Assembly (NCBI GenBank): GCA_035606435.1
Contig: DATNFM010000054.1
Location: forward strand, 3,413 to 67,412
Direction of reading: 5' to 3'
Source: Streptosporangiaceae bacterium
Lineage (GTDB): Bacteria; Actinomycetota; Actinomycetes; Streptosporangiales; Streptosporangiaceae
DNA length: 64,000 nt
Shown: positions 1 through 64,000 of the stretch, one piece after another
Position numbering within the stretch: position 1 is the first letter of the stretch
How the letters are laid out: each line of letters begins with the position of its first letter
The notes under the pieces: model-generated
Told to the model about the DNA's origin: nothing
Database searches by the model: none
What the model saw: the letters and a program-made list of their open reading frames with translations, nothing else
Position numbers and translations under genes: made by a program

Positions 1-7
1 TGAAAAT

Positions 8-52
8 GTGACGTGAGTGACGTGAGTGACGTGAGTGACGTGTGTGAGTGAG
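8..52. repeat. Tandem 9-mer GTGAGTGAC, three perfect units (13..39) with degenerate flanks
   Basis: Read directly: gtgac gtgagtgac gtgagtgac gtgagtgac gtgtgtgagtgag. Confidence 0.8.
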
Positions 53-68
53 CCGCGAGTTGGCCTGA

Positions 69-123
69 CCCGGTGAATCTGCATATTCACCGTCCGGAAT
101 CCCGGTGAATCTGCATATTCACC
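69..123. promoter_or_regulatory. Two direct copies (32-bp period) of CCCGGTGAATCTGCATATTCACC, each holding the inverted repeat GGTGAAT-N6-ATTCACC; operator-like
   Basis: Identical 23-nt units at 69..91 and 101..123; 7-bp perfect inverted arms in each. Confidence 0.45.
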
Positions 124-307
124 CGGACCTCAAGATCATCAATCTGGGACGCATCGCGGGGAGTTGCCGTTGGACGAAGACTTTGCCGCGCAAAATCGCG
201 AAAATGCGCGGCAACTCTCCCTGATCCGAAAAGTTTTCGCCAAAATTCGGGCGGGCAGCCCCGTCAAGCGTGATCGCGAAGACTTTGCGGGCGGCCCGCC
301 GCCGTCC

Positions 308-412
308 GCGCCCGATCAGCCCGCACCCGACACCCCCGCGCCCGATCAGCCCGCACCCGATCAGCCCGCACCCGACGCCCCCGCGCCCGATCAGCCCGCA
401 TCCGACGCACCC
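308..412. repeat. Imperfect tandem array of about 15-bp units (CCCGATCAGCCCGCA / CCCGACRCCCCCGCG); would encode PAPDQ/PAPDT repeats
   Basis: Visible periodicity. It lies just 3' of the uraD-like gene inside two mutually antisense ORFs (164..589 +, 119..505 -), neither convincing. Confidence 0.75.
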
Positions 413-429
413 GGACTCGATGCTCCCAC

Positions 430-951
430 TCACGGCTGGGCCCCGAGCAGCTTGCGGAGCCTGAGCTGGTTGATCTTCGCGAGTTCGGCGGCGACGATCT
501 TCCACTCGGTGTCGCGATCATTGCCGAGCCGCCCGCGCAGGATCGCCAGCAACTCCTCGCCGCTCTTCCCGGTCGCGCAGACCATATAAATGTGCCCGAA
601 CCGCCGCTCGTACTCCGCATTCCCGTCCGCTAGCGCCGCCGCCAGTTCCGCGTCGGCGGCGGAAACCCCGGCCTGCTCCTGCCGCGACCAGCCGGCCGAC
701 GCCGCCATCCGGTCCCCGATCCTTGGATGGCCCGCCAGCGCCTCCTCCAGATCGGCAGCGGTCAGCGCGGCGACCGCCGCATCGGAAGCCGCGAGCAGAG
801 CCCGCACCGACTCGTAGGGCCGCGCCGCAACCAGCGCATCGATCCACCGGCCGGCCTTGCAACAGCCAGCGAACTCCCGCCCGGCCGCATCGGCCGGCAG
901 ATCGTTCAGCTCGGCAACAGACAACTGACTAAGCGCGGTCACGCAGGCCAT
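430..951 (-). CDS. uraD: 2-oxo-4-hydroxy-4-carboxy-5-ureidoimidazoline (OHCU) decarboxylase
   Basis: ORF 430..1074(-). HPRIG motif and family-like sequence (LEEALAGHPRIGDR, FGHIYMVCATGKSGEELL). Start moved to the internal Met (MACVTALSQ), giving about 173 aa as is typical for the family. Confidence 0.8.
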   Translation of the reverse strand: MACVTALSQLSVAELNDLPADAAGREFAGCCKAGRWIDALVAARPYESVRALLAASDAAVAALTAADLEEALAGHPRIGDRMAASAGWSRQEQAGVSAADAELAAALADGNAEYERRFGHIYMVCATGKSGEELLAILRGRLGNDRDTEWKIVAAELAKINQLRLRKLLGAQP

Positions 952-1072
952 GATCTCAAGATCCTGCCCACCGCGGTAGCCATGACTCAGCGAGCCTCCG
1001 CCGACCCTCGCCGGCGAGCGGACAAGCCAGCATTCCTGGATAGACCCGCTCTCTTCACGCCCGCTAGACGCC

Positions 1073-1224
1073 ACTTACCACCCCTTGCGCGGACTACCCA
1101 CCGGTTGCGCTGTCACGAACCGACCCAAAAACGACATAACGACAGCGCAACGGGTGGTAAGTCGGCGCAACGGGTTGTAAGTCAGCGCAACGGGTGGTAA
1201 GTGGGCCCCGAACGGGTTGGAAGT
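1073..1224. repeat. 20-bp-period array of an 18-mer (GCGCAACGGGTGGTAAGT): two inverted copies, a 34-bp spacer, three direct copies plus one degenerate
   Basis: Inverted copies 1073..1090 and 1093..1110; direct copies 1145..1162, 1165..1182, 1185..1202; degenerate 1207..1224. Upstream of the uraD-like gene. Confidence 0.8.
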
Positions 1225-1228
1225 GGCG

Positions 1229-2116
1229 TCAGGCGGGCGGCAAACGCCAGCCGCGAGGCGGTCTGGGCGGTCCCGGATGACCGTCGCCACCCGGCGCCGG
1301 TGCCGATTTCAGTTCGTCGTCGGGGTCGGCGGTGTCGCGCAGCCACATGATCAGCGAGAAATACACCACCGGGATGAAGAACAGGCCGGGGATGGCCCAC
1401 AGCACGACAGCGGCGATCTCCTGATCTGCGACTACCCCGAGTCCGTTCCTGGGCCGGTGCCCAAGCGCGGTGAACCAGGTCGCGTGGCTGAACCCCATGA
1501 TGTAAGCGGTCGCCCAGATCGTCCACATCGGCACGGCGGCGAACGCCGCCCGCAGCGGCCGGTTCATGCGAGGCAGCAGCGGCGGCGACTCGACCAGTTC
1601 GAGCCAGAGGGCGACGCCGACGGCCAGCAGCGTGATGGCCTCGACGACGGTCAGTACCGGCTTGGTGACCAAGGCGTTGACCGCCAGCGGCAGCCGCCAG
1701 AAGATCGCCAGCGCGAGGAAGCCGAGAAGAATCACCGCGCACCGGACCGCACTGGGCCGACGGTGCGATCGGGCGACGGCGACCCGGTCGACCAGCCTCA
1801 TCGTGACCGCGACCGGCTCACCACCCGGCCTGGCAGTGCCCCCACCCCCGTCAGCGACCCCGCCCTCGTCAGCGACCCGGCCCTTGGCAGCGACCCGGCC
1901 GCCGAGTCGCCAGGGCGCACCGAGCACCACCAGCGCGGGCACTGCCGTCGCTAGCACGGCGAACTGCACCGCCTGGGCGAACACGTAGCGCCTGGCCTCG
2001 GCGCCAACCGGAGGCAACAGCACAACCAGCGCGAGCACGCCGCCAAGCGCGCCGAACCACGGCCGCCAGTGCCAACGCCCCAGTCGGCGCTCCAGTCGGC
2101 GCTCCAGTCGGCTCAC
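1229..2116 (-). CDS. Polytopic membrane protein, possibly a CtaG-type cytochrome c oxidase assembly factor
   Basis: 295-aa ORF with several hydrophobic spans. Segments PALVVLGAPW and LWLELVESPPLLPR resemble the Caa3_CtaG family. The 5' end carries a 12-bp tandem (RLER repeats, 2081..2112). Confidence 0.5.
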   Translation of the reverse strand: MSRLERRLERRLGRWHWRPWFGALGGVLALVVLLPPVGAEARRYVFAQAVQFAVLATAVPALVVLGAPWRLGGRVAAKGRVADEGGVADGGGGTARPGGEPVAVTMRLVDRVAVARSHRRPSAVRCAVILLGFLALAIFWRLPLAVNALVTKPVLTVVEAITLLAVGVALWLELVESPPLLPRMNRPLRAAFAAVPMWTIWATAYIMGFSHATWFTALGHRPRNGLGVVADQEIAAVVLWAIPGLFFIPVVYFSLIMWLRDTADPDDELKSAPAPGGDGHPGPPRPPRGWRLPPA

Positions 2117-2233
2117 CGGACACCTGCAATCTGCGGGTCTGGCCGGCCGTGCCCGGCCGGTCTACCGGGACTGTCCTACGCAACACAGCCGGTAGTCAAG
2201 TGGGCGGTAAGGCCTTGGGTGGAAGATGGACCA

Positions 2234-3304
2234 ATGCAGCTACCTGTGATGCCGCCTGTCGCTCCGATGCTGGCCAAGTCCGTGGCCAAGATCCCGGGCG
2301 GCGCGATGAGCTACGAGCCGAAGTGGGACGGCTTCAGGTCGATCATCTTCCGCGACGGCGACGAGGTCGAAATCGGCAGCCGGAATGAGCGGCCGATGAC
2401 GAGGTACTTCCCCGAGATCGTCGCGGCCGTGCTGGAGAGCTTTCCCGAGCGGTGCGTGATCGACGGCGAGATCGTCATCCCGGACGGCGAAGGCCGGAAG
2501 CTGGATTTCGAGGCGCTGCTGCAGCGGATCCATCCCGCCGACAGCCGGGTCAGGCTGCTCGCCGAGCAGACTCCGGCTTCTTTCGTCGGCTTCGACCTGC
2601 TGTCGGTTGGCGACGAGGATTACTCTGAGCGACCGTTCGCCGAGCGCAGGGCTGCGCTGGAGCAGGCGCTGGCCAAGGCCAGGCCACCGGTCTACCTGAC
2701 GCCGACGACCACCGACTCCGGGCTGGCCGAGGTCTGGTTCAGCCAGTTCGAGGGCGCGGGCCTCGACGGGATCATCGCCAAGCCGCTGGAGGGGATCTAC
2801 GAACCCGACAAGCGCGCGATGTTCAAGATCAAGCACGAGCGGACGGCGGACTGCGTGGTCGCCGGGTACCGGGTGCACAAAGCCGCCGAGGACGCGATCG
2901 GCTCGCTTTTGCTCGGCCTGTATAACGAGGCCGGTAATCTCGCGAGCATCGGCGTGATCGGAGCTTTCTCCATGGAAAAAAGAAAAGAGCTCTTCGTCGA
3001 GTTCCAGCCTCTGGTGACGACCTTCGAGGGCCACCCATGGAATTGGGCGGCGCAGGCGGAGCAGCAGGCCCGCAATCCGCGGGCGGCCGAGCACAGCCGA
3101 TGGAACGCGGGCAAGGACCTGTCGTTCGTGCCGCTGCGGCCAGAACGGGTCGTCGAAGTCAGGTATGACCACATGGAGGGCACCAGGTTCCGGCATACCG
3201 CGCAGTTCGTGCGCTGGCGCCCAGACCGGGAGCCGACCTCGTGTGGTTTCGAGCAGCTCGAGGAACCCGTGAGTTTCAACCTGGCCGATATCCTCGCGGG
3301 CTGA
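2234..3304 (+). CDS. ligC: ATP-dependent DNA ligase, single-domain LigC type
   Basis: Adenylation motif I KWDG (SYEPKWDGFR); 356 aa from MQLPVMPPVAPMLAK. The upstream part of ORF 2069..3304 overlaps the neighbouring gene and was discarded. Confidence 0.85.
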   Translation: MQLPVMPPVAPMLAKSVAKIPGGAMSYEPKWDGFRSIIFRDGDEVEIGSRNERPMTRYFPEIVAAVLESFPERCVIDGEIVIPDGEGRKLDFEALLQRIHPADSRVRLLAEQTPASFVGFDLLSVGDEDYSERPFAERRAALEQALAKARPPVYLTPTTTDSGLAEVWFSQFEGAGLDGIIAKPLEGIYEPDKRAMFKIKHERTADCVVAGYRVHKAAEDAIGSLLLGLYNEAGNLASIGVIGAFSMEKRKELFVEFQPLVTTFEGHPWNWAAQAEQQARNPRAAEHSRWNAGKDLSFVPLRPERVVEVRYDHMEGTRFRHTAQFVRWRPDREPTSCGFEQLEEPVSFNLADILAG

Positions 3305-3338
3305 CCTACGCACCGGATTAACCAGGCAGACTGGCTTC

Positions 3339-4430
3339 ATGGACTTGCGAGGGGTCGGGAGAATTAACGGCGGCCTGATTGCGGCGGTGGCCTTGCTGGT
3401 CGCTGGCTGTGCCTCTTTCGGCACGCATCCGGCCTCGCGCGGGCAGGGGCAGCGCCAAGAGCAGGGGCCGACGACGGTGAGCCATCCATCGGCCACGCCC
3501 ACCCCGTCAAAGAACCTGCTGCCGGTCGGGGGCTCGGATCGGCTGATCGGAGTCGCCGGCAGCTACTGGGTTGGCTCGTCGGTGTTCACGATCACCGAGC
3601 CCGCGCACACCAACGTCGCTGGTACTGCCATTCCGGCCCGGCAATTGCTGATGGAGATCAGGTATCCGCTGGCCGGAGCACCGTCAAAGACGAAGCAGCC
3701 TGCGCACGGACCATTGCCGATGATCGTGTTCGCGCCTGGGTTCATGCAGTGCGGCCTGCACTACTTCGACATGCTGAAGTACTGGGCGACCGCCGGGTAC
3801 GTGGTCGCGGTCGTGAACTTCCCGAAGTCGGACTGCAAGGTTGGCAACGCGGCGACCGAGTCCGACATGATCAACCAGCCGTATGACGTGTCGTATGCGA
3901 TCACCAAGCTGCTGGCGATGAGCAAGGCCAAGCGCGGCCTGTTCGCCGGGCTGATCGCCCCCGGCAAGATCGGGATCGCCGGCCAGTCCGACGGCGGCGA
4001 CACGGTCGCGGCTGTTGCCGCCAGCACCTGCTGCATCGATCGCCGGGTCAAGGCGGTGGTGGTCGAGTCTGGCTCGGAGTGGCCGCCGATGCCCGGCAGA
4101 TACTTCTCCAGGACCCCAGGTCCGATCCTGTTTACCCAGGGCAGCGCGGACGTCATCAACCCGCCCGGCTGCAGCGTGCAGATGTGGCGGGATGACCGGA
4201 ACAAGACCCGGTTCTACCTCGACCTGTTCGGTGCCAGCCACACCGAGCCGTACTGGGGCATCAACCGCTGGGAGAAGATCACTGTGCGGGTCACGCTCGC
4301 CTTCTTCGACCGCTACGTCCTGCGCCAGGCCGGCCAGGGCGCCGTGATGTCGAAGCAGGGAAACAAGCCGCACCTAGCCGCGCTCTACCGGGCCGGCGGC
4401 GGCAACCTGGCGCTCACGCCGTGCACCTAA
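3339..4430 (+). CDS. Secreted lipoprotein, alpha/beta hydrolase (lipase/esterase-like)
   Basis: Lipobox LLVAGC; nucleophile elbow GQSDGG (GxSxG); 363 aa. Confidence 0.7.
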   Translation: MDLRGVGRINGGLIAAVALLVAGCASFGTHPASRGQGQRQEQGPTTVSHPSATPTPSKNLLPVGGSDRLIGVAGSYWVGSSVFTITEPAHTNVAGTAIPARQLLMEIRYPLAGAPSKTKQPAHGPLPMIVFAPGFMQCGLHYFDMLKYWATAGYVVAVVNFPKSDCKVGNAATESDMINQPYDVSYAITKLLAMSKAKRGLFAGLIAPGKIGIAGQSDGGDTVAAVAASTCCIDRRVKAVVVESGSEWPPMPGRYFSRTPGPILFTQGSADVINPPGCSVQMWRDDRNKTRFYLDLFGASHTEPYWGINRWEKITVRVTLAFFDRYVLRQAGQGAVMSKQGNKPHLAALYRAGGGNLALTPCT

Positions 4431-4431
4431 G

Positions 4432-5160
4432 TTGCTCACCAGGAGGGGGAACGTCTTGCTTCCAATGCCAGAAGACTGGAACTGCGCCGTCGCCGTCGCC
4501 GCCCATCCCGACGACCTTGAGTACGGGGCCGCGTCCGCGATCGCGCGGTGGACCAGGCAGGGCAAGAAGGTGACCTACCTGCTCGCCACCAGGGGCGAGG
4601 CCGGCATCGCGGGAATGGCGCCCGCCCAGGTCGGGCCGTTGCGAGTGGCCGAAGAGCAGGCGAGCGCGGCCGTCGTCGGGGTGAGCGACGTGCAGTTCCT
4701 CGACTTCGCCGACGGCCTGGTGGAGTACGGTATCCCGCTGCGGCGCGAACTCGCGGCCGCTTTCCGCCGTGCACGCCCCGACGTGGTGCTCACGTTGAGC
4801 TTCGACCTCACCTGGGGCGAGGAAGGGCCGGTCAACCACGCCGACCACCGCGCGATCGGGCTGGCCGTGCTCGACGCCTGCCGGGACGCCGCGAACGAGT
4901 GGGTGTTCACCGACGCCGGTCCGGCCTGTCCGCCGATCGGTTCCGCCTACGTGATCGGCAGCAGCGACCCGACGCACTTCGTCGATGTCACCGGCACGAT
5001 CGACTCCGGAGTTGCCTCGCTCCGCGAGCACAAGGCCTACATCGATGGCCTGGGACGCGAGTTCGACCCTGACCAGTTCCTGCGGGATATGGCCGGCTAC
5101 GTCGGGCTCGGCGCCGGCTGCGATTACGCCGTCGGCATGCGCCGGTACAACACCGGCTGA
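4432..5160 (+). CDS. PIG-L/LmbE family deacetylase
   Basis: AHPDDLEYG and HADHRA motifs. The start is more likely TTG 4456 or ATG 4465, downstream of a strong AGGAGG at 4441..4446. Confidence 0.8.
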   Translation: MLTRRGNVLLPMPEDWNCAVAVAAHPDDLEYGAASAIARWTRQGKKVTYLLATRGEAGIAGMAPAQVGPLRVAEEQASAAVVGVSDVQFLDFADGLVEYGIPLRRELAAAFRRARPDVVLTLSFDLTWGEEGPVNHADHRAIGLAVLDACRDAANEWVFTDAGPACPPIGSAYVIGSSDPTHFVDVTGTIDSGVASLREHKAYIDGLGREFDPDQFLRDMAGYVGLGAGCDYAVGMRRYNTG

Positions 5161-5345
5161 GGAGAGCTGAGGCCGGGGTGACCAGCCCGGCACCTGGCCG
5201 GCCTCACGGCCCGGCGCCAAAGCCACCGTAATTTTTTATGCATAAAAATTTGTGTCCGTTGAATCGGTGCGATCCAGATCACGCCGCGTGACAGACTGGG
5301 CAGACGTTCGGTTCCAGGCATGGGCATGAGCAAACGGGGCGGATC

Positions 5346-6068
5346 TTGAACCCGATCTGGGTCGTGATCGGAGCGGCAGCCGGTCTTGTCGCGGGGTTAG
5401 CGCTGCGCGGCGAGGTCGTCAGGCTGTCGGTGCCCGCCGGCGAGCCTGAGGAGACCTCGTGCGGCCGGTGCGCCACTCCCCTGCCGCACCGGCCAGCGCT
5501 GCGCTGCGGGCACTGCGGCCAGTGGCTCGGTCCGCCGCTGGCGATCGAGTTGGTGAGCGCCTCGGTCGTTGGCTTGCTCCTGGCCAGGCTCGGCGGCCAG
5601 CCAGCGGTCGCGGCTTTCGCCTACCTGGCAGTGGTAGGAGTCGCGCTCAGCCAGGTCGACAACGCGGTTCAGCGACTGCCTGACCGCCTGACCTTACCGG
5701 CCTATCCGGCGCTGATCTTGCTGCTCGCCGCTGCCGCCGCGATCACCGCTGACTGGAGCGCGTTCGTCCGCGCGGTGCTTGGCGGGCTGGCTACCGCGGG
5801 TGGCTACCTCGCCCTCTGGCTAGTGAGCGCAGGCCAGGTTGGGGGCGGCGATATCAAGCTGGCCGGCCTCATTGGCCTGGTGCTCGGCTGGCTGAGCTGG
5901 CATACGCTGCTCGCCGGGGCGTTCGCCGGATTCTTCCTGGCGGCGCTGGTCAGTGCCGGGCTCCTGGTAGCCAGACGGATCTCCCGGCATTCGCGGATCA
6001 GCTTCGGTCCCTACCTGCTCGGCGGTGCGCTGCTGGCGACGGTCGCCAGCAGCGCCGCTCCGCATTAA
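5346..6068 (+). CDS. Prepilin peptidase (A24 family)
   Basis: GGGDIKLAGLIGLVLGW motif; N-terminal CxxC...CxxC; polytopic; 240 aa. Confidence 0.8.
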   Translation: MNPIWVVIGAAAGLVAGLALRGEVVRLSVPAGEPEETSCGRCATPLPHRPALRCGHCGQWLGPPLAIELVSASVVGLLLARLGGQPAVAAFAYLAVVGVALSQVDNAVQRLPDRLTLPAYPALILLLAAAAAITADWSAFVRAVLGGLATAGGYLALWLVSAGQVGGGDIKLAGLIGLVLGWLSWHTLLAGAFAGFFLAALVSAGLLVARRISRHSRISFGPYLLGGALLATVASSAAPH

Positions 6069-6110
6069 AGCTTTCTGACTAGACGATCAGCTCGCCGTCG
6101 ATCCGGGTCG

Positions 6111-6926
6111 TCACGGCCTGCGGCCGACACCGCCATAGAGGTCGGCAGGGTCGTCGTATTCCGGTGGCTCCGGTGCCCGCCATTCGCAGGTGCAAGCCAG
6201 CCCAGGTTCGGCTAGCTCAAATCCTTCAAAATATGCGGCTATCGCGCTCTTCGACCTAGTCACCATCGGCGAGGAGGCGCGCTTGTACATCTTTTCAGCC
6301 CGCGCCGATTCTTCGGGCTTGGCATCGTGATGAGCGGTGGTCAAGATCAGATAGCTGCCAGAGGGCATGGCGCCGGAGAACGCACGGACGATTCCGATCG
6401 GGTCCTCGTCATCGGTAATGAAGTGCAAGATAGCGGCGAGCAGCACCACGAACGGCTTGGTGAGATCAAGCAGTCCCTGTTCGCGCACATCGGCCAGGAT
6501 CTTGCCGGGCTCGCGCACGTCGCCGTACATCGCGACCACGCCCTCGCTCGTCGCCAGCAACGCATTGGCGTGCGCCAGCGCGATCGCGTCGTTGTCGACG
6601 TAGACCACGGCAGCCTCCGGATGCACCCGGCGGGCCACCTCGTGCACGTTCTCCATGGTCGGCAGGCCACTGCCGATATCGAGGAACTGGGTTATCCCCT
6701 GCTCCGCGCAGTACGTGACCGCGCGGCCGATAAACGCCCGATTCTGGCGGGAGATCCAGACGCTGTCGGGAAACGCCGCCTTCAGCTCATCGCCGAGTTG
6801 CCGGTCGACTGCGAAGTTGTCCTTGCCTCCGAGCAGGTAGTCGTAGACCCTGGCGACGCTGGCGATTCCGGTATCGAGGACAGCTCCGCCCTCATAGCCG
6901 GTGTTACTGCTCACGAGAGCGAGCAT
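6111..6926 (-). CDS. SAM-dependent methyltransferase (actinomycete Methyltransf_19/DUF574 type)
   Basis: ARVYDYLLGGKDNFAVDR signature; FLDIGSGLPT SAM motif. Confidence 0.75.
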   Translation of the reverse strand: MLALVSSNTGYEGGAVLDTGIASVARVYDYLLGGKDNFAVDRQLGDELKAAFPDSVWISRQNRAFIGRAVTYCAEQGITQFLDIGSGLPTMENVHEVARRVHPEAAVVYVDNDAIALAHANALLATSEGVVAMYGDVREPGKILADVREQGLLDLTKPFVVLLAAILHFITDDEDPIGIVRAFSGAMPSGSYLILTTAHHDAKPEESARAEKMYKRASSPMVTRSKSAIAAYFEGFELAEPGLACTCEWRAPEPPEYDDPADLYGGVGRRP

Positions 6927-7149
6927 ATCGGAGAAAACGGTCTTCAGTTCGCCGGATCCTACCGATCGGTAACCACGGTGCTGACCAGGTAAGACACTCC
7001 GGCCTAAGGCTTGCTCAGGCCGAGCAGCTTGCCTAAGCCGTCGGCTAGGGCCAGAGATAAGGCATACGCCCGATGCGGCGGCGGGGGTCTTACGACGAAC
7101 CTGGATATTGCCGGACCGAGACTGGCCCGGCAGTACTCAGGAGGTTGCA

Positions 7150-7362
7150 ATGCATCCGGAATTGGCCCACCAGCTGGCCGTCCAGCATGTCAACGACATG
7201 CGGGCATCAGCGGCTGCGGCGCGGCGTGCCCGGCAGGCACGCCGCGCCCGGCGCGGCCCGAGCCCGGTCATCACCAGTGCTCGCCCGCCGCAGCCGTGCC
7301 CGCAGCCACCCTGCACCGACTTCCCCGCTACCCGTCAGCCGCTTTCGGCCAAGGCCGCCTGA
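7150..7362 (+). CDS. Small Arg/Ala-rich hypothetical protein (70 aa)
   Basis: ATG 7150 preceded by AGGAGG (7138..7143); MHPELAHQLAVQHVNDMRASAAAARRARQARRAR. Weak call. Confidence 0.35.
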   Translation: MHPELAHQLAVQHVNDMRASAAAARRARQARRARRGPSPVITSARPPQPCPQPPCTDFPATRQPLSAKAA

Positions 7363-7412
7363 CAACGGACCTGGCCGCTCGCCGAAGGGGCGCGAGCGCA
7401 GGCGAAGCCGGA

Positions 7413-7477
7413 GGCGCGGTGCCGTCTGGACTGACGAGCGCAGTTTGCGAGGAGGGAAGACGGCGCCTAAGAGCGCC
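7413..7477. repeat. Third copy of the left arm of the long structured repeat (GGCGCGGTGCCGYCTGGACTGACGAGCGCAGTTTGCGAGGAGGGAAGRCGGCGCCTAAG.GCGCC)
   Basis: Near-identical to 55333..55396 and to the reverse complement of 54545..54617. Sits just 3' of the LuxR gene stop (7533). Confidence 0.8.
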
Positions 7478-7532
7478 GGAGGCTCTCGCCAAAGGCGCGC
7501 AGCGCCGGAGGCGACAAGCTGACACAGCTAAC

Positions 7533-10500
7533 TCAGAGGCCGTCGCGATAGGCAATCGCGGCGGCCTCCGTCCTGCTTCCGGCCTTCAGCTTCGCGAGGA
7601 TGTTGGACACGTGCACGCTGGCCGTCTTCGGCGAGATGAACAGCTCGGAGCCGATCTCCCTGTTGCTATGGCCGGCGGCCAGCAGCTTCAGCACCTCAAG
7701 CTCCCGCTCGGTCAGGCCCGACAGCGGGCTGCCGCCTGCGGCGCCGGACTGACCGGGCCCGTCACTGGCCGGGCCCGCGATCCTCGCCCGGCGCCCCAGA
7801 TCACTCAGCGCCGCCAGGAGCGGCGCGGCCCTCAGGTTCTTCGCGGTCGCGGTCGCCAGCAGCAACTCTTCGCGGGCCGCTGCCCGGTCACCAGCTTCGG
7901 CCAGAGCCTCGGCCAGCCGCCAGCGCGACCTCGCGGTCTCGTACACGAATCCCGGCGCGAACGCGTCGACGACGCCGCGCCAGGCGGCCGGATCGTTCGC
8001 CCCGCTGACCCGGCTCCATTCCGCTTCCGCCCTGGCCAGCCAGCCGCGGCCGTCCACACCCAGCGTGAATCCCTGCGAACTGCGGTAGGCACCGCCCGTG
8101 CGGGCGATCTCGACCAGATCGCGCGCCTGGTCCACGGCCCTGTGCGCGGTCATGGCGTCGCCACCCGCCCGGCACACTGCCGCCTGATCGGCCAGCGCGC
8201 TCAGCCCGATGGCGGCGACTCTGATGGCCTCCGGGCCGATCTCGCCGTCGCCGAATGCCTTCATCACCCGAACGGTCGCCAGCACCTCGGTGACCGCGGT
8301 GGTGGTGTCGCCGCGCCAGAGCGCCTGCTCGGCGAGCAGACCGCGGGTGATGTACTCGACGAACGAGTCCCGGCGGAACATGGGCTCGAGCCAGCGGCGT
8401 CGCTCCTCGACCGACGGCAACCCGCGCGCGACGGTGACGAATAGCGACATCGCCGACAGGCGGGCTTCGGCTGGATTGGCGACGCGCACCGCAAACCCAT
8501 CGGCGATCTCCTGCGCGTGGTCCCACCGGCCGTCGGCGAAATGCGCCAGGTAATGCACGTACTGCAGGTCGATGCCGTACTGGGCCAGCCCCAGGCCAGC
8601 GCCCTCGGCGGTCGCGGCGCCCTCATGCGCCCGGCGGGCCGCGGCGACCAGGTCACCTTGCTCAAGCTGCAGCCGGGCGAGCTGGAACGTGGCCCGCAGC
8701 TGAACCCCGAGCACCTTAGCTTCGATCGCTTGCTCGTGGGCGGTGTTGAGCTGCTCGGCGGCGGCTTCGATCTTGCCTGACCGCTCACTGATCAGCCCGA
8801 GCGTGACCAAAGCGTCCGCCTCGACCCACGGAGCGGCGGCCGCTCGGGCGGCCTCCCTGGCCTGCTCCGCACGCAACCTGGCCGGCTCGGTACTCGACAG
8901 GCCGAGCAACGCCCGCGCATGCGTGGCCAGGGCCCTGGCGTACTCCCAGGTCGGCGGGTCGGCAGGCAGTGCGTCCACCGCTGCCTGCGCGATCTCGGCC
9001 GCCGCGTCTTCCTCGCCAAGATCATTGAGGAAATAGCTGAGCCGCTCGGAAATCCGGCTCAGCAGGATCTGGTCGCCACTGTCACGGATATAGGGAAGAG
9101 TGCGCCTCAACTGGGCGACCGCTCGCGCTAGGTCGCCGCCATCGGCGGCACTGATGGCCGACCGGTAGGCGAGCTTGCCCCGGCCGATGCCGCCGAGCTT
9201 CTTGGGATCGCTTACCCGGTCCCACAGCGACAGCGCAAGGTCGTAGTGCCGGTGCGCTTCGGCGGGCGCGGCGAGTTTCTCGGCCTCGCGGCCGGCCCGG
9301 ATCGAGGCGGTGAACGCCGTCGGGACGTCATGGCTCGCCAGCGCGTGGTGGGCCAATTCGGCCGCAGTCCCGGGGACGTCGGCGAGCCTGTGATCGTCGG
9401 CCAGCAGCTCAGCCAGCCGGCCGTGCAACCTGGTGCGCTCACCTGGGAGCAGGTCGGCGTAGACGGCCTCGCGGACCAGCGCGTGCCGGAACGAATAGCC
9501 CTGCTCACCGTCGGGCACCAGCAACTGGTTGGCGACCGCTTCCCTGACGGCGCTGTCGTAGACCGGCGCGTCGAGACCGGAGGCCCGCCTGACCAGCTCG
9601 TCGTCGACCCGGCGGCCGGCGACGGCGGCCGTGCGCAACACCTGCTGGGCCTGCGCAGACAGCCGCTCTACCCTGGCGAGCAGCAAGTCAGCTAGGCCAG
9701 CCGGCAGGTAAGAGCCGTCGGCGGAGGCTTCCAGCAGCTCCTCTGCGTAGTAGGCGTTGCCTTCGGCCCGCGTGATCATCTGATCGATAGCGCGCGCTTC
9801 GAGCGGCTTCGAGGACAAGCTGGAGAGCAACGTCGCCATGGCCGAGGAACTGAGCGGCCCGAGCTCGATCGACGTCACGTCAGGGAGCCGCTGCAGCTCG
9901 GCGATCAGCGGGCGGAGCGGGTGCCGTCGATGCAGGTCGTCGCTGCGATAGGTAGCGATCAGGGCCAGCCGCTCGTTGTGCAGCATCCGGCTGAGGAAAT
10001 TGACCAGGTCACGGGTGGACTGGTCGGCCCAGTGCAAGTCTTCGAGTACCAGCAGAACCGGCGCCACGCCGGCCAGCTCGGTCAGCAGCCCGAGCACCGC
10101 CCCGAACAGCTGCTGCTGCACCAGGCCAGGAAGGTCTCCACCGGCCGGCTGGCTGTCGTCCCGGTCAGGGAGCAGCCGCGACAGCACCGGACGAGCGGCC
10201 AGCGCGTCGAGCAAGGCCCCACCCGGTGACGGTCGGTTCGTCGCGTCCCTCAGCGCGTCCGCCAGCGGGAGATAAGGCACCGCGTCGCCAAGTTCGGCGC
10301 ACCGGCCGGACAGCACGGTGAAACCCCGGTCACGCGCCCGCGCGGCCAGCTCGGTGACCAGACGGGTCTTGCCCACGCCAGCGTCCCCGCTGATGAGCGT
10401 GACGACAGGCTGCCCGGCCGCGGCTGTATCCAGCAGCGCGAGCAGCTGGCTGAGCTCGGCATCCCTGCCGACCAGCCGGTTACCTGTCAAGGGAAACACC

Positions 10501-10601
10501 ACTCCAGTATCACAGCAAGCACTGACACGCGGACCGCATGAAGCGGCCCGGTAATGGTTGATTGGGGAGATCCTGGCCGACGCGCCAGGCAGCCCGGTCA
10601 C
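7533..10601 (-). CDS. Large ATP-binding LuxR-family (LAL-type) transcriptional regulator
   Basis: Walker A GDAGVGKTRL near the N-terminus; C-terminal LuxR HTH (LTERELEVLKLLAAGHSNREIGSELFISPKTASVHVSNILAKL). The true start may be GTG 10502 or 10499. Confidence 0.85.
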   Translation of the reverse strand: MTGLPGASARISPINHYRAASCGPRVSACCDTGVVFPLTGNRLVGRDAELSQLLALLDTAAAGQPVVTLISGDAGVGKTRLVTELAARARDRGFTVLSGRCAELGDAVPYLPLADALRDATNRPSPGGALLDALAARPVLSRLLPDRDDSQPAGGDLPGLVQQQLFGAVLGLLTELAGVAPVLLVLEDLHWADQSTRDLVNFLSRMLHNERLALIATYRSDDLHRRHPLRPLIAELQRLPDVTSIELGPLSSSAMATLLSSLSSKPLEARAIDQMITRAEGNAYYAEELLEASADGSYLPAGLADLLLARVERLSAQAQQVLRTAAVAGRRVDDELVRRASGLDAPVYDSAVREAVANQLLVPDGEQGYSFRHALVREAVYADLLPGERTRLHGRLAELLADDHRLADVPGTAAELAHHALASHDVPTAFTASIRAGREAEKLAAPAEAHRHYDLALSLWDRVSDPKKLGGIGRGKLAYRSAISAADGGDLARAVAQLRRTLPYIRDSGDQILLSRISERLSYFLNDLGEEDAAAEIAQAAVDALPADPPTWEYARALATHARALLGLSSTEPARLRAEQAREAARAAAAPWVEADALVTLGLISERSGKIEAAAEQLNTAHEQAIEAKVLGVQLRATFQLARLQLEQGDLVAAARRAHEGAATAEGAGLGLAQYGIDLQYVHYLAHFADGRWDHAQEIADGFAVRVANPAEARLSAMSLFVTVARGLPSVEERRRWLEPMFRRDSFVEYITRGLLAEQALWRGDTTTAVTEVLATVRVMKAFGDGEIGPEAIRVAAIGLSALADQAAVCRAGGDAMTAHRAVDQARDLVEIARTGGAYRSSQGFTLGVDGRGWLARAEAEWSRVSGANDPAAWRGVVDAFAPGFVYETARSRWRLAEALAEAGDRAAAREELLLATATAKNLRAAPLLAALSDLGRRARIAGPASDGPGQSGAAGGSPLSGLTERELEVLKLLAAGHSNREIGSELFISPKTASVHVSNILAKLKAGSRTEAAAIAYRDGL

Positions 10602-10686
10602 GTTACGCCGACCGGGACTGCTAACACAACGTTTTTGTCTGCTGTGGCCGGGCTGGCAAGATTCGCTGACAGTGGTGGCTGGCAGA

Positions 10687-12162
10687 ATGCCGGATGTGCC
10701 ACGTTCTAATCGGGGGATTTACCGTGGGCTGCCGCGCGAAGTAGCGATCCTGAGCGCAGTCTCGTTCACGGTCGCACTTGGCTACGGGATCGTCGCACCG
10801 AGCATTCCGGCGTTCGCCAGAGGGTTCGGCGTCAGTGCGGCTGCGGCGGCGAGCGTGATCAGCGCCTTCGCCTTGATGCGGGTGGCGGGAGCGCTGCCCG
10901 CCGGGCGGCTTGCGGACCGGTTCGGCGAGCGACGCACGATGGCCGTCGGGATCGGGATCGTCGCGGTCAGCAGCCTGGTGGCCGGGCTGTCGCACTCCTT
11001 CGTCCAGCTCATCGTGCTGCGCGGCGTCGGCGGGGTGGGCTCGGCGATGTTCAGCGTCGGCGCCCAGACCTTGCTGCTGCGCACGGTGCGGTCCGACCAG
11101 CGAGGCCGGGCGAGCGGCCTGTACACGGGCGCATTCCTGCTGGGCAGCATCAGCGGCCCGGCGATCGGCGGGCTGGTGGCGGCGTGGTCGCTGCGGGCGC
11201 CGTTCTTCATCTACGGCGTCATGCTGGCCATTCCGACCGCCATCGCCTTCGCCGTCCTCCGGGACAAACCCGCGCAGGCCGACGACGCGGACGCTCCAGT
11301 CCAGGACGTGCCAGCGGCAGACGGCGTGCTGACCGGTGGCCAGGTCGCCGACACGCCGGTCCAGGCCGGCCCGGGACAACGTCCCGGCATGCTCGCTGGC
11401 CTCGGCAATGTGCTGCGCAGCCGGGCCTACCAGGCCGCCGCCGCAGCTAATCTCGCCGACGGTTTCGCCGTGCTCGGCGTGCGGAGCGCGATCGTGCCGC
11501 TGTTCGTCCGGGACGTCCTGCACAAGTCGCCGACCTGGACGGGCATCGGCTTCGGCGTCGTCGCCGCCCTGAACGCGGCGATGCTGCTCCCGGCGGGCCG
11601 AGTCGCCGACACGATCGGCCGACGGCCGGTGATCGTGGGCGGCTGCCTGCTGTCGGGCGCCGGCATGATCCTGCTGGCGTTCGTGCCCGGGGTCGGCGGG
11701 TTCCTGGCCGCCATGGCCGCGCTCGGGCTCGGTTCCGGCATGCTCGACGTCGCTCCGGCCGCCATGATCGGCGACCTCCTGGGCAAGTCAACCCCAGCCA
11801 GGCAGGAGAGCACCTCTAGGGAAGGCGACCGGCCCGGAAATAGTGAAGGTCAGCCGGCTGGCGGGGCCCGCGAGCAGCGGGTTGGCGGGACTGTGGTCGC
11901 GTCGTATCAGATGGCTGGTGATGTGGGGGCGGTGACCGGGCCGATCGCGGTCGGGTTCCTGGTTGACTCGGTTTCTTACGGAGCCGCGTTCATTCTGGCG
12001 GCGGCGATCCTCGGGCTGGCGGCCTGCGTCGGGCTGGCGGCACCGGAAACCAGGAAGCTCGCTCGCGGCGGCCGGCCTGCCGCGCCTCCTGGGCCTCCTT
12101 CGGCCGAGCAGATCGACCCATGCGACGACCCGTGCGATCCCTGCCCGAGCCAGCAGCGCTGA
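10687..12162 (+). CDS. MFS transporter
   Basis: AGRLADRFGERR-type MFS loop motif and many TM spans. Start set to ATG 10687 (MPDVPRS). Unusual hydrophilic insertion near 11800..11890. Confidence 0.8.
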   Translation: MPDVPRSNRGIYRGLPREVAILSAVSFTVALGYGIVAPSIPAFARGFGVSAAAAASVISAFALMRVAGALPAGRLADRFGERRTMAVGIGIVAVSSLVAGLSHSFVQLIVLRGVGGVGSAMFSVGAQTLLLRTVRSDQRGRASGLYTGAFLLGSISGPAIGGLVAAWSLRAPFFIYGVMLAIPTAIAFAVLRDKPAQADDADAPVQDVPAADGVLTGGQVADTPVQAGPGQRPGMLAGLGNVLRSRAYQAAAAANLADGFAVLGVRSAIVPLFVRDVLHKSPTWTGIGFGVVAALNAAMLLPAGRVADTIGRRPVIVGGCLLSGAGMILLAFVPGVGGFLAAMAALGLGSGMLDVAPAAMIGDLLGKSTPARQESTSREGDRPGNSEGQPAGGAREQRVGGTVVASYQMAGDVGAVTGPIAVGFLVDSVSYGAAFILAAAILGLAACVGLAAPETRKLARGGRPAAPPGPPSAEQIDPCDDPCDPCPSQQR

Positions 12163-12235
12163 TTGCTAGCCACAGCGTCCGGAAATGGACTATCTGCCCG
12201 ATTTGCCGTTCGGTCGACACGCTTGGACTTAGGCA

Positions 12236-12384
12236 CTTGCCACGGATTTCTGCGTCTTACCACGGATTCTGAACTCACATAATGGTCCAAATTAGTACAT
12301 AATTTGTCTAGAATCCGTGGTAAGACGGCGGGATCCGTGGTAAGACGGCGGGATCCGTGGTAAGTGGTCATAGATCGTGGTAAG
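12236..12384. repeat. 20-bp-period array of GAATCCGTGGTAAG: two inverted copies, a 41-bp AT-rich spacer, four direct copies
   Basis: Inverted copies 12236..12249 and 12256..12269; direct copies 12311..12324, 12331..12344, 12351..12364, 12372..12384. Lies between convergent genes. Confidence 0.8.
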
Positions 12385-12414
12385 TGGGCCGTGGAACTGA
12401 GGAGGTGGGCCGCT

Positions 12415-13263
12415 TTAAGGCGCTGCTGGGTGGCCTGGACGGTCCAGGAGGGCGGTTAGGGCGGAGGTCAGGACGGTCCGGATGTTGGCGATGGAAAGGT
12501 GCTGGTCGCTGCTTAGCAGGTGGAAGGACTCGAACGAGCAGAGCACGTCGGCGGCGGCCAGCACAGCCGCACCGCCAGCAACCGCACCGCCAGCAACCGC
12601 ACCGCGACCGCCCGCGCTAGGCCCGTCACTCCGGCTTTGCCGGTTACGCGCGCCCTGGTCGTCGACCGCATCCGTCCCGACCACCTCTTCGGCTACGCCG
12701 GCCCGTTCGGCTACGTCGGCTTTTGCGGGTGGACTGGCCTCGGGGGCGGGGTTCAGTTCGGGGGCGAACAGGTCGGCTACCTGGGCTCGGAGGATGGCCC
12801 GGTTCTTTGTCAGCTCGGCCGCGAGGACGTGGGCGAACGGGGCGTTGAGGCGGGAGACCTGGGCCACCTGGCCGAGGGCCACGAACAGCCTTAGCCGCTG
12901 GCTGACCAGGGCCTCGATCCGGTCCGCCAGTGGCGCCGCGCGGTCGATGTCGATCGGGACGAGCGGCCTGGCCCGCAGCTCGGCTCGGCAGATTGCCTCG
13001 CGGCACAGGTCTTCGAAGTCGTCGAAATACCTGAACAGGGATCGGTGCGACAGCCCCGCCCGGTCGGCGATCTCGGCGGTGCTCGGCCGCAGATTGGATT
13101 CGCCGTACAGGTCGAGCAGCGCGTCGACGACGGCCATCCGGTTGCGGTCGCGGCGCAGCCGCCGGCCATCACCAGCGGAATCGACACCCGGCGGATCGAC
13201 ACCCGGCGGATCGACACCCGGCGGATCGACACCCGGCGGGTCGACACCCGACTGCCCGCTCAT
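12415..13263 (-). CDS. TetR family transcriptional regulator with repeat-expanded termini
   Basis: TetR HTH (STAEIADRAGLSHRSLFRYF); N-terminal (GVDPP)x4; C-terminal (GGAVA)n. Confidence 0.8.
   Translation of the reverse strand: MSGQSGVDPPGVDPPGVDPPGVDPPGVDSAGDGRRLRRDRNRMAVVDALLDLYGESNLRPSTAEIADRAGLSHRSLFRYFDDFEDLCREAICRAELRARPLVPIDIDRAAPLADRIEALVSQRLRLFVALGQVAQVSRLNAPFAHVLAAELTKNRAILRAQVADLFAPELNPAPEASPPAKADVAERAGVAEEVVGTDAVDDQGARNRQSRSDGPSAGGRGAVAGGAVAGGAAVLAAADVLCSFESFHLLSSDQHLSIANIRTVLTSALTALLDRPGHPAAP
13181..13250. repeat. 15-bp tandem repeat TCGACACCCGGCGGA, about 4.7 copies, in frame in the TetR gene
   Basis: Read directly; encodes GVDPP repeats on the minus strand. Confidence 0.9.
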
Positions 13264-13267
13264 CCGG

Positions 13268-14119
13268 CTAGATCGTGAACGCGAAATTGGACGCCAGCCG
13301 ACGGGCGAGGTCGATGTCGCCGTCGAGCTTGATCTGCCCGGGCGAGGTTTCCGGGTCTTGGCGCCCGCCGGCCAGCCGCAGGAACAGCGACGACGACAGC
13401 GTGATCATCGCGGTCGGCTCGCCGTCGAGCGCGTCGGTCACCCGGGCGCGGCCCTCGACGATCACGTGCAGGTCGCGCTCGATCGGGCCGGTGAGCCTGA
13501 TCAGGACCGCGCTGCCGTCCGGCGCCCGGCCGAGCTTGCCGATGATGTAGCCGAGCGCACCGGTGACCTCGTCCAGCGACCGCTCGGCGGCAGCGCCGGA
13601 CTCGTGACCCGGCCGGCCGACGGCGGACCTGATGTCCTGCTCGTGCATCCAGCAGTCGAAGACCCTGATCTGCATGAACCTGGCGTAGGTTCCAGGTCCG
13701 GCTGGAGTCCAGGACGGAGCGTAGAAATCCCCGGCCGACATCGCGCGCAGGCTGGTCAGCCGCTCGGCCGTGATCCGGTTGAACTCGGCCAGCAACTCCT
13801 GATGCGACAGGCTGCGCAGGGAGACGACCCACGCCTCGTTGACCTTGCCGATGTCGTTGCGCACATGTTCGAAGCCGTGGGCATCGTCCGGCACGGGCGG
13901 CAGGTTCTTCCCCGACAGCGAGTACTCGGTGCCGACCATGTGAGCGAGCACGTCGTGGACGTCCCAGCCGGGCAGCACCGTGGCCGACCAATCCTCGGCC
14001 GGCAGGTCAGTGAGCAGCTCGGTGATCGACGACCATTCCGCACCGAGCAGGTCGATCAGGCGATCCTTGTCGACACCCTGCTGGTCGACGTCGGCCCCCA
14101 TGGCAGTTGCGTCAGTCAC
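13268..14119 (-). CDS. Mycothiol-dependent maleylpyruvate isomerase family protein (DinB-like N-domain, SCP2-like C-domain)
   Basis: [29 protein letters not shown]-terminal signature typical of this actinobacterial family. Confidence 0.65.
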
Positions 14120-14895
14120 GACGGCTCCGTTCGGTTCGGGTGCGGACCAGCGGCCGTTCCAGCGGCCTTCGGATCGGCCTCCCCGAAATCGACCACCTTA
14201 CCCCGGTTAATACTGAGCCAGTCGCGGCCGCGCAGGTACGGCTGGAACGACCTCGTGATGTCCTCGAGATCGGACAGGCTCTTCGGCCTCTGCAACTCAT
14301 ACACATGCGGGAACCCGGTCCAGGCCACCACCGCGTCCCAGAGCCTGGTCGCCGCCTCCCCGCGCGGCGGATCGATGAGCACCGGCCCGAACAGGCACTG
14401 GCCGTCGGGGAAGAACAGTGTCGGCACCCCGAAGCCGCCCGCCTCGATGACCCGGCGGTGCTCGGCCAGCACCTCGTCCCCGGTGCTCGGATCGGCGATC
14501 GCTCGGTCGACCAGCTCGGGATCGTGACCGAGCCGCGCGATGATCTGCTTAGCGACCTCGCGGTCGTGCGGCTTGCCGCCTTCTTCGTGCAGTTCTCGCC
14601 CGGCGGCGGCGTACCAGGCGTCCAGCTGGTCCATGCCCTGACGGCGCAGCAGCGCGCCGATCCGCATCAGCGACCAGCCGTACGTCCACTCGCGCTCCCA
14701 CGGGTGCTTCTTGCCCTCGACCCAGTTGACCTCTTCGAGGCTGAAGAACCGCCAGTTCACGGTCAGTCCGGTCTGATCGCGGACCTCGCGGATCCACAGC
14801 GACGTCTGATACGCGTACGGGCACATCAGGTCGAAATGGAAGTCGACCGAGGCCGGGCGGCCATCGGCGGGTCCAGCGGCGGGGACAGGGCTCAT
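14116..14895 (-). CDS. DsbA-like thioredoxin-fold oxidoreductase/isomerase
   Basis: [12 protein letters not shown] active-site region; 4-nt overlap with the downstream gene. Confidence 0.65.
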
Positions 14896-14968
14896 TTCGG
14901 CAACGTAACTCTTGACAGCCGCTATGACAAGACTGGCCCCCGCCCCGGCCTGGGTGACCGGCCCCGAG

Positions 14969-15292
14969 CTAGATGAACTCCTCGAACTCAGCCATCAGCG
15001 CGGACTTGGACTTGGCACCGATCACCTGCTTGACCACCTGCCCGCCCGAGAACAACTCGATCGTCGGCGCCATCATGATCCCGTAGCGCTGAACGACCTG
15101 CGGATTCTCGTCGATGTTGAGCTTCACCACGTCCAGGCGATCGGCGTTCTCGGCCGCGATCTCCGCGAGCACCGGCCCGACCATGCGACACGGGCCGCAC
15201 CACGGCGCCCAGTACTCCACGATGACCGGCCGCGGGCTGGACACGACCTCAGCATCGAAATCGGAGTCGGTCACGGACTTGAGTGCGTCCAA
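14969..15292 (-). CDS. trxA: Thioredoxin
   Basis: WCGPC active site (WAPWCGPCR); 107 aa. Confidence 0.9.
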
Positions 15293-15315
15293 GGTAGCTT
15301 TCTCCTTCCAGATCT

Positions 15316-15738
15316 TTATGGTTTTGATTTTTCGCCGATTACGGGCAACGGGAGCTCACCCAGGTGCAAGGCAACGCAGTCATCCCGGCTGCCGTGCGCG
15401 CAGACCTGGACCAGCCGGCGCAACCGGCACTGCAGCTCGGCCAGCTCGGCCAGCTGCTCGCCGACCGAGCTGAGCTTGGCCTGCGCCGCGCGGAGGATGT
15501 CGTCGGCGGAGCGCGCCTGCGCCGGACCGAGCAACTCGGCGATCTCACCGAGCGTGAACCCCAGCTGCTGGGCCCGCCGGATGAAGGCGAGCCGCCAGAG
15601 GTCGTCCTCGGTGTACTCGCGGAACCCCGAGCCAACTCGCTCAGGCTGCGCGAGCAGGCCACGGCGCTGATAGAACCTGATCGTCTCGACGCTGACCCCC
15701 TGCGCCGCGGCGAACTTCCCGATCGTCATGCCAGCCAT
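15316..15738 (-). CDS. MerR family transcriptional regulator (Cys-rich C-terminus)
   Basis: MerR HTH (IGKFAAAQGVSVETIRFYQRRGLL). Start taken at Met 35 of ORF 15316..15840. C-terminal cysteines in CRLRRLVQVCAHGSRDDC. Confidence 0.8.
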   Translation of the reverse strand: MAGMTIGKFAAAQGVSVETIRFYQRRGLLAQPERVGSGFREYTEDDLWRLAFIRRAQQLGFTLGEIAELLGPAQARSADDILRAAQAKLSSVGEQLAELAELQCRLRRLVQVCAHGSRDDCVALHLGELPLPVIGEKSKP

Positions 15739-15954
15739 GTTCTGCAAGCTAACAGCCGTACTACGGTACGGAGTCAACTCCAAGCCGGCCGCCCACGCCG
15801 CGGGCGAGCTGCGCGTACTAAGAAATTTCGACCAAATCAACCGTCATGTGCGCCATTGACTGCCATATGCTTAACACTAAGTACAGCTTGCACGGCTCCT
15901 TGCACGGCAATTTGCGGCGCAGGTCGAAGAAGAACCACGGCGACTGGGCGAAAC

Positions 15955-17697
15955 ATGACAACACGTGGTCCCGGTGAAGTGACCAAGCCTGTCGCAAACG
16001 ACACTGTCGCAAACGATCGCGCCGCAAACGACACTGCCGCAAACGACACTGCCGCGTCCGACTTCATGGCCGAGGTCGCGCTCACCGTTTTCCATCCGAG
16101 CGCGACCAGCGTCGAGGCCGGGTTCTTCACCTGGGACATTGCCTCAGGAGAGGTGATCTGCGACCCGGTGACGTTGCGCATGCACGGCCTGGCCGACGGC
16201 CAGATCGCGACCATGGACATGTTCCTGGCCCGGGTGCCCGCCCACGATTTAGCTCAGGTCAGCGAGGCGATGTCGAAGATGGTCGCCTCCGTTGGCACCT
16301 ACCAGATCGAGTACCGCGTCCTCGGGGAGGACGGCAGCCTGCGCTCCATGGAAGCGCGCGGCCGCATCATGCCCGGCCCGGACGGCCAGCCCGCCAGGAT
16401 GATGGGCCTGGTCATGGACACGACCGCGGTCCGGGCCCAACGCGAGTTCGAGGAACGCCAGCTCCGAGAGCTAGCGGACCGAGCCAGCCGGGCCCGCGAC
16501 TTCACCGCGGCGCTGGCCTCGGCCAGCACGGTCGACGAGATCATGGACGCGGCCCGAACGGGCCTGCGCGCCTACGGCGCCGACAGCCTGATCCTGATGG
16601 CCTCCCGCGACGGCTGGCTCCAGGTGGTCGCCTCCTGCGGTTTCGACGACGCCAGCGTCGCCGCCCTCAGCAGCCTCGACCCCGCGCGTCCCACGCCACT
16701 TTCCGTCGCGATCCAATGGCGCTCTCCGGTCCACCTCCCGTCGGCGGAAAACCTGACCGATGACTTCCCCCACCTCACGCAGGTGATTGCTAAGGCAGAA
16801 CAGCGAGCTTGGGCCGCACTTCCGGTTCTTGATTCAGGGGGAAAAATTGGCGCGTGTCTTTTCGGCTTTCCTGAGCCGCAGGAGTTCTCCCCTGATGAAC
16901 GGACCTTGCTTTTCGCCGCGTCTGGCCTGCTGAGCCAGTCGCTGGAGCGGGCGCGGATGTATGAGGCCCAGCACGCGCTGGCCGCCGAACTGCAGCGGGT
17001 CATGCTTCCGCGCGGGACCCTGACCGCGACCGGCATGTCGATCGCCACCCGGTACCAGGCCGCCACCACCGGCATCGAGATCGGCGGTGACTTCTACGAC
17101 GTCGTGCGCTGCGCCGGTGACCGGACGGCGCTGGTCATCGGAGACGTCCAGGGGCACAACCTGCTGGCCGCCTCCCTCATGGGACGGCTGCGCACCGCCG
17201 TGCACGCGTACACGCGCGAAGGGCACGGCCCGGCTCAGGTCATGGCCCGGGCGAACCGCTGGCTGTGGGACCTCGACGCCAACACCGATCCGGACTCCGC
17301 GCTGTTCGCGACCTGCTGTTTCCTGGTGGTCGATCCGGCCACCGGTACCCTCACGGTGAGCCGGGCCGGGCATCCGCCGCCCATGCTGCTCACGCCGGGG
17401 AAAGAGCCGCGGGTGCTCGACTGCGAGGCCGGACTGCCGCTCGGCATTGACCCGGCGGCCGAGTACTCAACGATCCAGATGCAGGCCGATCCCGGTTCGC
17501 TGCTCGTGCTCACCACCGACGGCCTGCTCGAATCCGATGCTGGCGATGACTTCAACCTCAGCAGGTTGATGGACGTGCTCAGGATCAGCCCGACCGACGA
17601 TCTTGACGAGCTGGCGAACGACCTGCTGAACAGCGTCCAGCGATCCCGGCGGCACGGCGACGATGTCGCTCTGCTGCTCGCCCGGCTCGACGCTTGA
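15955..17697 (+). CDS. PAS/GAF-domain PP2C (SpoIIE-type) serine phosphatase
   Basis: C-terminal GGDFYDV and TDGLLE PP2C motifs. Start set to ATG 15955; the upstream part of ORF 15364 is antisense to the MerR gene. Confidence 0.8.
   Translation: MTTRGPGEVTKPVANDTVANDRAANDTAANDTAASDFMAEVALTVFHPSATSVEAGFFTWDIASGEVICDPVTLRMHGLADGQIATMDMFLARVPAHDLAQVSEAMSKMVASVGTYQIEYRVLGEDGSLRSMEARGRIMPGPDGQPARMMGLVMDTTAVRAQREFEERQLRELADRASRARDFTAALASASTVDEIMDAARTGLRAYGADSLILMASRDGWLQVVASCGFDDASVAALSSLDPARPTPLSVAIQWRSPVHLPSAENLTDDFPHLTQVIAKAEQRAWAALPVLDSGGKIGACLFGFPEPQEFSPDERTLLFAASGLLSQSLERARMYEAQHALAAELQRVMLPRGTLTATGMSIATRYQAATTGIEIGGDFYDVVRCAGDRTALVIGDVQGHNLLAASLMGRLRTAVHAYTREGHGPAQVMARANRWLWDLDANTDPDSALFATCCFLVVDPATGTLTVSRAGHPPPMLLTPGKEPRVLDCEAGLPLGIDPAAEYSTIQMQADPGSLLVLTTDGLLESDAGDDFNLSRLMDVLRISPTDDLDELANDLLNSVQRSRRHGDDVALLLARLDA
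15991..16065. repeat. 15-bp tandem repeat (GYCGCAAACGACACT) x5, in frame (ANDT repeats)
   Basis: Read directly near the phosphatase N-terminus. Confidence 0.85.
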
Positions 17698-17749
17698 CTG
17701 GTCCGGGTTTCTTAAGCATTTCGCGTGATCGCCGCATCGGAGGACCCGT

Positions 17750-18718
17750 ATGACCATGGTGGTGGTGCCTGACCTTGACTGCCCGTTCGGCGATGAGATC
17801 AGCGCTCACGCTGACGAAGTCGACGAGCACGTCATCGACTGGGCCTGCCGGATCGGGTTACCGGTCGATGAGGCCGAGGCCACCCGGCTGGGCGAGGCCA
17901 AGGTGGGACGGCTCGCGGCCAGGACCACGCCCCGGGCCAGTCTCGAAGCGCTCTGCCTGCTCGCCGACTGGCAGATGTGGCTGTTCCTGTTCGACGACCG
18001 GTACAGCGATGAGTGCGCCGACGGGGCCGACCTCACCCAGTTAAGCCGGCTCGTCACCGGCTTCATGCTCGTGCTCGACAACGACGGTGAACGGCGCTAC
18101 CGGCGGGACCCGTTCACCGTGGCGCTGGGCGAATTGATCGACCGGATCCGGACCCTGGCGACCGGGCCGCAGGTCAACCGGTTCGTCAATGCCGTGCGGG
18201 GCTACTTCCTGGCCCAGTTCTGGGAGGCGGGCAACCGGGCGCAGGACCAGCCGGCCGGGCTGGCCGAGTACACGGCGATGCGCAGGCACAGCGGCGCGGT
18301 CCCGACCTGCACCGCGCTGATCGATGTGGCCAACGGCTTCGAGCTGACGGGTCGCGATTACTGGCGGCCTGAGGTCCGGGCGATCAGCGACATCGCGGTC
18401 AACGTGACGTGCTGGGCCAACGACATCCTTTCGTTCCCCAAGGAGGCGCAGCGCAGTTTCAAGGTGCACAGCCTGCCCGCGGTACTCGCCGAGGAGCTGC
18501 AGTTACCGGTGACCGATGCGCTCGCGCTCGCGGCCGAGATGCACGACGCCGAGGTCGAGCGATACCTGAATTCCGAGCGGCCGCTGCGCTTCGTCGCCGG
18601 GCCCGCGCTGAGTGACTACCTGGACGGTCTGCGCTGGTGGATGGGCGGCAATTTCTACTGGTCGCTGGAGACCGGCCGGTACAACGTCGCGGCCGGATCG
18701 GCCTGCTCGGTAATGTGA
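17750..18718 (+). CDS. Class I terpene synthase/cyclase
   Basis: Asp-rich motif FLFDDRYSDE and NSE/DTE motif NDILSFPKE at canonical spacing; 322 aa. Confidence 0.8.
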   Translation: MTMVVVPDLDCPFGDEISAHADEVDEHVIDWACRIGLPVDEAEATRLGEAKVGRLAARTTPRASLEALCLLADWQMWLFLFDDRYSDECADGADLTQLSRLVTGFMLVLDNDGERRYRRDPFTVALGELIDRIRTLATGPQVNRFVNAVRGYFLAQFWEAGNRAQDQPAGLAEYTAMRRHSGAVPTCTALIDVANGFELTGRDYWRPEVRAISDIAVNVTCWANDILSFPKEAQRSFKVHSLPAVLAEELQLPVTDALALAAEMHDAEVERYLNSERPLRFVAGPALSDYLDGLRWWMGGNFYWSLETGRYNVAAGSACSVM

Positions 18719-18722
18719 CCTC

Positions 18723-19619
18723 GTGACAGAACAGGCTCCTGATGAGCAAGCCGCTGAGCTCGCCGGGCGTACTTTCCTGGTGACTGGCGGCAACGCCGGC
18801 GTTGGTTATGCCACGGCGATTGACCTGGCTCGGCGGGGCGGGCGGGTGCATATCGCTGGCCGGTCTCAAGCCAAATGCGAGGCGGCGGTCGCGTCGATCA
18901 AGGCCGACACCGGCAGTGACCAGGTGTTTCTGGTGCTGCTTGACCTGGGCAGCCTGGACAGCGTGCGGGCGGGCGCGCAAGCGTTCCTCGCCCGGGATGA
19001 GCCGCTTCAGGTGCTGATCAACAATGCGGGCGTCGCGGGCCAGCGCGGGCTGACCTCGGATGGTTTTGAACTCCATTTCGGGGTCAATCACCTGGGCCAT
19101 TTCTTGCTGACTCAGCTGCTGCTTCCCCGGATTATCGAGAGCGGGCCCGGCGGCCGGATCGTCGTGGTCTCGAGCGACTCGCACTATCAGGCCCGCGGCA
19201 TTGACTTCGATCAGCTGCGTTCTCGCACGAAGACGGTTACCGGCCTGCGCGAGTACTCCGTCTCCAAGCTCGCCAACGTGCTGTTCGCCCAGGAGCTGGC
19301 CCGGCGGCTGGACGGTGCTGGCGTGCACACCTACTGCCTGCATCCAGGTGTGGTCGCCTCGGAGATCTGGCGGCGGGTGCCGTGGCCGCTGCGGCCGCTG
19401 ATCAAGCGCCGGATGCTGACCATCACCGAAGGCGCGCGGACCTCGCTGTACTGCGCGACGTCGGTTTCGGCTGAGGTGGCCGGCCAGACCGGGCTCTTCT
19501 ACGACAAGTGCGCGGTGCGGGAGCCGAGCAAGGTGGCCCAGCCGGAGCTGGCGGCGGAACTGTGGGGTTACAGCGAGAAGTGGATCTCGGCGTTAGAAGC
19601 CGGTCCTCCGCAGGGCTAG
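18723..19619 (+). CDS. Short-chain dehydrogenase/reductase
   Basis: TGGNAGVGYAT cofactor motif; YSVSK catalytic motif; 4 nt after the terpene synthase stop. Confidence 0.85.
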   Translation: MTEQAPDEQAAELAGRTFLVTGGNAGVGYATAIDLARRGGRVHIAGRSQAKCEAAVASIKADTGSDQVFLVLLDLGSLDSVRAGAQAFLARDEPLQVLINNAGVAGQRGLTSDGFELHFGVNHLGHFLLTQLLLPRIIESGPGGRIVVVSSDSHYQARGIDFDQLRSRTKTVTGLREYSVSKLANVLFAQELARRLDGAGVHTYCLHPGVVASEIWRRVPWPLRPLIKRRMLTITEGARTSLYCATSVSAEVAGQTGLFYDKCAVREPSKVAQPELAAELWGYSEKWISALEAGPPQG

Positions 19620-20218
19620 TCGAACTGGTCTGGGTGCGGGCCGGCGTTGCGCAGCCGCATGCCGCTGAAGCTGACCGTTGAGCTCGCGACCTGTCGCCAG
19701 AACGGCCAGATCGACGGCGTGATCCGAAGCTCGATCTCGGCGGCCGCGTGCCTCGCGATCAGGTCATCGATTGGCTCCTGGCCGGTGGCCTCGACGGGCT
19801 GGCCGGTTGTCCAGTAGCCGCCGACCTCTTCGTGCGGACGGAACTCGTCGACTGGCAACTCGTAGGCGAAGAGACGGGTGGCCTGCAGGCGTCGCAGCCA
19901 GCCGGTCTCGGTGACGTGGACCCGGCCGGCGGCGGTCTGGCCGAAAAACTTCGCCCGGTCCGACGCCGTCGTCTTCGGTGTCGGCCAGATGCAGCCGCGC
20001 GGGCAGTCCCTGGGGAACCAGAACATCGGCGCGTGTCGGGTGTCCACGGCCCAGACCAGCGGCGGAGCCTGCGGATCGGCCGCGATCGGCCGCGGGCTGA
20101 ACCGGCCAAGCGACGGATTCTCGCTGAAGTGCCAGAGCTTGAACGGGCCTTCTCCCGCGTAGGCCGGGGCCGGCTGGCGGGCAAGCAACTGCTCGGGGTA
20201 GTCCGCCGGGGTGCCCAT
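19616..20218 (-). CDS. Conserved hypothetical protein
   Basis: 200-aa ORF with coding-like composition; no motif recognised. Confidence 0.5.
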   Translation of the reverse strand: MGTPADYPEQLLARQPAPAYAGEGPFKLWHFSENPSLGRFSPRPIAADPQAPPLVWAVDTRHAPMFWFPRDCPRGCIWPTPKTTASDRAKFFGQTAAGRVHVTETGWLRRLQATRLFAYELPVDEFRPHEEVGGYWTTGQPVEATGQEPIDDLIARHAAAEIELRITPSIWPFWRQVASSTVSFSGMRLRNAGPHPDQFD

Positions 20219-20221
20219 CGG

Positions 20222-20938
20222 TCAGGCCTTGAGGCAGCGGGCGACGAACTGGATCGGATGACTGGCGACGTCCGGGCCGACCCAGGCCGCCCAGGCCTCG
20301 TCCGGGCGTGGTTCGACGGCCTCGTCGAGCCGAAGGTCGTGGCGGTGCAGAGCATTGACGTAGGTACTGAGCATTCGGTGGTTGGCGCCGACCTGGCGGC
20401 GCAGCCTGGATATGGCGCTGTCGGCGATCCAGAACCCCTCGTCGTAATAGCTTTCTGCGGCCGGCCAAGATCCCGACACGTACTTGCCGCCGGGGAAGCA
20501 GGGATGCAGGATCGAGAACACGAACCGGCCGCCGGGTCGCAGCGCGGCGCCTATCCCGTGCAGCGCCCCGTCCAGGTCATCGATGTCGGAAAGCCCGTAG
20601 TGGCAGGTCACGGCGTCGAAGCCGGTCTCGTCATCCAGCCAGTCAAGGGAAGCGGTTACGTCGGCATGGAGATACCGGATGCCCAGCGGGTTTTCCTGTT
20701 CGGCCTCTTTGGCCCGGCCCAGCAGCGCGGCCGAGCTGTCGACGCCGATCGTCGGCTGGCGGGCGCCAGCCCGGGCGAGTTCGCGGGTGATCCGGCCGTG
20801 CCCGCAAGCGATGTCGAGCACCCGCAGGCCTTCGACCGGCCCGAGCAGCTCTAGCAGCGCCCGCGAGACCGGGTCGTCGACGGAGTCGAAGCCATCGACG
20901 TAGAAGTCCGCGACGTCGTCGTACCTTGACCGCACCAT
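20222..20938 (-). CDS. Class I SAM-dependent methyltransferase
   Basis: VLDIACGHGRITRELA motif I; start at Met 13 of ORF 20222..20974. Confidence 0.8.
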   Translation of the reverse strand: MVRSRYDDVADFYVDGFDSVDDPVSRALLELLGPVEGLRVLDIACGHGRITRELARAGARQPTIGVDSSAALLGRAKEAEQENPLGIRYLHADVTASLDWLDDETGFDAVTCHYGLSDIDDLDGALHGIGAALRPGGRFVFSILHPCFPGGKYVSGSWPAAESYYDEGFWIADSAISRLRRQVGANHRMLSTYVNALHRHDLRLDEAVEPRPDEAWAAWVGPDVASHPIQFVARCLKA

Positions 20939-21134
20939 GGCTCTCGCACCTCCTAGCCCGAGCTTTGCCCGCATTGACCCGGGCTACGCGGGTTTCCGCC
21001 TCCGGCGGAAAGCCAGCCATGTTGTCGGCTAGCTGGCGTCTGGCCAGACACACCCACTACGCGTTCGCCCTGATGCTCATTCCAGAGTCCGACCTCGATC
21101 AGGGCCTGGGCTCCGGTCAGGGACTAGGTCATCG

Positions 21135-22013
21135 CTAGCTGGCCTCGGTGAGCTCACTGATCCGGGCGAGCGCGGCCGCGACGCAGCCGGGCTGCTCATG
21201 CCAGGGCAAGTGCCCCGCCGCCGGAACGACCTGCACTTCGGCCCGGGGAAGGAGAGCGGCGGTGCGTTCACCCTGGCTGACCGGCATCGGGCTCTTCTCG
21301 CCGAGCACGAACACGGCCGGCGCCTCGATCCCGCCCAGCCGCTCTCCCAGCCCGCTGGCCTGGAGTTCGGCAACCGAAGCGAACGTGCCCGCATACGCCC
21401 CCACCGACGCCCGCATGAACGACGGCAACGCCGGCGCGGCCTGAGGATCGGCGAAGTAGCCCGGCCACAGCAGCCTGAGTGACTCAAGCATGTCGTCATC
21501 GGTTGGCTCGGGCGTGGCCAGCCGGGCGGCGACCTCCGCATACTGGTCAAGGGCCGAAGGCAGCAGCCGGCTACCCAGGTTCTGCCCCATCTCGACCAGG
21601 CCGCCGTCATCCACGGCACCGAGCGGGTCGATGATCACGAGCCCGGTGACCCGCTCCGGGTGAGCCAGCGCGAGGTTCAGCGCGAGATAGCCGCCCCACG
21701 AGTGCCCGAGCACCACGGCCTGGTCGATGCCGAGTTCGTCGAGCACCGCGACCGCATCGGCGACGTGGCGCTCGACGGTGAAGGGACCGCCGACAGCCGA
21801 TGGAGCCAGACCGCGCTGCTGATACTTGACCGCGCGCCAGCCGGCCAGTTCAGGGCCCAGCATCTCCATGTAATCCGACATGGCCGGACCACCGTGCAGC
21901 AGGAGCAACGGCGTGCCGGTCCCCTGCACCCCCTGCACCGAGCCGACGATCGGCCCGTCCGTCGTGTTCGCGGTAAACGTCTGCTGCGACGTTGCATCAA
22001 GCGCTTCTGACAT
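21135..22013 (-). CDS. Alpha/beta hydrolase (proline iminopeptidase-like)
   Basis: HGGP oxyanion region; GHSWGG nucleophile elbow. Confidence 0.8.
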   Translation of the reverse strand: MSEALDATSQQTFTANTTDGPIVGSVQGVQGTGTPLLLLHGGPAMSDYMEMLGPELAGWRAVKYQQRGLAPSAVGGPFTVERHVADAVAVLDELGIDQAVVLGHSWGGYLALNLALAHPERVTGLVIIDPLGAVDDGGLVEMGQNLGSRLLPSALDQYAEVAARLATPEPTDDDMLESLRLLWPGYFADPQAAPALPSFMRASVGAYAGTFASVAELQASGLGERLGGIEAPAVFVLGEKSPMPVSQGERTAALLPRAEVQVVPAAGHLPWHEQPGCVAAALARISELTEAS

Positions 22014-22240
22014 ACGGGCACGCTAGCCCGACGGACCCGAAGAATCCCCATATTCATCCAGATTCGCGAGGCCTCCCGTGCCGACTCCAACACCGCAAGG
22101 GCCCCTGAGCCGCAGTCCGACTCCAGTCCGGTCCGCGACTTAGCCCGGGTTAAAACGTCATATCCCCGCCAAGCGGAGGCTACCCGCGACCGCAGAGGCC
22201 GGGCCCACGTCGATGTCAGAACACACCGCACGGGGCCAAC

Positions 22241-22291
22241 GCTGAGGCCCAGCCAGCGGTCAGTGCGCTGAGGCCCAGCCAGCGGTCAGTG
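22241..22291. repeat. Direct duplication of the 25-mer GCTGAGGCCCAGCCAGCGGTCAGTG
   Basis: Copies at 22241..22265 and 22267..22291, immediately 3' of the DUF5134-like gene stop. Confidence 0.85.
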
Positions 22292-23239
22292 TTAGGCCAT
22301 CTGGATCAGCATGTAGCCCATGGTGACGGCCATGGCGATCGTCGAGAACGCCGCGATCCTCGGCGCCAGCAGGCCATTCGCGACTACGCCGACACCAGCC
22401 GAACCAGCTACCCCAGCCGACCCAGCTACCCCAGCCGACCCAGCTACCCCAGCGGAGCGAGCCACCCCCGCCGACCCAACTGCCCCACCGGCGCCGACGC
22501 CGCCAGCAACCGCGGCGGTTGCGACGGCCGGGGTGACGGACCGGGTGCGGGCCAGGGCGTCGGTGGTCCAGACGACGGAGCCGACCAGGCAGAACGCCAG
22601 GAGCAGGGCGACGCACGGGGCTATGGTGATCAAGCCGGTGCGGCTCATGCCGGCCATCGCCCGACCGACCGGATGAAAGCGCCCGGAAGCGTCGTCCACG
22701 GCGGGCAGGAACATGAAGATCATCGCGAGGCACTCGATCACATGCGCCAGCGGAGCGCCACCCGCCAGCGGAGCACCACCCGCCAGCGAGGCACTGCGCG
22801 CCGTCGAGCCACCCCGCGCCGTCGAGCCACCCCGCGCCGTCGAACCACTGGCTGCCAGGCGCCCGAGAGATCCCGACGGCCAGGGTCCAGTCCTCCGAGA
22901 GGCGAACGCCTGCCAGCCGAACCACAGTGCGCCGAGGCCGAACACCGCTTCCCAGACCTGCTCGGGCAGTACGCGCAACTGCGGCAGCAGCATCCCCGCC
23001 ATGGCCACGCCCATCAGTACGTGCAGCCCGTCAACGCCGACCGACGCCCACCGCTTACGCAAGCCTTGCTGGACCGTGTCCCAAGACCCGCGATCCCAAG
23101 ACCGGCGGTCCCAAAACCCGCGGTACCAGGACCCGCGCCGAATCCCGAACGCAACCAGGCCCGCCCGGATCGCGCAATTGGCGGCGATCACGATCATCAA
23201 GCTCGCGAGGGCCGCATGCAGCCACAATGGACCGCTCAC
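22292..23239 (-). CDS. DUF5134-like membrane protein carrying three in-frame tandem-repeat blocks
   Basis: N-terminal LWLHAALASLMIVIAANCA and MGVAMAGML are typical of DUF5134. Repeat blocks at about 22398..22460, 22748..22852 and 23087..23140. Confidence 0.65.
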   Translation of the reverse strand: MSGPLWLHAALASLMIVIAANCAIRAGLVAFGIRRGSWYRGFWDRRSWDRGSWDTVQQGLRKRWASVGVDGLHVLMGVAMAGMLLPQLRVLPEQVWEAVFGLGALWFGWQAFASRRTGPWPSGSLGRLAASGSTARGGSTARGGSTARSASLAGGAPLAGGAPLAHVIECLAMIFMFLPAVDDASGRFHPVGRAMAGMSRTGLITIAPCVALLLAFCLVGSVVWTTDALARTRSVTPAVATAAVAGGVGAGGAVGSAGVARSAGVAGSAGVAGSAGVAGSAGVGVVANGLLAPRIAAFSTIAMAVTMGYMLIQMA

Positions 23240-23384
23240 GCGGTCACCTCCCCCCGGCTGGTCGCATCAGTGCGCCCGGAATGCCCCCAGGCCAGACCAG
23301 ACCGCAGGTCGCGTCCGGCGCACCCATCGAGATTAAACGGGCTACCGACGCCCTGACAAGATAGCCATTCAATGTTTTCTAGAA

Positions 23385-23501
23385 TTACCACCCGGGGGTA
23401 TCTAGCCTGCCGCAGATAAAACCCGGAGGGGGTACTCATAAAACCCCTCCGGGGTATGTTCGGCCAGGTCAGGGCAGCAATTTAACACCCCACCGGGGTA
23501 T
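23385..23501. promoter_or_regulatory. Four copies of a CCCC-N3-4-GGGGTA(T/C) pseudo-palindrome in a divergent promoter region; CsoR-type operator candidates
   Basis: TTACCACCCGGGGGTAT 23385..23401; AAACCCGGAGGGGGTAC 23419..23435; AAACCCCTCCGGGGTAT 23441..23457; AACACCCCACCGGGGTAT 23484..23501. Confidence 0.45.
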
Positions 23502-23619
23502 TCAGCTCCGTCGGCGATTATGCATAATTCTCACCTGCCCTCTGACCAAAATACGGCCGGAGGCAACGACCGGCGGTGCGCGCGACGCCGGCTGGCCACA
23601 AAGGAGCACGCGGACAGCC

Positions 23620-25512
23620 ATGCCCGGGATGAACTCAGGGCTCAACATCAACGATGCCCAGGTGGTTTCCGCCTTCGGTCGCGCCTTGCTGCATCAGGGC
23701 CTGATCGCGGTGCTGCTGTTCGCGACCCTTGGCGTGATCTGGATTTCCGCCCGAGCCTGGCACTCGCAGAAGGTTCCCCTGGAGCCGACCGGCGCCCCCG
23801 GCAACTCCGGCAACTCCGGCAACTCCGGCACCGAGGCCCAGGAGTCACCAGAGCCGGCGGCCAGGCAGGTTCTGCGGATCGGGTTCGGGCTGATCTGGAT
23901 CTTCGACGGCATCCTGCAGGCCCAGCCCAAGATGGCGCTCGGCCTGCCGTCTCAGGTCATTCAGCCGACCGCGGCGACCTCCCCGCACTGGGTGCAGACG
24001 ATAGTCAACTGGGCGGGCACGAACTGGTCGTATCACCCCCTGCAGGCGGCAGCGGCGGCGGTCTGGATCCAGGTCGGAATCGGCGTCTGGCTGCTCGCCT
24101 CGCCGAGAGGGCGGCTGTCGCGGCTGGCTGGCCTGGCCAGCGTCGCCTGGAGCCTGGTCGTCTGGGTGTTCGGCGAGTCCTTCGGCGGAGTCCTCGCCCC
24201 CGGCCAGACCTGGCTGTTCGGCGCCCCCGGCGCGGCGCTGATCTACGCGGTCGCGACCGGCCTGATCGCGCTGCCCGACCGGGCCTGGACAACACGCAAG
24301 CTGGGCCGCGCTGTGCTCGGCGGCACCGGAGTGTTCCTGCTCGGCATGGCGCTGCTGCAGGCCTGGCCCGGCCGCGGATTCTGGCAGGGCACGACCGGAC
24401 GCGGACAGACCGCCCCGCTCGCGGGCATGGCCAGTTCTATGGCGCAGTTGTCGCAGCCGCAGTTCCTGGTCAAGCTGGTTAACGCCTTCACGTCCTTCGA
24501 CGAGGCCCACGGCTTCGCGGTGAACCTAGTCGCCGTCATCGCCCTCGCCGCAATTGGCTCGGTCTTCCTGCTCAGTTTCGCTAAGAGCCCGGAGCCGTAC
24601 CGGATCGGCCGCCTGCCGATACTCAAGGGCGCCCTGATCGCCTTCGTCGCGATCAGCCTCCTCGACTGGATCTTCATCGAGGACCTCGGCTTCCTCGGCG
24701 GCCTCGGCACCGACCCGAACAGCATGATCCCCATGATCTTGCTGGCCGTAGCCGGCTACCTGGCCCTTACCCGCCCCACCCCCGCCGAGGCGCAGTCCCC
24801 AGCCCAGGTCACCAGCCGCGCGTCCCTCAGTCCAGGAAGAGCCTTCGGCCTGCTAGCCGGCGCCAGCTTCCGCTCGGTCGTCGCCGCCGGTGCCGTCGCC
24901 GTGATCTTGCTCGGCGCCGCCCCGCTGGCGATTGCCCGGTCCAACCCGAACGCCGACCCGATCCTGGCCCAGGCGGTCAGCGGCCACTCCTCCAACCTGA
25001 ACCTGCGGGCCCCAGGATTCACGCTGACCGACCAGTCCAGCCACCAGATCAGCCTGGCCAGCCTGCGCGGCAAGGTGGTCCTGCTGACCTTCCTCGATCC
25101 GGTCTGCACGACCGACTGCCCGCTGATGGGAACCGAGTTCGCGCAGACCAGCCGCCTGCTGGCGGCCGACTCCGGCCGGGTCGAATTGGTCGGTGTCGTG
25201 CTGAGCCCTTCGTACCGGTCCCTGTCGGCGGTGCGGGCCTTCGATGAGCACGACGGACTCGCTTCGATCTCAAACTGGCACTACCTGACCGGCTCGCTGG
25301 CCAGCCTGAAGAAGGTCTGGGCCAGTTACGGCATGACGGCCGATGTGCTGCCGGCCGGAGCGATGACTGGCCATGACGATGTGGCGTTCCTGATCAACCA
25401 GGCCGGCAAGGTCGTGCGCGAGTTCGACGCCGACCCGGGCCCTGGCACGGCCGCGATGATCTCGTCGTACTCGGTCCTGTTCGCCAACGCCGTCCGCCAG
25501 GAACTCAGATGA
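23620..25512 (+). CDS. Membrane protein with a C-terminal SCO1/SenC thioredoxin-like copper chaperone domain
   Basis: Polytopic N-terminal half; C-terminal FLDPVCTTDCPLMG (CxxxC) with a downstream His. Confidence 0.7.
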   Translation: MPGMNSGLNINDAQVVSAFGRALLHQGLIAVLLFATLGVIWISARAWHSQKVPLEPTGAPGNSGNSGNSGTEAQESPEPAARQVLRIGFGLIWIFDGILQAQPKMALGLPSQVIQPTAATSPHWVQTIVNWAGTNWSYHPLQAAAAAVWIQVGIGVWLLASPRGRLSRLAGLASVAWSLVVWVFGESFGGVLAPGQTWLFGAPGAALIYAVATGLIALPDRAWTTRKLGRAVLGGTGVFLLGMALLQAWPGRGFWQGTTGRGQTAPLAGMASSMAQLSQPQFLVKLVNAFTSFDEAHGFAVNLVAVIALAAIGSVFLLSFAKSPEPYRIGRLPILKGALIAFVAISLLDWIFIEDLGFLGGLGTDPNSMIPMILLAVAGYLALTRPTPAEAQSPAQVTSRASLSPGRAFGLLAGASFRSVVAAGAVAVILLGAAPLAIARSNPNADPILAQAVSGHSSNLNLRAPGFTLTDQSSHQISLASLRGKVVLLTFLDPVCTTDCPLMGTEFAQTSRLLAADSGRVELVGVVLSPSYRSLSAVRAFDEHDGLASISNWHYLTGSLASLKKVWASYGMTADVLPAGAMTGHDDVAFLINQAGKVVREFDADPGPGTAAMISSYSVLFANAVRQELR

Positions 25513-26693
25513 GCGGCCGCCCGACCAAGGCCAGCCTCCGGGCAGCGGCCACGGCACTCGGCATCGCCCTGCTGGCTACCGCCTGCGGCCAAGCCAGCCG
25601 CCAGGCGGCCCGGCCACCAGCCGGGAATCCAGCCGCCAAGCTTTCCCTGGCCACATCGGTGGCGACCACCAGCCGCAACTGGGCGGTCCTGGTGGTCGGC
25701 AACTCGGCCGACAGCACCAACGACTTCTGGCAACTCCTCACCCGCCCAGCCCGCCCTACCCGCCCGGCCACCGGCGGCACCTGGCGGCTGGTCACCCCGC
25801 CCGGCGTGGCGAGCAACGGCGGCCTCGTAGTCGCCCCGACCGGCACCAGCTCGCTGCTCGCCGGATTCCTTCCTAGCCAGGAACTGCGCTTCACCCCGCT
25901 CGCCACCACGGCTAGCGCCGGCAGCAGTTGGTCGGCCGGCGTCCTGAATGCCCGCCTGGCCGACACCCCGGACGCCCTGGCCGCCGACCCTGGCACCGCC
26001 AAGGTGCTGGCTCTCCTGGCCGACGGCACGCTGCGCCAGAGCCTCAACAGCGGCCAGACCTGGTCCACGATCGCCACCAGGCAGTCGGTCGCCAGAACTC
26101 AGGCCGGCCGCCGCTGCGACGTCACCCGGCTCACCGGCACCGCGTTCAGCCCGTCCGGCGACCCGATGCTCACCGCCGGCTGCACGGCCAACGGCCAGGC
26201 TGGCATCTTCACCCTCACCAGCGGAACCTGGCAGCCCGGCAACCCAGGCGTGCCAGCCCGCCAGCCGGTCACCACCTTGTCGATCTCATCGTCCGCCGGA
26301 ATCACCCAGGCGCTGCTGGCGATCGGCGATGGTGCCACCACCGGCCTGGCCGCCGCCCGCTACGCGGGCGATCCGGCCCGCTGGACGCTGTCACAGGCAT
26401 TCACGGTCGGCAACGAGAAGGTTCTTTCCGTATCGACCGGCAGCAACGGCACTATCGCCGTGCTGCTGTCGGGTCGTCGCGGTCTGCTGCTAGCGGGGGC
26501 AGCAGCAGACTGGCGGCGGCTACCCGGGCTGCCGCCAGCCACCCAAGCGCTGGCGGCCGGCCCGGGTACTGAACTGCAGGCACTTACCGCCGGGCGCACC
26601 ACAGTTGGTGTCTGGACGCTGAACGACTCACGCTCGGGCTGGACCCAGGCCCAGCACCTGCCGGTCCCGATCCAGTTCGGCAGCTCGGGCTGA
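25509..26693 (+). CDS. Lipoprotein, BNR/Ycf48-like beta-propeller candidate
   Basis: Lipobox LLATAC; BNR-like SLNSGQTWS; 4-nt overlap with the upstream SCO gene. Confidence 0.55.
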   Translation: MSGRPTKASLRAAATALGIALLATACGQASRQAARPPAGNPAAKLSLATSVATTSRNWAVLVVGNSADSTNDFWQLLTRPARPTRPATGGTWRLVTPPGVASNGGLVVAPTGTSSLLAGFLPSQELRFTPLATTASAGSSWSAGVLNARLADTPDALAADPGTAKVLALLADGTLRQSLNSGQTWSTIATRQSVARTQAGRRCDVTRLTGTAFSPSGDPMLTAGCTANGQAGIFTLTSGTWQPGNPGVPARQPVTTLSISSSAGITQALLAIGDGATTGLAAARYAGDPARWTLSQAFTVGNEKVLSVSTGSNGTIAVLLSGRRGLLLAGAAADWRRLPGLPPATQALAAGPGTELQALTAGRTTVGVWTLNDSRSGWTQAQHLPVPIQFGSSG

Positions 26694-26852
26694 CCGCAGT
26701 CACGGCAAAGTTCTTAAGTTCTTTCAGCCAGAAAAATTTGCGCCCGCCAGCGGCCCAGCGTCCTGAACGGCTGCGGTGTAAGGGCAATGTCGGGGCAATG
26801 TCGGGGCGGCGTGCCTGGGGAGCCGACGCGCTCTGCCGGACTATCGAATGGC

Positions 26853-26907
26853 ACCGGCAAACAGGCTGGTCAGAACAAAAGGGACCGGCAAACAGGCTGG
26901 TCAGAAC
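26853..26907. repeat. Direct repeat of the 24-mer ACCGGCAAACAGGCTGGTCAGAAC (31-bp period) just upstream of an RBS
   Basis: Copies at 26853..26876 and 26884..26907; GAAGGAA RBS and ATG 26924 follow. Confidence 0.85.
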
Positions 26908-26923
26908 CCGAGAAGGAACAGCG

Positions 26924-27916
26924 ATGAGGTATCCCCAGTCCGCTACCCGGCGCTTCCTGCGTTCCGCTGGCGTTGCCGGCGCGGCCGCCCTGGCTACCGG
27001 CGCGATGGCGGCGGTCTCGCTCGCGCCAGCTCAGGCCGCACCGAGCGCGCCAGCGATCCACTACAAGTTCAAGACGATCAACAACAACAACGACCCGACG
27101 TTCAACCAGCTGCTGGGCATCAACGACGCGGGCAAGATCGCCGGCTACTTCGGCTCAGGCGCCAAGGGCCACCCCAACAAGGGCTACACGCTGACCTCGC
27201 CGTACCACCAGGTCAACTTCCGCAACCAGAACTTCCCCGGCTCCAAGCAGACCCAGGTCACCGCGCTCAACAACACCGGCATCCAGGTCGGCTTCTACTC
27301 CAAGATGAACACGGCCAGCGGGGCGAACAATAACTTCGGCTACTACTCGCTCAACGGCACGCACTTCCACAAGGTCAACTTCCCGACTCACAACCCCGCC
27401 AACCCGCCCGTAGACCAGTTGCTCGGCGTCAACGACTCCGGCCTGGCGGTCGGCTTCTACGTGGACGCCGCTGGCGCTAGCCACGGCTACCTGTACAACA
27501 TCAACGCGCACAAGTACCACAGCGAGAACCCGCCGCTCGGCACTGGCGTGAAGAGCGTGACGCCGACCGGCATCAACGACTCGGACAGCGTCGTCGGCTT
27601 CTTCGTCAACTCCCACGACGACACCCGCGGCTTCCTGGTCAGGACGGCTTCGCCGCATCTGTTCATCCTCAACGTGCCCGGCTCGGACTCCACGACGCCG
27701 TTCGGCGTCAACAAGTTCGGAATGGTCGTCGGCACCTACACCGTCGGCTCGAAGAACCTCGGCTTCACCTGGACCCGCAAGGGCGGCTTCCACACCGTCA
27801 AGGACCCGAACGGCCCGAACCAGACCTTCGTCAACGGCGTCAACTCCGCCGGTGACCTGGTCGGCTTCTACGTCGACAAGAAGGGCAACACCGACGGCTT
27901 CCTCGCAAAGCCGTAA
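26924..27916 (+). CDS. Secreted repeat protein (HAF-like GxND.G..VGFY repeats)
   Basis: Signal peptide RRFLRSAGVAGAAALATGAMA...AQA. Five or more repeats: GINDAGKIAGYF, GVNDSGLAVGFY, GINDSDSVVGFF, GVNKFGMVVGTY, GVNSAGDLVGFY. Confidence 0.7.
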   Translation: MRYPQSATRRFLRSAGVAGAAALATGAMAAVSLAPAQAAPSAPAIHYKFKTINNNNDPTFNQLLGINDAGKIAGYFGSGAKGHPNKGYTLTSPYHQVNFRNQNFPGSKQTQVTALNNTGIQVGFYSKMNTASGANNNFGYYSLNGTHFHKVNFPTHNPANPPVDQLLGVNDSGLAVGFYVDAAGASHGYLYNINAHKYHSENPPLGTGVKSVTPTGINDSDSVVGFFVNSHDDTRGFLVRTASPHLFILNVPGSDSTTPFGVNKFGMVVGTYTVGSKNLGFTWTRKGGFHTVKDPNGPNQTFVNGVNSAGDLVGFYVDKKGNTDGFLAKP

Positions 27917-28076
27917 TCGACTCGCCGTAAACCGACTCGGGCGGTGGGCCAGGACGGCTCACCGCCCGCTCCAACCCGCGGCTGGGCGTCGTTTGGCGGG
28001 CGACGCTCGGCCGCGTTCGCTGACGTCACCACCACGGGGCAGGGCGGACCTTCTGGAAGGCCGGTCTCAGCCGGGG

Positions 28077-31000
28077 CTAGCTCGTGCTCCAGACGGCCGG
28101 CGGCCGGCAGCCGAGTTCGGCCAGTTCGGCCAGGCCCTCGGCGGCCCGGTCCGGCAGCAGGAGCAGAGTGCAGGCTCGCTCGAATCGAGCCCCGATCCGC
28201 TCCCAGCCGGCCACCGACCGCTCAAGCTCGGCCCGGTCGTCATGCAGCCTGCCGGCGGCCCTGGCCAGGCAAGCGGCGGCCCAGTAGTTCTCCGCTCCGG
28301 CCGGGGCCGCCTCCTCGAGCCGACTCTCCGCGTCAGGAAGGCCAGCGACGACCGCGACCTCGGCCACGATTCCCCATGCGTACGGGCGCATCGAGTACCA
28401 GTGCGGCGCCTCGTACCACGGCTGGCGGGCATCGTTCAGGCCCCGCACGGCGGCCAGCGCCAGATCCAGCCGCTGCTCATGCAGGGCGATGCGGGCATCG
28501 GTGAACATCGCCGCCCAGAACAGGTTCGTGCCGGCCGCCGGATCACCGTCGATGCCGATCAGCTCGCCAAGCCGTCCAAGCCATACTCGACGGCTTTCGT
28601 CGTCGCCGCGCAGGCCGTGTCCGAGCATGGCGCCGTAGATCGCCGGACCCATCCACCGCGCATCCGGCCGGCCGGCCATCTCCCACCCGTCCCACATCGT
28701 CTGGGCCGATGCGAGCGCTTCGTCGAACTTGCCTTGCAGCACTAGCGGCAGGATCGGCTTGCTCGCGGTCCGATGCGGCTGGCCGCTGGCGATGTCATCA
28801 CCCGCTGCTAGCGTGGCCGTGTTCAGCGCAGCGGGAAGGTCACCGGCAGTCACTGCGATCTCGGTGACCATATGGAAGGCGTCGATGATCTCCGCGCCGG
28901 CGCGGGGATCGTGCCGGGGAAGGAGCTTGAGCAGTTCGGCCCGTTCGGCGTTGACCTGGTGGGCCTCGCGCAGCCGGCCGCCGGCGTCCAGCGCGCCGAC
29001 AACAGCGTCTAGCGCGCCGCTGATCAGCACGGGATCGGCGGTCAGCCGGGCGGCTTCCAGCGCCTTGGTCGCCAGGGTCAGCTCTGGCACTGTCTTCTCG
29101 CCCTGCGCGATCCAGGCCGCCGCGGCCGCTAGGTACGCGGCCGCGACCGGAGCGTAGGCCGGGGACCGGGCGGTCGCCTCTTCCAGCATCGCTTCCAGTT
29201 GGCTGTGCGGGATCTCCGCCGGGAACTCGGCGGCGAACCGGTCAGCGATCGTGACGGCATACCCGATAGCCGCAGCCCAGCCCCCTCGGTCGCCGGCCGC
29301 ATCAGATCGCGCCGCCGAAGCGAGCAGCAGGTCAAAGGCCTGCTGGCCGCGCCCGGTCGCCATCGCGACATCGGCCGCCGTGCGCAAGTCAAACGCGGCC
29401 TGCCCCGGGGTCGCCGCGAGCGCCGCGGCGGTCCGGTAGTGCTCGCACGCCTCGTTCATGAATCGTCGCGCGTAAGCAAGATGCCCGAGGGCCCGAGCCA
29501 GCCGATGCCGCACGCCCGAACCCCCGGCGGCCCGCCCCAGCCCAGCCGCGCCGCCGGCCGGCCGGGCAAAGTCCGCCGCACGCGCAACTGAACCCTTCCC
29601 GCCGGCACCACCGGCCCCGCGTGCGGTGCTGGCTCCTGTCGCACCGGAGCGACGGCTATCGCTGGATTCTCGGGCGACGTCGGCCTCGGGGGCCGATAGG
29701 GCGGCGCGGAGGTCGTCGGCGATGGTGTCGAAGGCGGCGCGCCAGGGGCGGTCAGACTCGGCGCGTTTTTCGAGGTCGGCCGCGACCTGGGCGGCCCAGC
29801 GCAGGTGCGCGTCCAGGATCGCGGCCTCCTCGTCGCTGGCAGCGAGCCGGTCGACCGCATAGGCCCTGATCGTCTCGAGCATCTGCCAGCGGCTGCTGTC
29901 CGGCCCCTGCCGGTGGGTCAGCAGGCTCTTGTCGGTCAGCCGACCGACTAGGTCAGCGATCACGCTCCGGTTGGCTTCGCGGCCCTCACCCGCAACCGCC
30001 ACGGCGGCGTCCAGGTCGAACCCGCCGATGAACGCTCCCGCCCGCCGGAACATCACCCGCTCGTCCTCATCGAGCAGATCGTGGCTCCAGTCGATCACCG
30101 CGCGCAGCGACCGGTGCCGCTCGTGCGCGACCCGGCTGCCCGCCAGCAACCGCAGATAGTCATCGAGCCCAGCGAGCAGGCCGTCGATTCCCAGCGAAGC
30201 GCTGCGGGCGGCGGCTAGCTCGATTGCCAGGGGGATCCCGTCAAGCCGGGCACAGACCTGACTGATGACCTCAGCGGAACCGGCAAAGCTCGGGTTGCTC
30301 GCCTTTGCCCGGTCCAGGAACAGCGCTTCGGCCTCTGGCCTGGCCAGCCCGGGCGAACCGTTCACCAGCGACAGCGGCGGGACCGTGACGACTACCTCAC
30401 CCGGGATGGCCAGCCGTTCCCGGCTGGTGGCCAGGACGGTCAGGTCACCGCAGTTGGCCAGCAGCTTTTCCACGAACGGGGCGACCACATCGAGCAAGTG
30501 CTCGCAATTGTCCAGGACGAGCAAGGACCGGCCTTTCGCCAGATGCTCGTGCAGGGCCGCATCCAGCGACCGGCCAGGCCCCTCCGTCACGCCCAGCAGC
30601 GCGGCCACCGACTGGCTGATGAAGCCCTGGCGCACCGGAACCAGATCGGCGAACGCGGCGCCGGACGGATATGCGGGCGCCGCCAGTTCGGCGGCCCTGG
30701 ACGCCAGCCTGGTTTTGCCAACCCCGCCGGGGCCGACCAGGCTCACCACCGAACTGCCGTTCAGCGCCGTGAGTACCGCTGTCAGCTGGTTGTCCCGGCC
30801 GACGAAGCTGGTGCGGGTCGCTGGCAGGCCGGCCACCACCCCGGCCTGTCGCCCGGCACCCTCGGGCGACTCGATGCCGACCGCAGGCGGCGCTGGCCCG
30901 GCCCTGGGCAGGCTCGTGGCCTGATCGGCGGCCAGTGCCAGCAGTTCCCGGTCCGCAGGAGACAAGTCGAGCGCCTCGGCGATGAGTCGTACCGTCGACA

Positions 31001-31139
31001 GCCTCGGTGCGTTTCGCCGGCCCTGCTCGATGGCCGCGATCGTCGCCGGGCTGATGCGACACTGCTCGGCGAGTGCCTCCTGGGTAAGGCTGGCCGCTAC
31101 TCGGAACCGCCGCAGCAAATCACCAAAGGCATCGGCCAT
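28077..31139 (-). CDS. XRE-HTH / NB-ARC-type ATPase / TPR-like large regulator
   Basis: N-terminal HTH (LTQEALAEQCRISPATIAAIEQGRR); P-loop GPGGVGKTRLA; long helical C-terminus. Start at Met 36 of ORF 28077..31244. Confidence 0.8.
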   Translation of the reverse strand: MADAFGDLLRRFRVAASLTQEALAEQCRISPATIAAIEQGRRNAPRLSTVRLIAEALDLSPADRELLALAADQATSLPRAGPAPPAVGIESPEGAGRQAGVVAGLPATRTSFVGRDNQLTAVLTALNGSSVVSLVGPGGVGKTRLASRAAELAAPAYPSGAAFADLVPVRQGFISQSVAALLGVTEGPGRSLDAALHEHLAKGRSLLVLDNCEHLLDVVAPFVEKLLANCGDLTVLATSRERLAIPGEVVVTVPPLSLVNGSPGLARPEAEALFLDRAKASNPSFAGSAEVISQVCARLDGIPLAIELAAARSASLGIDGLLAGLDDYLRLLAGSRVAHERHRSLRAVIDWSHDLLDEDERVMFRRAGAFIGGFDLDAAVAVAGEGREANRSVIADLVGRLTDKSLLTHRQGPDSSRWQMLETIRAYAVDRLAASDEEAAILDAHLRWAAQVAADLEKRAESDRPWRAAFDTIADDLRAALSAPEADVARESSDSRRSGATGASTARGAGGAGGKGSVARAADFARPAGGAAGLGRAAGGSGVRHRLARALGHLAYARRFMNEACEHYRTAAALAATPGQAAFDLRTAADVAMATGRGQQAFDLLLASAARSDAAGDRGGWAAAIGYAVTIADRFAAEFPAEIPHSQLEAMLEEATARSPAYAPVAAAYLAAAAAWIAQGEKTVPELTLATKALEAARLTADPVLISGALDAVVGALDAGGRLREAHQVNAERAELLKLLPRHDPRAGAEIIDAFHMVTEIAVTAGDLPAALNTATLAAGDDIASGQPHRTASKPILPLVLQGKFDEALASAQTMWDGWEMAGRPDARWMGPAIYGAMLGHGLRGDDESRRVWLGRLGELIGIDGDPAAGTNLFWAAMFTDARIALHEQRLDLALAAVRGLNDARQPWYEAPHWYSMRPYAWGIVAEVAVVAGLPDAESRLEEAAPAGAENYWAAACLARAAGRLHDDRAELERSVAGWERIGARFERACTLLLLPDRAAEGLAELAELGCRPPAVWSTS

Positions 31140-31244
31140 CGCAGGAATATCTACTCCCCTCCGGCCTGAGTCTAGGACCGCTGGTTTCAGCGGGCCAGAC
31201 CCCTCGCGTGACAGAAATGCCACACGATGGGTCCTGGACTTCAC

Positions 31245-32810
31245 TCAGATCCAACTGTTAACCCACATTCGGCTCAGCCAGGCCCCGTAAGGAAGCACTC
31301 TGTCGGCAAGTACCGGATACAAGTAGATGAAGTTCGCCAGCACCAGGAGCAGGTAGCCACCCGATACCGAGGCCAGGACGATCCGGGACTGAAAGGTTTC
31401 GTAAAGCAGGCCAAGGACGAGGGCGGTGGCCATCACCAGGAACGGATCGAATACCACGGCGTAATAGAAGAACTCGGTACGGTGGTCGTGGTAGTAAAAC
31501 CAGATCCACGGCAGCCACCCGGCGGCGACCGCGGCCAGAACGGCGCCAACCTGCCAGTCCCGCCGCCAGATCCACCAGGCAACGCTGAAGAGCAGCGCGG
31601 CAGTGGCCATCCACCAGATCAGCGGGGTGCCGATGGCCAGTACTTCCTGCTCGGTCGAACGCGCCGTCCCGCCGCACAGGCGTCCGGCCGGAACGCAGTT
31701 GGCGTGGAACGAGATCGGCCGGGCGAGGATCGGCCAGCCGAGCGGATTCGTCTGGTAGGAGTGAGTGGTGCGCAGGCCCAGGCCGAAGCCGAGCATGGAT
31801 TTCTGATACTGCAGCCAGGCCAGGATCGTCCCGGCCGGATGACCGTCGTTGAAGGCGGCCCCGTTGCGGTCATAGCCGTAGCTGGTCGCGAACCAGCCGG
31901 TCCAGGACGCGACGTAGGCCGCCAACGGCGCAAGCCCAAACCAGACCGGCAGCCACGGGCCATCGCTGCGGGCCACTGCCCCGAGAGCCCGGAGGGACGA
32001 CCTCCCGGAACCCCCCGCGATGACAGGCCTGACCGATCCAGCCGCGCGCCGGGCGGCCCAATCCCAGGCCACCACCAGGATCGCGAGGACCGGAAGGTAC
32101 CATACACCATTCCATTTCGTCGCGCACGCGGCGCCCAGGCACACCCCGGCGAGCAGCAACGGCCAGCGGAGCCCCAGCCTCGCCGGCACATCCCGAGCCA
32201 GCGCATCGGCAAGCCGCGCTCTCGTCCGGTCGCGGTCCAAGACGATCAGGCCGAAGGCGGCCAGGATCCAGAACATGACGAAGATATCGAGGATCGCCGT
32301 CCGGCTGAGCACGAATTCGAGGCCATCAAGAGCCAGCAGCAGGCCGGCCACGCAGCCGAGCCAGGTGGACCCGGTCAGCCGTCGGGCGATCCGGGCCGTC
32401 ATCAAGATCGCCAGCGAGCCGACCAGCGCGGCCGCGAACCGCCAGCCGAATGGCGTCACGCCGAACAGCCATTCCCCGACCGCGATCATGATCTTGCCGA
32501 GCGGCGGGTGGGCCACGTACTCGGCCTGGGTACCGAGCAGAATGTGGGTGCCGCCGTGAGCTAGCACGGCATCGGAGTTGTGCACGTGGCTGATCTCAAC
32601 GCCGTGTTTCAAGATGCCGTAGGCATCGGGCACGTAGTAGGTCTCGTCGAAGACCACCCCGTGCGGCACGCTCAGCCGGTCGAACCGCAGGAAGCCACCG
32701 AACAATGTCACTAGCAGCGGACCGGCCCAGCCCTGCCAGTTGCGCGGCAAAGGCAAAACGAGCCGATCACGCAGATCAGGTTGTGCGGCAGCAGGAAGCG
32801 ATTCGATCAA
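31245..32810 (-). CDS. pmt: Dolichyl/polyprenyl-phosphate-mannose protein mannosyltransferase (GT39)
   Basis: VFDETYYVPDAYGILKHGVE signature loop; polytopic; 521 aa. Confidence 0.85.
   Translation of the reverse strand: MIESLPAAAQPDLRDRLVLPLPRNWQGWAGPLLVTLFGGFLRFDRLSVPHGVVFDETYYVPDAYGILKHGVEISHVHNSDAVLAHGGTHILLGTQAEYVAHPPLGKIMIAVGEWLFGVTPFGWRFAAALVGSLAILMTARIARRLTGSTWLGCVAGLLLALDGLEFVLSRTAILDIFVMFWILAAFGLIVLDRDRTRARLADALARDVPARLGLRWPLLLAGVCLGAACATKWNGVWYLPVLAILVVAWDWAARRAAGSVRPVIAGGSGRSSLRALGAVARSDGPWLPVWFGLAPLAAYVASWTGWFATSYGYDRNGAAFNDGHPAGTILAWLQYQKSMLGFGLGLRTTHSYQTNPLGWPILARPISFHANCVPAGRLCGGTARSTEQEVLAIGTPLIWWMATAALLFSVAWWIWRRDWQVGAVLAAVAAGWLPWIWFYYHDHRTEFFYYAVVFDPFLVMATALVLGLLYETFQSRIVLASVSGGYLLLVLANFIYLYPVLADRVLPYGAWLSRMWVNSWI
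31988..32017. repeat. Diverged copy of the G-run/C-run hairpin element inside pmt (CCCGGAGGGACGACCTCCCGGAACCCCCCG)
   Basis: Two substitutions relative to the 47247..47276 copy; translated in frame as GGSGRSSLR on the minus strand. Confidence 0.8.
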
Positions 32811-32816
32811 CTGATG

Positions 32817-33683
32817 CTAGCCGTGACGCGGCTGGTGCTTACCTGTGCTAGCCCGGCCCTGAACATCAACCTTTGTGATAGCCAGGAAGGCGACCAGGAT
32901 CGCGATCAATACGGTGAACCCGAGTGCGACCCGGCCATCGCCCCAGCCGAGTCCGCCCAGGCTGACCGGCTTGCCCAGCCAGTCGGCGACCGAGGCGCCG
33001 AGCGGCCTGGTGACCACGTAGGCCAACCAGAACGCGCCGATGGCGTTCCACCGGAAGAAGCGGAAGCCGATCGCCGGGATCATGATCATCACGGCGAACA
33101 GCACGATCGAGAAGTCGTAGCCGAGCCCGACGGTGACCGCGGTCAGGTCGCCGAGCGCCGTTCCCATCGCGAACGTCGCCACCACTGCGGTCCAGTAGAA
33201 AAGCTCGCGGCGGAGCGTGTCGATCGTGTGGATCGACAGCGTCCGCTCGGTCCGCTGCCAGGTCACGAACACTGCGGCCAGCGCGATCGCGTACAAGGCG
33301 GACGAGACGACGTACGGAACTCCGAATCCGACGTGCAGCACGTCGGCGGCCATCGTGCCGAACACGCCGACCATGACCACCGCGAGCCAGTAGGTCCAGG
33401 CCACATAGCGGCGGACCGACAATTGGAGCGCCAGTGCGGCCACGAAGCCCGCGAAGCCGATGCCGACGGCCAGGACCGGATTCATTGCGTGCACGAGGTA
33501 GTCGGAGGTCGACTCCCCCATCGCGGTGGACAGCCCTTTGATGATCCAGAAGTACGCGGTAATTTCCGGCACCCGCAGCGCGCCGCGAGCGGTCCACGCC
33601 GAAGGGCGGTCGCGATCGACTGTCGGCTGAACTCCGGCCGGAATCGGGGTCACCTGCTGACCGCGCCGCGCGTATTGATCCAT
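32817..33683 (-). CDS. Membrane protein (COG4705-like, uncharacterised)
   Basis: VPEITAYFWIIKGLSTAMGESTSDYLV N-terminal signature; multiple TM spans. Confidence 0.65.
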   Translation of the reverse strand: MDQYARRGQQVTPIPAGVQPTVDRDRPSAWTARGALRVPEITAYFWIIKGLSTAMGESTSDYLVHAMNPVLAVGIGFAGFVAALALQLSVRRYVAWTYWLAVVMVGVFGTMAADVLHVGFGVPYVVSSALYAIALAAVFVTWQRTERTLSIHTIDTLRRELFYWTAVVATFAMGTALGDLTAVTVGLGYDFSIVLFAVMIMIPAIGFRFFRWNAIGAFWLAYVVTRPLGASVADWLGKPVSLGGLGWGDGRVALGFTVLIAILVAFLAITKVDVQGRASTGKHQPRHG

Positions 33684-34098
33684 GGCTGACCTAGCCGTCC
33701 AATCCGGATCTACTCTTTCTCGGAGTTCCTGCGACCCCTGTGTCTATCAGAGCGCCGTGCTAGCGGCCCTCGTGGTTACCAGACGCTAAGCATTCCCAGA
33801 TAGTTCCCTTCGCTGGAGTTCGGCAGCGAAGACCTGCGAATCCTGGTCGAGCGCAGGTCGGACGGGCAGTCTGGAGGAAGTGCCCGCTCTCAGTTCGCTG
33901 CCTCACGGCGAGTTCGCCGATCTCAGCTTGGCTGCCGGTATCGGCCAGATGGCCGATACCGACTGGGAAGGGAGGCGAGAGTATCCATGGAGCCACATGG
34001 CGCGATTCACCTGATCTTGACCATCGTGTCGTTTCTTGCCCTGCGTGTCTGGTAACGCGGGAGTGCTGACGGGGGCATAGGCCCAATTCGGGGGTGGG

Positions 34099-34116
34099 CC
34101 CGCCCGCAAGGGCGGG
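34099..34116 (-). terminator. GC hairpin CCCGCCC-GCAA-GGGCGGG 26 nt past the stop of the 34142 gene
   Basis: Perfect 7-bp stem with a tetraloop; no U-tract. Confidence 0.4.
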
Positions 34117-34141
34117 TCACCTCCTTTCGCCAGACCTGCGG

Positions 34142-35110
34142 TCAGAACTGCCACTGCAGGCCGTAGCCCAAGTACAGGACCGGATTCTCGAACCGGACGT
34201 GAGCTTCGCCCGCACCATTGAGGCTTACCGGTTCACCGGGATGAGCGGGATCGAACATCCGGACGGTCTCCCCCGATACGACCCTGATCCAGGCCGGCGG
34301 CCTGGTCAGGTCAAATCGAACCGTCAGGTCGAAGACATTGCACTGGTACTCGGGCGTGAAGATGTAATGCGATCTCATCGGCTCATCCGGTGGCACCCTC
34401 AAGATCAGCTCGTATTCGTGCATTTCTCCGGCGGCCAGCGGCTCGGGCAATTCGATGAAGTAAGCGTGCCGGTGGCCGACAGGATCGGCCCGTCGCACCA
34501 GCCGTCCCCCCACCAGCACGTCAGCGTGCAGATTCATCCTCGGCTGGTCGGTATCTCTCGGGACATCGAGCCAGGCCATTACCTCAGAAAGACCGGCCTT
34601 GGTCGACACGATGCGGCGCCGCTCGTGCGACTCCGGGGTCGGCGTGTCGAGGCGGAGCACGGTCCTGAATTCGTCCAGATACCAGCCGGCGGCCGTCGAC
34701 ACGACGCGACCGCGCCGACTTCGCAGCTCGGTACTGACCTCCTCGGCCAGCAGCGCCTCGGCGTCATCGATCCGCCGGAGCACGGTCCGCTCATTGCGGG
34801 CCACTCGCTCGGCCAGCCAGGTCACCCGGTCGCCGAAGTGCTCCATCTGCTTGGTCTCGTCAAGCAAGCCCAGGCTAGCCAGCACGGCTACGTTCAAGTC
34901 GCCGGGCAGCTTCGCCGCGCTGTTGCTCAGTTCACTGGCCAGGCTCCGGCGAAGTTCGCTGACGTCGCCTCGCGATTCGCCGGCCAGCTCGCGCAGGCTC
35001 AGGCCGATCCGTTGCTCCAAATCCCGGGCCCGAATGCCGCGGCCCTTCCTGAGCTGTCGTATCTCCGCCGCGATCTGCGAGGTGGGCGCGTCATCTTGGC
35101 TGAACGTCAT
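34142..35110 (-). CDS. Conserved hypothetical protein (possible N-terminal HTH)
   Basis: 322-aa ORF with coding-like composition; IRQLRKGRGIRARDLEQRIGLS at the N-terminus. Confidence 0.55.
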   Translation of the reverse strand: MTFSQDDAPTSQIAAEIRQLRKGRGIRARDLEQRIGLSLRELAGESRGDVSELRRSLASELSNSAAKLPGDLNVAVLASLGLLDETKQMEHFGDRVTWLAERVARNERTVLRRIDDAEALLAEEVSTELRSRRGRVVSTAAGWYLDEFRTVLRLDTPTPESHERRRIVSTKAGLSEVMAWLDVPRDTDQPRMNLHADVLVGGRLVRRADPVGHRHAYFIELPEPLAAGEMHEYELILRVPPDEPMRSHYIFTPEYQCNVFDLTVRFDLTRPPAWIRVVSGETVRMFDPAHPGEPVSLNGAGEAHVRFENPVLYLGYGLQWQF

Positions 35111-35227
35111 CTATTTGGCAACTCCGGCTTGCCATGGCATCTTCTTGCCGCATTGTCTTCTTCTTAGCGTATCGCCCGTTCCAGCAGCGTGGTAACGACC
35201 GGACCCGGAACTCGGAAGAGAACGCGC

Positions 35228-35785
35228 TCAAATGCGGGTAGCCAGGTATCCCCACAGGCCGATCAAAGTGCCGGCATTCACGATCTGGCCCTCGTTTATC
35301 AGCTGGGTAACAGACCGCAGCGGAACCCATTCGATCCGGTCGGCCTCAGTCAGGTCGACCGGATCGGCCACCTTCTCTGGCTCGTAGCCGATGAAGATCG
35401 AGTTCTCGCTGTCGACCATGCCGACCGTCGGCTGGAAGGTCACCAGGGGTTCGACCCGTCCGGCCCGGTAGCCGGTCTCTTCCTCAAGCTCCCGGATCGC
35501 CGTTTCTGCTGGCTGCTCGTTCTCATCGATCAGCCCACTTGGCAGTTCCCAGCCCCACCGATCGACGACGAACCTGTGCCGCCACAGCATCAGCACCCGA
35601 TCCTGGTCGTCGACCAAGAGCATCACCGCTGCCCGACGCAGTCGCACGACGTGGTGCCAGAACCGGTCGCGCCCGGGGATCTCGACATCGACCTGGCCCA
35701 GCCACACCCAGGGGGGATCGTCGTAGATGGTTCGTTCGCCGAATATCCGCCACCGGCTGAGCCCGTCTTCAGAAGTGTTCGCCAC
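35228..35785 (-). CDS. NUDIX hydrolase
   Basis: Nudix box GLIDENEQPAETAIRELEEETGY. Confidence 0.85.
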   Translation of the reverse strand: MANTSEDGLSRWRIFGERTIYDDPPWVWLGQVDVEIPGRDRFWHHVVRLRRAAVMLLVDDQDRVLMLWRHRFVVDRWGWELPSGLIDENEQPAETAIRELEEETGYRAGRVEPLVTFQPTVGMVDSENSIFIGYEPEKVADPVDLTEADRIEWVPLRSVTQLINEGQIVNAGTLIGLWGYLATRI

Positions 35786-35819
35786 GGCCCGATGCTAGAA
35801 CCTGGGGCACGATGGAGGG

Positions 35820-36440
35820 GTGGAGCTTGATCCTAAGGACATCGTCAGGCGCGGCTATGACGCCGTCTCCGTCAGCTACGACCGGGAGTACGGCGGCGCC
35901 ACGAAATATCAGGCCTGGCTCAGCGAGCTGCGCGAGGCCATCCCGGCGGGCGGCACGGTGCTGGACCTCGGCTGCGGCAGCGGGCTGCCGGTCGCGCTGA
36001 ACCTCACCGACGCCGGATTCGCCGTCACCGGCGTCGATATCAGCGACGTGCAGATCAGCCGGGCCAGGGAGCTGGTGCCGCAAGCCGAGTTCATCCGGGC
36101 CGATGTCACGACCGCCCGTTTCGAGCCGGAGTCGTTCGATGCGGTAGTGACGTTCTATGCGCTGATCCACATACCGGTCGACGAGCACCTCCCGCTGCTG
36201 GCCAAGGTCGCGGCCTGGCTCCGGCCAGGCGGCCTGTTCGTGGCCACGACCGGTCATACGGCCTGGACCGGCGTTGAAGAGAACTGGCTCGGCCAGGGCT
36301 CGGCTATGTGGTGGAGTCACGCTGACGCGGCCACGTACCGGTCCTGGATCACCGACTGCGGACTCCGCATCGAGCGGGAGGAGTTCGTGCCAGAAGGCGA
36401 TGTCGGGCACGCGTTCTTCTGGGCCCGGCGCGCGGCTTAG
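35820..36440 (+). CDS. Class I SAM-dependent methyltransferase
   Basis: VLDLGCGSGLPVA motif I; 206 aa. Confidence 0.8.
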   Translation: MELDPKDIVRRGYDAVSVSYDREYGGATKYQAWLSELREAIPAGGTVLDLGCGSGLPVALNLTDAGFAVTGVDISDVQISRARELVPQAEFIRADVTTARFEPESFDAVVTFYALIHIPVDEHLPLLAKVAAWLRPGGLFVATTGHTAWTGVEENWLGQGSAMWWSHADAATYRSWITDCGLRIEREEFVPEGDVGHAFFWARRAA

Positions 36441-36733
36441 ATTGCCTCGTTGACCTGATCCGTCATGGCGGCCAGGTCGCCTAGATCGCCGTAACGGACC
36501 CACATATCCCGGTGCACCTGGTACCAGTCCGTGCTCCTCGGCGTGGTTTCCGCCAGGCGCCGCAGCGCGGCCGCGGCCCGGTCGGCGTCCTCGGCCAGCT
36601 GCCCGCACAGGTTCGCCGCCTCGGGCTCGCGCAGCGCCCGGAGCCCGGTGGCCGTCATCGCGGCCCGCTCGGCGACCTGCGCGACCAAGGCCACCGCTTG
36701 CTCGAACGACAGCCGTCCCGGATAAGAGTTCAT
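36437..36733 (-). CDS. Small hypothetical protein (98 aa)
   Basis: Only the 3'-terminal part (from MNSYPGRLSFEQ) of the 660-aa ORF 36437..38419(-) is taken; the rest is antisense to the peptidase gene. Confidence 0.4.
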   Translation of the reverse strand: MNSYPGRLSFEQAVALVAQVAERAAMTATGLRALREPEAANLCGQLAEDADRAAAALRRLAETTPRSTDWYQVHRDMWVRYGDLGDLAAMTDQVNEAI

Positions 36734-36853
36734 CGTCACCACGTCCCCGCCGCAATGCCAGCACGGTTCCGAATTGAGCTTACTTACTGGCGCGAGACAG
36801 TTAAGCGGCCTGATATACATCAATTGGCTAGCCGCCGCGAATCCGGAGGACCT

Positions 36854-39208
36854 GTGCGGAGAAAATCGCTTAACGGGACGGTGGCCTTGGCCGCCGTCGC
36901 AGCAGTCGTCGCAGCGCTCGGTACGTCGCTGCCCGCCTCGGCCACCTCGGCCGCGCCCATGGCACCGGTGCGTACCACGGCCGCACACCCTATGCCGGCC
37001 ATGGTCAGGGGAACCACCGTGCACCGGGCCGCCCTGCCGGCCGGCGAGCAATACGTGTGCCCGGCCGCGATCAAGCGCGGACAAATGGAGTGCAATTCGA
37101 TCCGCTCCACCCGACCGGTCACCCCCGGTAAGGCGTCCGCCGCGAACGGCAACTACGGACCGGCTCAGCTGCGCAGCGCCTATGCGATCGCCTCGGCGGC
37201 CGCCAAGAAGGGCAAGGGCGTACTGGTCGCGATCGTGGACGCGTTCCGCGATCCGAACCTGGCCTCGGACCTCGCTAAGTACCGTTCGCACTTCCATCTC
37301 AGCGCGTGCACCACGAAGAACGGCTGCCTGAAGATCGTCAACGGAGCGGGCAAGACGAGCCCGCTGCCAAGGGCAGACAAGGGCTGGGCGATCGAAGAGT
37401 CGCTGGACGTGGACATGGTGTCGGCGGTCTGCCCGAACTGCCACATCCTGCTGGTCGAGGCGAAGACCAACGGGACCGCCGACCTCGGGGCGGCCGAAAA
37501 GACGGCGGTCGCCAAGGGCGCGCGGTTCGTGTCCAACAGCTGGTCGGGCCCTGAGTTCTTCGGCGACGACATCTCCAATCCAGACTTCAACCATCCGGGC
37601 GACGTCATCAACTTCGCGGCCGGGGACGCCGCGACCGGCCCGGCCTACCCGACCGATCTCCAGTACGTCACGGCGGTGGGCGGAACGTCGCTGAAGCACG
37701 CCAAGAACAAGCGCGGCTGGACCGAGAGCGCGTGGGGCGTCAACACCGCGTTCGCGGAAGGCACGGCCGGCGGCTGCTCGGTCCAGGAGCCCAAGCCGTC
37801 CTGGCAGCGAGCCGACGCGAGCGCGTCCGCCGGCTGCCTGAACCGCACCGAGAACGACGTGTCCGCGGTCGCCGACCCGAACACCGGCGTGCTGATCTGG
37901 GACAGCTACAAGACCACCCCGTCCGGCCTGCAGGAGATCGGCGGCACCAGCGCCGCGACCCCGATCGTGACGGCGATCGCCGCGCTGGCCGGCACGCCGG
38001 CCAAGGGCTCGTACCCGGCCGAGTACCCGTACCGGCACACCAGTCACCTGTTCGACGTCACCACCGGGGTGAGCGGCAAGTGCGAGTCGTTCCGGCAGTA
38101 CATCTGCCACGCTAAGCGCGGCTTCGACGGGCCGACCGGCCTGGGCACGCCGAACGGGACCGCCGCGTTCGCCAACACCGCTCACCTGGTCACCCTGGTC
38201 GATCCGGGTACCCAGGACGCCGCCACCGGCAGCGCGTTCTCGCTGGGGATCACCGGCCTCGATACCGCCCACGGCACGCTGAAGTGGAGCGCGACCGGCT
38301 TGCCGGCCGGACTGAAGATCAGCGCGAAGGGCAAGATCACCGGCACGCTTCCTGCGAGCCCGGGCACCTCCCACGTCACGGTGACGGCCAAGGACGGCAC
38401 GGTGACCGGCACCACCCACTTCGACATCGTGACCGTCTCATCGCTGACGTCGGCCAGTCCGCCGTCAGGACCGGTAGTGATCACCTCGGCCGACCTCTGC
38501 CTGGACGGCGGCACGAACGTTAGCGGTCAGTCGGTAAAGGTGCAGAACTGCAGCGGACAGAACTTCACCATCACCTCGGGCCCGGCTCCGAACGATGTCC
38601 AGACGATCTCTGTTGGCAATCAGTGCCTTACCGTCGCGGCCACCGGGTCGCAGCACAACGTCACGCTGTCGAACTGCAACAGCGCCCTTCCCCTTTCCCA
38701 GCAATGGCAGTACCTGGGATTCGGCTTCATCTTCAGCCCGCTCACCGGCGGCTGCCTCGCCCCGTCGAGCGCGACCGCTGGCGCCCAGGTTCAGGCCAAG
38801 ACCTGCAACTTCAGCAATGCCAACCAGGAATGGTCGCTGCCGGCCGGGCCGATCACCGTCGGCGGCAGCTCGCTGTGCCTGAACAACCCGAGCGGGACGA
38901 CGATCGATGTCGCCGCCTGCAGCAGTTCGGGCTCAGAGAAGTTCTCGTTCCTTACCGACGGCGTGATTGCCAGCAACAGCGGGATGTGCCTGGCCACCGA
39001 TGGCGGTGACCTGGCCCAGACCGCGATCACCCTGCAGAGCTGCAATGACCAGGACATCTTCCAGATCTGGGTGCCCGGCTCGTTCGGGGAGATCACGGCG
39101 TTTAACTTCAGCCTGTGCATGGCCGTCAAGAACAATGGCGGTGCCGGCACGGCTGTCGTGCAGAACGATTGCTACGGCGATCCGGGCGAGAACTGGGGCA
39201 TCAACTAG
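36854..39208 (+). CDS. Secreted S53 (sedolisin-like) peptidase with Ig-like and ricin-type lectin domains
   Basis: GTG 36854 after GGAGGA; signal peptide; IVDAFRDPN, EESLDVDM and GGTSAATP catalytic regions; C-terminal QxW-type repeats (QQWQY, NQEWSL, FQIWVP). Confidence 0.8.
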   Translation: MRRKSLNGTVALAAVAAVVAALGTSLPASATSAAPMAPVRTTAAHPMPAMVRGTTVHRAALPAGEQYVCPAAIKRGQMECNSIRSTRPVTPGKASAANGNYGPAQLRSAYAIASAAAKKGKGVLVAIVDAFRDPNLASDLAKYRSHFHLSACTTKNGCLKIVNGAGKTSPLPRADKGWAIEESLDVDMVSAVCPNCHILLVEAKTNGTADLGAAEKTAVAKGARFVSNSWSGPEFFGDDISNPDFNHPGDVINFAAGDAATGPAYPTDLQYVTAVGGTSLKHAKNKRGWTESAWGVNTAFAEGTAGGCSVQEPKPSWQRADASASAGCLNRTENDVSAVADPNTGVLIWDSYKTTPSGLQEIGGTSAATPIVTAIAALAGTPAKGSYPAEYPYRHTSHLFDVTTGVSGKCESFRQYICHAKRGFDGPTGLGTPNGTAAFANTAHLVTLVDPGTQDAATGSAFSLGITGLDTAHGTLKWSATGLPAGLKISAKGKITGTLPASPGTSHVTVTAKDGTVTGTTHFDIVTVSSLTSASPPSGPVVITSADLCLDGGTNVSGQSVKVQNCSGQNFTITSGPAPNDVQTISVGNQCLTVAATGSQHNVTLSNCNSALPLSQQWQYLGFGFIFSPLTGGCLAPSSATAGAQVQAKTCNFSNANQEWSLPAGPITVGGSSLCLNNPSGTTIDVAACSSSGSEKFSFLTDGVIASNSGMCLATDGGDLAQTAITLQSCNDQDIFQIWVPGSFGEITAFNFSLCMAVKNNGGAGTAVVQNDCYGDPGENWGIN

Positions 39209-39665
39209 GCGGCCGAAGGGTGCTCCGGGCGCACGCCCGGAGCACCATGACCAGGCGAGCGGGGCCTAAGCGGCGGTGCGGTGGCGGAATGCCCACGGCG
39301 ATGACCAGGGCGGTGGCGATCAGGTTGCGGGCCAGGCTCGCCACGATGTGTCCGACCAGCACGGACGAACTGGCGATCGGCATCGACCTGAACCGGTCCA
39401 CGATCCCGTTGGACATGTCGGTGGCGACAGCCACGGCTGTGGTGCCCGCGCCGAATCCGGCGCAGAGCACGATGAGGCCGGGAACCACGTAGTCGACGTA
39501 CTTGACGCCAGTGTTCAGTGCGCCGCCGAAGACGTAGACGAACAGCAGCATCAGCACCACGGGCAGCATCAGTGCGGTGAAGAACGCTTCCGGGTCGCGC
39601 AGCGACCGGCGGACGCAGCGGCTGACCATGACATTGGCGTCGGAGACGGTGTAGGCGAGGCTCAT
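39201..39665 (-). pseudogene. Truncated ABC-2 (DrrB-like) permease
   Basis: Only about 125 family-like residues, roughly half the usual length, followed by an unrelated tail. The 3' end overlaps the peptidase stop by 8 nt. Confidence 0.55.
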
Positions 39666-40603
39666 CGGGTCAGCTCCATCTGGGTCGTCGGCGCGGTGAG
39701 GGACAGGAAGACGTCGTCGAGGCTCGGGCGGTGGGTGGAGACCTTGGCGACCGGGGCGCCTGCCGCCTCCAACTGGCCGAGCAGGTCGTGCACGTGAGCG
39801 GCGGTCCCGCTTGAGGCAACCTCGATCAGGCGCAGCCGGCTGTCGCAGCGGACCGGATCGAGCTCGAGCAGGGCACGGTCATAGCTCTCGGAGTCGCCGA
39901 ACCGCAGCTGGACCACTTCGGCGCCGACGCTTGACTTCAGCTCGTCGGCGGTGCCCCTGGCCACGATCTGACCGTGGTCGAGAAGAGCGATGGTGTCCGC
40001 GAGTTGATCGGCCTCCTCCAGGTACTGGGTGGTCAGCAAGATGGTCACGCCGTCGTCGGCCAGGTCGCGGACGCTGCCCCAGACCTGCTCACGGCTTCGG
40101 GTGTCGAGCCCGGTCGTCGGCTCGTCCAGGAAGATCAGCTCAGGCCGCTTGATCATGCTGATGGCCAGGTCCAGGCGGCGCTTCAGGCCACCGGAGTAGG
40201 TGCCGGCCCGACGGTCGGCGGCGTCGGTGAGGTCGAAGGTGGCCAGGAGCTCGGCGGTCCTGACTCGCGCCGCGCGACGGCCCAGGTGCAGCAACCGGGC
40301 CATCATCTGCAGGTTCTCGCGACCGGTCAGCTTGTCATCGACGGCCGCGTACTGGCCGGTGAGGCTGATCGCGCCGCGTACCCGGTCCGGATCGCGGAGC
40401 AGGTCGTGGCCGGCGACGGTGGCCGAGCCAGAGTCTGGCCGCACCAGCGTGGCCAGAATCCTGATCATGGTCGTCTTGCCGGCGCCATTCGGTCCGAGAA
40501 GGGCGAAGACGGAGCCGGTCTCGATGGCAAGATCGACGTGATCGAGAGCGTGGTGCCCGCCGAAGGACTTGGAGATCGCCGAGGCATTAACTGTGTATGG
40601 CAT
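39662..40603 (-). CDS. ABC transporter ATP-binding protein (DrrA-like)
   Basis: Walker A GPNGAGKTT; signature YSGGLKRRL; Walker B LIFLDEPT. Confidence 0.9.
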   Translation of the reverse strand: MPYTVNASAISKSFGGHHALDHVDLAIETGSVFALLGPNGAGKTTMIRILATLVRPDSGSATVAGHDLLRDPDRVRGAISLTGQYAAVDDKLTGRENLQMMARLLHLGRRAARVRTAELLATFDLTDAADRRAGTYSGGLKRRLDLAISMIKRPELIFLDEPTTGLDTRSREQVWGSVRDLADDGVTILLTTQYLEEADQLADTIALLDHGQIVARGTADELKSSVGAEVVQLRFGDSESYDRALLELDPVRCDSRLRLIEVASSGTAAHVHDLLGQLEAAGAPVAKVSTHRPSLDDVFLSLTAPTTQMELTR

Positions 40604-40634
40604 ACACTTAACTGTATGCGTCGTACACAGTTAA
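40587..40634. promoter_or_regulatory. Nested palindromes in the ABC/TetR divergent region; TetR operator candidate
   Basis: GTGTATG-G-CATACAC 40593..40607 spans the ABC start codon; TTAACTGT-N11-ACAGTTAA 40608..40634; TTAACTGT also at 40587. Confidence 0.55.
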
Positions 40635-40673
40635 CGTCAAGCTTGTTGGTCCAGCACAGGAAGGAGCACGCCG

Positions 40674-41444
40674 ATGACGGAGCCGGGACGGCCGCCGCTG
40701 CCGCCGGGCCTTGACCTGCTGTGGGGACGGCGCGAGGCCGGCAGCCGGGGACCGAGGCGCGGACTGTCGGTGAGCGACGTTGTCGCGGCCGCGATCCGGG
40801 TAGCCGACGCCGAGGGACTTGAGGCGGTGTCGATGGCGCGGGTGGCTAAGGAGCTTGGCTTCACCACCATGTCGCTGTATCGCTATGTGAGCAGCAAGGA
40901 AGAGCTGCTGCAGCTGATGTGGAACGACAGCGCGCAAGGGTCGAGCGAACTGGTGCTGGACGGCGGCACCTGGCGAGAGCGGCTGAAATCGTGGGCGATC
41001 ACCCAGCGTCGCGTCATCGACCTGCATCCTTGGATCACCCAGATGCCGATGGCCACGCCGCCGCTGGCTCCGAATTCGCTGACCTTCGTGGAGAAGGGAC
41101 TGGAGGCACTCGACGGCTCCGGGCTCGGCGAGGCGGACAAGCTGCGGGTGATCGGGCTTCTCAGCTCGTACACACTGGGCGAGGCCCGGCTGGCCAACGA
41201 CGCGGCCCGGGCCGCGGCCGAGGTCATCGCGGCCGGTGGCAACGTCGCGGACATGTGGACTTTCGAGGGGCTGCTGCGAGAACTGGTCGACGCGGACAGG
41301 TATCCGCTCCTGCACCGGCTGGCTTGGAACGCCGAGGTCGGGGACGCGCGGTCGGGATACGACGAGAGCGCCGAGTTCCTGTTCGGCGTCGATCTCATCT
41401 TGGATGGAGTACAGGCGTTGATTAAGGAGACTAATGGTGAGTGA
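40674..41444 (+). CDS. TetR family transcriptional regulator
   Basis: HTH VSMARVAKELGFTTMSLYRYV; RBS GGAAGGAG; divergent from the ABC pair. Confidence 0.85.
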   Translation: MTEPGRPPLPPGLDLLWGRREAGSRGPRRGLSVSDVVAAAIRVADAEGLEAVSMARVAKELGFTTMSLYRYVSSKEELLQLMWNDSAQGSSELVLDGGTWRERLKSWAITQRRVIDLHPWITQMPMATPPLAPNSLTFVEKGLEALDGSGLGEADKLRVIGLLSSYTLGEARLANDAARAAAEVIAAGGNVADMWTFEGLLRELVDADRYPLLHRLAWNAEVGDARSGYDESAEFLFGVDLILDGVQALIKETNGE

Positions 41445-42267
41445 GAACGCGGCCAGGCTTGCGGTGCTGATCGACGCCGACAACGCCCAGCCGACCATCG
41501 TCGACGAACTGCTGGCCGAGGTTGCCCGGTATGGCACCGCGCACGTCAAGCGCGCCTACGGCGACTGGACCGGGACGAGCCTGAAGGGCTGGAAAGACCG
41601 GCTGCTGGCGCAGTCGATCCAGCCGGTGCAACAGTTCGCCTACACGACCGGCAAGAACGCCACGGACTCGGCGATGGTCATCGACGCCATGGATCTGCTG
41701 TACTCGGGTCGGTTCGACGGCTTCTGCATCGTCTCCAGCGACAGTGATTTCACCCGGCTGGCCGCGCGGCTGCGCGAGTCTGGCCTGACCGTCTACGGGT
41801 TCGGCGAACGCAAGACGCCCAAGGCCTTCGTCGCGGCCTGCGACAAGTTCATCTACATCGAGAACCTGCGCAAGCCGACCGCGGACACGGCGGCCGGAGC
41901 GCCCGGGGCGGCACCGGCGGCCGTACCGCGCCCGTCGGCCGCGCAGCTCAGGCGGGACAGCCCGCTGATGAACCAGCTCCGCGATGCGGTGGAGGCGGCC
42001 TCGGACGACGACGGCTGGGCCGCACTCGGATACGTCGGCACGCTCATCACCAAGCAGCAACCGGACTTCGACTCCCGCAGTTACGGGTACGGCAAGCTGA
42101 GCGACCTGATGACGGCCACCACCGTGTTCGAGCTGGAGCGTCGTAGTACCGCTGACGGGCGACCGGGCGTGATCTACGTCCGGGAGAAGCGGCGGCGCCC
42201 GGCGGCATCGAAGGACACACCCACGTCGGGGAACGCAACAGTAAAGAAGGTTTCTCGTAGTACATAA
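41434..42267 (+). CDS. NYN-domain protein with a C-terminal OST-HTH/LOTUS-like domain
   Basis: AVLIDADNAQ...VKRAYGDW...CIVSSDSDFTRLA NYN signature; AAGGAG RBS; 11-nt overlap with the TetR gene. Confidence 0.75.
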   Translation: MVSENAARLAVLIDADNAQPTIVDELLAEVARYGTAHVKRAYGDWTGTSLKGWKDRLLAQSIQPVQQFAYTTGKNATDSAMVIDAMDLLYSGRFDGFCIVSSDSDFTRLAARLRESGLTVYGFGERKTPKAFVAACDKFIYIENLRKPTADTAAGAPGAAPAAVPRPSAAQLRRDSPLMNQLRDAVEAASDDDGWAALGYVGTLITKQQPDFDSRSYGYGKLSDLMTATTVFELERRSTADGRPGVIYVREKRRRPAASKDTPTSGNATVKKVSRST

Positions 42268-42394
42268 GCTAGATACGGATCCAAATGGTCCTTGCGTACC
42301 GTTTTGGTCGTGTTGTAATTATTTGATACGCCGCCTCGGTAGCGCCTGCTAAAGCGGTGAACATGGGTCCATCCGCCAGTCCCATGGAGCTGAC

Positions 42395-45289
42395 ATGACG
42401 GCCAACAGCGTCGAGTTCGGTGTTCTTGGACCAGTGCAGGCCCTGATCGTCGGCCGGTCGGCGGACTTAGGCGAGCGCAAACAGCGCCTGGTGCTGGCCA
42501 TGCTGGCGCTCGAGGTCAACAAGGTCATCCCGGTCAGCCGATTTGCCGACATCCTCTGGAGCGATTCACCGCCGAACAGCGCCCGCCGGATCATCCAGGC
42601 CCATGTCAGCAGGCTGCGGACGGCGCTGCACGAGGTCGGCGCGGCCGCCGACGGCACGGCGCTCGTCCGGCGCGGCTCTGGCTACCTGCTCGCCACCGAT
42701 CCGGTGAGCGTCGACGCGCACCGATTCCGCTTTTTAGTCGAAGACGCCGAACTTCGAACCGACGATCCTGGCAAGGTCAAGGTGCTGAGCGAGGCTCTGG
42801 CCTTGTGGCGCGGCCCGGCGCTCGCCGACGCGGCACCCGATGACCTGCGTCAGCAGCTGTGCGGCGGCCTCGAAGAGGCACGGCTCATGGCGGTGGAGAA
42901 CCTGCTGGAAACCAGGCTCCGGCTCGGTCATCACCTGCCGGTCCTCGACGAGCTGACCGATCTGGCCGCGCTGCATCCGTACCGGCCGAGGATCACGCGG
43001 TGCCTGATGCTGGCCTTGTACCGGGCCGGCCGGACGGCCGATGCCCTGCGCAGCTTCGAGGTCCTCCGCGACCGGCTGAGGCGAGAACTCGGGCTTGACC
43101 CGCCGGCCGAGCTGACCGAGCTGCACGTCGCCATTTTGCGGGCCGATCCCGGGCTGTCGCACGGCCAGGTGAACCTGGCCGATCCGGCCCCGGCTCAGCT
43201 CCCGGCCGATATCGCCGATTTCGTCGGCCGGGACACCGAACTGGCCGCGCTCGGCCGATTCACCGAAGCCCACCCGCTACACCCCCCGCCCGCCACCCAC
43301 ACCGCCCGGGCCAGCACCGTCATCATCACGGGCGGGGCCGGGGTCGGCAAGACCGCGCTCGCGGTGCACTGGGCTCACCTGGTAGCGGACGACTTTCCTG
43401 ACGGCCAGCTGTACGTCGACCTCCGGGGCTATTCAGGCACCGCCCCGGTCACGACGCTCGACGCACTGATCTCCTTGCTGCATGGCCTAGGCGTGCCGAT
43501 GGCACGGATTCCGGCCGATGAGAGGCAGGCGGCCGCACTGTACCGATCCGAGATGGCCGGCCGGCGAATGATCGTCGTGCTCGACAACGCCCGCAGCGAG
43601 CAGCCCGTCCGGCCGTTGCTGCCGGGCCGATCCAAGTCCGTGACGCTGGTGACCAGCCGGACCGGGCTGACCGGGCTGACCGCCCGGGAGGGCGCGGCCC
43701 GTATCTGCCTGGACCCGCTCAGCACCGACGAGGCGCTGGCTCTGCTGGCGGGCATGATCGGCGCGGTCCGGATCCGCCGCGAGACCGAGCCCGCCGCGGA
43801 ATTGGCCCGGCTGTGCGCCGGACTGCCGCTGGCGCTTCGCATCGCGGCGGCGAGGTTGCTGGCGCTTCCCCACACTCAGATCAAGGAGTACGTGAAGGAG
43901 ATCGCCGACGAGGACGCGTTCGCCTCGCTCCAGGTCGACGGTGACGATTCGGCTAGTGTCTGGACCGCGTTCGACCTTTCTTACCTGGCGCTTGACCCGT
44001 CGTCCAGGCGAGTGTTCCGGCTGCTCGGCGTGATCGGCAGCGGGAACCTGTCGGTGCACGCGATCGCGGCCATGAACGGGGCCACGGCCGCTCACGTCAG
44101 GCACGCGCTCAGCCGGCTGGCCGATGCCCACCTGGTCGAGCAGCATTCTGGCGCCCGGTTCGGCCCGCACGACCTGCTCCGGCGCTACGCGATGGTCAAG
44201 AGCAAGGACGAGGACACCACCCCGGATCGGCAGGCCGCCTTGCTGCGCCTGCTCCGCTGGTACCTGCACGGCGCGGACCAGGCGACCCGGCTCTTCAGTC
44301 CCTTCGCGCTGCGGCAGTTGCCGCCGGTCAGCCCCGCGGGCCAGAAGCTGGAGTTCGCGGGGATCGACGAGGCGCTGGCCTGGCTTGAAAGCGAGCAGGC
44401 CCACATGGTGGAGGCTCTCGTGCGGGCGGCCGACGAGGAGGATGACTCGATCTGCGATCTGGCCGTCCAGCTCGCCCGGCGGCTGCACTCGTTCCTGTTC
44501 AGGCGCGGCCACCTGGCCAGTGATGTCCAGGTCAGCCAGGCGGCCTTGAACGCCGCGGTACGCAGGCACGACCCGGGCGCCGAGGCCTGGGCCTGCATCT
44601 CACTCGGTGCGACCAACGCGCTGCTCGGGCGCGATGACCAGGCCCGGCCCTTGTTCCACCGGGCACTCAAGATCGCCAGGGCCACCACCGACACCTCCCT
44701 GCTGGCGAACTGCATCAGCAACGCGGCCGATGTCTGGTGGCGGGCCGGCGAGATTGACAAGGTCGAAGCGGCGCTGCGGGAAGAGATAGACCTGCGAGTC
44801 GATCTCGACGACGACTACGGCCTGGCGTTCTGCGAGCTCAACCTCGGCGAGCTGTATCGCGGTAAGGCGCTGTACGAGCAGTCTCGCAGCGCCTACGAAA
44901 GATCCATGCGCAAGCTGCGCGCCGTCGGCGACCGGTACGGCGAGTCGCTGGCCCTGCACGGCCTCGGCTGCCTGGAAATGCGGCAGGGACGGCTCGACCA
45001 GGCGGCCGACTCGCTTAACGGCGCGACGGTCATTCTCCGTGAGGTCAAGAACCGGTCCGCGCTCGGCTTCGTTCTGGTCGACCTCGGCCAGGCCTACCGG
45101 CGCCAAGGACAGAGCGGGCAGGCGATGAGCAGCCTTTACGAAGGACTGCGGCTGTGCCGGGAGCTTGGCATGCGCCGCCGGGAGGCCGAATGCCTGCAGG
45201 AGCTGAGCGTCACCCTTGATGAGATCATTCCTGAGCAGGCCGACAGTTACCGGCAGCAGTCGATGGCGATCCTGGGGGAACTGAAGTAA
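42395..45289 (+). CDS. SARP/AfsR-family regulator (OmpR-type wHTH + BTAD + NB-ARC + TPR)
   Basis: N-terminal FGVLGPVQA...RIIQAHVSRLRTAL; BTAD (ALALWRGPALAD); P-loop GGAGVGKTALA; C-terminal TPR-like repeats. Confidence 0.9.
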   Translation: MTANSVEFGVLGPVQALIVGRSADLGERKQRLVLAMLALEVNKVIPVSRFADILWSDSPPNSARRIIQAHVSRLRTALHEVGAAADGTALVRRGSGYLLATDPVSVDAHRFRFLVEDAELRTDDPGKVKVLSEALALWRGPALADAAPDDLRQQLCGGLEEARLMAVENLLETRLRLGHHLPVLDELTDLAALHPYRPRITRCLMLALYRAGRTADALRSFEVLRDRLRRELGLDPPAELTELHVAILRADPGLSHGQVNLADPAPAQLPADIADFVGRDTELAALGRFTEAHPLHPPPATHTARASTVIITGGAGVGKTALAVHWAHLVADDFPDGQLYVDLRGYSGTAPVTTLDALISLLHGLGVPMARIPADERQAAALYRSEMAGRRMIVVLDNARSEQPVRPLLPGRSKSVTLVTSRTGLTGLTAREGAARICLDPLSTDEALALLAGMIGAVRIRRETEPAAELARLCAGLPLALRIAAARLLALPHTQIKEYVKEIADEDAFASLQVDGDDSASVWTAFDLSYLALDPSSRRVFRLLGVIGSGNLSVHAIAAMNGATAAHVRHALSRLADAHLVEQHSGARFGPHDLLRRYAMVKSKDEDTTPDRQAALLRLLRWYLHGADQATRLFSPFALRQLPPVSPAGQKLEFAGIDEALAWLESEQAHMVEALVRAADEEDDSICDLAVQLARRLHSFLFRRGHLASDVQVSQAALNAAVRRHDPGAEAWACISLGATNALLGRDDQARPLFHRALKIARATTDTSLLANCISNAADVWWRAGEIDKVEAALREEIDLRVDLDDDYGLAFCELNLGELYRGKALYEQSRSAYERSMRKLRAVGDRYGESLALHGLGCLEMRQGRLDQAADSLNGATVILREVKNRSALGFVLVDLGQAYRRQGQSGQAMSSLYEGLRLCRELGMRRREAECLQELSVTLDEIIPEQADSYRQQSMAILGELK

Positions 45290-46589
45290 GCCGCCCGGCG
45301 ACATCGGCGACCGCCGCGACATCGGCGACCGCCGCGCCAGGCAGGTTGGCCGCTACCCAGCCCTCGCGGACGAGCGGCCTGGTCCGGGAACTGGCCAGAG
45401 CTCCGCTGGGCACATCGCTGGACAGCACAGTTCCGCCGGCGGTGTAGGCACCGTCGCCGACCGACATCGGGCCGATCATGATCGTGCCCGCCCCGATGAA
45501 GACGTGGTCGCCGATCTCGACCCTGTGCTTAGCCTGGCCGTCGAAGATGGCCGTGCCCGAGAGCCCCGCGATGTTGCAGCCCTTGCCGATGTCGGCGCTC
45601 ATCAGGCCGGCCACGTGCGGGATCTGGGTGTCGTCGCCGACGACCGAGTTGCTGACTTCGACGAACGACCCGGCCCTGGTCCTGGCGCCGAGCCGGGTGC
45701 CGGAGCGAAGCCAGGTGAAGGGCCCGATCCTGGCGTTGTCACCGATCGTCACGTCCTCGCAGACCGCGTACCTGACCACGCAATCGTCACCGGCCATCGT
45801 GTCGATCATCGTGGTGACCGGGCCGATGCTGGCGCCCGAGCCGATCACGGTACAGCCGGCCAGGTCGGTGTGCGGGCGGATCCGCGCTCCCCGGCCGATC
45901 TGGACGCTCGCATCGATTCTGGTCGTCGCCGGGTCCTCGATGACGACACCGCGACGCTGCCAGTCGACGGCGATGCGCTGGTACAGCGCCACCTCGGCCT
46001 GCTGTCGCTCGGCCAGGTCATCGACGCGCAGGGACTCGACCTGACCGGCGTCGATCGCGGTCACCCGCGCGCTGGGGTCACCCGCGCAGACCACGGCGGC
46101 GAGCGTGCACGCGGCCTGCCGCTGCGACCACCACCACTGCGGACCGCGCGAACGGATCACCGCTACGCCGAACTCACCGTCGTTCAGCGCCTCGATGGCC
46201 CGCCGGATGCTGGCCGGCTGCAGCAGCGGATTCAGGCACGACAGCGTCACCGTCAGCCCCGGCCACTGCGCGAGGCCGTCCCGGCCCGCCGAGATCGCCG
46301 GGCGCAGCCCGCGCCGGGCGCAGGCCCGGACGCTGACCGCCGCCGCTGCCCGTCCGCTGAAGCCGACCGCGTCGGGCCCGAGCTCGGCCACCGTGTCCAG
46401 CAGCCATTCCACCGCCGGCCGCCCGCACAGCGGAGCGCTCCAGCAGTCGCACGGCGGCGGGCAGATCCTGGCCGGCTCGTCGGTGGCCAGAACGACCGCG
46501 AGCCCCCCGCCTGGCCGGCCCGGGTGGTGGGCGGGGGGTGTAGCGGGTGGGACCCCCCGGAATCCCCCGTGGGCGCGGGCCTCAGGCAT
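45225..46589 (-). CDS. GlmU-like protein: intact hexapeptide-repeat acetyltransferase domain, degenerate N-terminal nucleotidyltransferase-like domain
   Basis: The C-terminal half is a classic LbH repeat (IGDNARIGPFTWLRSG...VGDDTQIPHV...IGDHVFIGAGT). The N-terminus lacks GxGTR. ATG 46589 overlaps the permease stop. Confidence 0.7.
   Translation of the reverse strand: MPEARAHGGFRGVPPATPPAHHPGRPGGGLAVVLATDEPARICPPPCDCWSAPLCGRPAVEWLLDTVAELGPDAVGFSGRAAAAVSVRACARRGLRPAISAGRDGLAQWPGLTVTLSCLNPLLQPASIRRAIEALNDGEFGVAVIRSRGPQWWWSQRQAACTLAAVVCAGDPSARVTAIDAGQVESLRVDDLAERQQAEVALYQRIAVDWQRRGVVIEDPATTRIDASVQIGRGARIRPHTDLAGCTVIGSGASIGPVTTMIDTMAGDDCVVRYAVCEDVTIGDNARIGPFTWLRSGTRLGARTRAGSFVEVSNSVVGDDTQIPHVAGLMSADIGKGCNIAGLSGTAIFDGQAKHRVEIGDHVFIGAGTIMIGPMSVGDGAYTAGGTVLSSDVPSGALASSRTRPLVREGWVAANLPGAAVADVAAVADVAGRLTSVPPGSPSTAAGNCRPAQE
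46526..46569. repeat. Variant-B G/C-run element (GGTGGGCGGGGGGTGTAGCGGGTGGGACCCCCCGGAATCCCCCG)
   Basis: Close match to 61018..61060; translated on the minus strand as the N-terminus of the GlmU-like ORF. Confidence 0.75.
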
Positions 46590-47682
46590 CGTCCCACCGG
46601 AACAACCGGATCGCGATGAGCGCGATCACCAGCGCGAACCCAAGCAGCACGCCCAGTTGCGGCAGCACCGTCACCGGTCCGTCGCCCCGGGCCAGGACAT
46701 CGAGCACGGCATCGTTGAGGTGGCGCAGCGGGAGCACCTGGGAGATCGACTGAACCCACGACGGCACATCGTTGATCGGAATGAACGCACCGGACAGGAA
46801 TGCCATCGGGATCACGATCAGGTTGGCCAGCGCGCTCGCGGCCTCGACAGACTTCGTCAGCGCCCCGGCCAGCAGCCCGATCGACAAGAACGCCAGAGTC
46901 CCGGCCAGCACCAGCGGAATCGCCATCCACCAGGCTCCGGAAAGCTTCAGGTGGAAGGCCAGCACGGCGACCACGACGAACAGCACCGTCTGGGCCAGCG
47001 CGATGCCCAGGCTGACCAGGATCCGCGCGCCGATGACGGACCGCACGCTGACCGGGCTGAGCGTCAGCCGGCGCATCAGCTTGCGCTGCCGCCAGACGAT
47101 CAGCGTCGAGGCGGCCGCGAACGTCGCCCCGGTCGCGATCGCCCAGCCGAGGATGCCGGGGGTCAGGTACTGGATCTCCTTGAGCGACTTGTCGTCCACC
47201 TGGCTCGTCGACAGCGCCACCCGGGGCGCTTGACCGGCAGTGCTGACCCGGGGGGACGACCCCCCGGAACCCCCCGCCGCGGCCAAGTTAGAGGCATCGA
47301 CCAGGTACTGGAACACGCTGCTTACCGCGCCGGCCGACGATGGCGACGCACCGGAGTCGTAGATGACGACGCCGGTGCCGCGCTGGACCACCGCCGCCGC
47401 CTCGTTGCCGTTGCGGACATCGGCCAGGGCCGCGTGCAGGTCATGGGACCTGGTGATCGCCAGGACCTGGTCCACCTTCGCCTTGCCGTGGGCCGGCAGG
47501 CCGTCATACACCGCGACCGGACCGACGAGCACCACGTTCGAGCGCGGGTTCTTGGCCCCGCCGAGCAGCCCGCCGAGCAGGAACAGGAAGATCAGCGGGA
47601 ACACGATCGTGAAGAACAGCGCCGCGCGATCACGCAGGTAGCCGCGCATCAGCGCCCCGGAGAGCGTCAGCAGGCTGGTCAC
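46582..47682 (-). CDS. ABC-2 type transporter permease
   Basis: 366 aa with a large extracytoplasmic loop and C-terminal TM bundle; start overlaps the ATPase stop by 4 nt. Confidence 0.8.
   Translation of the reverse strand: MTSLLTLSGALMRGYLRDRAALFFTIVFPLIFLFLLGGLLGGAKNPRSNVVLVGPVAVYDGLPAHGKAKVDQVLAITRSHDLHAALADVRNGNEAAAVVQRGTGVVIYDSGASPSSAGAVSSVFQYLVDASNLAAAGGSGGSSPRVSTAGQAPRVALSTSQVDDKSLKEIQYLTPGILGWAIATGATFAAASTLIVWRQRKLMRRLTLSPVSVRSVIGARILVSLGIALAQTVLFVVVAVLAFHLKLSGAWWMAIPLVLAGTLAFLSIGLLAGALTKSVEAASALANLIVIPMAFLSGAFIPINDVPSWVQSISQVLPLRHLNDAVLDVLARGDGPVTVLPQLGVLLGFALVIALIAIRLFRWDDA
47244..47276. repeat. G-run/C-run hairpin element TGACCCGGGGGGACGACCCCCCGGAACCCCCCG
   Basis: 33/33 identical to 54501..54533; in frame in the permease loop as GGSGGSSPR. 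Confidence 0.9.
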
Positions 47683-48581
47683 GAGCGGTACTCCCGTCCG
47701 GTCAGCGCGAGGAACGCGTCTTCCAGCGTGGCGCCGCGCATCGTGAGGTCACGCAGCGCGTGGTGATCGGCCAGTTCGGCCAGCACCGGTCCCGGGTCGG
47801 AGCTGGCGATGACGAGCTCGGTCTCGTCTTCGGTCACCACCGCGTCCGGGAATCGCTTGCGCAGCAGGTCGGGATCCAGCTGGCCGGCTCCCACGGTGAT
47901 CCGCGCCACGGCCTCGACCTTGCGGATCAGCTTCTCCGGGGTGTCGCACTCGACGATGCGGCCGTGGTCGATGATCGCGACGCGGTCGCAGAGGATCTCG
48001 GCCTCTTCGATGTAGTGCGTCGTCAGCACGACGGTCCGGCCGGCCGCGTTGGTCGCGCGGAGCAGATCCCACAGGTTGCGCCGGGCCTGCGGATCGAGGC
48101 CGGCGGTGGGCTCGTCCAGGAACAGAACCTCGGGATCGTGCACCAGCGCGCACGCGATCGACAGCCGCTGCGCCTCGCCGCCGGACAGCCGCTCGACCTG
48201 CGTGCCACCCCGGCTGGTCAGCCCGAACAGCTCGAGCAGCTCCTCGCCTCGCGCCACCGGCACCCGGTAGAGCTTGGCGAAGGCGCGCAACTGCTCGGCC
48301 GCGGTTAGCCGCTCGAAGAAGGCAGAGGTCTGCAGCTGCACCCCGATCCGGCTCGCCAGCTTTTGATTGCGCGGCCAGGACGGCAGGCCGAGCACCTTCG
48401 CCGAACCTGAATCCGGCTGGCGGAGCCCTTCGATCATCTCCAGCGTCGTGGTCTTCCCCGCGCCGTTGGGTCCCAGCAGCCCGAAGAACTCCCCCGCGCC
48501 GACGTCTAACGAGACCCCGTCGACCGCGACCAGCTCGCCGTAAGTCTTCCGGAGATCCTGGGCCACCACAGCGTTGGTCAT
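47679..48581 (-). CDS. ABC transporter ATP-binding protein
   Basis: Walker A GPNGAGKTT; signature LSGGEAQRL; Walker B VLFLDEPT. Confidence 0.9.
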   Translation of the reverse strand: MTNAVVAQDLRKTYGELVAVDGVSLDVGAGEFFGLLGPNGAGKTTTLEMIEGLRQPDSGSAKVLGLPSWPRNQKLASRIGVQLQTSAFFERLTAAEQLRAFAKLYRVPVARGEELLELFGLTSRGGTQVERLSGGEAQRLSIACALVHDPEVLFLDEPTAGLDPQARRNLWDLLRATNAAGRTVVLTTHYIEEAEILCDRVAIIDHGRIVECDTPEKLIRKVEAVARITVGAGQLDPDLLRKRFPDAVVTEDETELVIASSDPGPVLAELADHHALRDLTMRGATLEDAFLALTGREYRS

Positions 48582-49444
48582 CTGGCGTCCTCCTCGATCA
48601 TCGCGTCCACTCCGGCCGCCAGGCGCTCGCCGTAGATCGCCTTGTTGGCCCGCAGGTGGGTCGCTGTGTGGGTGCGTGGATGCTCGTAGTGAAGGCAGTT
48701 CAGCTGACGAGCCGAGGTACGGAACGCACGGATGACGCCGACCCGCTCGGCCAGCTTGGTAATGAGATCATCGTCTTCACAGCCCCAGCCGGAATAACGC
48801 GCGCAGTAACCGCCGACGGCATCAAAGGTTGCCCATCGCACCAAGATTCCACCCCAGTGGAAGGGGAAAGCTGGGCAGGGGCTCCCGTCCTCGTAGCGCC
48901 AGCCGAATCCCGGCGGTGGTTCGACCGCCAGCAGCTCGGGGCCGAGCCAGCTGAATTGCTCGCCGCCCACCGGCACCAGCCTTCCCTGGGCGTCGGCAAA
49001 GACGTGACATAGCCGGCCGCCGCCTGGCCGCTCGAACGGCTGGGTGGCGAACAACGCGTCAGACGGATTGACTAGCCGGTACATCCACGGCTGAACTACC
49101 GCCTGGTCACCAAGCAGCTTCAAGGCCTGGCCGGCGAAGTCGCGGCCTACCGGCGCCACATCGCCGTCGCTCAGGTACAGCACCGGCGCCTGGCAGGCGG
49201 CGGCCGCGATGTTGCGCAGCGGTCCAGGGGCTGTCAAAGCCCCGTCAGCCCACACGATCTTGATCCGGTCGTCGGTGAGCGGCGGAATCCTCGTGCCAGC
49301 GGCCACCCCGACCACGACCTCGCAGGGCACGTCCTGGGCGAGCCAGGCCCGGCACACGGCGGGCAGCGCCTGGATCGCCTGATGATCGCCGAACAGCGGC
49401 AGCACTACCGACAGCTCAACGGAGGGCGCCTTAACCACCGACAT
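48578..49444 (-). CDS. GT-A fold glycosyltransferase with a beta-1,4-galactosyltransferase-like C-terminal motif
   Basis: LSVVLPLFG N-terminus; DxD-like SDGDV; GWGCEDDDL motif. Start at Met 28 of ORF 48578..49525. Confidence 0.7.
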   Translation of the reverse strand: MSVVKAPSVELSVVLPLFGDHQAIQALPAVCRAWLAQDVPCEVVVGVAAGTRIPPLTDDRIKIVWADGALTAPGPLRNIAAAACQAPVLYLSDGDVAPVGRDFAGQALKLLGDQAVVQPWMYRLVNPSDALFATQPFERPGGGRLCHVFADAQGRLVPVGGEQFSWLGPELLAVEPPPGFGWRYEDGSPCPAFPFHWGGILVRWATFDAVGGYCARYSGWGCEDDDLITKLAERVGVIRAFRTSARQLNCLHYEHPRTHTATHLRANKAIYGERLAAGVDAMIEEDAR

Positions 49445-49564
49445 AAGGCCGAGCGTAGGTACGGATCGGCCGCAGTGGAATGGGCCGCTGGCGACCGCAG
49501 CATCACCACAACAAAAGCGCAGCAACGGCTAGTTACATTGCGATCCGAGGAGCTTGTGCTGGCA

Positions 49565-49606
49565 ACTCAGTGTTAGCTAATCGAGACTCAGTGCCAGCTA
49601 ATCAAG
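49565..49606. promoter_or_regulatory. Tandem 21-bp direct repeat ACTCAGTGYYAGCTAATCRAG x2, ending 10 nt before the operon start codon
   Basis: Copies at 49565..49585 and 49586..49606; a related GTGCTGGCAA at 49555. Confidence 0.5.
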
Positions 49607-49616
49607 GGGGCGGCCA

Positions 49617-50417
49617 GTGAGCGGAGGACCCGTAAGGTTTGGCATTGTGCCTGCTGCCGGCGCCGGGACGCGGCTGTCACCCTACCGCGCGCCCAAGGAA
49701 CTCATTCAGGTCGGATACCGCTCGGCCGGCGGGCAGTTGCTGCCGAAGGCGGCCATCGAGCACGTCCTGACGGCGATGGCGACCGGCGGAGCCGACCGTG
49801 CTTTCGTGATCTTGTCCCCGGCTAAATGGGATCTGTTCCGCTATCTCGGGTCCGGTGAGCACCTCGGCCTGGATCTGGCCTATCTGTGCCAGGAGACGCC
49901 GCTCGGCATGCCGCACGCGATCGACCTCGCCACGCCGTTCCTGGCCGGGCGGACGGTCGGCCTGGGAATGCCGGACACGATCGTGGCCCCCGCTGACTGC
50001 TTCGCCCAGCTCTTCGACTTCCACGATGCCACCAGGGCCGATCTCAGCCTGGGCGTGTTCCCGACGGCCGAACCGCAGTCACTGGCGCCGGTCGTGATTG
50101 AGCCCGGCTCGCACCGGGTTCTCGCGATCCTGGACAAGCCACTGGACCCGCCGGCCGCCAACACCTGGGGCATCGTGGTCTGGTCGCCGGTCTTCACCGA
50201 GATGCTGCACGACTACGTCGCGGGCGCGCTCCGGCAGCCGGGCGGGGAGCTGCTGCTGAGCGAGGTGTTCGCGGACGCGGTCACCGCCGGGCTGCGCGTT
50301 CACGCGCTTTCCTTCGACTCCGGCGAGTTTCACGACATCGGCAAGCCGGCCAACCTGATGCGCGCCCGGGCCTGGCTCGACAACGCCGGTGACGTCCTGG
50401 CGGGACACCAGCTATGA
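49617..50417 (+). CDS. Sugar-1-phosphate nucleotidyltransferase
   Basis: GIVPAAGAGTRLSPYRAPKEL (GxGTR) motif; 266 aa. Confidence 0.85.
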   Translation: MSGGPVRFGIVPAAGAGTRLSPYRAPKELIQVGYRSAGGQLLPKAAIEHVLTAMATGGADRAFVILSPAKWDLFRYLGSGEHLGLDLAYLCQETPLGMPHAIDLATPFLAGRTVGLGMPDTIVAPADCFAQLFDFHDATRADLSLGVFPTAEPQSLAPVVIEPGSHRVLAILDKPLDPPAANTWGIVVWSPVFTEMLHDYVAGALRQPGGELLLSEVFADAVTAGLRVHALSFDSGEFHDIGKPANLMRARAWLDNAGDVLAGHQL

Positions 50418-51520
50418 CCAACCTGCTGCTCGTCCCGTTTCCGCCCGCCGGGCATACGAAGCCGATGGAGGCGCTGGCCGGTCAATTACGCGCCGACGGG
50501 CACGCGGTCACGATCTTCGCCGAGACCGCGACAACCCGCTGGGGCATGCGACGGCCGGTGACCCCGCGGATGCACGCGTCCTACGACGCGGCGGCGCTGT
50601 TCCGGCACATGTTCGCCGGGAACGTCGCCGACATGGCCCGCGACGTCGTCGACCTGGCCGGTGCGTGCGGGGCCGAGCTGATCGTGACCGATGTGCTAAT
50701 GCCGGGCGGCGGGCTCGGGGCCGAACTGGCCAGACTGCCCTGGGTGTCGCTGGCCTGCACGCCGATCCCTGAGCTCGACACCTACCGGTACTTCTTGCCT
50801 CCCGAGGCAGGCGCCAGTTATGAGCCCCGCTCGACGCGGCTGGAGCTGGGGCTGCCGGCCGACGATGACCGCAACCTGCTCGCCCGTACCTCGGACCTGC
50901 TTCACCTGATCCCGACCACGCCGCGGTTCGCCGGCTTCCCGCAACTGCCCCCCGAGGTCGCGCTGACCGGCCCCTTCAACGCGATCCCGACCGCCTCACC
51001 AGCAAACGACGGCCGTCCGACGGTCACGGTGACCACGAGCAGCAACCCGATGGGACAGTTCGCCCGGATCGAGGATCGCTACCTCAAGGCCGCAGTTAAG
51101 GCGTTGACGAGCCTGGACATGACCGCCCTCATGGATCACGACGCCCCTCACTCCAAGCTCTTCCGGCAAAGTGACGCGGTAATCACCCACGGAGGCTGGG
51201 GCACTGTGTCCCGCGCGCTGCTGCTTGGCTTGCCGCTCGTCCTAGTGCCATTCGGCGCCGACCAGCCCTACATCGCCGGTCGTTGCGCCGATTTGGGAGC
51301 CGGGATCGTACTGCCAGCGCAGACCGTGACCGATGCCGAGCTTCGTGACGCCATCGGCGCGGTCATAGAAGAACCCAGCTATCGCAAGGCGGCCGCCGAG
51401 CTAGCCGCCGAGTTGCGGGAGGCCGAGCCACTATCGGTGGCTAGCTCGATGATCACATCCGTCTCCGCGGTGCCGGCCAAGGGGGACGACCCCCTATCAA
51501 CCCCCGCTTCAAGAAGGTGA
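50414..51520 (+). CDS. GT1 (MGT/UDP-glycosyltransferase-type) glycosyltransferase
   Basis: C-terminal donor motif ITHGGWGTVSRALLLGLPLVLVPFGADQ; ATGA overlap with the upstream gene. Confidence 0.85.
   Translation: MTNLLLVPFPPAGHTKPMEALAGQLRADGHAVTIFAETATTRWGMRRPVTPRMHASYDAAALFRHMFAGNVADMARDVVDLAGACGAELIVTDVLMPGGGLGAELARLPWVSLACTPIPELDTYRYFLPPEAGASYEPRSTRLELGLPADDDRNLLARTSDLLHLIPTTPRFAGFPQLPPEVALTGPFNAIPTASPANDGRPTVTVTTSSNPMGQFARIEDRYLKAAVKALTSLDMTALMDHDAPHSKLFRQSDAVITHGGWGTVSRALLLGLPLVLVPFGADQPYIAGRCADLGAGIVLPAQTVTDAELRDAIGAVIEEPSYRKAAAELAAELREAEPLSVASSMITSVSAVPAKGDDPLSTPASRR
51481..51506. repeat. Short-form hairpin element GGGGGACGACCCCCTATCAACCCCCG
   Basis: G5-ACGA-C5 then a C5 run; encodes the GT1 C-terminal tail KGDDPLSTPA. 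Confidence 0.75.
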
Positions 51521-53253
51521 CAGCTATGCCTATCCGCGTGATGCTCCTCGTCGTCCCCGGTGATCAGCCCATGTTCACCAAGATGAATTTGCCGCCCTTC
51601 GGGCCGGGCATCGTGGCCGCGAGCCTGCGCGACGCCGGTTACGAGGTCGACTTCCACGACCTCAACTCCGATCTGGAGCGGATGTGGCACGCGGGCGAGT
51701 TCACCAAGGCCGAACTGCGCCCGTTCTACGACGAGCGCGCGGTGATCGACTACATGGCTGGCGCCAGCGACGATTTCCTGGACTCGTTCGCCGGCCGCCT
51801 GCTGGCCGGCAAGGACATCGCCGCCGCCGATGTGGTGGGGATTTCGGCCGGCGGCGATTTCGCGTTCCTTGAAATGCAGTCAGCGGCCGTGCTCGGCGCG
51901 CACGTCCAGCGTCACTACGGCAAGCCGGTCGTGCTCGGCGGGAACAACCTCGATTACCTGATGCAATTCCACGACGCGTTCTACAGCTGGTGGAAGGCCT
52001 GCATCACGCATTTCTCGGCGGCCGTCACCGGCCCGGGCGAGGACGTGTTCGTCGAGCTCGCCCGGGCCCTGGGCGGCGGCGGGCCGCTGCTGCCGATGGC
52101 CAGGGCCGGCGTCGCCCGGGTGGCCGGCAATACGATCCTGCGGGCACCGGACGCCGTGCACCGCATCCTGGCCCCGGACTTCGACGGGCTCCGTCTGGAT
52201 GACTACAACAACTACATCCGGTACCGGCCAGAAGCCAGCGCGCGCAAGCAGGCCGTCGATGAGCAGTGGAACCGGATGCAGCTCTACAAGTTCCCGGCCT
52301 ACCTGAGCCGGCTGGCCAACGACGCGAACGCCGCTCAGATCGGCAAGGGCGCGTCCAGCACGCTGATCATGCCGTACGTCTTCAACTACAACTGCCCGTA
52401 CTCGTGCGCGTTCTGCACCGAGAGCCTGGAGCGGAACAAGCTCGTGCACGCCTCGGTCGACGACATCATCACCGACATGTCGGGGCTGGCCGAAAAGTAC
52501 CAGACCACGCACTTTTATCTGTTCAACAACTACTTCAACCTGCTCAACGGCTTCGTGGAGGAGTTCGCTAGCCGGGTCGTCATGCACGGCGTCAAGCTGA
52601 ACTGGTCGGACTGTGCGCGCTTCAACAGCCTCACCTACGAGCGCCTGGCGCTGCTCGCCGACTCTGGCTGCCGGAAGCTGACGTTCGGCCTGGAAACCGC
52701 CAGTAACACGATGCTGAAAATCATCGACAAGAAGGTCAAGCTGACCGAGGCCGAGCAAGTGCTGCGCTGGTGCAAGGAGATCGGAATCTGGGCCGACCTC
52801 GAGATCATCACGGGAATGCCGCACGAAGACGACAGGATCTTCGCCGATACGGCCGACTTCCTTGAGCGCAACTCCGACTACATCAACTACTTCCACATCA
52901 ACCGGTATTTCGTCGCGCCGAAGTCGCTGATGGGCGCCAAGCCCGAGGCGTACGGCATGAAGCTTCGCAAGGTTCCCGACGCCTACCAGCGGCTGCTGGA
53001 TGCCAACTATCAGTGGCTCGCCGACGACCTGGATATCTCCTACAAGCCGCAGAACTTCCGGGTCTACGAATTCGACGAGATCGGCGGCCGGACCGCCGAG
53101 GAACTCGCCGCCGACGTCGGCCCCAAGATCGCCAAGCTCAACGCGATCCAGAGCAGCGACTACATCGACGCGTTCCGGGTCTTGAGCCTGCAGCAGGACC
53201 GGCTGCCCAAGACGCCCGCCACCCTCAGCAACGACTCTATGGCGCTGGCCTGA
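51517..53253 (+). CDS. B12-binding-domain (class B) radical SAM enzyme
   Basis: N-terminal LPPFGPGIVAASLRDAGYEVDFHD B12-domain-like segment; CPYSCAFC (Cx3Cx2C); GTGA overlap with the GT1 stop. Confidence 0.8.
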   Translation: MTAMPIRVMLLVVPGDQPMFTKMNLPPFGPGIVAASLRDAGYEVDFHDLNSDLERMWHAGEFTKAELRPFYDERAVIDYMAGASDDFLDSFAGRLLAGKDIAAADVVGISAGGDFAFLEMQSAAVLGAHVQRHYGKPVVLGGNNLDYLMQFHDAFYSWWKACITHFSAAVTGPGEDVFVELARALGGGGPLLPMARAGVARVAGNTILRAPDAVHRILAPDFDGLRLDDYNNYIRYRPEASARKQAVDEQWNRMQLYKFPAYLSRLANDANAAQIGKGASSTLIMPYVFNYNCPYSCAFCTESLERNKLVHASVDDIITDMSGLAEKYQTTHFYLFNNYFNLLNGFVEEFASRVVMHGVKLNWSDCARFNSLTYERLALLADSGCRKLTFGLETASNTMLKIIDKKVKLTEAEQVLRWCKEIGIWADLEIITGMPHEDDRIFADTADFLERNSDYINYFHINRYFVAPKSLMGAKPEAYGMKLRKVPDAYQRLLDANYQWLADDLDISYKPQNFRVYEFDEIGGRTAEELAADVGPKIAKLNAIQSSDYIDAFRVLSLQQDRLPKTPATLSNDSMALA

Positions 53254-53281
53254 GGCCAGATCGCAGGAAGGGAGCACTCAG

Positions 53282-53599
53282 GTGACGACCGCAGAAACGA
53301 CCGCGCAAGACGGTCAGCCCGCGCAGAACCAGGTCAAGGAGGTGCTTGAGCGGGCGATCGCGGAGCCGGAGTTCGCGCAGAAGCTGCTCGATGACCCCGA
53401 TGAGGCGCTGTCCGGCTACACGCTGACCGAGGTGCAGTTGCTGCTCCTGCGCAGCCTCGACGAGGAGGACCTGGCGAAACTGACGCCGGAGAACCTGGAG
53501 GAGTTCTTCGCGGTCGACTCGGCCGTCTACACGCCTGAGGACGCCCGGATGGTCCAGCTCGGCTACGAGATGTACGACGAGGAAGAGCTCGAAGGTTAG
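53282..53599 (+). CDS. Small highly acidic Cys-free protein (105 aa); candidate precursor or scaffold peptide
   Basis: GTG after GAAGGGAG. 27 Asp+Glu against 6 Lys+Arg; 4 Tyr, no Cys or Trp. N-terminal AIAEPEFAQKLLDDPDEAL resembles NHLP/Nif11-type leaders. Confidence 0.7.
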   Translation: MTTAETTAQDGQPAQNQVKEVLERAIAEPEFAQKLLDDPDEALSGYTLTEVQLLLLRSLDEEDLAKLTPENLEEFFAVDSAVYTPEDARMVQLGYEMYDEEELEG

Positions 53600-53608
53600 G
53601 GGCTGGTC

Positions 53609-54646
53609 GTGAAGGCGCTCAGCATCCACCTGACCGACGTATGCAATAGCAAGTGCACGTTCTGCATTGTCGACGCGCCGTACATGAAGCAGGACACGAT
53701 CATGCGACGACGGGTGTCGAGGTTTCTCGCCGAGCACGCGGGTCAGGGCTACGAGGCGGTCAGCCTGCATGGCGGTGAGGCCACGGTCCGGCCGGACTTC
53801 CTTGAGATCCTGGACGAGATCGCCGAACGGGGCTACCCGACCGTGTTCTTGATGACCAACGGCCGCAAGTTCGCCCGGATGAACTACGCCCAGACCGTGG
53901 TCGGCAAGGGAGTCAGCGAGTTCATCATTTCGCTGCACGGCGCCACGGCCGCGACCCAGGACGGGATCAGCCTCGCGCGCGGATCGTTCGACCAGGCGAT
54001 CCAGGGCATCAAGAACGTCAAGGCACTGGGCGCGACGGTGCGCACGAACTCCGTCGTCTGCAAGGACAACTACACCGAGCTGCCGGCCATCATCGACCTC
54101 TGCCTGGATCTCGGAGCCGACCAGGTGAGCATCTCGGCGCTGCATACCTCCGGCACGGCGTTGCGCAACTTCGACAAGGTCACGCCGCGGTACGAGGTGA
54201 TCCGGCCGTACGTGGTCGAGGCGACCGACCGGGCGGTTCGCCGGGGCACCCGGCCGTACCTGGAGGGCTTCCCTTACTGCGCGGTGCCGCCGGAGTACGA
54301 GGAGTACCTGGTCGACTGGGAGGAACACAAGTACAAGGTCCTGTACCGCAGCTTCGTCATGGACGACTACGGCGACCACATGGACGACTTCGCCCGGGTG
54401 AAGGACGAGCGCTGCGACTCGTGCTTCTTCAACGACGTGTGCGGCGGCGTCTACAAGGAGTACGCCGAGTTCATCGGCTGGGACGAGTTCAAGCCAGTGC
54501 TGACCCGGGGGGACGACCCCCCGGAACCCCCCGAAGGTCGGGACGCCTTAGGCGCCGCCTTCCCTCCTCGCTCTGGCGCTTCGCTTTGTCGCTCGTCAGT
54601 CCAGGCGGCACCGCGCCCCGACGGTCCGGTGGTGACTGTTCAATGA
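53609..54646 (+). CDS. Radical SAM enzyme with a C-terminal auxiliary-cluster (SPASM/twitch-like) Cys motif, paralog 1
   Basis: CNSKCTFC (Cx3Cx2C) at residues 12-19; FPYC and CDSCFFNDVCGG. The last ~45 residues are encoded by the repeat element and its flank. Confidence 0.85.
   Translation: MKALSIHLTDVCNSKCTFCIVDAPYMKQDTIMRRRVSRFLAEHAGQGYEAVSLHGGEATVRPDFLEILDEIAERGYPTVFLMTNGRKFARMNYAQTVVGKGVSEFIISLHGATAATQDGISLARGSFDQAIQGIKNVKALGATVRTNSVVCKDNYTELPAIIDLCLDLGADQVSISALHTSGTALRNFDKVTPRYEVIRPYVVEATDRAVRRGTRPYLEGFPYCAVPPEYEEYLVDWEEHKYKVLYRSFVMDDYGDHMDDFARVKDERCDSCFFNDVCGGVYKEYAEFIGWDEFKPVLTRGDDPPEPPEGRDALGAAFPPRSGASLCRSSVQAAPRPDGPVVTVQ
54501..54619. repeat. Long structured repeat, left copy: hairpin element plus GGCGCC-TAA-GGCGCC stem region
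   Basis: The reverse complement matches 55331..55434, apart from an internal ~12-nt longer, diverged segment. Confidence 0.85.
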
Positions 54647-55320
54647 TCCCGATTACCAAGGCCGACGACGACCTCTTCGGGACGGCCGTACTCGCGACTC
54701 GGCTGGGGCGGGCCAGGGCGCTGATCGAGCATCTGCGTAAGCGGTACCACGACGAATGGGATGACCCGATGGCTGGCGTGCCGTTCGCGCTGGCGATGTT
54801 CGCCCTGGTGCAATCGGGGCGAACAGAGATCTCGGCGGAGTTCAACTTCACCGACATCATCGAGACGTTCGGCGATCTGCTTTATGACGAGCCCAATCAC
54901 TGGCTCGCCCGGTACCTGCGAATCCACGCCCGGACGCTGCTGCCGACCGACGGCGACTACCAGAACTACATGATCGCCGAGCGAGTCAGGGCCGCCGAGG
55001 ACGTCCAGGAACTGATCGACCGGCAGAGCCGGGCCGCCTGGCAGCCCTGGTTCACCTGCACCTACATCACGGCGGCCAGGCTGGCCTGGCAGACGAACCC
55101 GGCCGACCTGGACGCGATCGCGAAACTGGTCACGACGGCCGCTGAGTTGCCGTGCGCGCCGGTCAGGTTCCCCTCGCTCGGCAGCGTCATGTGCAGCTCG
55201 TTCTTCTTGTACTACGACCAGCCTGAACTGCCGGAACGAGACACGGTCGGCGCCTTGACGGGGCTGGTCTTCCCCGATCACCTGATCGTGAAGCGCGACC
55301 GGGTGGAGCGGCTCGCATGA
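54643..55320 (+). CDS. Hypothetical protein, paralog of 60327..61079
   Basis: 225 aa. ATGA overlaps at both ends. N-terminus MIPITKADDDLFG versus MRLITPADDELYG, and EPNHWLARY versus EPDHWFARY. Confidence 0.7.
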   Translation: MIPITKADDDLFGTAVLATRLGRARALIEHLRKRYHDEWDDPMAGVPFALAMFALVQSGRTEISAEFNFTDIIETFGDLLYDEPNHWLARYLRIHARTLLPTDGDYQNYMIAERVRAAEDVQELIDRQSRAAWQPWFTCTYITAARLAWQTNPADLDAIAKLVTTAAELPCAPVRFPSLGSVMCSSFFLYYDQPELPERDTVGALTGLVFPDHLIVKRDRVERLA

Positions 55321-56747
55321 GTGCCCGGGAGGGGCGCGGTGCCGCCTGGACTGACGAGCGCAGTTTGCGAGGAGGGAAGGCGGCGCCTAAGGCGCCCCTC
55401 CCTTCGGGGGGTTCCGGGGGGTCGTCCCCCCGGGCCAGCACAGCTAAGACCGTTCTCTTCATCGTCACCAGCTTCTGGGCCTTTGGTGAGTTGGCGATCG
55501 CGCTTGAGTTCGCCGAGCGGATGACCGGCACCGGATTCCGGCCGCTGTTCCTAATTCCGCCCACGCACCGGGCGCAGGTCGCCGCGACCGGGTTTGAATA
55601 CCAGGTCATGATCCCGGGAGCCGGAAAGATCAACCGGATTCAGCTCGCGGACATCGGCCATGTGCACCAGCCCGCGCTGGTCGTGCTCGCCGACTTCCTG
55701 AACTACGACTTCTGCGAGCGTCACTACGGGCTGCGCCGCGGCGATCTCGCCGTGTTCGGCTGCCCGATCGGTACCTTCGACGACTTCTCGTGGGGCCGGC
55801 CGGGCGCCTGGCTGGACACCTACGGATTCCAGGCGAAGGTCGAGGGCGAGATCACGCTCGACGGGCTGTCGTTCCGGTTGCGACCGTGTCCCCTCAATGA
55901 CCCGATAGCAGAGCACAATCCGCTCGATGAAATCGGTGAAGCCCAGATCTACCCGTACCCGATGCTCGAGAACGTCACCGACGTTCCCGACGACCATCGG
56001 GCCACCGTCCGGAGCGAACTCGGCCTGGCTAAGGACCGGCCGGTGGTGCTGGTGACCGGCGCGACGTGGCAGCGGACACACGAGGCGTATCCCAGGGTCA
56101 CGGCGTTCGTGAATGCCTGCAACTCGATGCTGGAACGGCTGCTGGCGAACCTGCTTCCGCACGCGGACGTGCTGGCCGTCGGGCCGCAACTGGTATTCGG
56201 TGACCAGGTGCCGGCTGGATTCCACCCGCTCGGATCGGTTCCGCCGGAGCGGTTCCAGCGGCTGATCCAGGCCGTCGACCTGCACATCTCGAACAACATC
56301 ATCTCGGTGAGCCTGCACCGGCTGGCGCTGCGCGGGATCCCGTCGGTCGTGATGATCAACTCCCTGCACAAGCGGTCCGGGCGACTCCGCTGGGAAATGC
56401 CCTCGGGGGGCTCCGGGGGGCCGTCCCCCCTGGCCAGCTCAGCGGCCCCAGGGCTGTCTGGGTTCGCCCAGGGAGTCATCGATGACCTCGACTACCTGTA
56501 TCCATACCGGATGTTCCCGGTCGGGTGGTACCACTTCCTGGACTCGTTGCTGGCCGGCAATCCGTTCAGCGACGTGATCACGCAGGTCGAGACGTTCGAC
56601 GAGGAGGCGGCGCTGGCCGCGATCCTCCCGTTGCTTGCCGCTGGTCCGGAGCGCGACCGGCTGGCAACTGCCCGCGAGCAATACCTCGAGGCGCTGCGCA
56701 AGCTGCCCGAGGTCGGTTCGATCCTGAATGAGGTGGCGGCGCTATGA
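55317..56747 (+). CDS. Divergent GT-B-like protein, paralog A (repeat-encoded N-terminal extension)
   Basis: Paralogous to 56744..58024 and 61092..62351. The first ~40 codons are the repeat element. A second element copy is in frame at 56401. Confidence 0.7.
   Translation: MSAREGRGAAWTDERSLRGGKAAPKAPLPSGGSGGSSPRASTAKTVLFIVTSFWAFGELAIALEFAERMTGTGFRPLFLIPPTHRAQVAATGFEYQVMIPGAGKINRIQLADIGHVHQPALVVLADFLNYDFCERHYGLRRGDLAVFGCPIGTFDDFSWGRPGAWLDTYGFQAKVEGEITLDGLSFRLRPCPLNDPIAEHNPLDEIGEAQIYPYPMLENVTDVPDDHRATVRSELGLAKDRPVVLVTGATWQRTHEAYPRVTAFVNACNSMLERLLANLLPHADVLAVGPQLVFGDQVPAGFHPLGSVPPERFQRLIQAVDLHISNNIISVSLHRLALRGIPSVVMINSLHKRSGRLRWEMPSGGSGGPSPLASSAAPGLSGFAQGVIDDLDYLYPYRMFPVGWYHFLDSLLAGNPFSDVITQVETFDEEAALAAILPLLAAGPERDRLATAREQYLEALRKLPEVGSILNEVAAL
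55331..55434. repeat. Long structured repeat, right copy (inverted relative to 54501..54619)
   Basis: GGGGCGCGGTGCCGCCTGGACTGACGAGCGCAGTTTGCGAGGAGGGAAGGCGGCGCCTAAGGCGCCCCTCCCTTCGGGGGGTTCCGGGGGGTCGTCCCCCCGGG. Confidence 0.9.
56401..56433. repeat. Hairpin element, reverse orientation variant (CCTCGGGGGGCTCCGGGGGGCCGTCCCCCCTGG)
   Basis: In frame as PSGGSGGPSPLA in GT-B-like paralog A. Confidence 0.8.
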
Positions 56748-58024
56748 AACTCCTGGTGCTAGCTCCAAGCCGGCGTTCGCGCGGGGATGCGATCATCGCC
56801 GCCGACCTGGCTCGATCGCTGCCGAGGTCGCGGTTTCAGGTCGCGTTCGCGGCGGCGCCTGAAGTCCTGTCCCAACTGCACGACCTGGGAATGCCGACGC
56901 TGCCGCTGACCGGCGCCACCCCGGCCGACAACCTAGCGATCCTGGATCAGATCGTCGCCGGCTTCAAGCCGGACTGCCTGGTCGCCGCCGACGCGTTCGA
57001 GCTGGAGCACACCACGAAGTGGTCGGGCCTGGCGATGGGCATGCTGCGCGAGCGCTACGGCCGGCCGGTCGCGAGCCTGGACCGGCTGGGCTGGCAGGCG
57101 GCCGGCTACAAGGCCGACATCTACGGCGGCGGCGCTGGCCAACTCAGTGAGCTGACCTTCCCGCCGCTGCTGGATGACTGCGACGTGCTGATCAGGCCGT
57201 GCCCGCCGCACCGGGCCGAGCCGGGTCCGGCTGGCGTTGTGGTGGCGCCGCTCGGGCTGTCCGGGCTGCGCGATGGAGGGCGAACGTCGGAGTCCGCCCG
57301 GGCGGACCATGCCTCTGGCAAGGAGGCGGAGACCACTCTGCCGCTGCTAGGGGGACGACCCCCTAGGACCCCCGACCAACCCGTAGTGTTTCTTTCCAAC
57401 TCAGCGTGGGAGTACCGCAACCGGACTCGGTCTCTGGCCGTGGCTGAGCTGATCGATGCGTTGCCGCGATTGATCCACAGTCATCTCGCCGCGCTGGGCC
57501 GGCGGCTGCGGGTGGTGCACGTCGGGGCGCGGCAGTGGCGGTTCCCGCTCGCCGACCAGATCGACTACCGGCACTTCAGCAAGCTGCCATACCAGATGTT
57601 CCACGAGAAGCTGGCGGCGGCGGACCTGTTCGTGACGACGAACGTGCTGTCGGTCACGCTCGCGCAAGCGGTGCTGTCCGGCGTCCCGGCGCTCGTCCTG
57701 GAGAACCACCAGACGCTCGGGGCATCCGAGTTGCCCGGCTGGGTTGGCGCGGCGGCCCCGCTGCTGCGTTCCGCGTATCCGTTCCGGGTCGCGCCGCTGG
57801 GCTGGCACGACTTCCTGGAGCCACTGCTGGCCGGGAACCCGTACGCCGACTGTTTCGCGAGCGCCGGGATCCTGGATCGGCAGGCGGTGCTCAGTGCGGT
57901 GAATGGGCTGCTGGACGACGAACCGGGTCGATCGCAGCTTAAGGAGCGTCAGCAGGGTTTCCGCGACGCGCTGGCCGGGCTCCCTCCGGTCGGCGAGGCC
58001 CTGGCGGCGGCGGTGCCTCGATGA
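56744..58024 (+). CDS. Divergent GT-B-like protein, paralog B
   Basis: MKLLVLAPS...GDAIIAADLARSLP N-terminus; C-terminal LFVTTNVLSVTLAQAVLSGVPALVL in place of the GT1 HGG..T donor motif. Confidence 0.7.
   Translation: MKLLVLAPSRRSRGDAIIAADLARSLPRSRFQVAFAAAPEVLSQLHDLGMPTLPLTGATPADNLAILDQIVAGFKPDCLVAADAFELEHTTKWSGLAMGMLRERYGRPVASLDRLGWQAAGYKADIYGGGAGQLSELTFPPLLDDCDVLIRPCPPHRAEPGPAGVVVAPLGLSGLRDGGRTSESARADHASGKEAETTLPLLGGRPPRTPDQPVVFLSNSAWEYRNRTRSLAVAELIDALPRLIHSHLAALGRRLRVVHVGARQWRFPLADQIDYRHFSKLPYQMFHEKLAAADLFVTTNVLSVTLAQAVLSGVPALVLENHQTLGASELPGWVGAAAPLLRSAYPFRVAPLGWHDFLEPLLAGNPYADCFASAGILDRQAVLSAVNGLLDDEPGRSQLKERQQGFRDALAGLPPVGEALAAAVPR
57350..57374. repeat. Short-form hairpin element GGGGGACGACCCCCTAGGACCCCCG (extended stem CTAGGGGG-ACGA-CCCCCTAG)
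   Basis: In frame as LGGRPPRTP in the interdomain region of paralog B. Confidence 0.8.
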
Positions 58025-59367
58025 CGGCCGTAAGCGAGGCGACTCGACCGCTGGCCGGCCGGCGCCGGATCGACCCGTCGACCGGGCGGGTGTTCTCCGC
58101 GAGCATGCGCAACGACTTCCTGACCCCGCGCGGTACCCCATACAAGTGGCAGGAACTGACGGCCAGCGTCGAGCGGACGGTGATCGGCGGCGGGGGGCCG
58201 ACCGTGGTGCCGGTGCGGTATGAATGGCAACGGGTGGACGCCCAGGTCGGCAATCCGGACGGGGCGCAGACGCGCCGGGAGTGGACGTTCGCCCGGGGGC
58301 AGAGCTTCACCTCGCTGCTGCTGCACACCGAACTGGACGGCGCCCTCGCGCCCATGCCGGACTTCGACGGGCCGACCTGCACCACGATGGACATCTCCTA
58401 TCCGGGGCTGCCGAAGTCGCCCGCGGTCGACTTGCTGCTGATGCTGAGCTGGGACGTCGTCACGTTCGAGATGATGGCGACGAACCTGATCACCACGCCG
58501 GAGCTACGCGAGGTGGGCGGCTGCACCAACCTGGAGCGGATCTCGGGAACCTGGGCCGAGCTCCGGTTCTCCGATCCCAGGTCGACCGCGGTCTTCAGGA
58601 ACGCGCGGGGGACGGCGCGGCACCTGGGGTACGGGCACGCCGACGGCCGGCCGACCCGGATCTACACCTCGACGTGCTTGGACTGCCAGCTGGATGTTCG
58701 GTCCGGGCCGCTGGCTGAGCGGGGCCGTTCGTCGTACTGGCTGACGCTGCAGGTCGACGCCGAGAGCGCGGACCTGCTGTCGGCCGAGATGACCGAGATG
58801 ATCGTCGCCACGCTGACCGGTCCTGAAGCGAAAGCAGTTCCGGTCTGCAAGCGCCGGACCGTGCGGCTGTGGGCCGGGCTGGAGCCGAGCGGACTCGATC
58901 CGGCCGAGCCTTCCGCCTCCGGGACGGTCGCGGTCCAGCGGCACGACCCAGAGGTGCTCGCCGAGGCGATTAGGTTCGCCGGGCAGGTCGCCCAGTATCT
59001 GGCCTGGCAGGTCTCGTCGCTGGAGAACCTGCCGCAAGGGATGTCCGAGCTGGCCTTGATGGGATTCCGCAGCCTGGTGGGGGCGGACCTGGCCAGTACG
59101 TTTCTGCGGGTCAAGTCGCTGCAGACCGATCTGGAGGCGGCCGCTCGATCCTCTTCCGGGCAGGCCGCCCTGGCGCAGGCGCTGCCCGAGCACCGTCGGC
59201 GCCTTGAGGGGCTGCTCGCCTTCGGGCAGCTGGCGGCCGACGGGACCAACCGAGGCCTGGTTCTCGAAGAAGCCGACCGCAGGGCGACGCGCGCCCGCCT
59301 GCAGTCGGTCAGCAACGACCTCATCGCCCTGCTCGGGCTAGTCGAAAAACTGGAGCAACCACAATGA
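58021..59367 (+). CDS. Hypothetical protein (448 aa), no recognisable motif
   Basis: ATGA overlaps at both ends inside the operon; coding-like composition. Confidence 0.7.
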   Translation: MTAVSEATRPLAGRRRIDPSTGRVFSASMRNDFLTPRGTPYKWQELTASVERTVIGGGGPTVVPVRYEWQRVDAQVGNPDGAQTRREWTFARGQSFTSLLLHTELDGALAPMPDFDGPTCTTMDISYPGLPKSPAVDLLLMLSWDVVTFEMMATNLITTPELREVGGCTNLERISGTWAELRFSDPRSTAVFRNARGTARHLGYGHADGRPTRIYTSTCLDCQLDVRSGPLAERGRSSYWLTLQVDAESADLLSAEMTEMIVATLTGPEAKAVPVCKRRTVRLWAGLEPSGLDPAEPSASGTVAVQRHDPEVLAEAIRFAGQVAQYLAWQVSSLENLPQGMSELALMGFRSLVGADLASTFLRVKSLQTDLEAAARSSSGQAALAQALPEHRRRLEGLLAFGQLAADGTNRGLVLEEADRRATRARLQSVSNDLIALLGLVEKLEQPQ

Positions 59368-60323
59368 AGGCCCTGAGCGTCCATCTGACCGACATCTGCA
59401 ATAGCAAATGTTCCTTCTGCATCGTCGACTCGCCGCATATCAAGGAGGACTCGATCTCCCGTAAGCGGGTCTCCCGGTTCCTGCGGGAGAACGCGGACAA
59501 GGGTTACGAGGCCGTCAACATCCACGGCGGCGAAGCCACGATCCGCCGCGACTTCCTCGAGATCCTGGACGAGATCGGCGAGCTGGGCTACCCCACCGTG
59601 TATCTGCAGACCAATGGCCGCAAGCTCTCCCACATGAAATACGCCCGCACCGTCGTGGACAAGGGCGTCAGCTTGTTCATCGTGTCGATGCACGGCGCGA
59701 CCGGCCTGACCCAGGACCGGATCAGCAAGTCGCTCGGTTCGTTCGAGCAGGCGGTCAAGGGCATCAAGAACGTCAGCGAGCTGGGCGCGAATATCAGGAC
59801 CAACACGGTGGCGTGCAAGGACAACTTCACCGAACTGCCGGAGATCGCCGATCTGTGCGTGGATCTCGGGGCCGATCACGTGAACATCTCCGCGCTGCAT
59901 ACGGCGGGGACCGCGTTCCGCAACTTCTGGGAGGTGACGCCTCGGTACGACGAGATCCAGCCGTACGTGTTCGAGGCCGTGGACCGGGTTGCCCGCCGGG
60001 AGCGGGCGATCACCTTGGAAGGCTTCCCCTACTGCGCGATCCCGGGCTACGAGAAGTACATGATCGACTGGTCAGAGAACCAGTTCAAGATGCTGTACCG
60101 GGCGTTCGTGTTCGAGGACTACGAGAACTACATGGACTCGAACTCGCGGGTCAAGGACGCTCGGTGCTCGGGGTGCGCCTTTGACGAGGTGTGCGGCGGG
60201 GTCTATAAGGAGTACGCCGAGATGATCGGCTGGGACGAATTCCAGCCCGTCCCCGCGGGAGATTCCGAGGGCTCGTCCCCACGGGCTGGCACAGCTCCGA
60301 CCCCGACTACCTTGACGGCGTAA
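59364..60323 (+). CDS. Radical SAM enzyme with a C-terminal auxiliary-cluster Cys motif, paralog 2
   Basis: CNSKCSFC; FPYC; CSGCAFDEVCGG. 43 of the first 60 residues are identical to paralog 1 by eye. Confidence 0.85.
   Translation: MKALSVHLTDICNSKCSFCIVDSPHIKEDSISRKRVSRFLRENADKGYEAVNIHGGEATIRRDFLEILDEIGELGYPTVYLQTNGRKLSHMKYARTVVDKGVSLFIVSMHGATGLTQDRISKSLGSFEQAVKGIKNVSELGANIRTNTVACKDNFTELPEIADLCVDLGADHVNISALHTAGTAFRNFWEVTPRYDEIQPYVFEAVDRVARRERAITLEGFPYCAIPGYEKYMIDWSENQFKMLYRAFVFEDYENYMDSNSRVKDARCSGCAFDEVCGGVYKEYAEMIGWDEFQPVPAGDSEGSSPRAGTAPTPTTLTA
60254..60285. repeat. Decayed reverse-orientation hairpin element (CGCGGGAGATTCCGAGGGCTCGTCCCCACGGG)
   Basis: Aligns with CGGGGGGTTCCGGGGGGTCGTCCCCCCGGG; encodes GDSEGSSPRAG in the C-terminal tail of rSAM paralog 2. 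Confidence 0.55.
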
Positions 60324-60326
60324 GTC

Positions 60327-61079
60327 GTGCGGCTTATTACGCCGGCCGATGATGAGCTGTACGGACTGGCCAGCGCGGCGGGGAAGCTAGGCCGGGCCGA
60401 TCGGCTGCTGGCCATGCTCGAACGGGAACACCTGGCGCGGCCGGGCGATGGCGAAGCGGCCGGGCGGTACGCGCTGGCGATGATGGCGGTGCTGCCTAGC
60501 GTCAACTTCGAACTGGCCGCGCACGCACCGTTCACCGCCGCGATCGACGCGTGGGGGCGGGTCCTCGCCATCGAGCCTGATCACTGGTTCGCCCGGTACG
60601 GCCGGGCCCGGCTGCAGACGTTGACCCCGGGCGGCTACGGCCTCGATTCCGCTGGTGCGGCCGATGAGCTCGCGTCGGCGCGGGCGGATCTGGATTTCCT
60701 GATCGACCTGCAGTCCGGGCTCGGGTACCAGCCGTACTTCGTCAGCACCCATGCGCTGGCGACGGTGCTGGACGGGCTTTGCGTGGAGTCGGCCCGGGTC
60801 GGCCGGCCTTCGCTGGCCGATGAGCTGGCGGCGTGCCCTCGGGTCAATGTGCGCCTGCCCGCTCTGGGCGCGGTGCTGTGCGAGCCGCTGGTCACCTTGT
60901 ACGCGGGGTCGGCCGAACGGGAACGGCACGCGATCGGCGAGGTTGCCGCCGCGTTGTACGGGGACCAGGCCGCCGTCGCCGCGCTGCGTCGCTCCCTGCT
61001 TCAGTGCTGGCCCGGGAGGTGGGCGGGGGGTGAAGCGGGCGGGACCCCCCTGATCCCCCCGCAGCCGGCGCGGCGGTGA
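60327..61079 (+). CDS. Hypothetical protein, paralog of 54643..55320
   Basis: 250 aa, GTG start 3 nt after the rSAM stop; the C-terminal tail is encoded by the variant-B element. Confidence 0.7.
   Translation: MRLITPADDELYGLASAAGKLGRADRLLAMLEREHLARPGDGEAAGRYALAMMAVLPSVNFELAAHAPFTAAIDAWGRVLAIEPDHWFARYGRARLQTLTPGGYGLDSAGAADELASARADLDFLIDLQSGLGYQPYFVSTHALATVLDGLCVESARVGRPSLADELAACPRVNVRLPALGAVLCEPLVTLYAGSAERERHAIGEVAAALYGDQAAVAALRRSLLQCWPGRWAGGEAGGTPLIPPQPARR
61018..61060. repeat. Variant-B G/C-run element (GGTGGGCGGGGGGTGAAGCGGGCGGGACCCCCCTGATCCCCCC)
   Basis: Matches 46526..46569; encodes WAGGEAGGTPLIPP. Confidence 0.75.
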
Positions 61080-61091
61080 GGCGATGAGGCG

Positions 61092-62351
61092 GTGAGTATC
61101 CGGCGGGTGCTTTTTCTCGGGCTTGGCCACCTGTCCAACGGCGATATCAGCATCGCGGCCGACTTCGCGCGCCAGCTGCCTTCTGACCGCTTCGAGGTCG
61201 CGTTCGTCACGTCCGCTACCGCTGCGGCGTTCGTCCGGGCGACCGGCCTCGTCGTTCATCCCCTGGTGAGCCGCGACCCCGAGCGCAACCTGGACACCTT
61301 CGACCGGCTGGTGGCCGACTTCCGGCCCGACCTGTTCGTCGCGGCCGACGCCTACACGCTCTATTACTCCACCGCCTGGTCGGGCCTGTCCGTTCCGCTG
61401 CTGCGCGAGCGCTATGGCATCGCGCTCGCGAGCTTCGATCAGTACGACTACCTGGCCGCGGACTACGCCGTCGACTTCTACGGTGGCCACCGGACCCGGT
61501 TCCCGCGGCTGCTGGACGAGTGCGACCTGCTGATCCGCAACAGCCCGCTGAACCGTCCGGCGCCCAGCGACCCGGGAGTGATCGTGACTCGGATGGGCTG
61601 TGCCGGCGGCTCGTCGTCGCTACCGGTCTCGCGGCCGCACCGCGACCGGCCGACGGTCTTCCTCACGAACTCCCGCTGGGAGTCCGTGAACGTGGTGCAC
61701 TCGCCGGCCATGGGCCAGCTGATGGCCGCCATGCCGCGAATCCTGCACAGCCACCTGGCCGCCCTGCAACGCCCGCTTCGCGTGGTCCACATCGGGCCGG
61801 AACGGTGGGACTTCCCGGTCGCCCCGCAGCTCGACTACCGGTACGCGACGGGACTGCCGCCGGACGAGTTCCACGCGCAGCTGACCGGAGCCGACCTGTA
61901 CATCACCGGCAACGCCGTGTCGGTCACGCTGACGCAGGCGGTGCTCGCCGGGGTGCCGTGCCTGTTGCTCGACAACCACAAGATGCTCGACCTGTCTCGT
62001 CTGGCCAGGAACGGGTCCATCCCGGCCTGGCTGACCGAAGCCGCGCCCCAGCTGACCATCGCCTACCCGTTCCGGGTGTTCCCGTGGGGCTGGCACGACT
62101 TCCTGACGCCGGTGCTATCGGACAACCCGTACCTGGACTGCTTCCTGGCCGCCGGGGTGTTCGAGCGCCGCCGCGTGCTGGCCGCCATGACCCAGCTGCT
62201 CGACGATGCGACGGTGCGGGACCAGCTGGCCGAACGGCAAGCCGTCCTGCTCAAGCGCCTAGACGAGCTCCCGCCGGCCGGCGATGCGCTGGAGTCGGCT
62301 GAGTTCGCCCGCCCGGTTCGGGGCAGCCGCATTACTGAGGGAGCGTCATGA
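61092..62351 (+). CDS. Divergent GT-B-like protein, paralog C
   Basis: VLFLGLGHLSNGDISIAADFARQLP N-terminus; DLYITGNAVSVTLTQAVLAGVPCLLL C-terminal motif. Confidence 0.7.
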   Translation: MSIRRVLFLGLGHLSNGDISIAADFARQLPSDRFEVAFVTSATAAAFVRATGLVVHPLVSRDPERNLDTFDRLVADFRPDLFVAADAYTLYYSTAWSGLSVPLLRERYGIALASFDQYDYLAADYAVDFYGGHRTRFPRLLDECDLLIRNSPLNRPAPSDPGVIVTRMGCAGGSSSLPVSRPHRDRPTVFLTNSRWESVNVVHSPAMGQLMAAMPRILHSHLAALQRPLRVVHIGPERWDFPVAPQLDYRYATGLPPDEFHAQLTGADLYITGNAVSVTLTQAVLAGVPCLLLDNHKMLDLSRLARNGSIPAWLTEAAPQLTIAYPFRVFPWGWHDFLTPVLSDNPYLDCFLAAGVFERRRVLAAMTQLLDDATVRDQLAERQAVLLKRLDELPPAGDALESAEFARPVRGSRITEGAS

Positions 62352-63580
62352 CCGAACTGTGCTGCCCGCAGGGGGCCGATCCCCTGGAACCGTCGCTTCC
62401 TGTGATGCCGTTCGAGCAGGCGCATCCGCTGCAGCCGGCCCCGGTGCTGCGGGCGCTGGCCGAACGCGGCCCGATCCACCGGGTACGGACGCTGGTGGGC
62501 GACGAGGCGTGGCTGGTCACCGGATACGCGCAGATCCGATCGCTCTACAGCGGAGAATTGCTCGGCCGCTCGCACCCCAGGCCCGAGTGCGCGGCCCGGC
62601 TGACCGCCTCGGCGCTGTTCGGCGGGCGACCTCAGGAGAACTACGCCAGCGAGGACTCGGACCGGGCCTGGTTCAGGGACGTGCTGCACACCGTCATGTC
62701 GCCGGCGCCGCTGCGCGAGCTGCGCCCGTGGGTCGACGGGCTCGTCACCTCGCTGCTCGACGACCTCGCGGCCGCTCCGAGGCCGGCCGACCTGGTCGAC
62801 CTGGTGGCCGTGCCGCTGCCGACCTTGGTGATCTGCAAGCTGCTCGGGTTGCCTACCAGCTACGTGACGCGGTGCCGGGAACTAGCCGAGGCGATCGCCT
62901 GTCCCGACGACGAGCAGAAGTCCAAGGCCGGCCTGACCGAAATGACGGACCTACTGCGGCAGGTCGCGACCAGCGGCGAAGCCGAGCCAGGCGGGCTGAT
63001 CGCCAGGCTGCGTTCGAGTCCGTACCGGCTGCGCGCGCCGATCGTCGCGCACATCTGCTCGTCGCTGATGTTCACCGGTCATCACACCACGGTCGTGGCG
63101 ATCGGGTACGCGGCGCTGCTGTTGCTGCTGCATCCTGACCAGCATCAGGTCGTGCTGGCCGACCCCGGCCGGCTGCCCGACCTGATCGAGGAGAGCCTGC
63201 GGATCGGCAACGTGGGCGTCAATACCGGCGGCGGCAACGGCATCCCCACCTACGCCCGCACGGACATCCAGATCGGCGATGTGTGCGTTAAGGCCGGCGA
63301 TCTGGTCCTGCTGGATACCGGCGCCGGCAACCACGACGAGCAGGTCTTCGGCGACGCCTACCAGTTCGACATCGACCGGCCCGCCAATCCGCATCTGACC
63401 TTCGGTTACGGACGGCACTACTGCCCCGGCGCGGGCCTGGCCCGGATGGAACTGCAGGCTTTGCTTACCCAGCTCGTCCCCCGGTTCCCGACGATGCGGC
63501 TCGCCGCCGACCTCGCTGACCTGCGAGCCCACGACGATCAGATCACCGGCGGGCTGGTCGCGTTGCCGGTCACCTGGTGA
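62348..63580 (+). CDS. Cytochrome P450
   Basis: Heme-binding loop FGYGRHYCPGAGLA; ExxR (EESLR); I-helix FTGHHTT; ATGA overlap with the upstream gene. Confidence 0.9.
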   Translation: MTELCCPQGADPLEPSLPVMPFEQAHPLQPAPVLRALAERGPIHRVRTLVGDEAWLVTGYAQIRSLYSGELLGRSHPRPECAARLTASALFGGRPQENYASEDSDRAWFRDVLHTVMSPAPLRELRPWVDGLVTSLLDDLAAAPRPADLVDLVAVPLPTLVICKLLGLPTSYVTRCRELAEAIACPDDEQKSKAGLTEMTDLLRQVATSGEAEPGGLIARLRSSPYRLRAPIVAHICSSLMFTGHHTTVVAIGYAALLLLLHPDQHQVVLADPGRLPDLIEESLRIGNVGVNTGGGNGIPTYARTDIQIGDVCVKAGDLVLLDTGAGNHDEQVFGDAYQFDIDRPANPHLTFGYGRHYCPGAGLARMELQALLTQLVPRFPTMRLAADLADLRAHDDQITGGLVALPVTW

Positions 63581-63584
63581 TGCC

Positions 63585-64000
63585 GTGACGACCCTCGGGC
63601 CGGCCAGAGTCAGCCGGACCGCGCTCGGAGTCGCGATGGTCCGGGCGATGGAAAGCCGCCGTCGCGACCGGCTCTTCTGCGACCCGTACGCCGCCGCGTT
63701 CCTCGCCGCCGCGCCCGAGGTCTTCGATCGAGCCGAACGGGGCGCGGTGGCCTGCCTGTCCGGCCTGTCAGCCGCGGGCACCGCGTTCTGGTCTCGGGCC
63801 GTGATCCGCACCCGGTTCTTCGACGACTACCTGGTCGACGCCGTCGGTGCGGGCATACGTCAGGTCGTGCTGCTCGCGGCCGGGCTGGACACCAGGGCGT
63901 TCCGGCTGAACTGGCCGGCCGACGTGCGGCTGTTCGAGCTGGACCTGCCCGAGGTGCTCGAATTCAAGCGGCAGGTACTGGCGTCGCGATCGGCCAGGCC
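63585..64000 (+). CDS. SAM-dependent (carboxyl/O-) methyltransferase of the TIGR00027/LCM-like family, 3'-truncated by the window end
   Basis: Manual translation from GTG 63585: TTLGPARVSRTALGVAMVRAMESRRRDRLFCDPYAAAFL...VVLLAAGLDTRAFRL. Absent from the ORF track because no stop lies in the window. Confidence 0.7.
   Translation, partial: MTTLGPARVSRTALGVAMVRAMESRRRDRLFCDPYAAAFLAAAPEVFDRAERGAVACLSGLSAAGTAFWSRAVIRTRFFDDYLVDAVGAGIRQVVLLAAGLDTRAFRLNWPADVRLFELDLPEVLEFKRQVLASRSAR

Follow-up and report, generated by a model that had tools for sequence, protein, structure and literature searches.

The window analysed here, a stretch of 64,000 nucleotides from a Streptosporangiaceae bacterium, carries a RiPP cluster in which a gene named H1 is bracketed by two inverted repeat arms. 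The genes and arms are arranged as follows.

53609..54646, plus strand: rSAM-1, radical SAM protein of 345 aa
54497..54619, plus strand: left arm, a composite repeat of 123 nt lying in the rSAM-1 frame
54643..55320, plus strand: H1, 225 aa, without Pfam family, conserved as part of the cluster and not cargo
55317..56747, plus strand: GT-A, DUF6365 protein of 476 aa
55331..55441, minus strand: right arm, 111 nt, the same composite as the left arm in opposite orientation, lying in the GT-A frame

The TGA of rSAM-1 overlaps the ATG of H1 (ATGA, 54643-54646), and the TGA of H1 overlaps the ATG of GT-A at 55317, where the ancestral GT-A ATG has been retained. Both stop/start overlaps fall outside the arms. 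A preliminary description of this DNA had reported the ATGA coupling of rSAM-1 and H1 and the position of the right arm 11 nt past the H1 stop, and the coordinates bear out both. The presence of inverted repeats around H1 was likewise confirmed by repeat search, global alignment and shuffled controls; the pair is real, and only its outer limits, first placed at 54501 and 55434, had to be moved to 54497 on the left and 55441 on the right.

Global alignment of the left arm with the reverse complement of the right arm gave 104 identities, 5 mismatches and 16 gap columns. The one large difference is an indel in an internal apical segment, and the left arm is longer by 12 nt. The repeat search paired 54497-54571 with 55367-55441 (75 nt, 95% complementary) and 54590-54619 with 55331-55360 (30 nt, 100% complementary), the number of matches expected for either arm half in shuffled controls being 0. 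Part of the 95% identity between module A and linker of the two arms could reflect gene conversion. Read from its start, the left arm consists of a module A in sense orientation (~54497-54533), a linker hairpin (GGCGCC-TTA-GGCGCC) and a module B with a long apical variant, while the right arm consists of a module B with a short apical variant, the linker and a module A in antisense. The GC content of the arms is 74-77%. Two independent metagenome contigs, L001 (99.86% identity) and L002 (99.57%), have arms of identical sequence, arranged alike, so that an assembly artefact can be set aside.

Module A is a 39-nt unit with the consensus cagtgctaGCCC-GGGGGG-ACGA-CCCCCC-GGAr-CCCCCCG, the core of which is a GGGGGG-ACGA-CCCCCC hairpin. 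Module B forms a longer imperfect hairpin and, together with the linker, covers 78-87 nt. Folding of the right-arm strand gave z = -3.15, and the composite is stop-free in 4/6 frames. Each module is found again at other positions of the window.

7411..7471, minus strand (left-arm convention): module B with short apical variant, between ORFs and with a different partner module
31979..32017, plus strand: module A, in frame in the gene 31245..32810 (minus strand), peptide ...GGSGRSSLRA...
47237..47280, plus strand: solo module A, in frame in the ABC-2 permease gene 46582..47682 (minus strand)
51468..51506, plus strand: degenerate module A coding the C terminus of a UDPGT-type glycosyltransferase (gene 50414..51520)
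56400..56443, minus strand: solo module A in GT-A, in frame, adding 13 codons (residues 362-376, a low-confidence loop)
60258..60293, minus strand: decayed module A in the rSAM-2 C-terminal tail (...GDSEGSSPRAG...)
61006..61061, plus strand: related G6/C6 hairpin repeat coding the H2 C-terminal tail, with partners at 46514-46569 and 43269-43311

The module B copy at 7411..7471 is 97% identical to the right arm over 59 nt and stands in direct orientation with it. All copies inside coding sequence of this cluster add multiples of 3 nt. Where opposed or direct copies lie 0.7-1 kb from each other, they could serve as substrates for inversion or deletion inside the biosynthetic cluster. A multiple-of-three length was considered as an intrinsic property of the repeat; the periods of 39, 87, 90 and 69 nt fit, the 115-nt spacing in locus L050 does not, and the idea was retained as suggestive only.

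Outside the window, module A was found at more than 116 loci in Streptosporangiales genomes, where it occurs alone, in tandem arrays (periods of 39, 87 and 90 nt) or joined to other modules. The A+B composite was found again in another MAG (L014). Placement relative to genes was estimated for 113 copies by a GC3 heuristic, which put 26 of them in frame within coding sequence and a further 46 at gene ends within an open frame. Both orientations are represented inside coding sequence (15 sense, 13 antisense), and Pfam confirmed in-frame copies inside UvrD, GcvP, NadE, an FbiC-like protein, NuoG and the ABC-2 permease. Neither the repeat or its peptides nor repeats of this kind in Streptosporangiaceae were found described in the open-access literature searched.

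The order rSAM-1, H1, GT-A is kept in ~20 related loci, and comparison of these orthologous loci, proposed earlier as a check, revealed the ancestral stop and start codons in clusters that are free of arms. Both arms are missing in relatives of 97.7% identity, and the left arm is absent from all related loci except the near-identical L001 and L002. The site at the right junction is empty in L126-131 and L132, holds module A alone in L125 and L136-138, and a B+A variant in L134/135; more distant relatives carry the repeat at the right junction only, again as one of these two forms, which are common to genomes only 85-93% identical. Alignments of the window with its orthologs break exactly at each copy, and the site-by-site matrix of presence and absence across relatives gave additions of +120, +111, +39, +39 and +78 nt. 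At the left junction, the ancestral tail of rSAM-1 lost 24 nt and received 144 nt in their place. The permease copy at 47237 represents a net gain of 39 nt relative to L126, L132, L136 and L137, the degenerate copy at 51468..51506 is common to L126 and absent from L133, L136 and L137, and the G6/C6 repeat of the H2 tail is absent from L132 and L006. The decayed copy in the rSAM-2 tail, which is an older, eroded insertion, is also present in L127, and with another decayed copy in the rSAM-1 tail of L003 it illustrates erosion into ordinary coding sequence. Such gains and losses between genomes of 97.7% identity make up a natural allele series, from fresh to decayed, for the origin of protein tails and loops.

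The occurrence of copies with the same boundaries at the right junction in several lineages could correspond to one old insertion followed by repeated losses, to allelic exchange or to site-specific re-insertion. The left event was a replacement and not a clean insertion: the 8 codons that follow the arm have no homology to the tail seen in the ancestral form, and simple cut-and-paste does not account for this.

The conserved core of rSAM-1 ends at ...WDEFKPV (residue 297), and its tail is made of repeat-encoded residues plus 8 codons, the orthologs being 299-308 aa long. The arms encode protein termini as had been suggested, and the lengths first put at ~45 and ~40 codons are now corrected to residues 297-337 of rSAM-1 (41 codons, followed by 8 more) and residues 5-42 of GT-A. 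The in-frame gains amount to 40 codons for the left arm and 37 for the right arm, both ATGA overlaps being intact. Going by the reading frames, the arms are presumably translated, and the predicted peptides of rSAM-1 and GT-A include ...RGDDPPEPPEGR... and ...GGSGGSSPR.... A search with the arm peptides among 5.8 billion proteins returned one weak match and missed the window's own proteins, low-complexity peptides being poorly handled by it. Both paralogs of GT-A begin directly at the first beta strand, as had been noticed. In the AlphaFold2 model of GT-A (mean pLDDT 87), the repeat-coded segments sit in positions predicted to be disordered: residues 1-43 have a pLDDT of ~33-61 and no secondary structure, strand beta-1 starts at residue 44, and the insertion at 362-376 is a loop with a pLDDT of 57-71. 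The odd termini of rSAM-1 and GT-A derive from repeats, and anyone interpreting this RiPP cluster or expressing it in another host should not take them for functional domains or leader-binding segments.

The arms belong to a dispersed repeat family, their insertions are polymorphic among relatives, and reading frames are preserved. The copies in the window and in other genomes, as well as the orthologs without arms, thereby support the earlier proposal that a dispersed repeat invaded two gene junctions while leaving frames and ATGA coupling unbroken; the opposing case, in which the arms would be conserved coding termini without other copies, is the reverse of what was found. Very probably, the two arms arrived independently, each as a copy of a short, GC-rich, non-autonomous mosaic repeat that abounds in Streptosporangiales genomes, and their inverted pairing is a by-product and not a device. 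The right junction would have been colonised first and the left arm would be a recent gain, because copies at the right junction are shared at 85-93% identity and the left arm is already absent at 97.7%. Two insertions in opposite orientation would then suffice to generate the inverted arrangement around H1. Mostly stop-free frames and additions in multiples of 3 indicate that copies landing at protein termini or in surface loops may be tolerated and yield, on translation, unstructured stretches in which Gly, Ser, Pro, Asp and Glu are frequent. Since both events preserved the ATGA overlaps, the operon still works, and the insertions are probably neutral. As neither a transposase nor a RAYT nor any other mobilising function was identified, we infer mobility only from the polymorphism between relatives.

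A broader joint reading would see here an undescribed and currently active modular family adapted to coding sequence and reshaping the ends and loops of proteins, those of essential genes included, with a core hairpin derived from, or mimicking, the guanidine-II aptamer hairpin, and with the opposed pair acting as dsRNA that tunes H1 expression. Adaptation to coding sequence is suggested by the 39 and 78-87 nt units, the mostly stop-free frames and the predicted disorder of the peptides. Taken as a whole, this combination seems unlikely.

That the pair is functional by itself, either as a switch inverting H1 or through an mRNA duplex of ~110 bp looping out H1 and leading to an RNase III cut or to a block of H1 translation, is in our view very unlikely. 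The length of the arms would suffice for homologous recombination (75 nt at 95%, 30 nt at 100%). The minimum-energy and centroid folds of 54480-55460 are also both predicted to hold the long-range duplex, with z = -14 versus shuffles. However, the operon runs without arms in the relatives of 97.7% identity and with a single arm in others, which makes the pair dispensable as well as recent. All three assemblies are collinear, with one and the same orientation, and the JGI metagenome contigs gave 0 inverted junctions versus 1 normal junction, a weak test. There is no recombinase gene among the cluster genes, and inversion would leave H1 in antisense orientation and rSAM-1 fused to nonsense. As for the duplex, the arms lie in translated sequence ~800 nt apart, where pairing should face competition from ribosomes and from local hairpins.

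Copying of one arm from the other by local inverted duplication or by template switching, or homogenisation of the arms by gene conversion, would account for their identity of 95% over module A and linker and for the 30 identical nt of module B, but appears highly improbable as the origin of the pair. The apical variants of module B differ, the right arm having that of the copy located at 7.4 kb (97% over 59 nt) and of the internal copy of L132, and the left arm having the long type that resembles L134. Furthermore, the flanks of the two arms are unrelated to each other, and the composite recurs as a unit elsewhere, in L014. The more specific possibility of a left arm copied from the right arm together with its flank was rejected on account of these unrelated flanks.

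Separate acquisition also leaves little room for the view that H1 was mobilised by a unit with the arms as its ends, as in a composite transposon or a MITE pair with cargo. The inverted repeats do bracket exactly one gene. Nevertheless, in ~20 loci where one or both arms are missing, Catellatospora included, H1 orthologs are flanked by rSAM-1 and GT-A just as here, and the paralogous set rSAM-2/H2/DUF6365 within the window has the same gene order. The arms are variants of different subfamilies and point to different acquisition times, and no target duplication was seen. Synteny, paralogous set and arm variants together refute the suggestion that the pair is a footprint of H1 mobilisation, which we regard as barely conceivable.

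Equally hard to credit is a role of the hairpins as riboswitch elements of guanidine-II (mini-ykkC) type regulating the cluster. The hairpin of module A, CCGGGGGGACGACCCCCCGG, agrees with the P1 hairpin of the consensus, ACGR loop included, the left arm scored 25.3 bits (E = 0.011) against Rfam RF01068, and tandem arrays of module A in other genomes reached 34-37 bits, above the gathering score. Both arms nevertheless stay below the gathering score of 32 (25.3 bits on the left, 16 on the right), with one good hairpin each, and Rfam at gathering thresholds gave no match in the window. The mRNA carries the right arm in antisense, and copies lie within coding sequence in both orientations and in many unrelated genes. 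The mini-ykkC motif is defined by its location near the Shine-Dalgarno sequence of genes from a limited set (PMC1950547), and no such placement at guanidine-related genes was seen. The repeat shares the hairpin sequence and loop of this riboswitch and differs in genomic context, strand independence and intragenic location. The resemblance is most likely that of a look-alike able to cause false annotation, tandem module A arrays being those that could be called riboswitches because they pass the Rfam threshold. A hammerhead ribozyme was also considered for module B (CTGACGAG...GAA) and rejected, Rfam returning just a noise match of 14.7 bits in a different part of the arm.

Intragenic ERIC/RU-1 and the 107-bp Correia elements resemble MITEs in having terminal inverted repeats and TA target duplications (Delihas 2007/2008, PMC2759123, PMC2229807). 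Neither feature was found here: as far as the aligned copies can be read, the two ends of the composite, CAGTGCTG... and ...CACCGCGCCCC, do not form inverted repeats with each other, and filled versus empty site 47237 corresponds to a clean 39-nt addition without duplication. The mobility mechanism would for these reasons be REP/BIME-like rather than MITE-like. Like the REP/BIME elements of enterobacteria, the repeat combines a short palindrome with other motifs in mosaics and tandem clusters (module A with several partners), without target duplications or terminal inverted repeats. In contrast, REP/BIME are extragenic by definition, whereas roughly a quarter of the module A copies are intragenic, and the arrays are head-to-tail here and alternating there.

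The analogy first drawn with mycobacterial MIRUs turned out to be loose. Supply et al. are said to have described MIRUs in 1997 as tandem direct intergenic repeats with small ORFs of their own that overlap the stop and start codons of their neighbours. Common to both are an actinobacterial host, a location at junctions of operon genes and the maintenance of stop/start overlaps. The present repeats are, however, fused into the neighbouring proteins, within the rSAM-1 and GT-A frames, and also lie deep inside genes, which brings them closer to Rickettsia palindromic elements (RPEs).

RPEs are AT-rich. PMC10969869 and PMC2229807 describe them, after Ogata et al. (2000), as dispersed repeats able to form hairpins and present in frame in unrelated conserved protein genes. 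The features that define such elements were recovered here, namely many dispersed hairpin copies and in-frame inserts (in rSAM-1, GT-A and the ABC-2 permease, and elsewhere in UvrD, GcvP, NadE and NuoG). Both are dispersed hairpin repeats of ~100-150 bp located between genes and in frame inside genes, with orthologs that lack the insert, and both spare the protein fold, the inserts of the GT-A model being a disordered N-terminus and a loop. The present family differs in its phylum, in the GC content of its arms, in being assembled from separable units (39 nt and 78-87 nt) that can also be arranged in tandem and in that no terminal inverted repeats were seen. The likeness would be one of behaviour and not of membership, homology being implausible given the GC content of the arms. 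The best-known case of selfish repeats colonising protein genes in frame is that of the AT-rich, obligate intracellular Rickettsia; here the phenomenon is also encountered in free-living actinomycetes of high GC content.

An inverted repeat bracketing gene H1 had been described from the sequence alone, and this structure proved to be real. A repeat search of the window returned two pairing segments, 54497-54571 with 55367-55441 (75 nt, 95% complementary) and 54590-54619 with 55331-55360 (30 nt, 100% complementary), and neither half found a chance match in 100 shuffles. In a global alignment, the left arm (123 nt) agrees with the reverse-complemented right arm (111 nt) at 104 positions; the differences are 5 mismatches and a single central indel block. 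The arms recur, identical and similarly arranged, in two independent metagenome contigs, L001 (99.86% identity) and L002 (99.57%), and the inverted repeat is therefore not an assembly artefact; the H1 protein has an exact match on record (HXS61971.1, Streptosporangiaceae MAG). The reading frames and the gap of 11 nt between the H1 stop and the right arm were as first reported:

53609..54646, radical SAM gene rSAM-1, reading through the left arm, its stop overlapping the H1 ATG (ATGA, 54643-54646)
54497..54619 (+), left arm
54643..55320, H1, ending in a second ATGA that provides the GT-A start at 55317
55317..56747, DUF6365 gene GT-A
55331..55441 (-), right arm

The arms are composites in which module A is joined through a small linker hairpin to module B. 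Module A is a 39-nt unit with the consensus cagtgctaGCCC-GGGGGG-ACGA-CCCCCC-GGAr-CCCCCCG, and module B is a longer hairpin, imperfectly paired and variable at its apex. Further copies were found in the window:

7411-7471, module B between ORFs, joined to a different partner module
31979-32017, module A within gene 31245..32810
47237-47280, module A within an ABC-2 permease gene
51468-51506, degenerate module A forming the C-terminus of a glycosyltransferase
56400-56443, module A within GT-A itself
60258-60293, decayed module A in the C-terminal tail of the paralogous radical SAM gene rSAM-2

A related G6/C6 hairpin repeat (GGGCGGGGGG-TGTAGCGGGTGGGA-CCCCCC-GGAA-CCCCCCG) occurs at 61006-61061, 46514-46569 and 43269-43311. 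The first copy encodes the C-terminal tail of H2, the paralog of H1, and is absent from the orthologous loci L132 and L006; the second occupies the opening codons of gene 45225..46589 and has counterparts only in L001 and L126. Within GT-A, module-A copies 55401-55444 and 56400-56443 are in direct orientation, 999 nt apart and 89% identical over 44 nt, a potential substrate for deletion of most of the gene.

Homologs of H1 led to about 20 syntenic RiPP loci, each with a Frankia_peptide precursor, three radical-SAM enzymes, DUF6365 proteins and P450s. Comparison with orthologous loci, as the preliminary description had proposed, gave the ancestral rSAM-1 end and GT-A start. In Catellatospora and the other distant relatives (74-77% nucleotide identity), rSAM-1 stops 2-10 residues past WDEF.P, GT-A begins M..(T)VLFIVTSFW at the same ATGA-overlapped ATG, and no inverted repeat flanks H1. 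Alignments between the window and its orthologs were interrupted exactly at every repeat copy. The core interpretation, that a repeat invaded two gene junctions while frames and coupling were kept, was right. The conserved RiPP-type cluster itself (window 50414-63580; orthologous loci L004, L006, L008, L132 and L136) contains a Frankia_peptide (PF14407) precursor, a B12-type radical SAM, P450s, sugar-activating/transfer genes and two smaller radical-SAM/H-protein/DUF6365 sets, and is common to Streptosporangiaceae MAGs and Micromonosporaceae (Catellatospora, Dactylosporangium).

State of the two arm sites in related loci (locus; identity; left junction; right junction)
L126-L131; 97.7% (L126); empty; empty
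L132; 88.5%; empty; empty
L125, L136-138; 85-93%; empty; module A alone, 40-43 nt between flank anchors, partly decayed
L134/135; ~86%; empty; B+A, long apical variant, 130 nt

At the empty left junction of L126-L131, the 90-nt flank anchors are 97-100% identical to the window, and rSAM-1 has 305 aa with the tail KPVTSPRVGAA*; at their empty right junction, GT-A starts MSRPHGKTVLF. The right arm has the short apical variant of the 7.4-kb copy and of L132, and the left arm the long variant, like L134. From this distribution and from the apical variants, the two arms are therefore two events, different in age and subfamily. The left insertion is very recent and is formally a replacement, 144 nt standing in place of 24 nt of the ancestral rSAM-1 tail. 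L132 carries a full B+A composite at an internal GT-A site instead (~11640-11760). The insert at this site (window 56390-56450) differs between three lineages: L132 has the composite, the window a lone module A, and L126/127 (L126 ~10480-10560) an insert of 67 nt unrelated to either; five other loci are empty there (22 nt). This surface loop of GT-A either is a hotspot for insertion or has gained and lost inserts repeatedly. In L003 (3895-3960), the rSAM-1 tail is formed by a decayed module A in antisense, opposite in orientation to the window's left arm. This copy and the decayed one in the window's rSAM-2 tail are older insertions on their way to becoming ordinary coding sequence by erosion, and the ends of these radical-SAM genes have therefore been hit repeatedly.

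Every net length change was a multiple of three: +120 nt at the left junction, +111 nt at the right junction versus L126, +78 nt for module B plus linker versus L125, and +39 nt each at the ABC-2 and internal GT-A sites. The composite lacks stop codons in four of its six frames. By a GC3-based heuristic, 113 module-A copies divided into 26 intragenic and in frame, 46 at gene ends within an open frame and 41 non-coding. The commonest frames among translated copies were ...RGDDPPEPP... (sense) and ...GGSGGSSPRAST... (antisense); the copies favour neither RNA strand (15 sense, 13 antisense). Pfam placed copies inside a UvrD helicase, the glycine-cleavage P protein and NuoG, and between domains in both NadE and an FbiC-like protein, and confirmed the one inside the window's ABC-2 permease. 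In an AlphaFold2 model of GT-A (48-sequence alignment, mean pLDDT 87, pTM 0.85), residues 1-43 have no secondary structure (pLDDT ~33-61), beta-1 follows at 44-49, and the internal insert (residues 362-376) is a low-confidence loop. In-frame residence is a habit of the repeat family. The arms belong to a known kind, small selfish repeats inserting in frame into genes. Rickettsia palindromic elements display the same in-frame intragenic pattern, which has been described less often for intragenic ERIC and Correia elements (PMC10969869, PMC2229807).

An exact-pattern scan covering one genome per species placed module A in more than 116 loci among the matches listed, where all named hosts were Streptosporangiales (Actinomadura, Allonocardiopsis, Trebonia and Streptosporangiaceae/other actinomycete MAGs). 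Copies there stand alone, form head-to-tail arrays (39-nt period) or alternate with further hairpin modules (87-90-nt periods); the A+linker+B composite recurs in another MAG (L014). This mosaic organisation is similar to that of enterobacterial BIMEs. A search of the open-access literature found no published description of the family, which is most interesting for its modular construction and for turning over between genomes that are nearly identical.

The pairing of the arms around H1 is best explained as incidental. Of the functional roles suggested for it, a long-range mRNA duplex is predicted by both minimum-energy and centroid folds (z = -14); however, both arms would lie in translated sequence, judging from the reading frames, and close relatives manage without them. 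Inversion of H1 has no support: the segment is collinear in three assemblies, the cluster holds no recombinase, and the inverted-junction pattern had no match in JGI metagenomes, where the normal form itself appears in one contig only, a tiny denominator. If it occurred, inversion would wreck the operon. Mobilisation of H1 is refuted, as every cluster has H1 in its usual position whether arms are present or not, and the paralogous set in the window is ordered alike.

The hairpin in module A exactly matches the P1 consensus hairpin of the guanidine-II (mini-ykkC) riboswitch. The single copy of the left arm (window 54505-54550) scored 25.3 bits, under the Rfam gathering score of 32, and tandem arrays elsewhere scored 34-37 bits (L045 45-100, L050 3616-3670, L078 6375-6430); such arrays would receive a riboswitch annotation, which represents an annotation trap. 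Context and strand independence are at odds with the motif definition, and module A is probably a repeat look-alike.

Other repeats were observed in the window. In each of the intergenic regions 12234-12390 and 1071-1224, opposed arrays of ~20-nt iteron-like repeats with a common GGTAAG core (for example ATCCGTGGTAAGACGGCGGG x2.6, 100% identity) flank a short spacer, AT-rich at 12270-12312; the arrays resemble binding sites of the operator or origin type. Many tandem repeats also lie in the first third of the window (306-421, 12557-12605, 13175-13250, 15989-16055, 22388-22848, 23078-23137). Their periods of 9, 15 or 18 nt are all divisible by three, and they may encode short peptide repeats.
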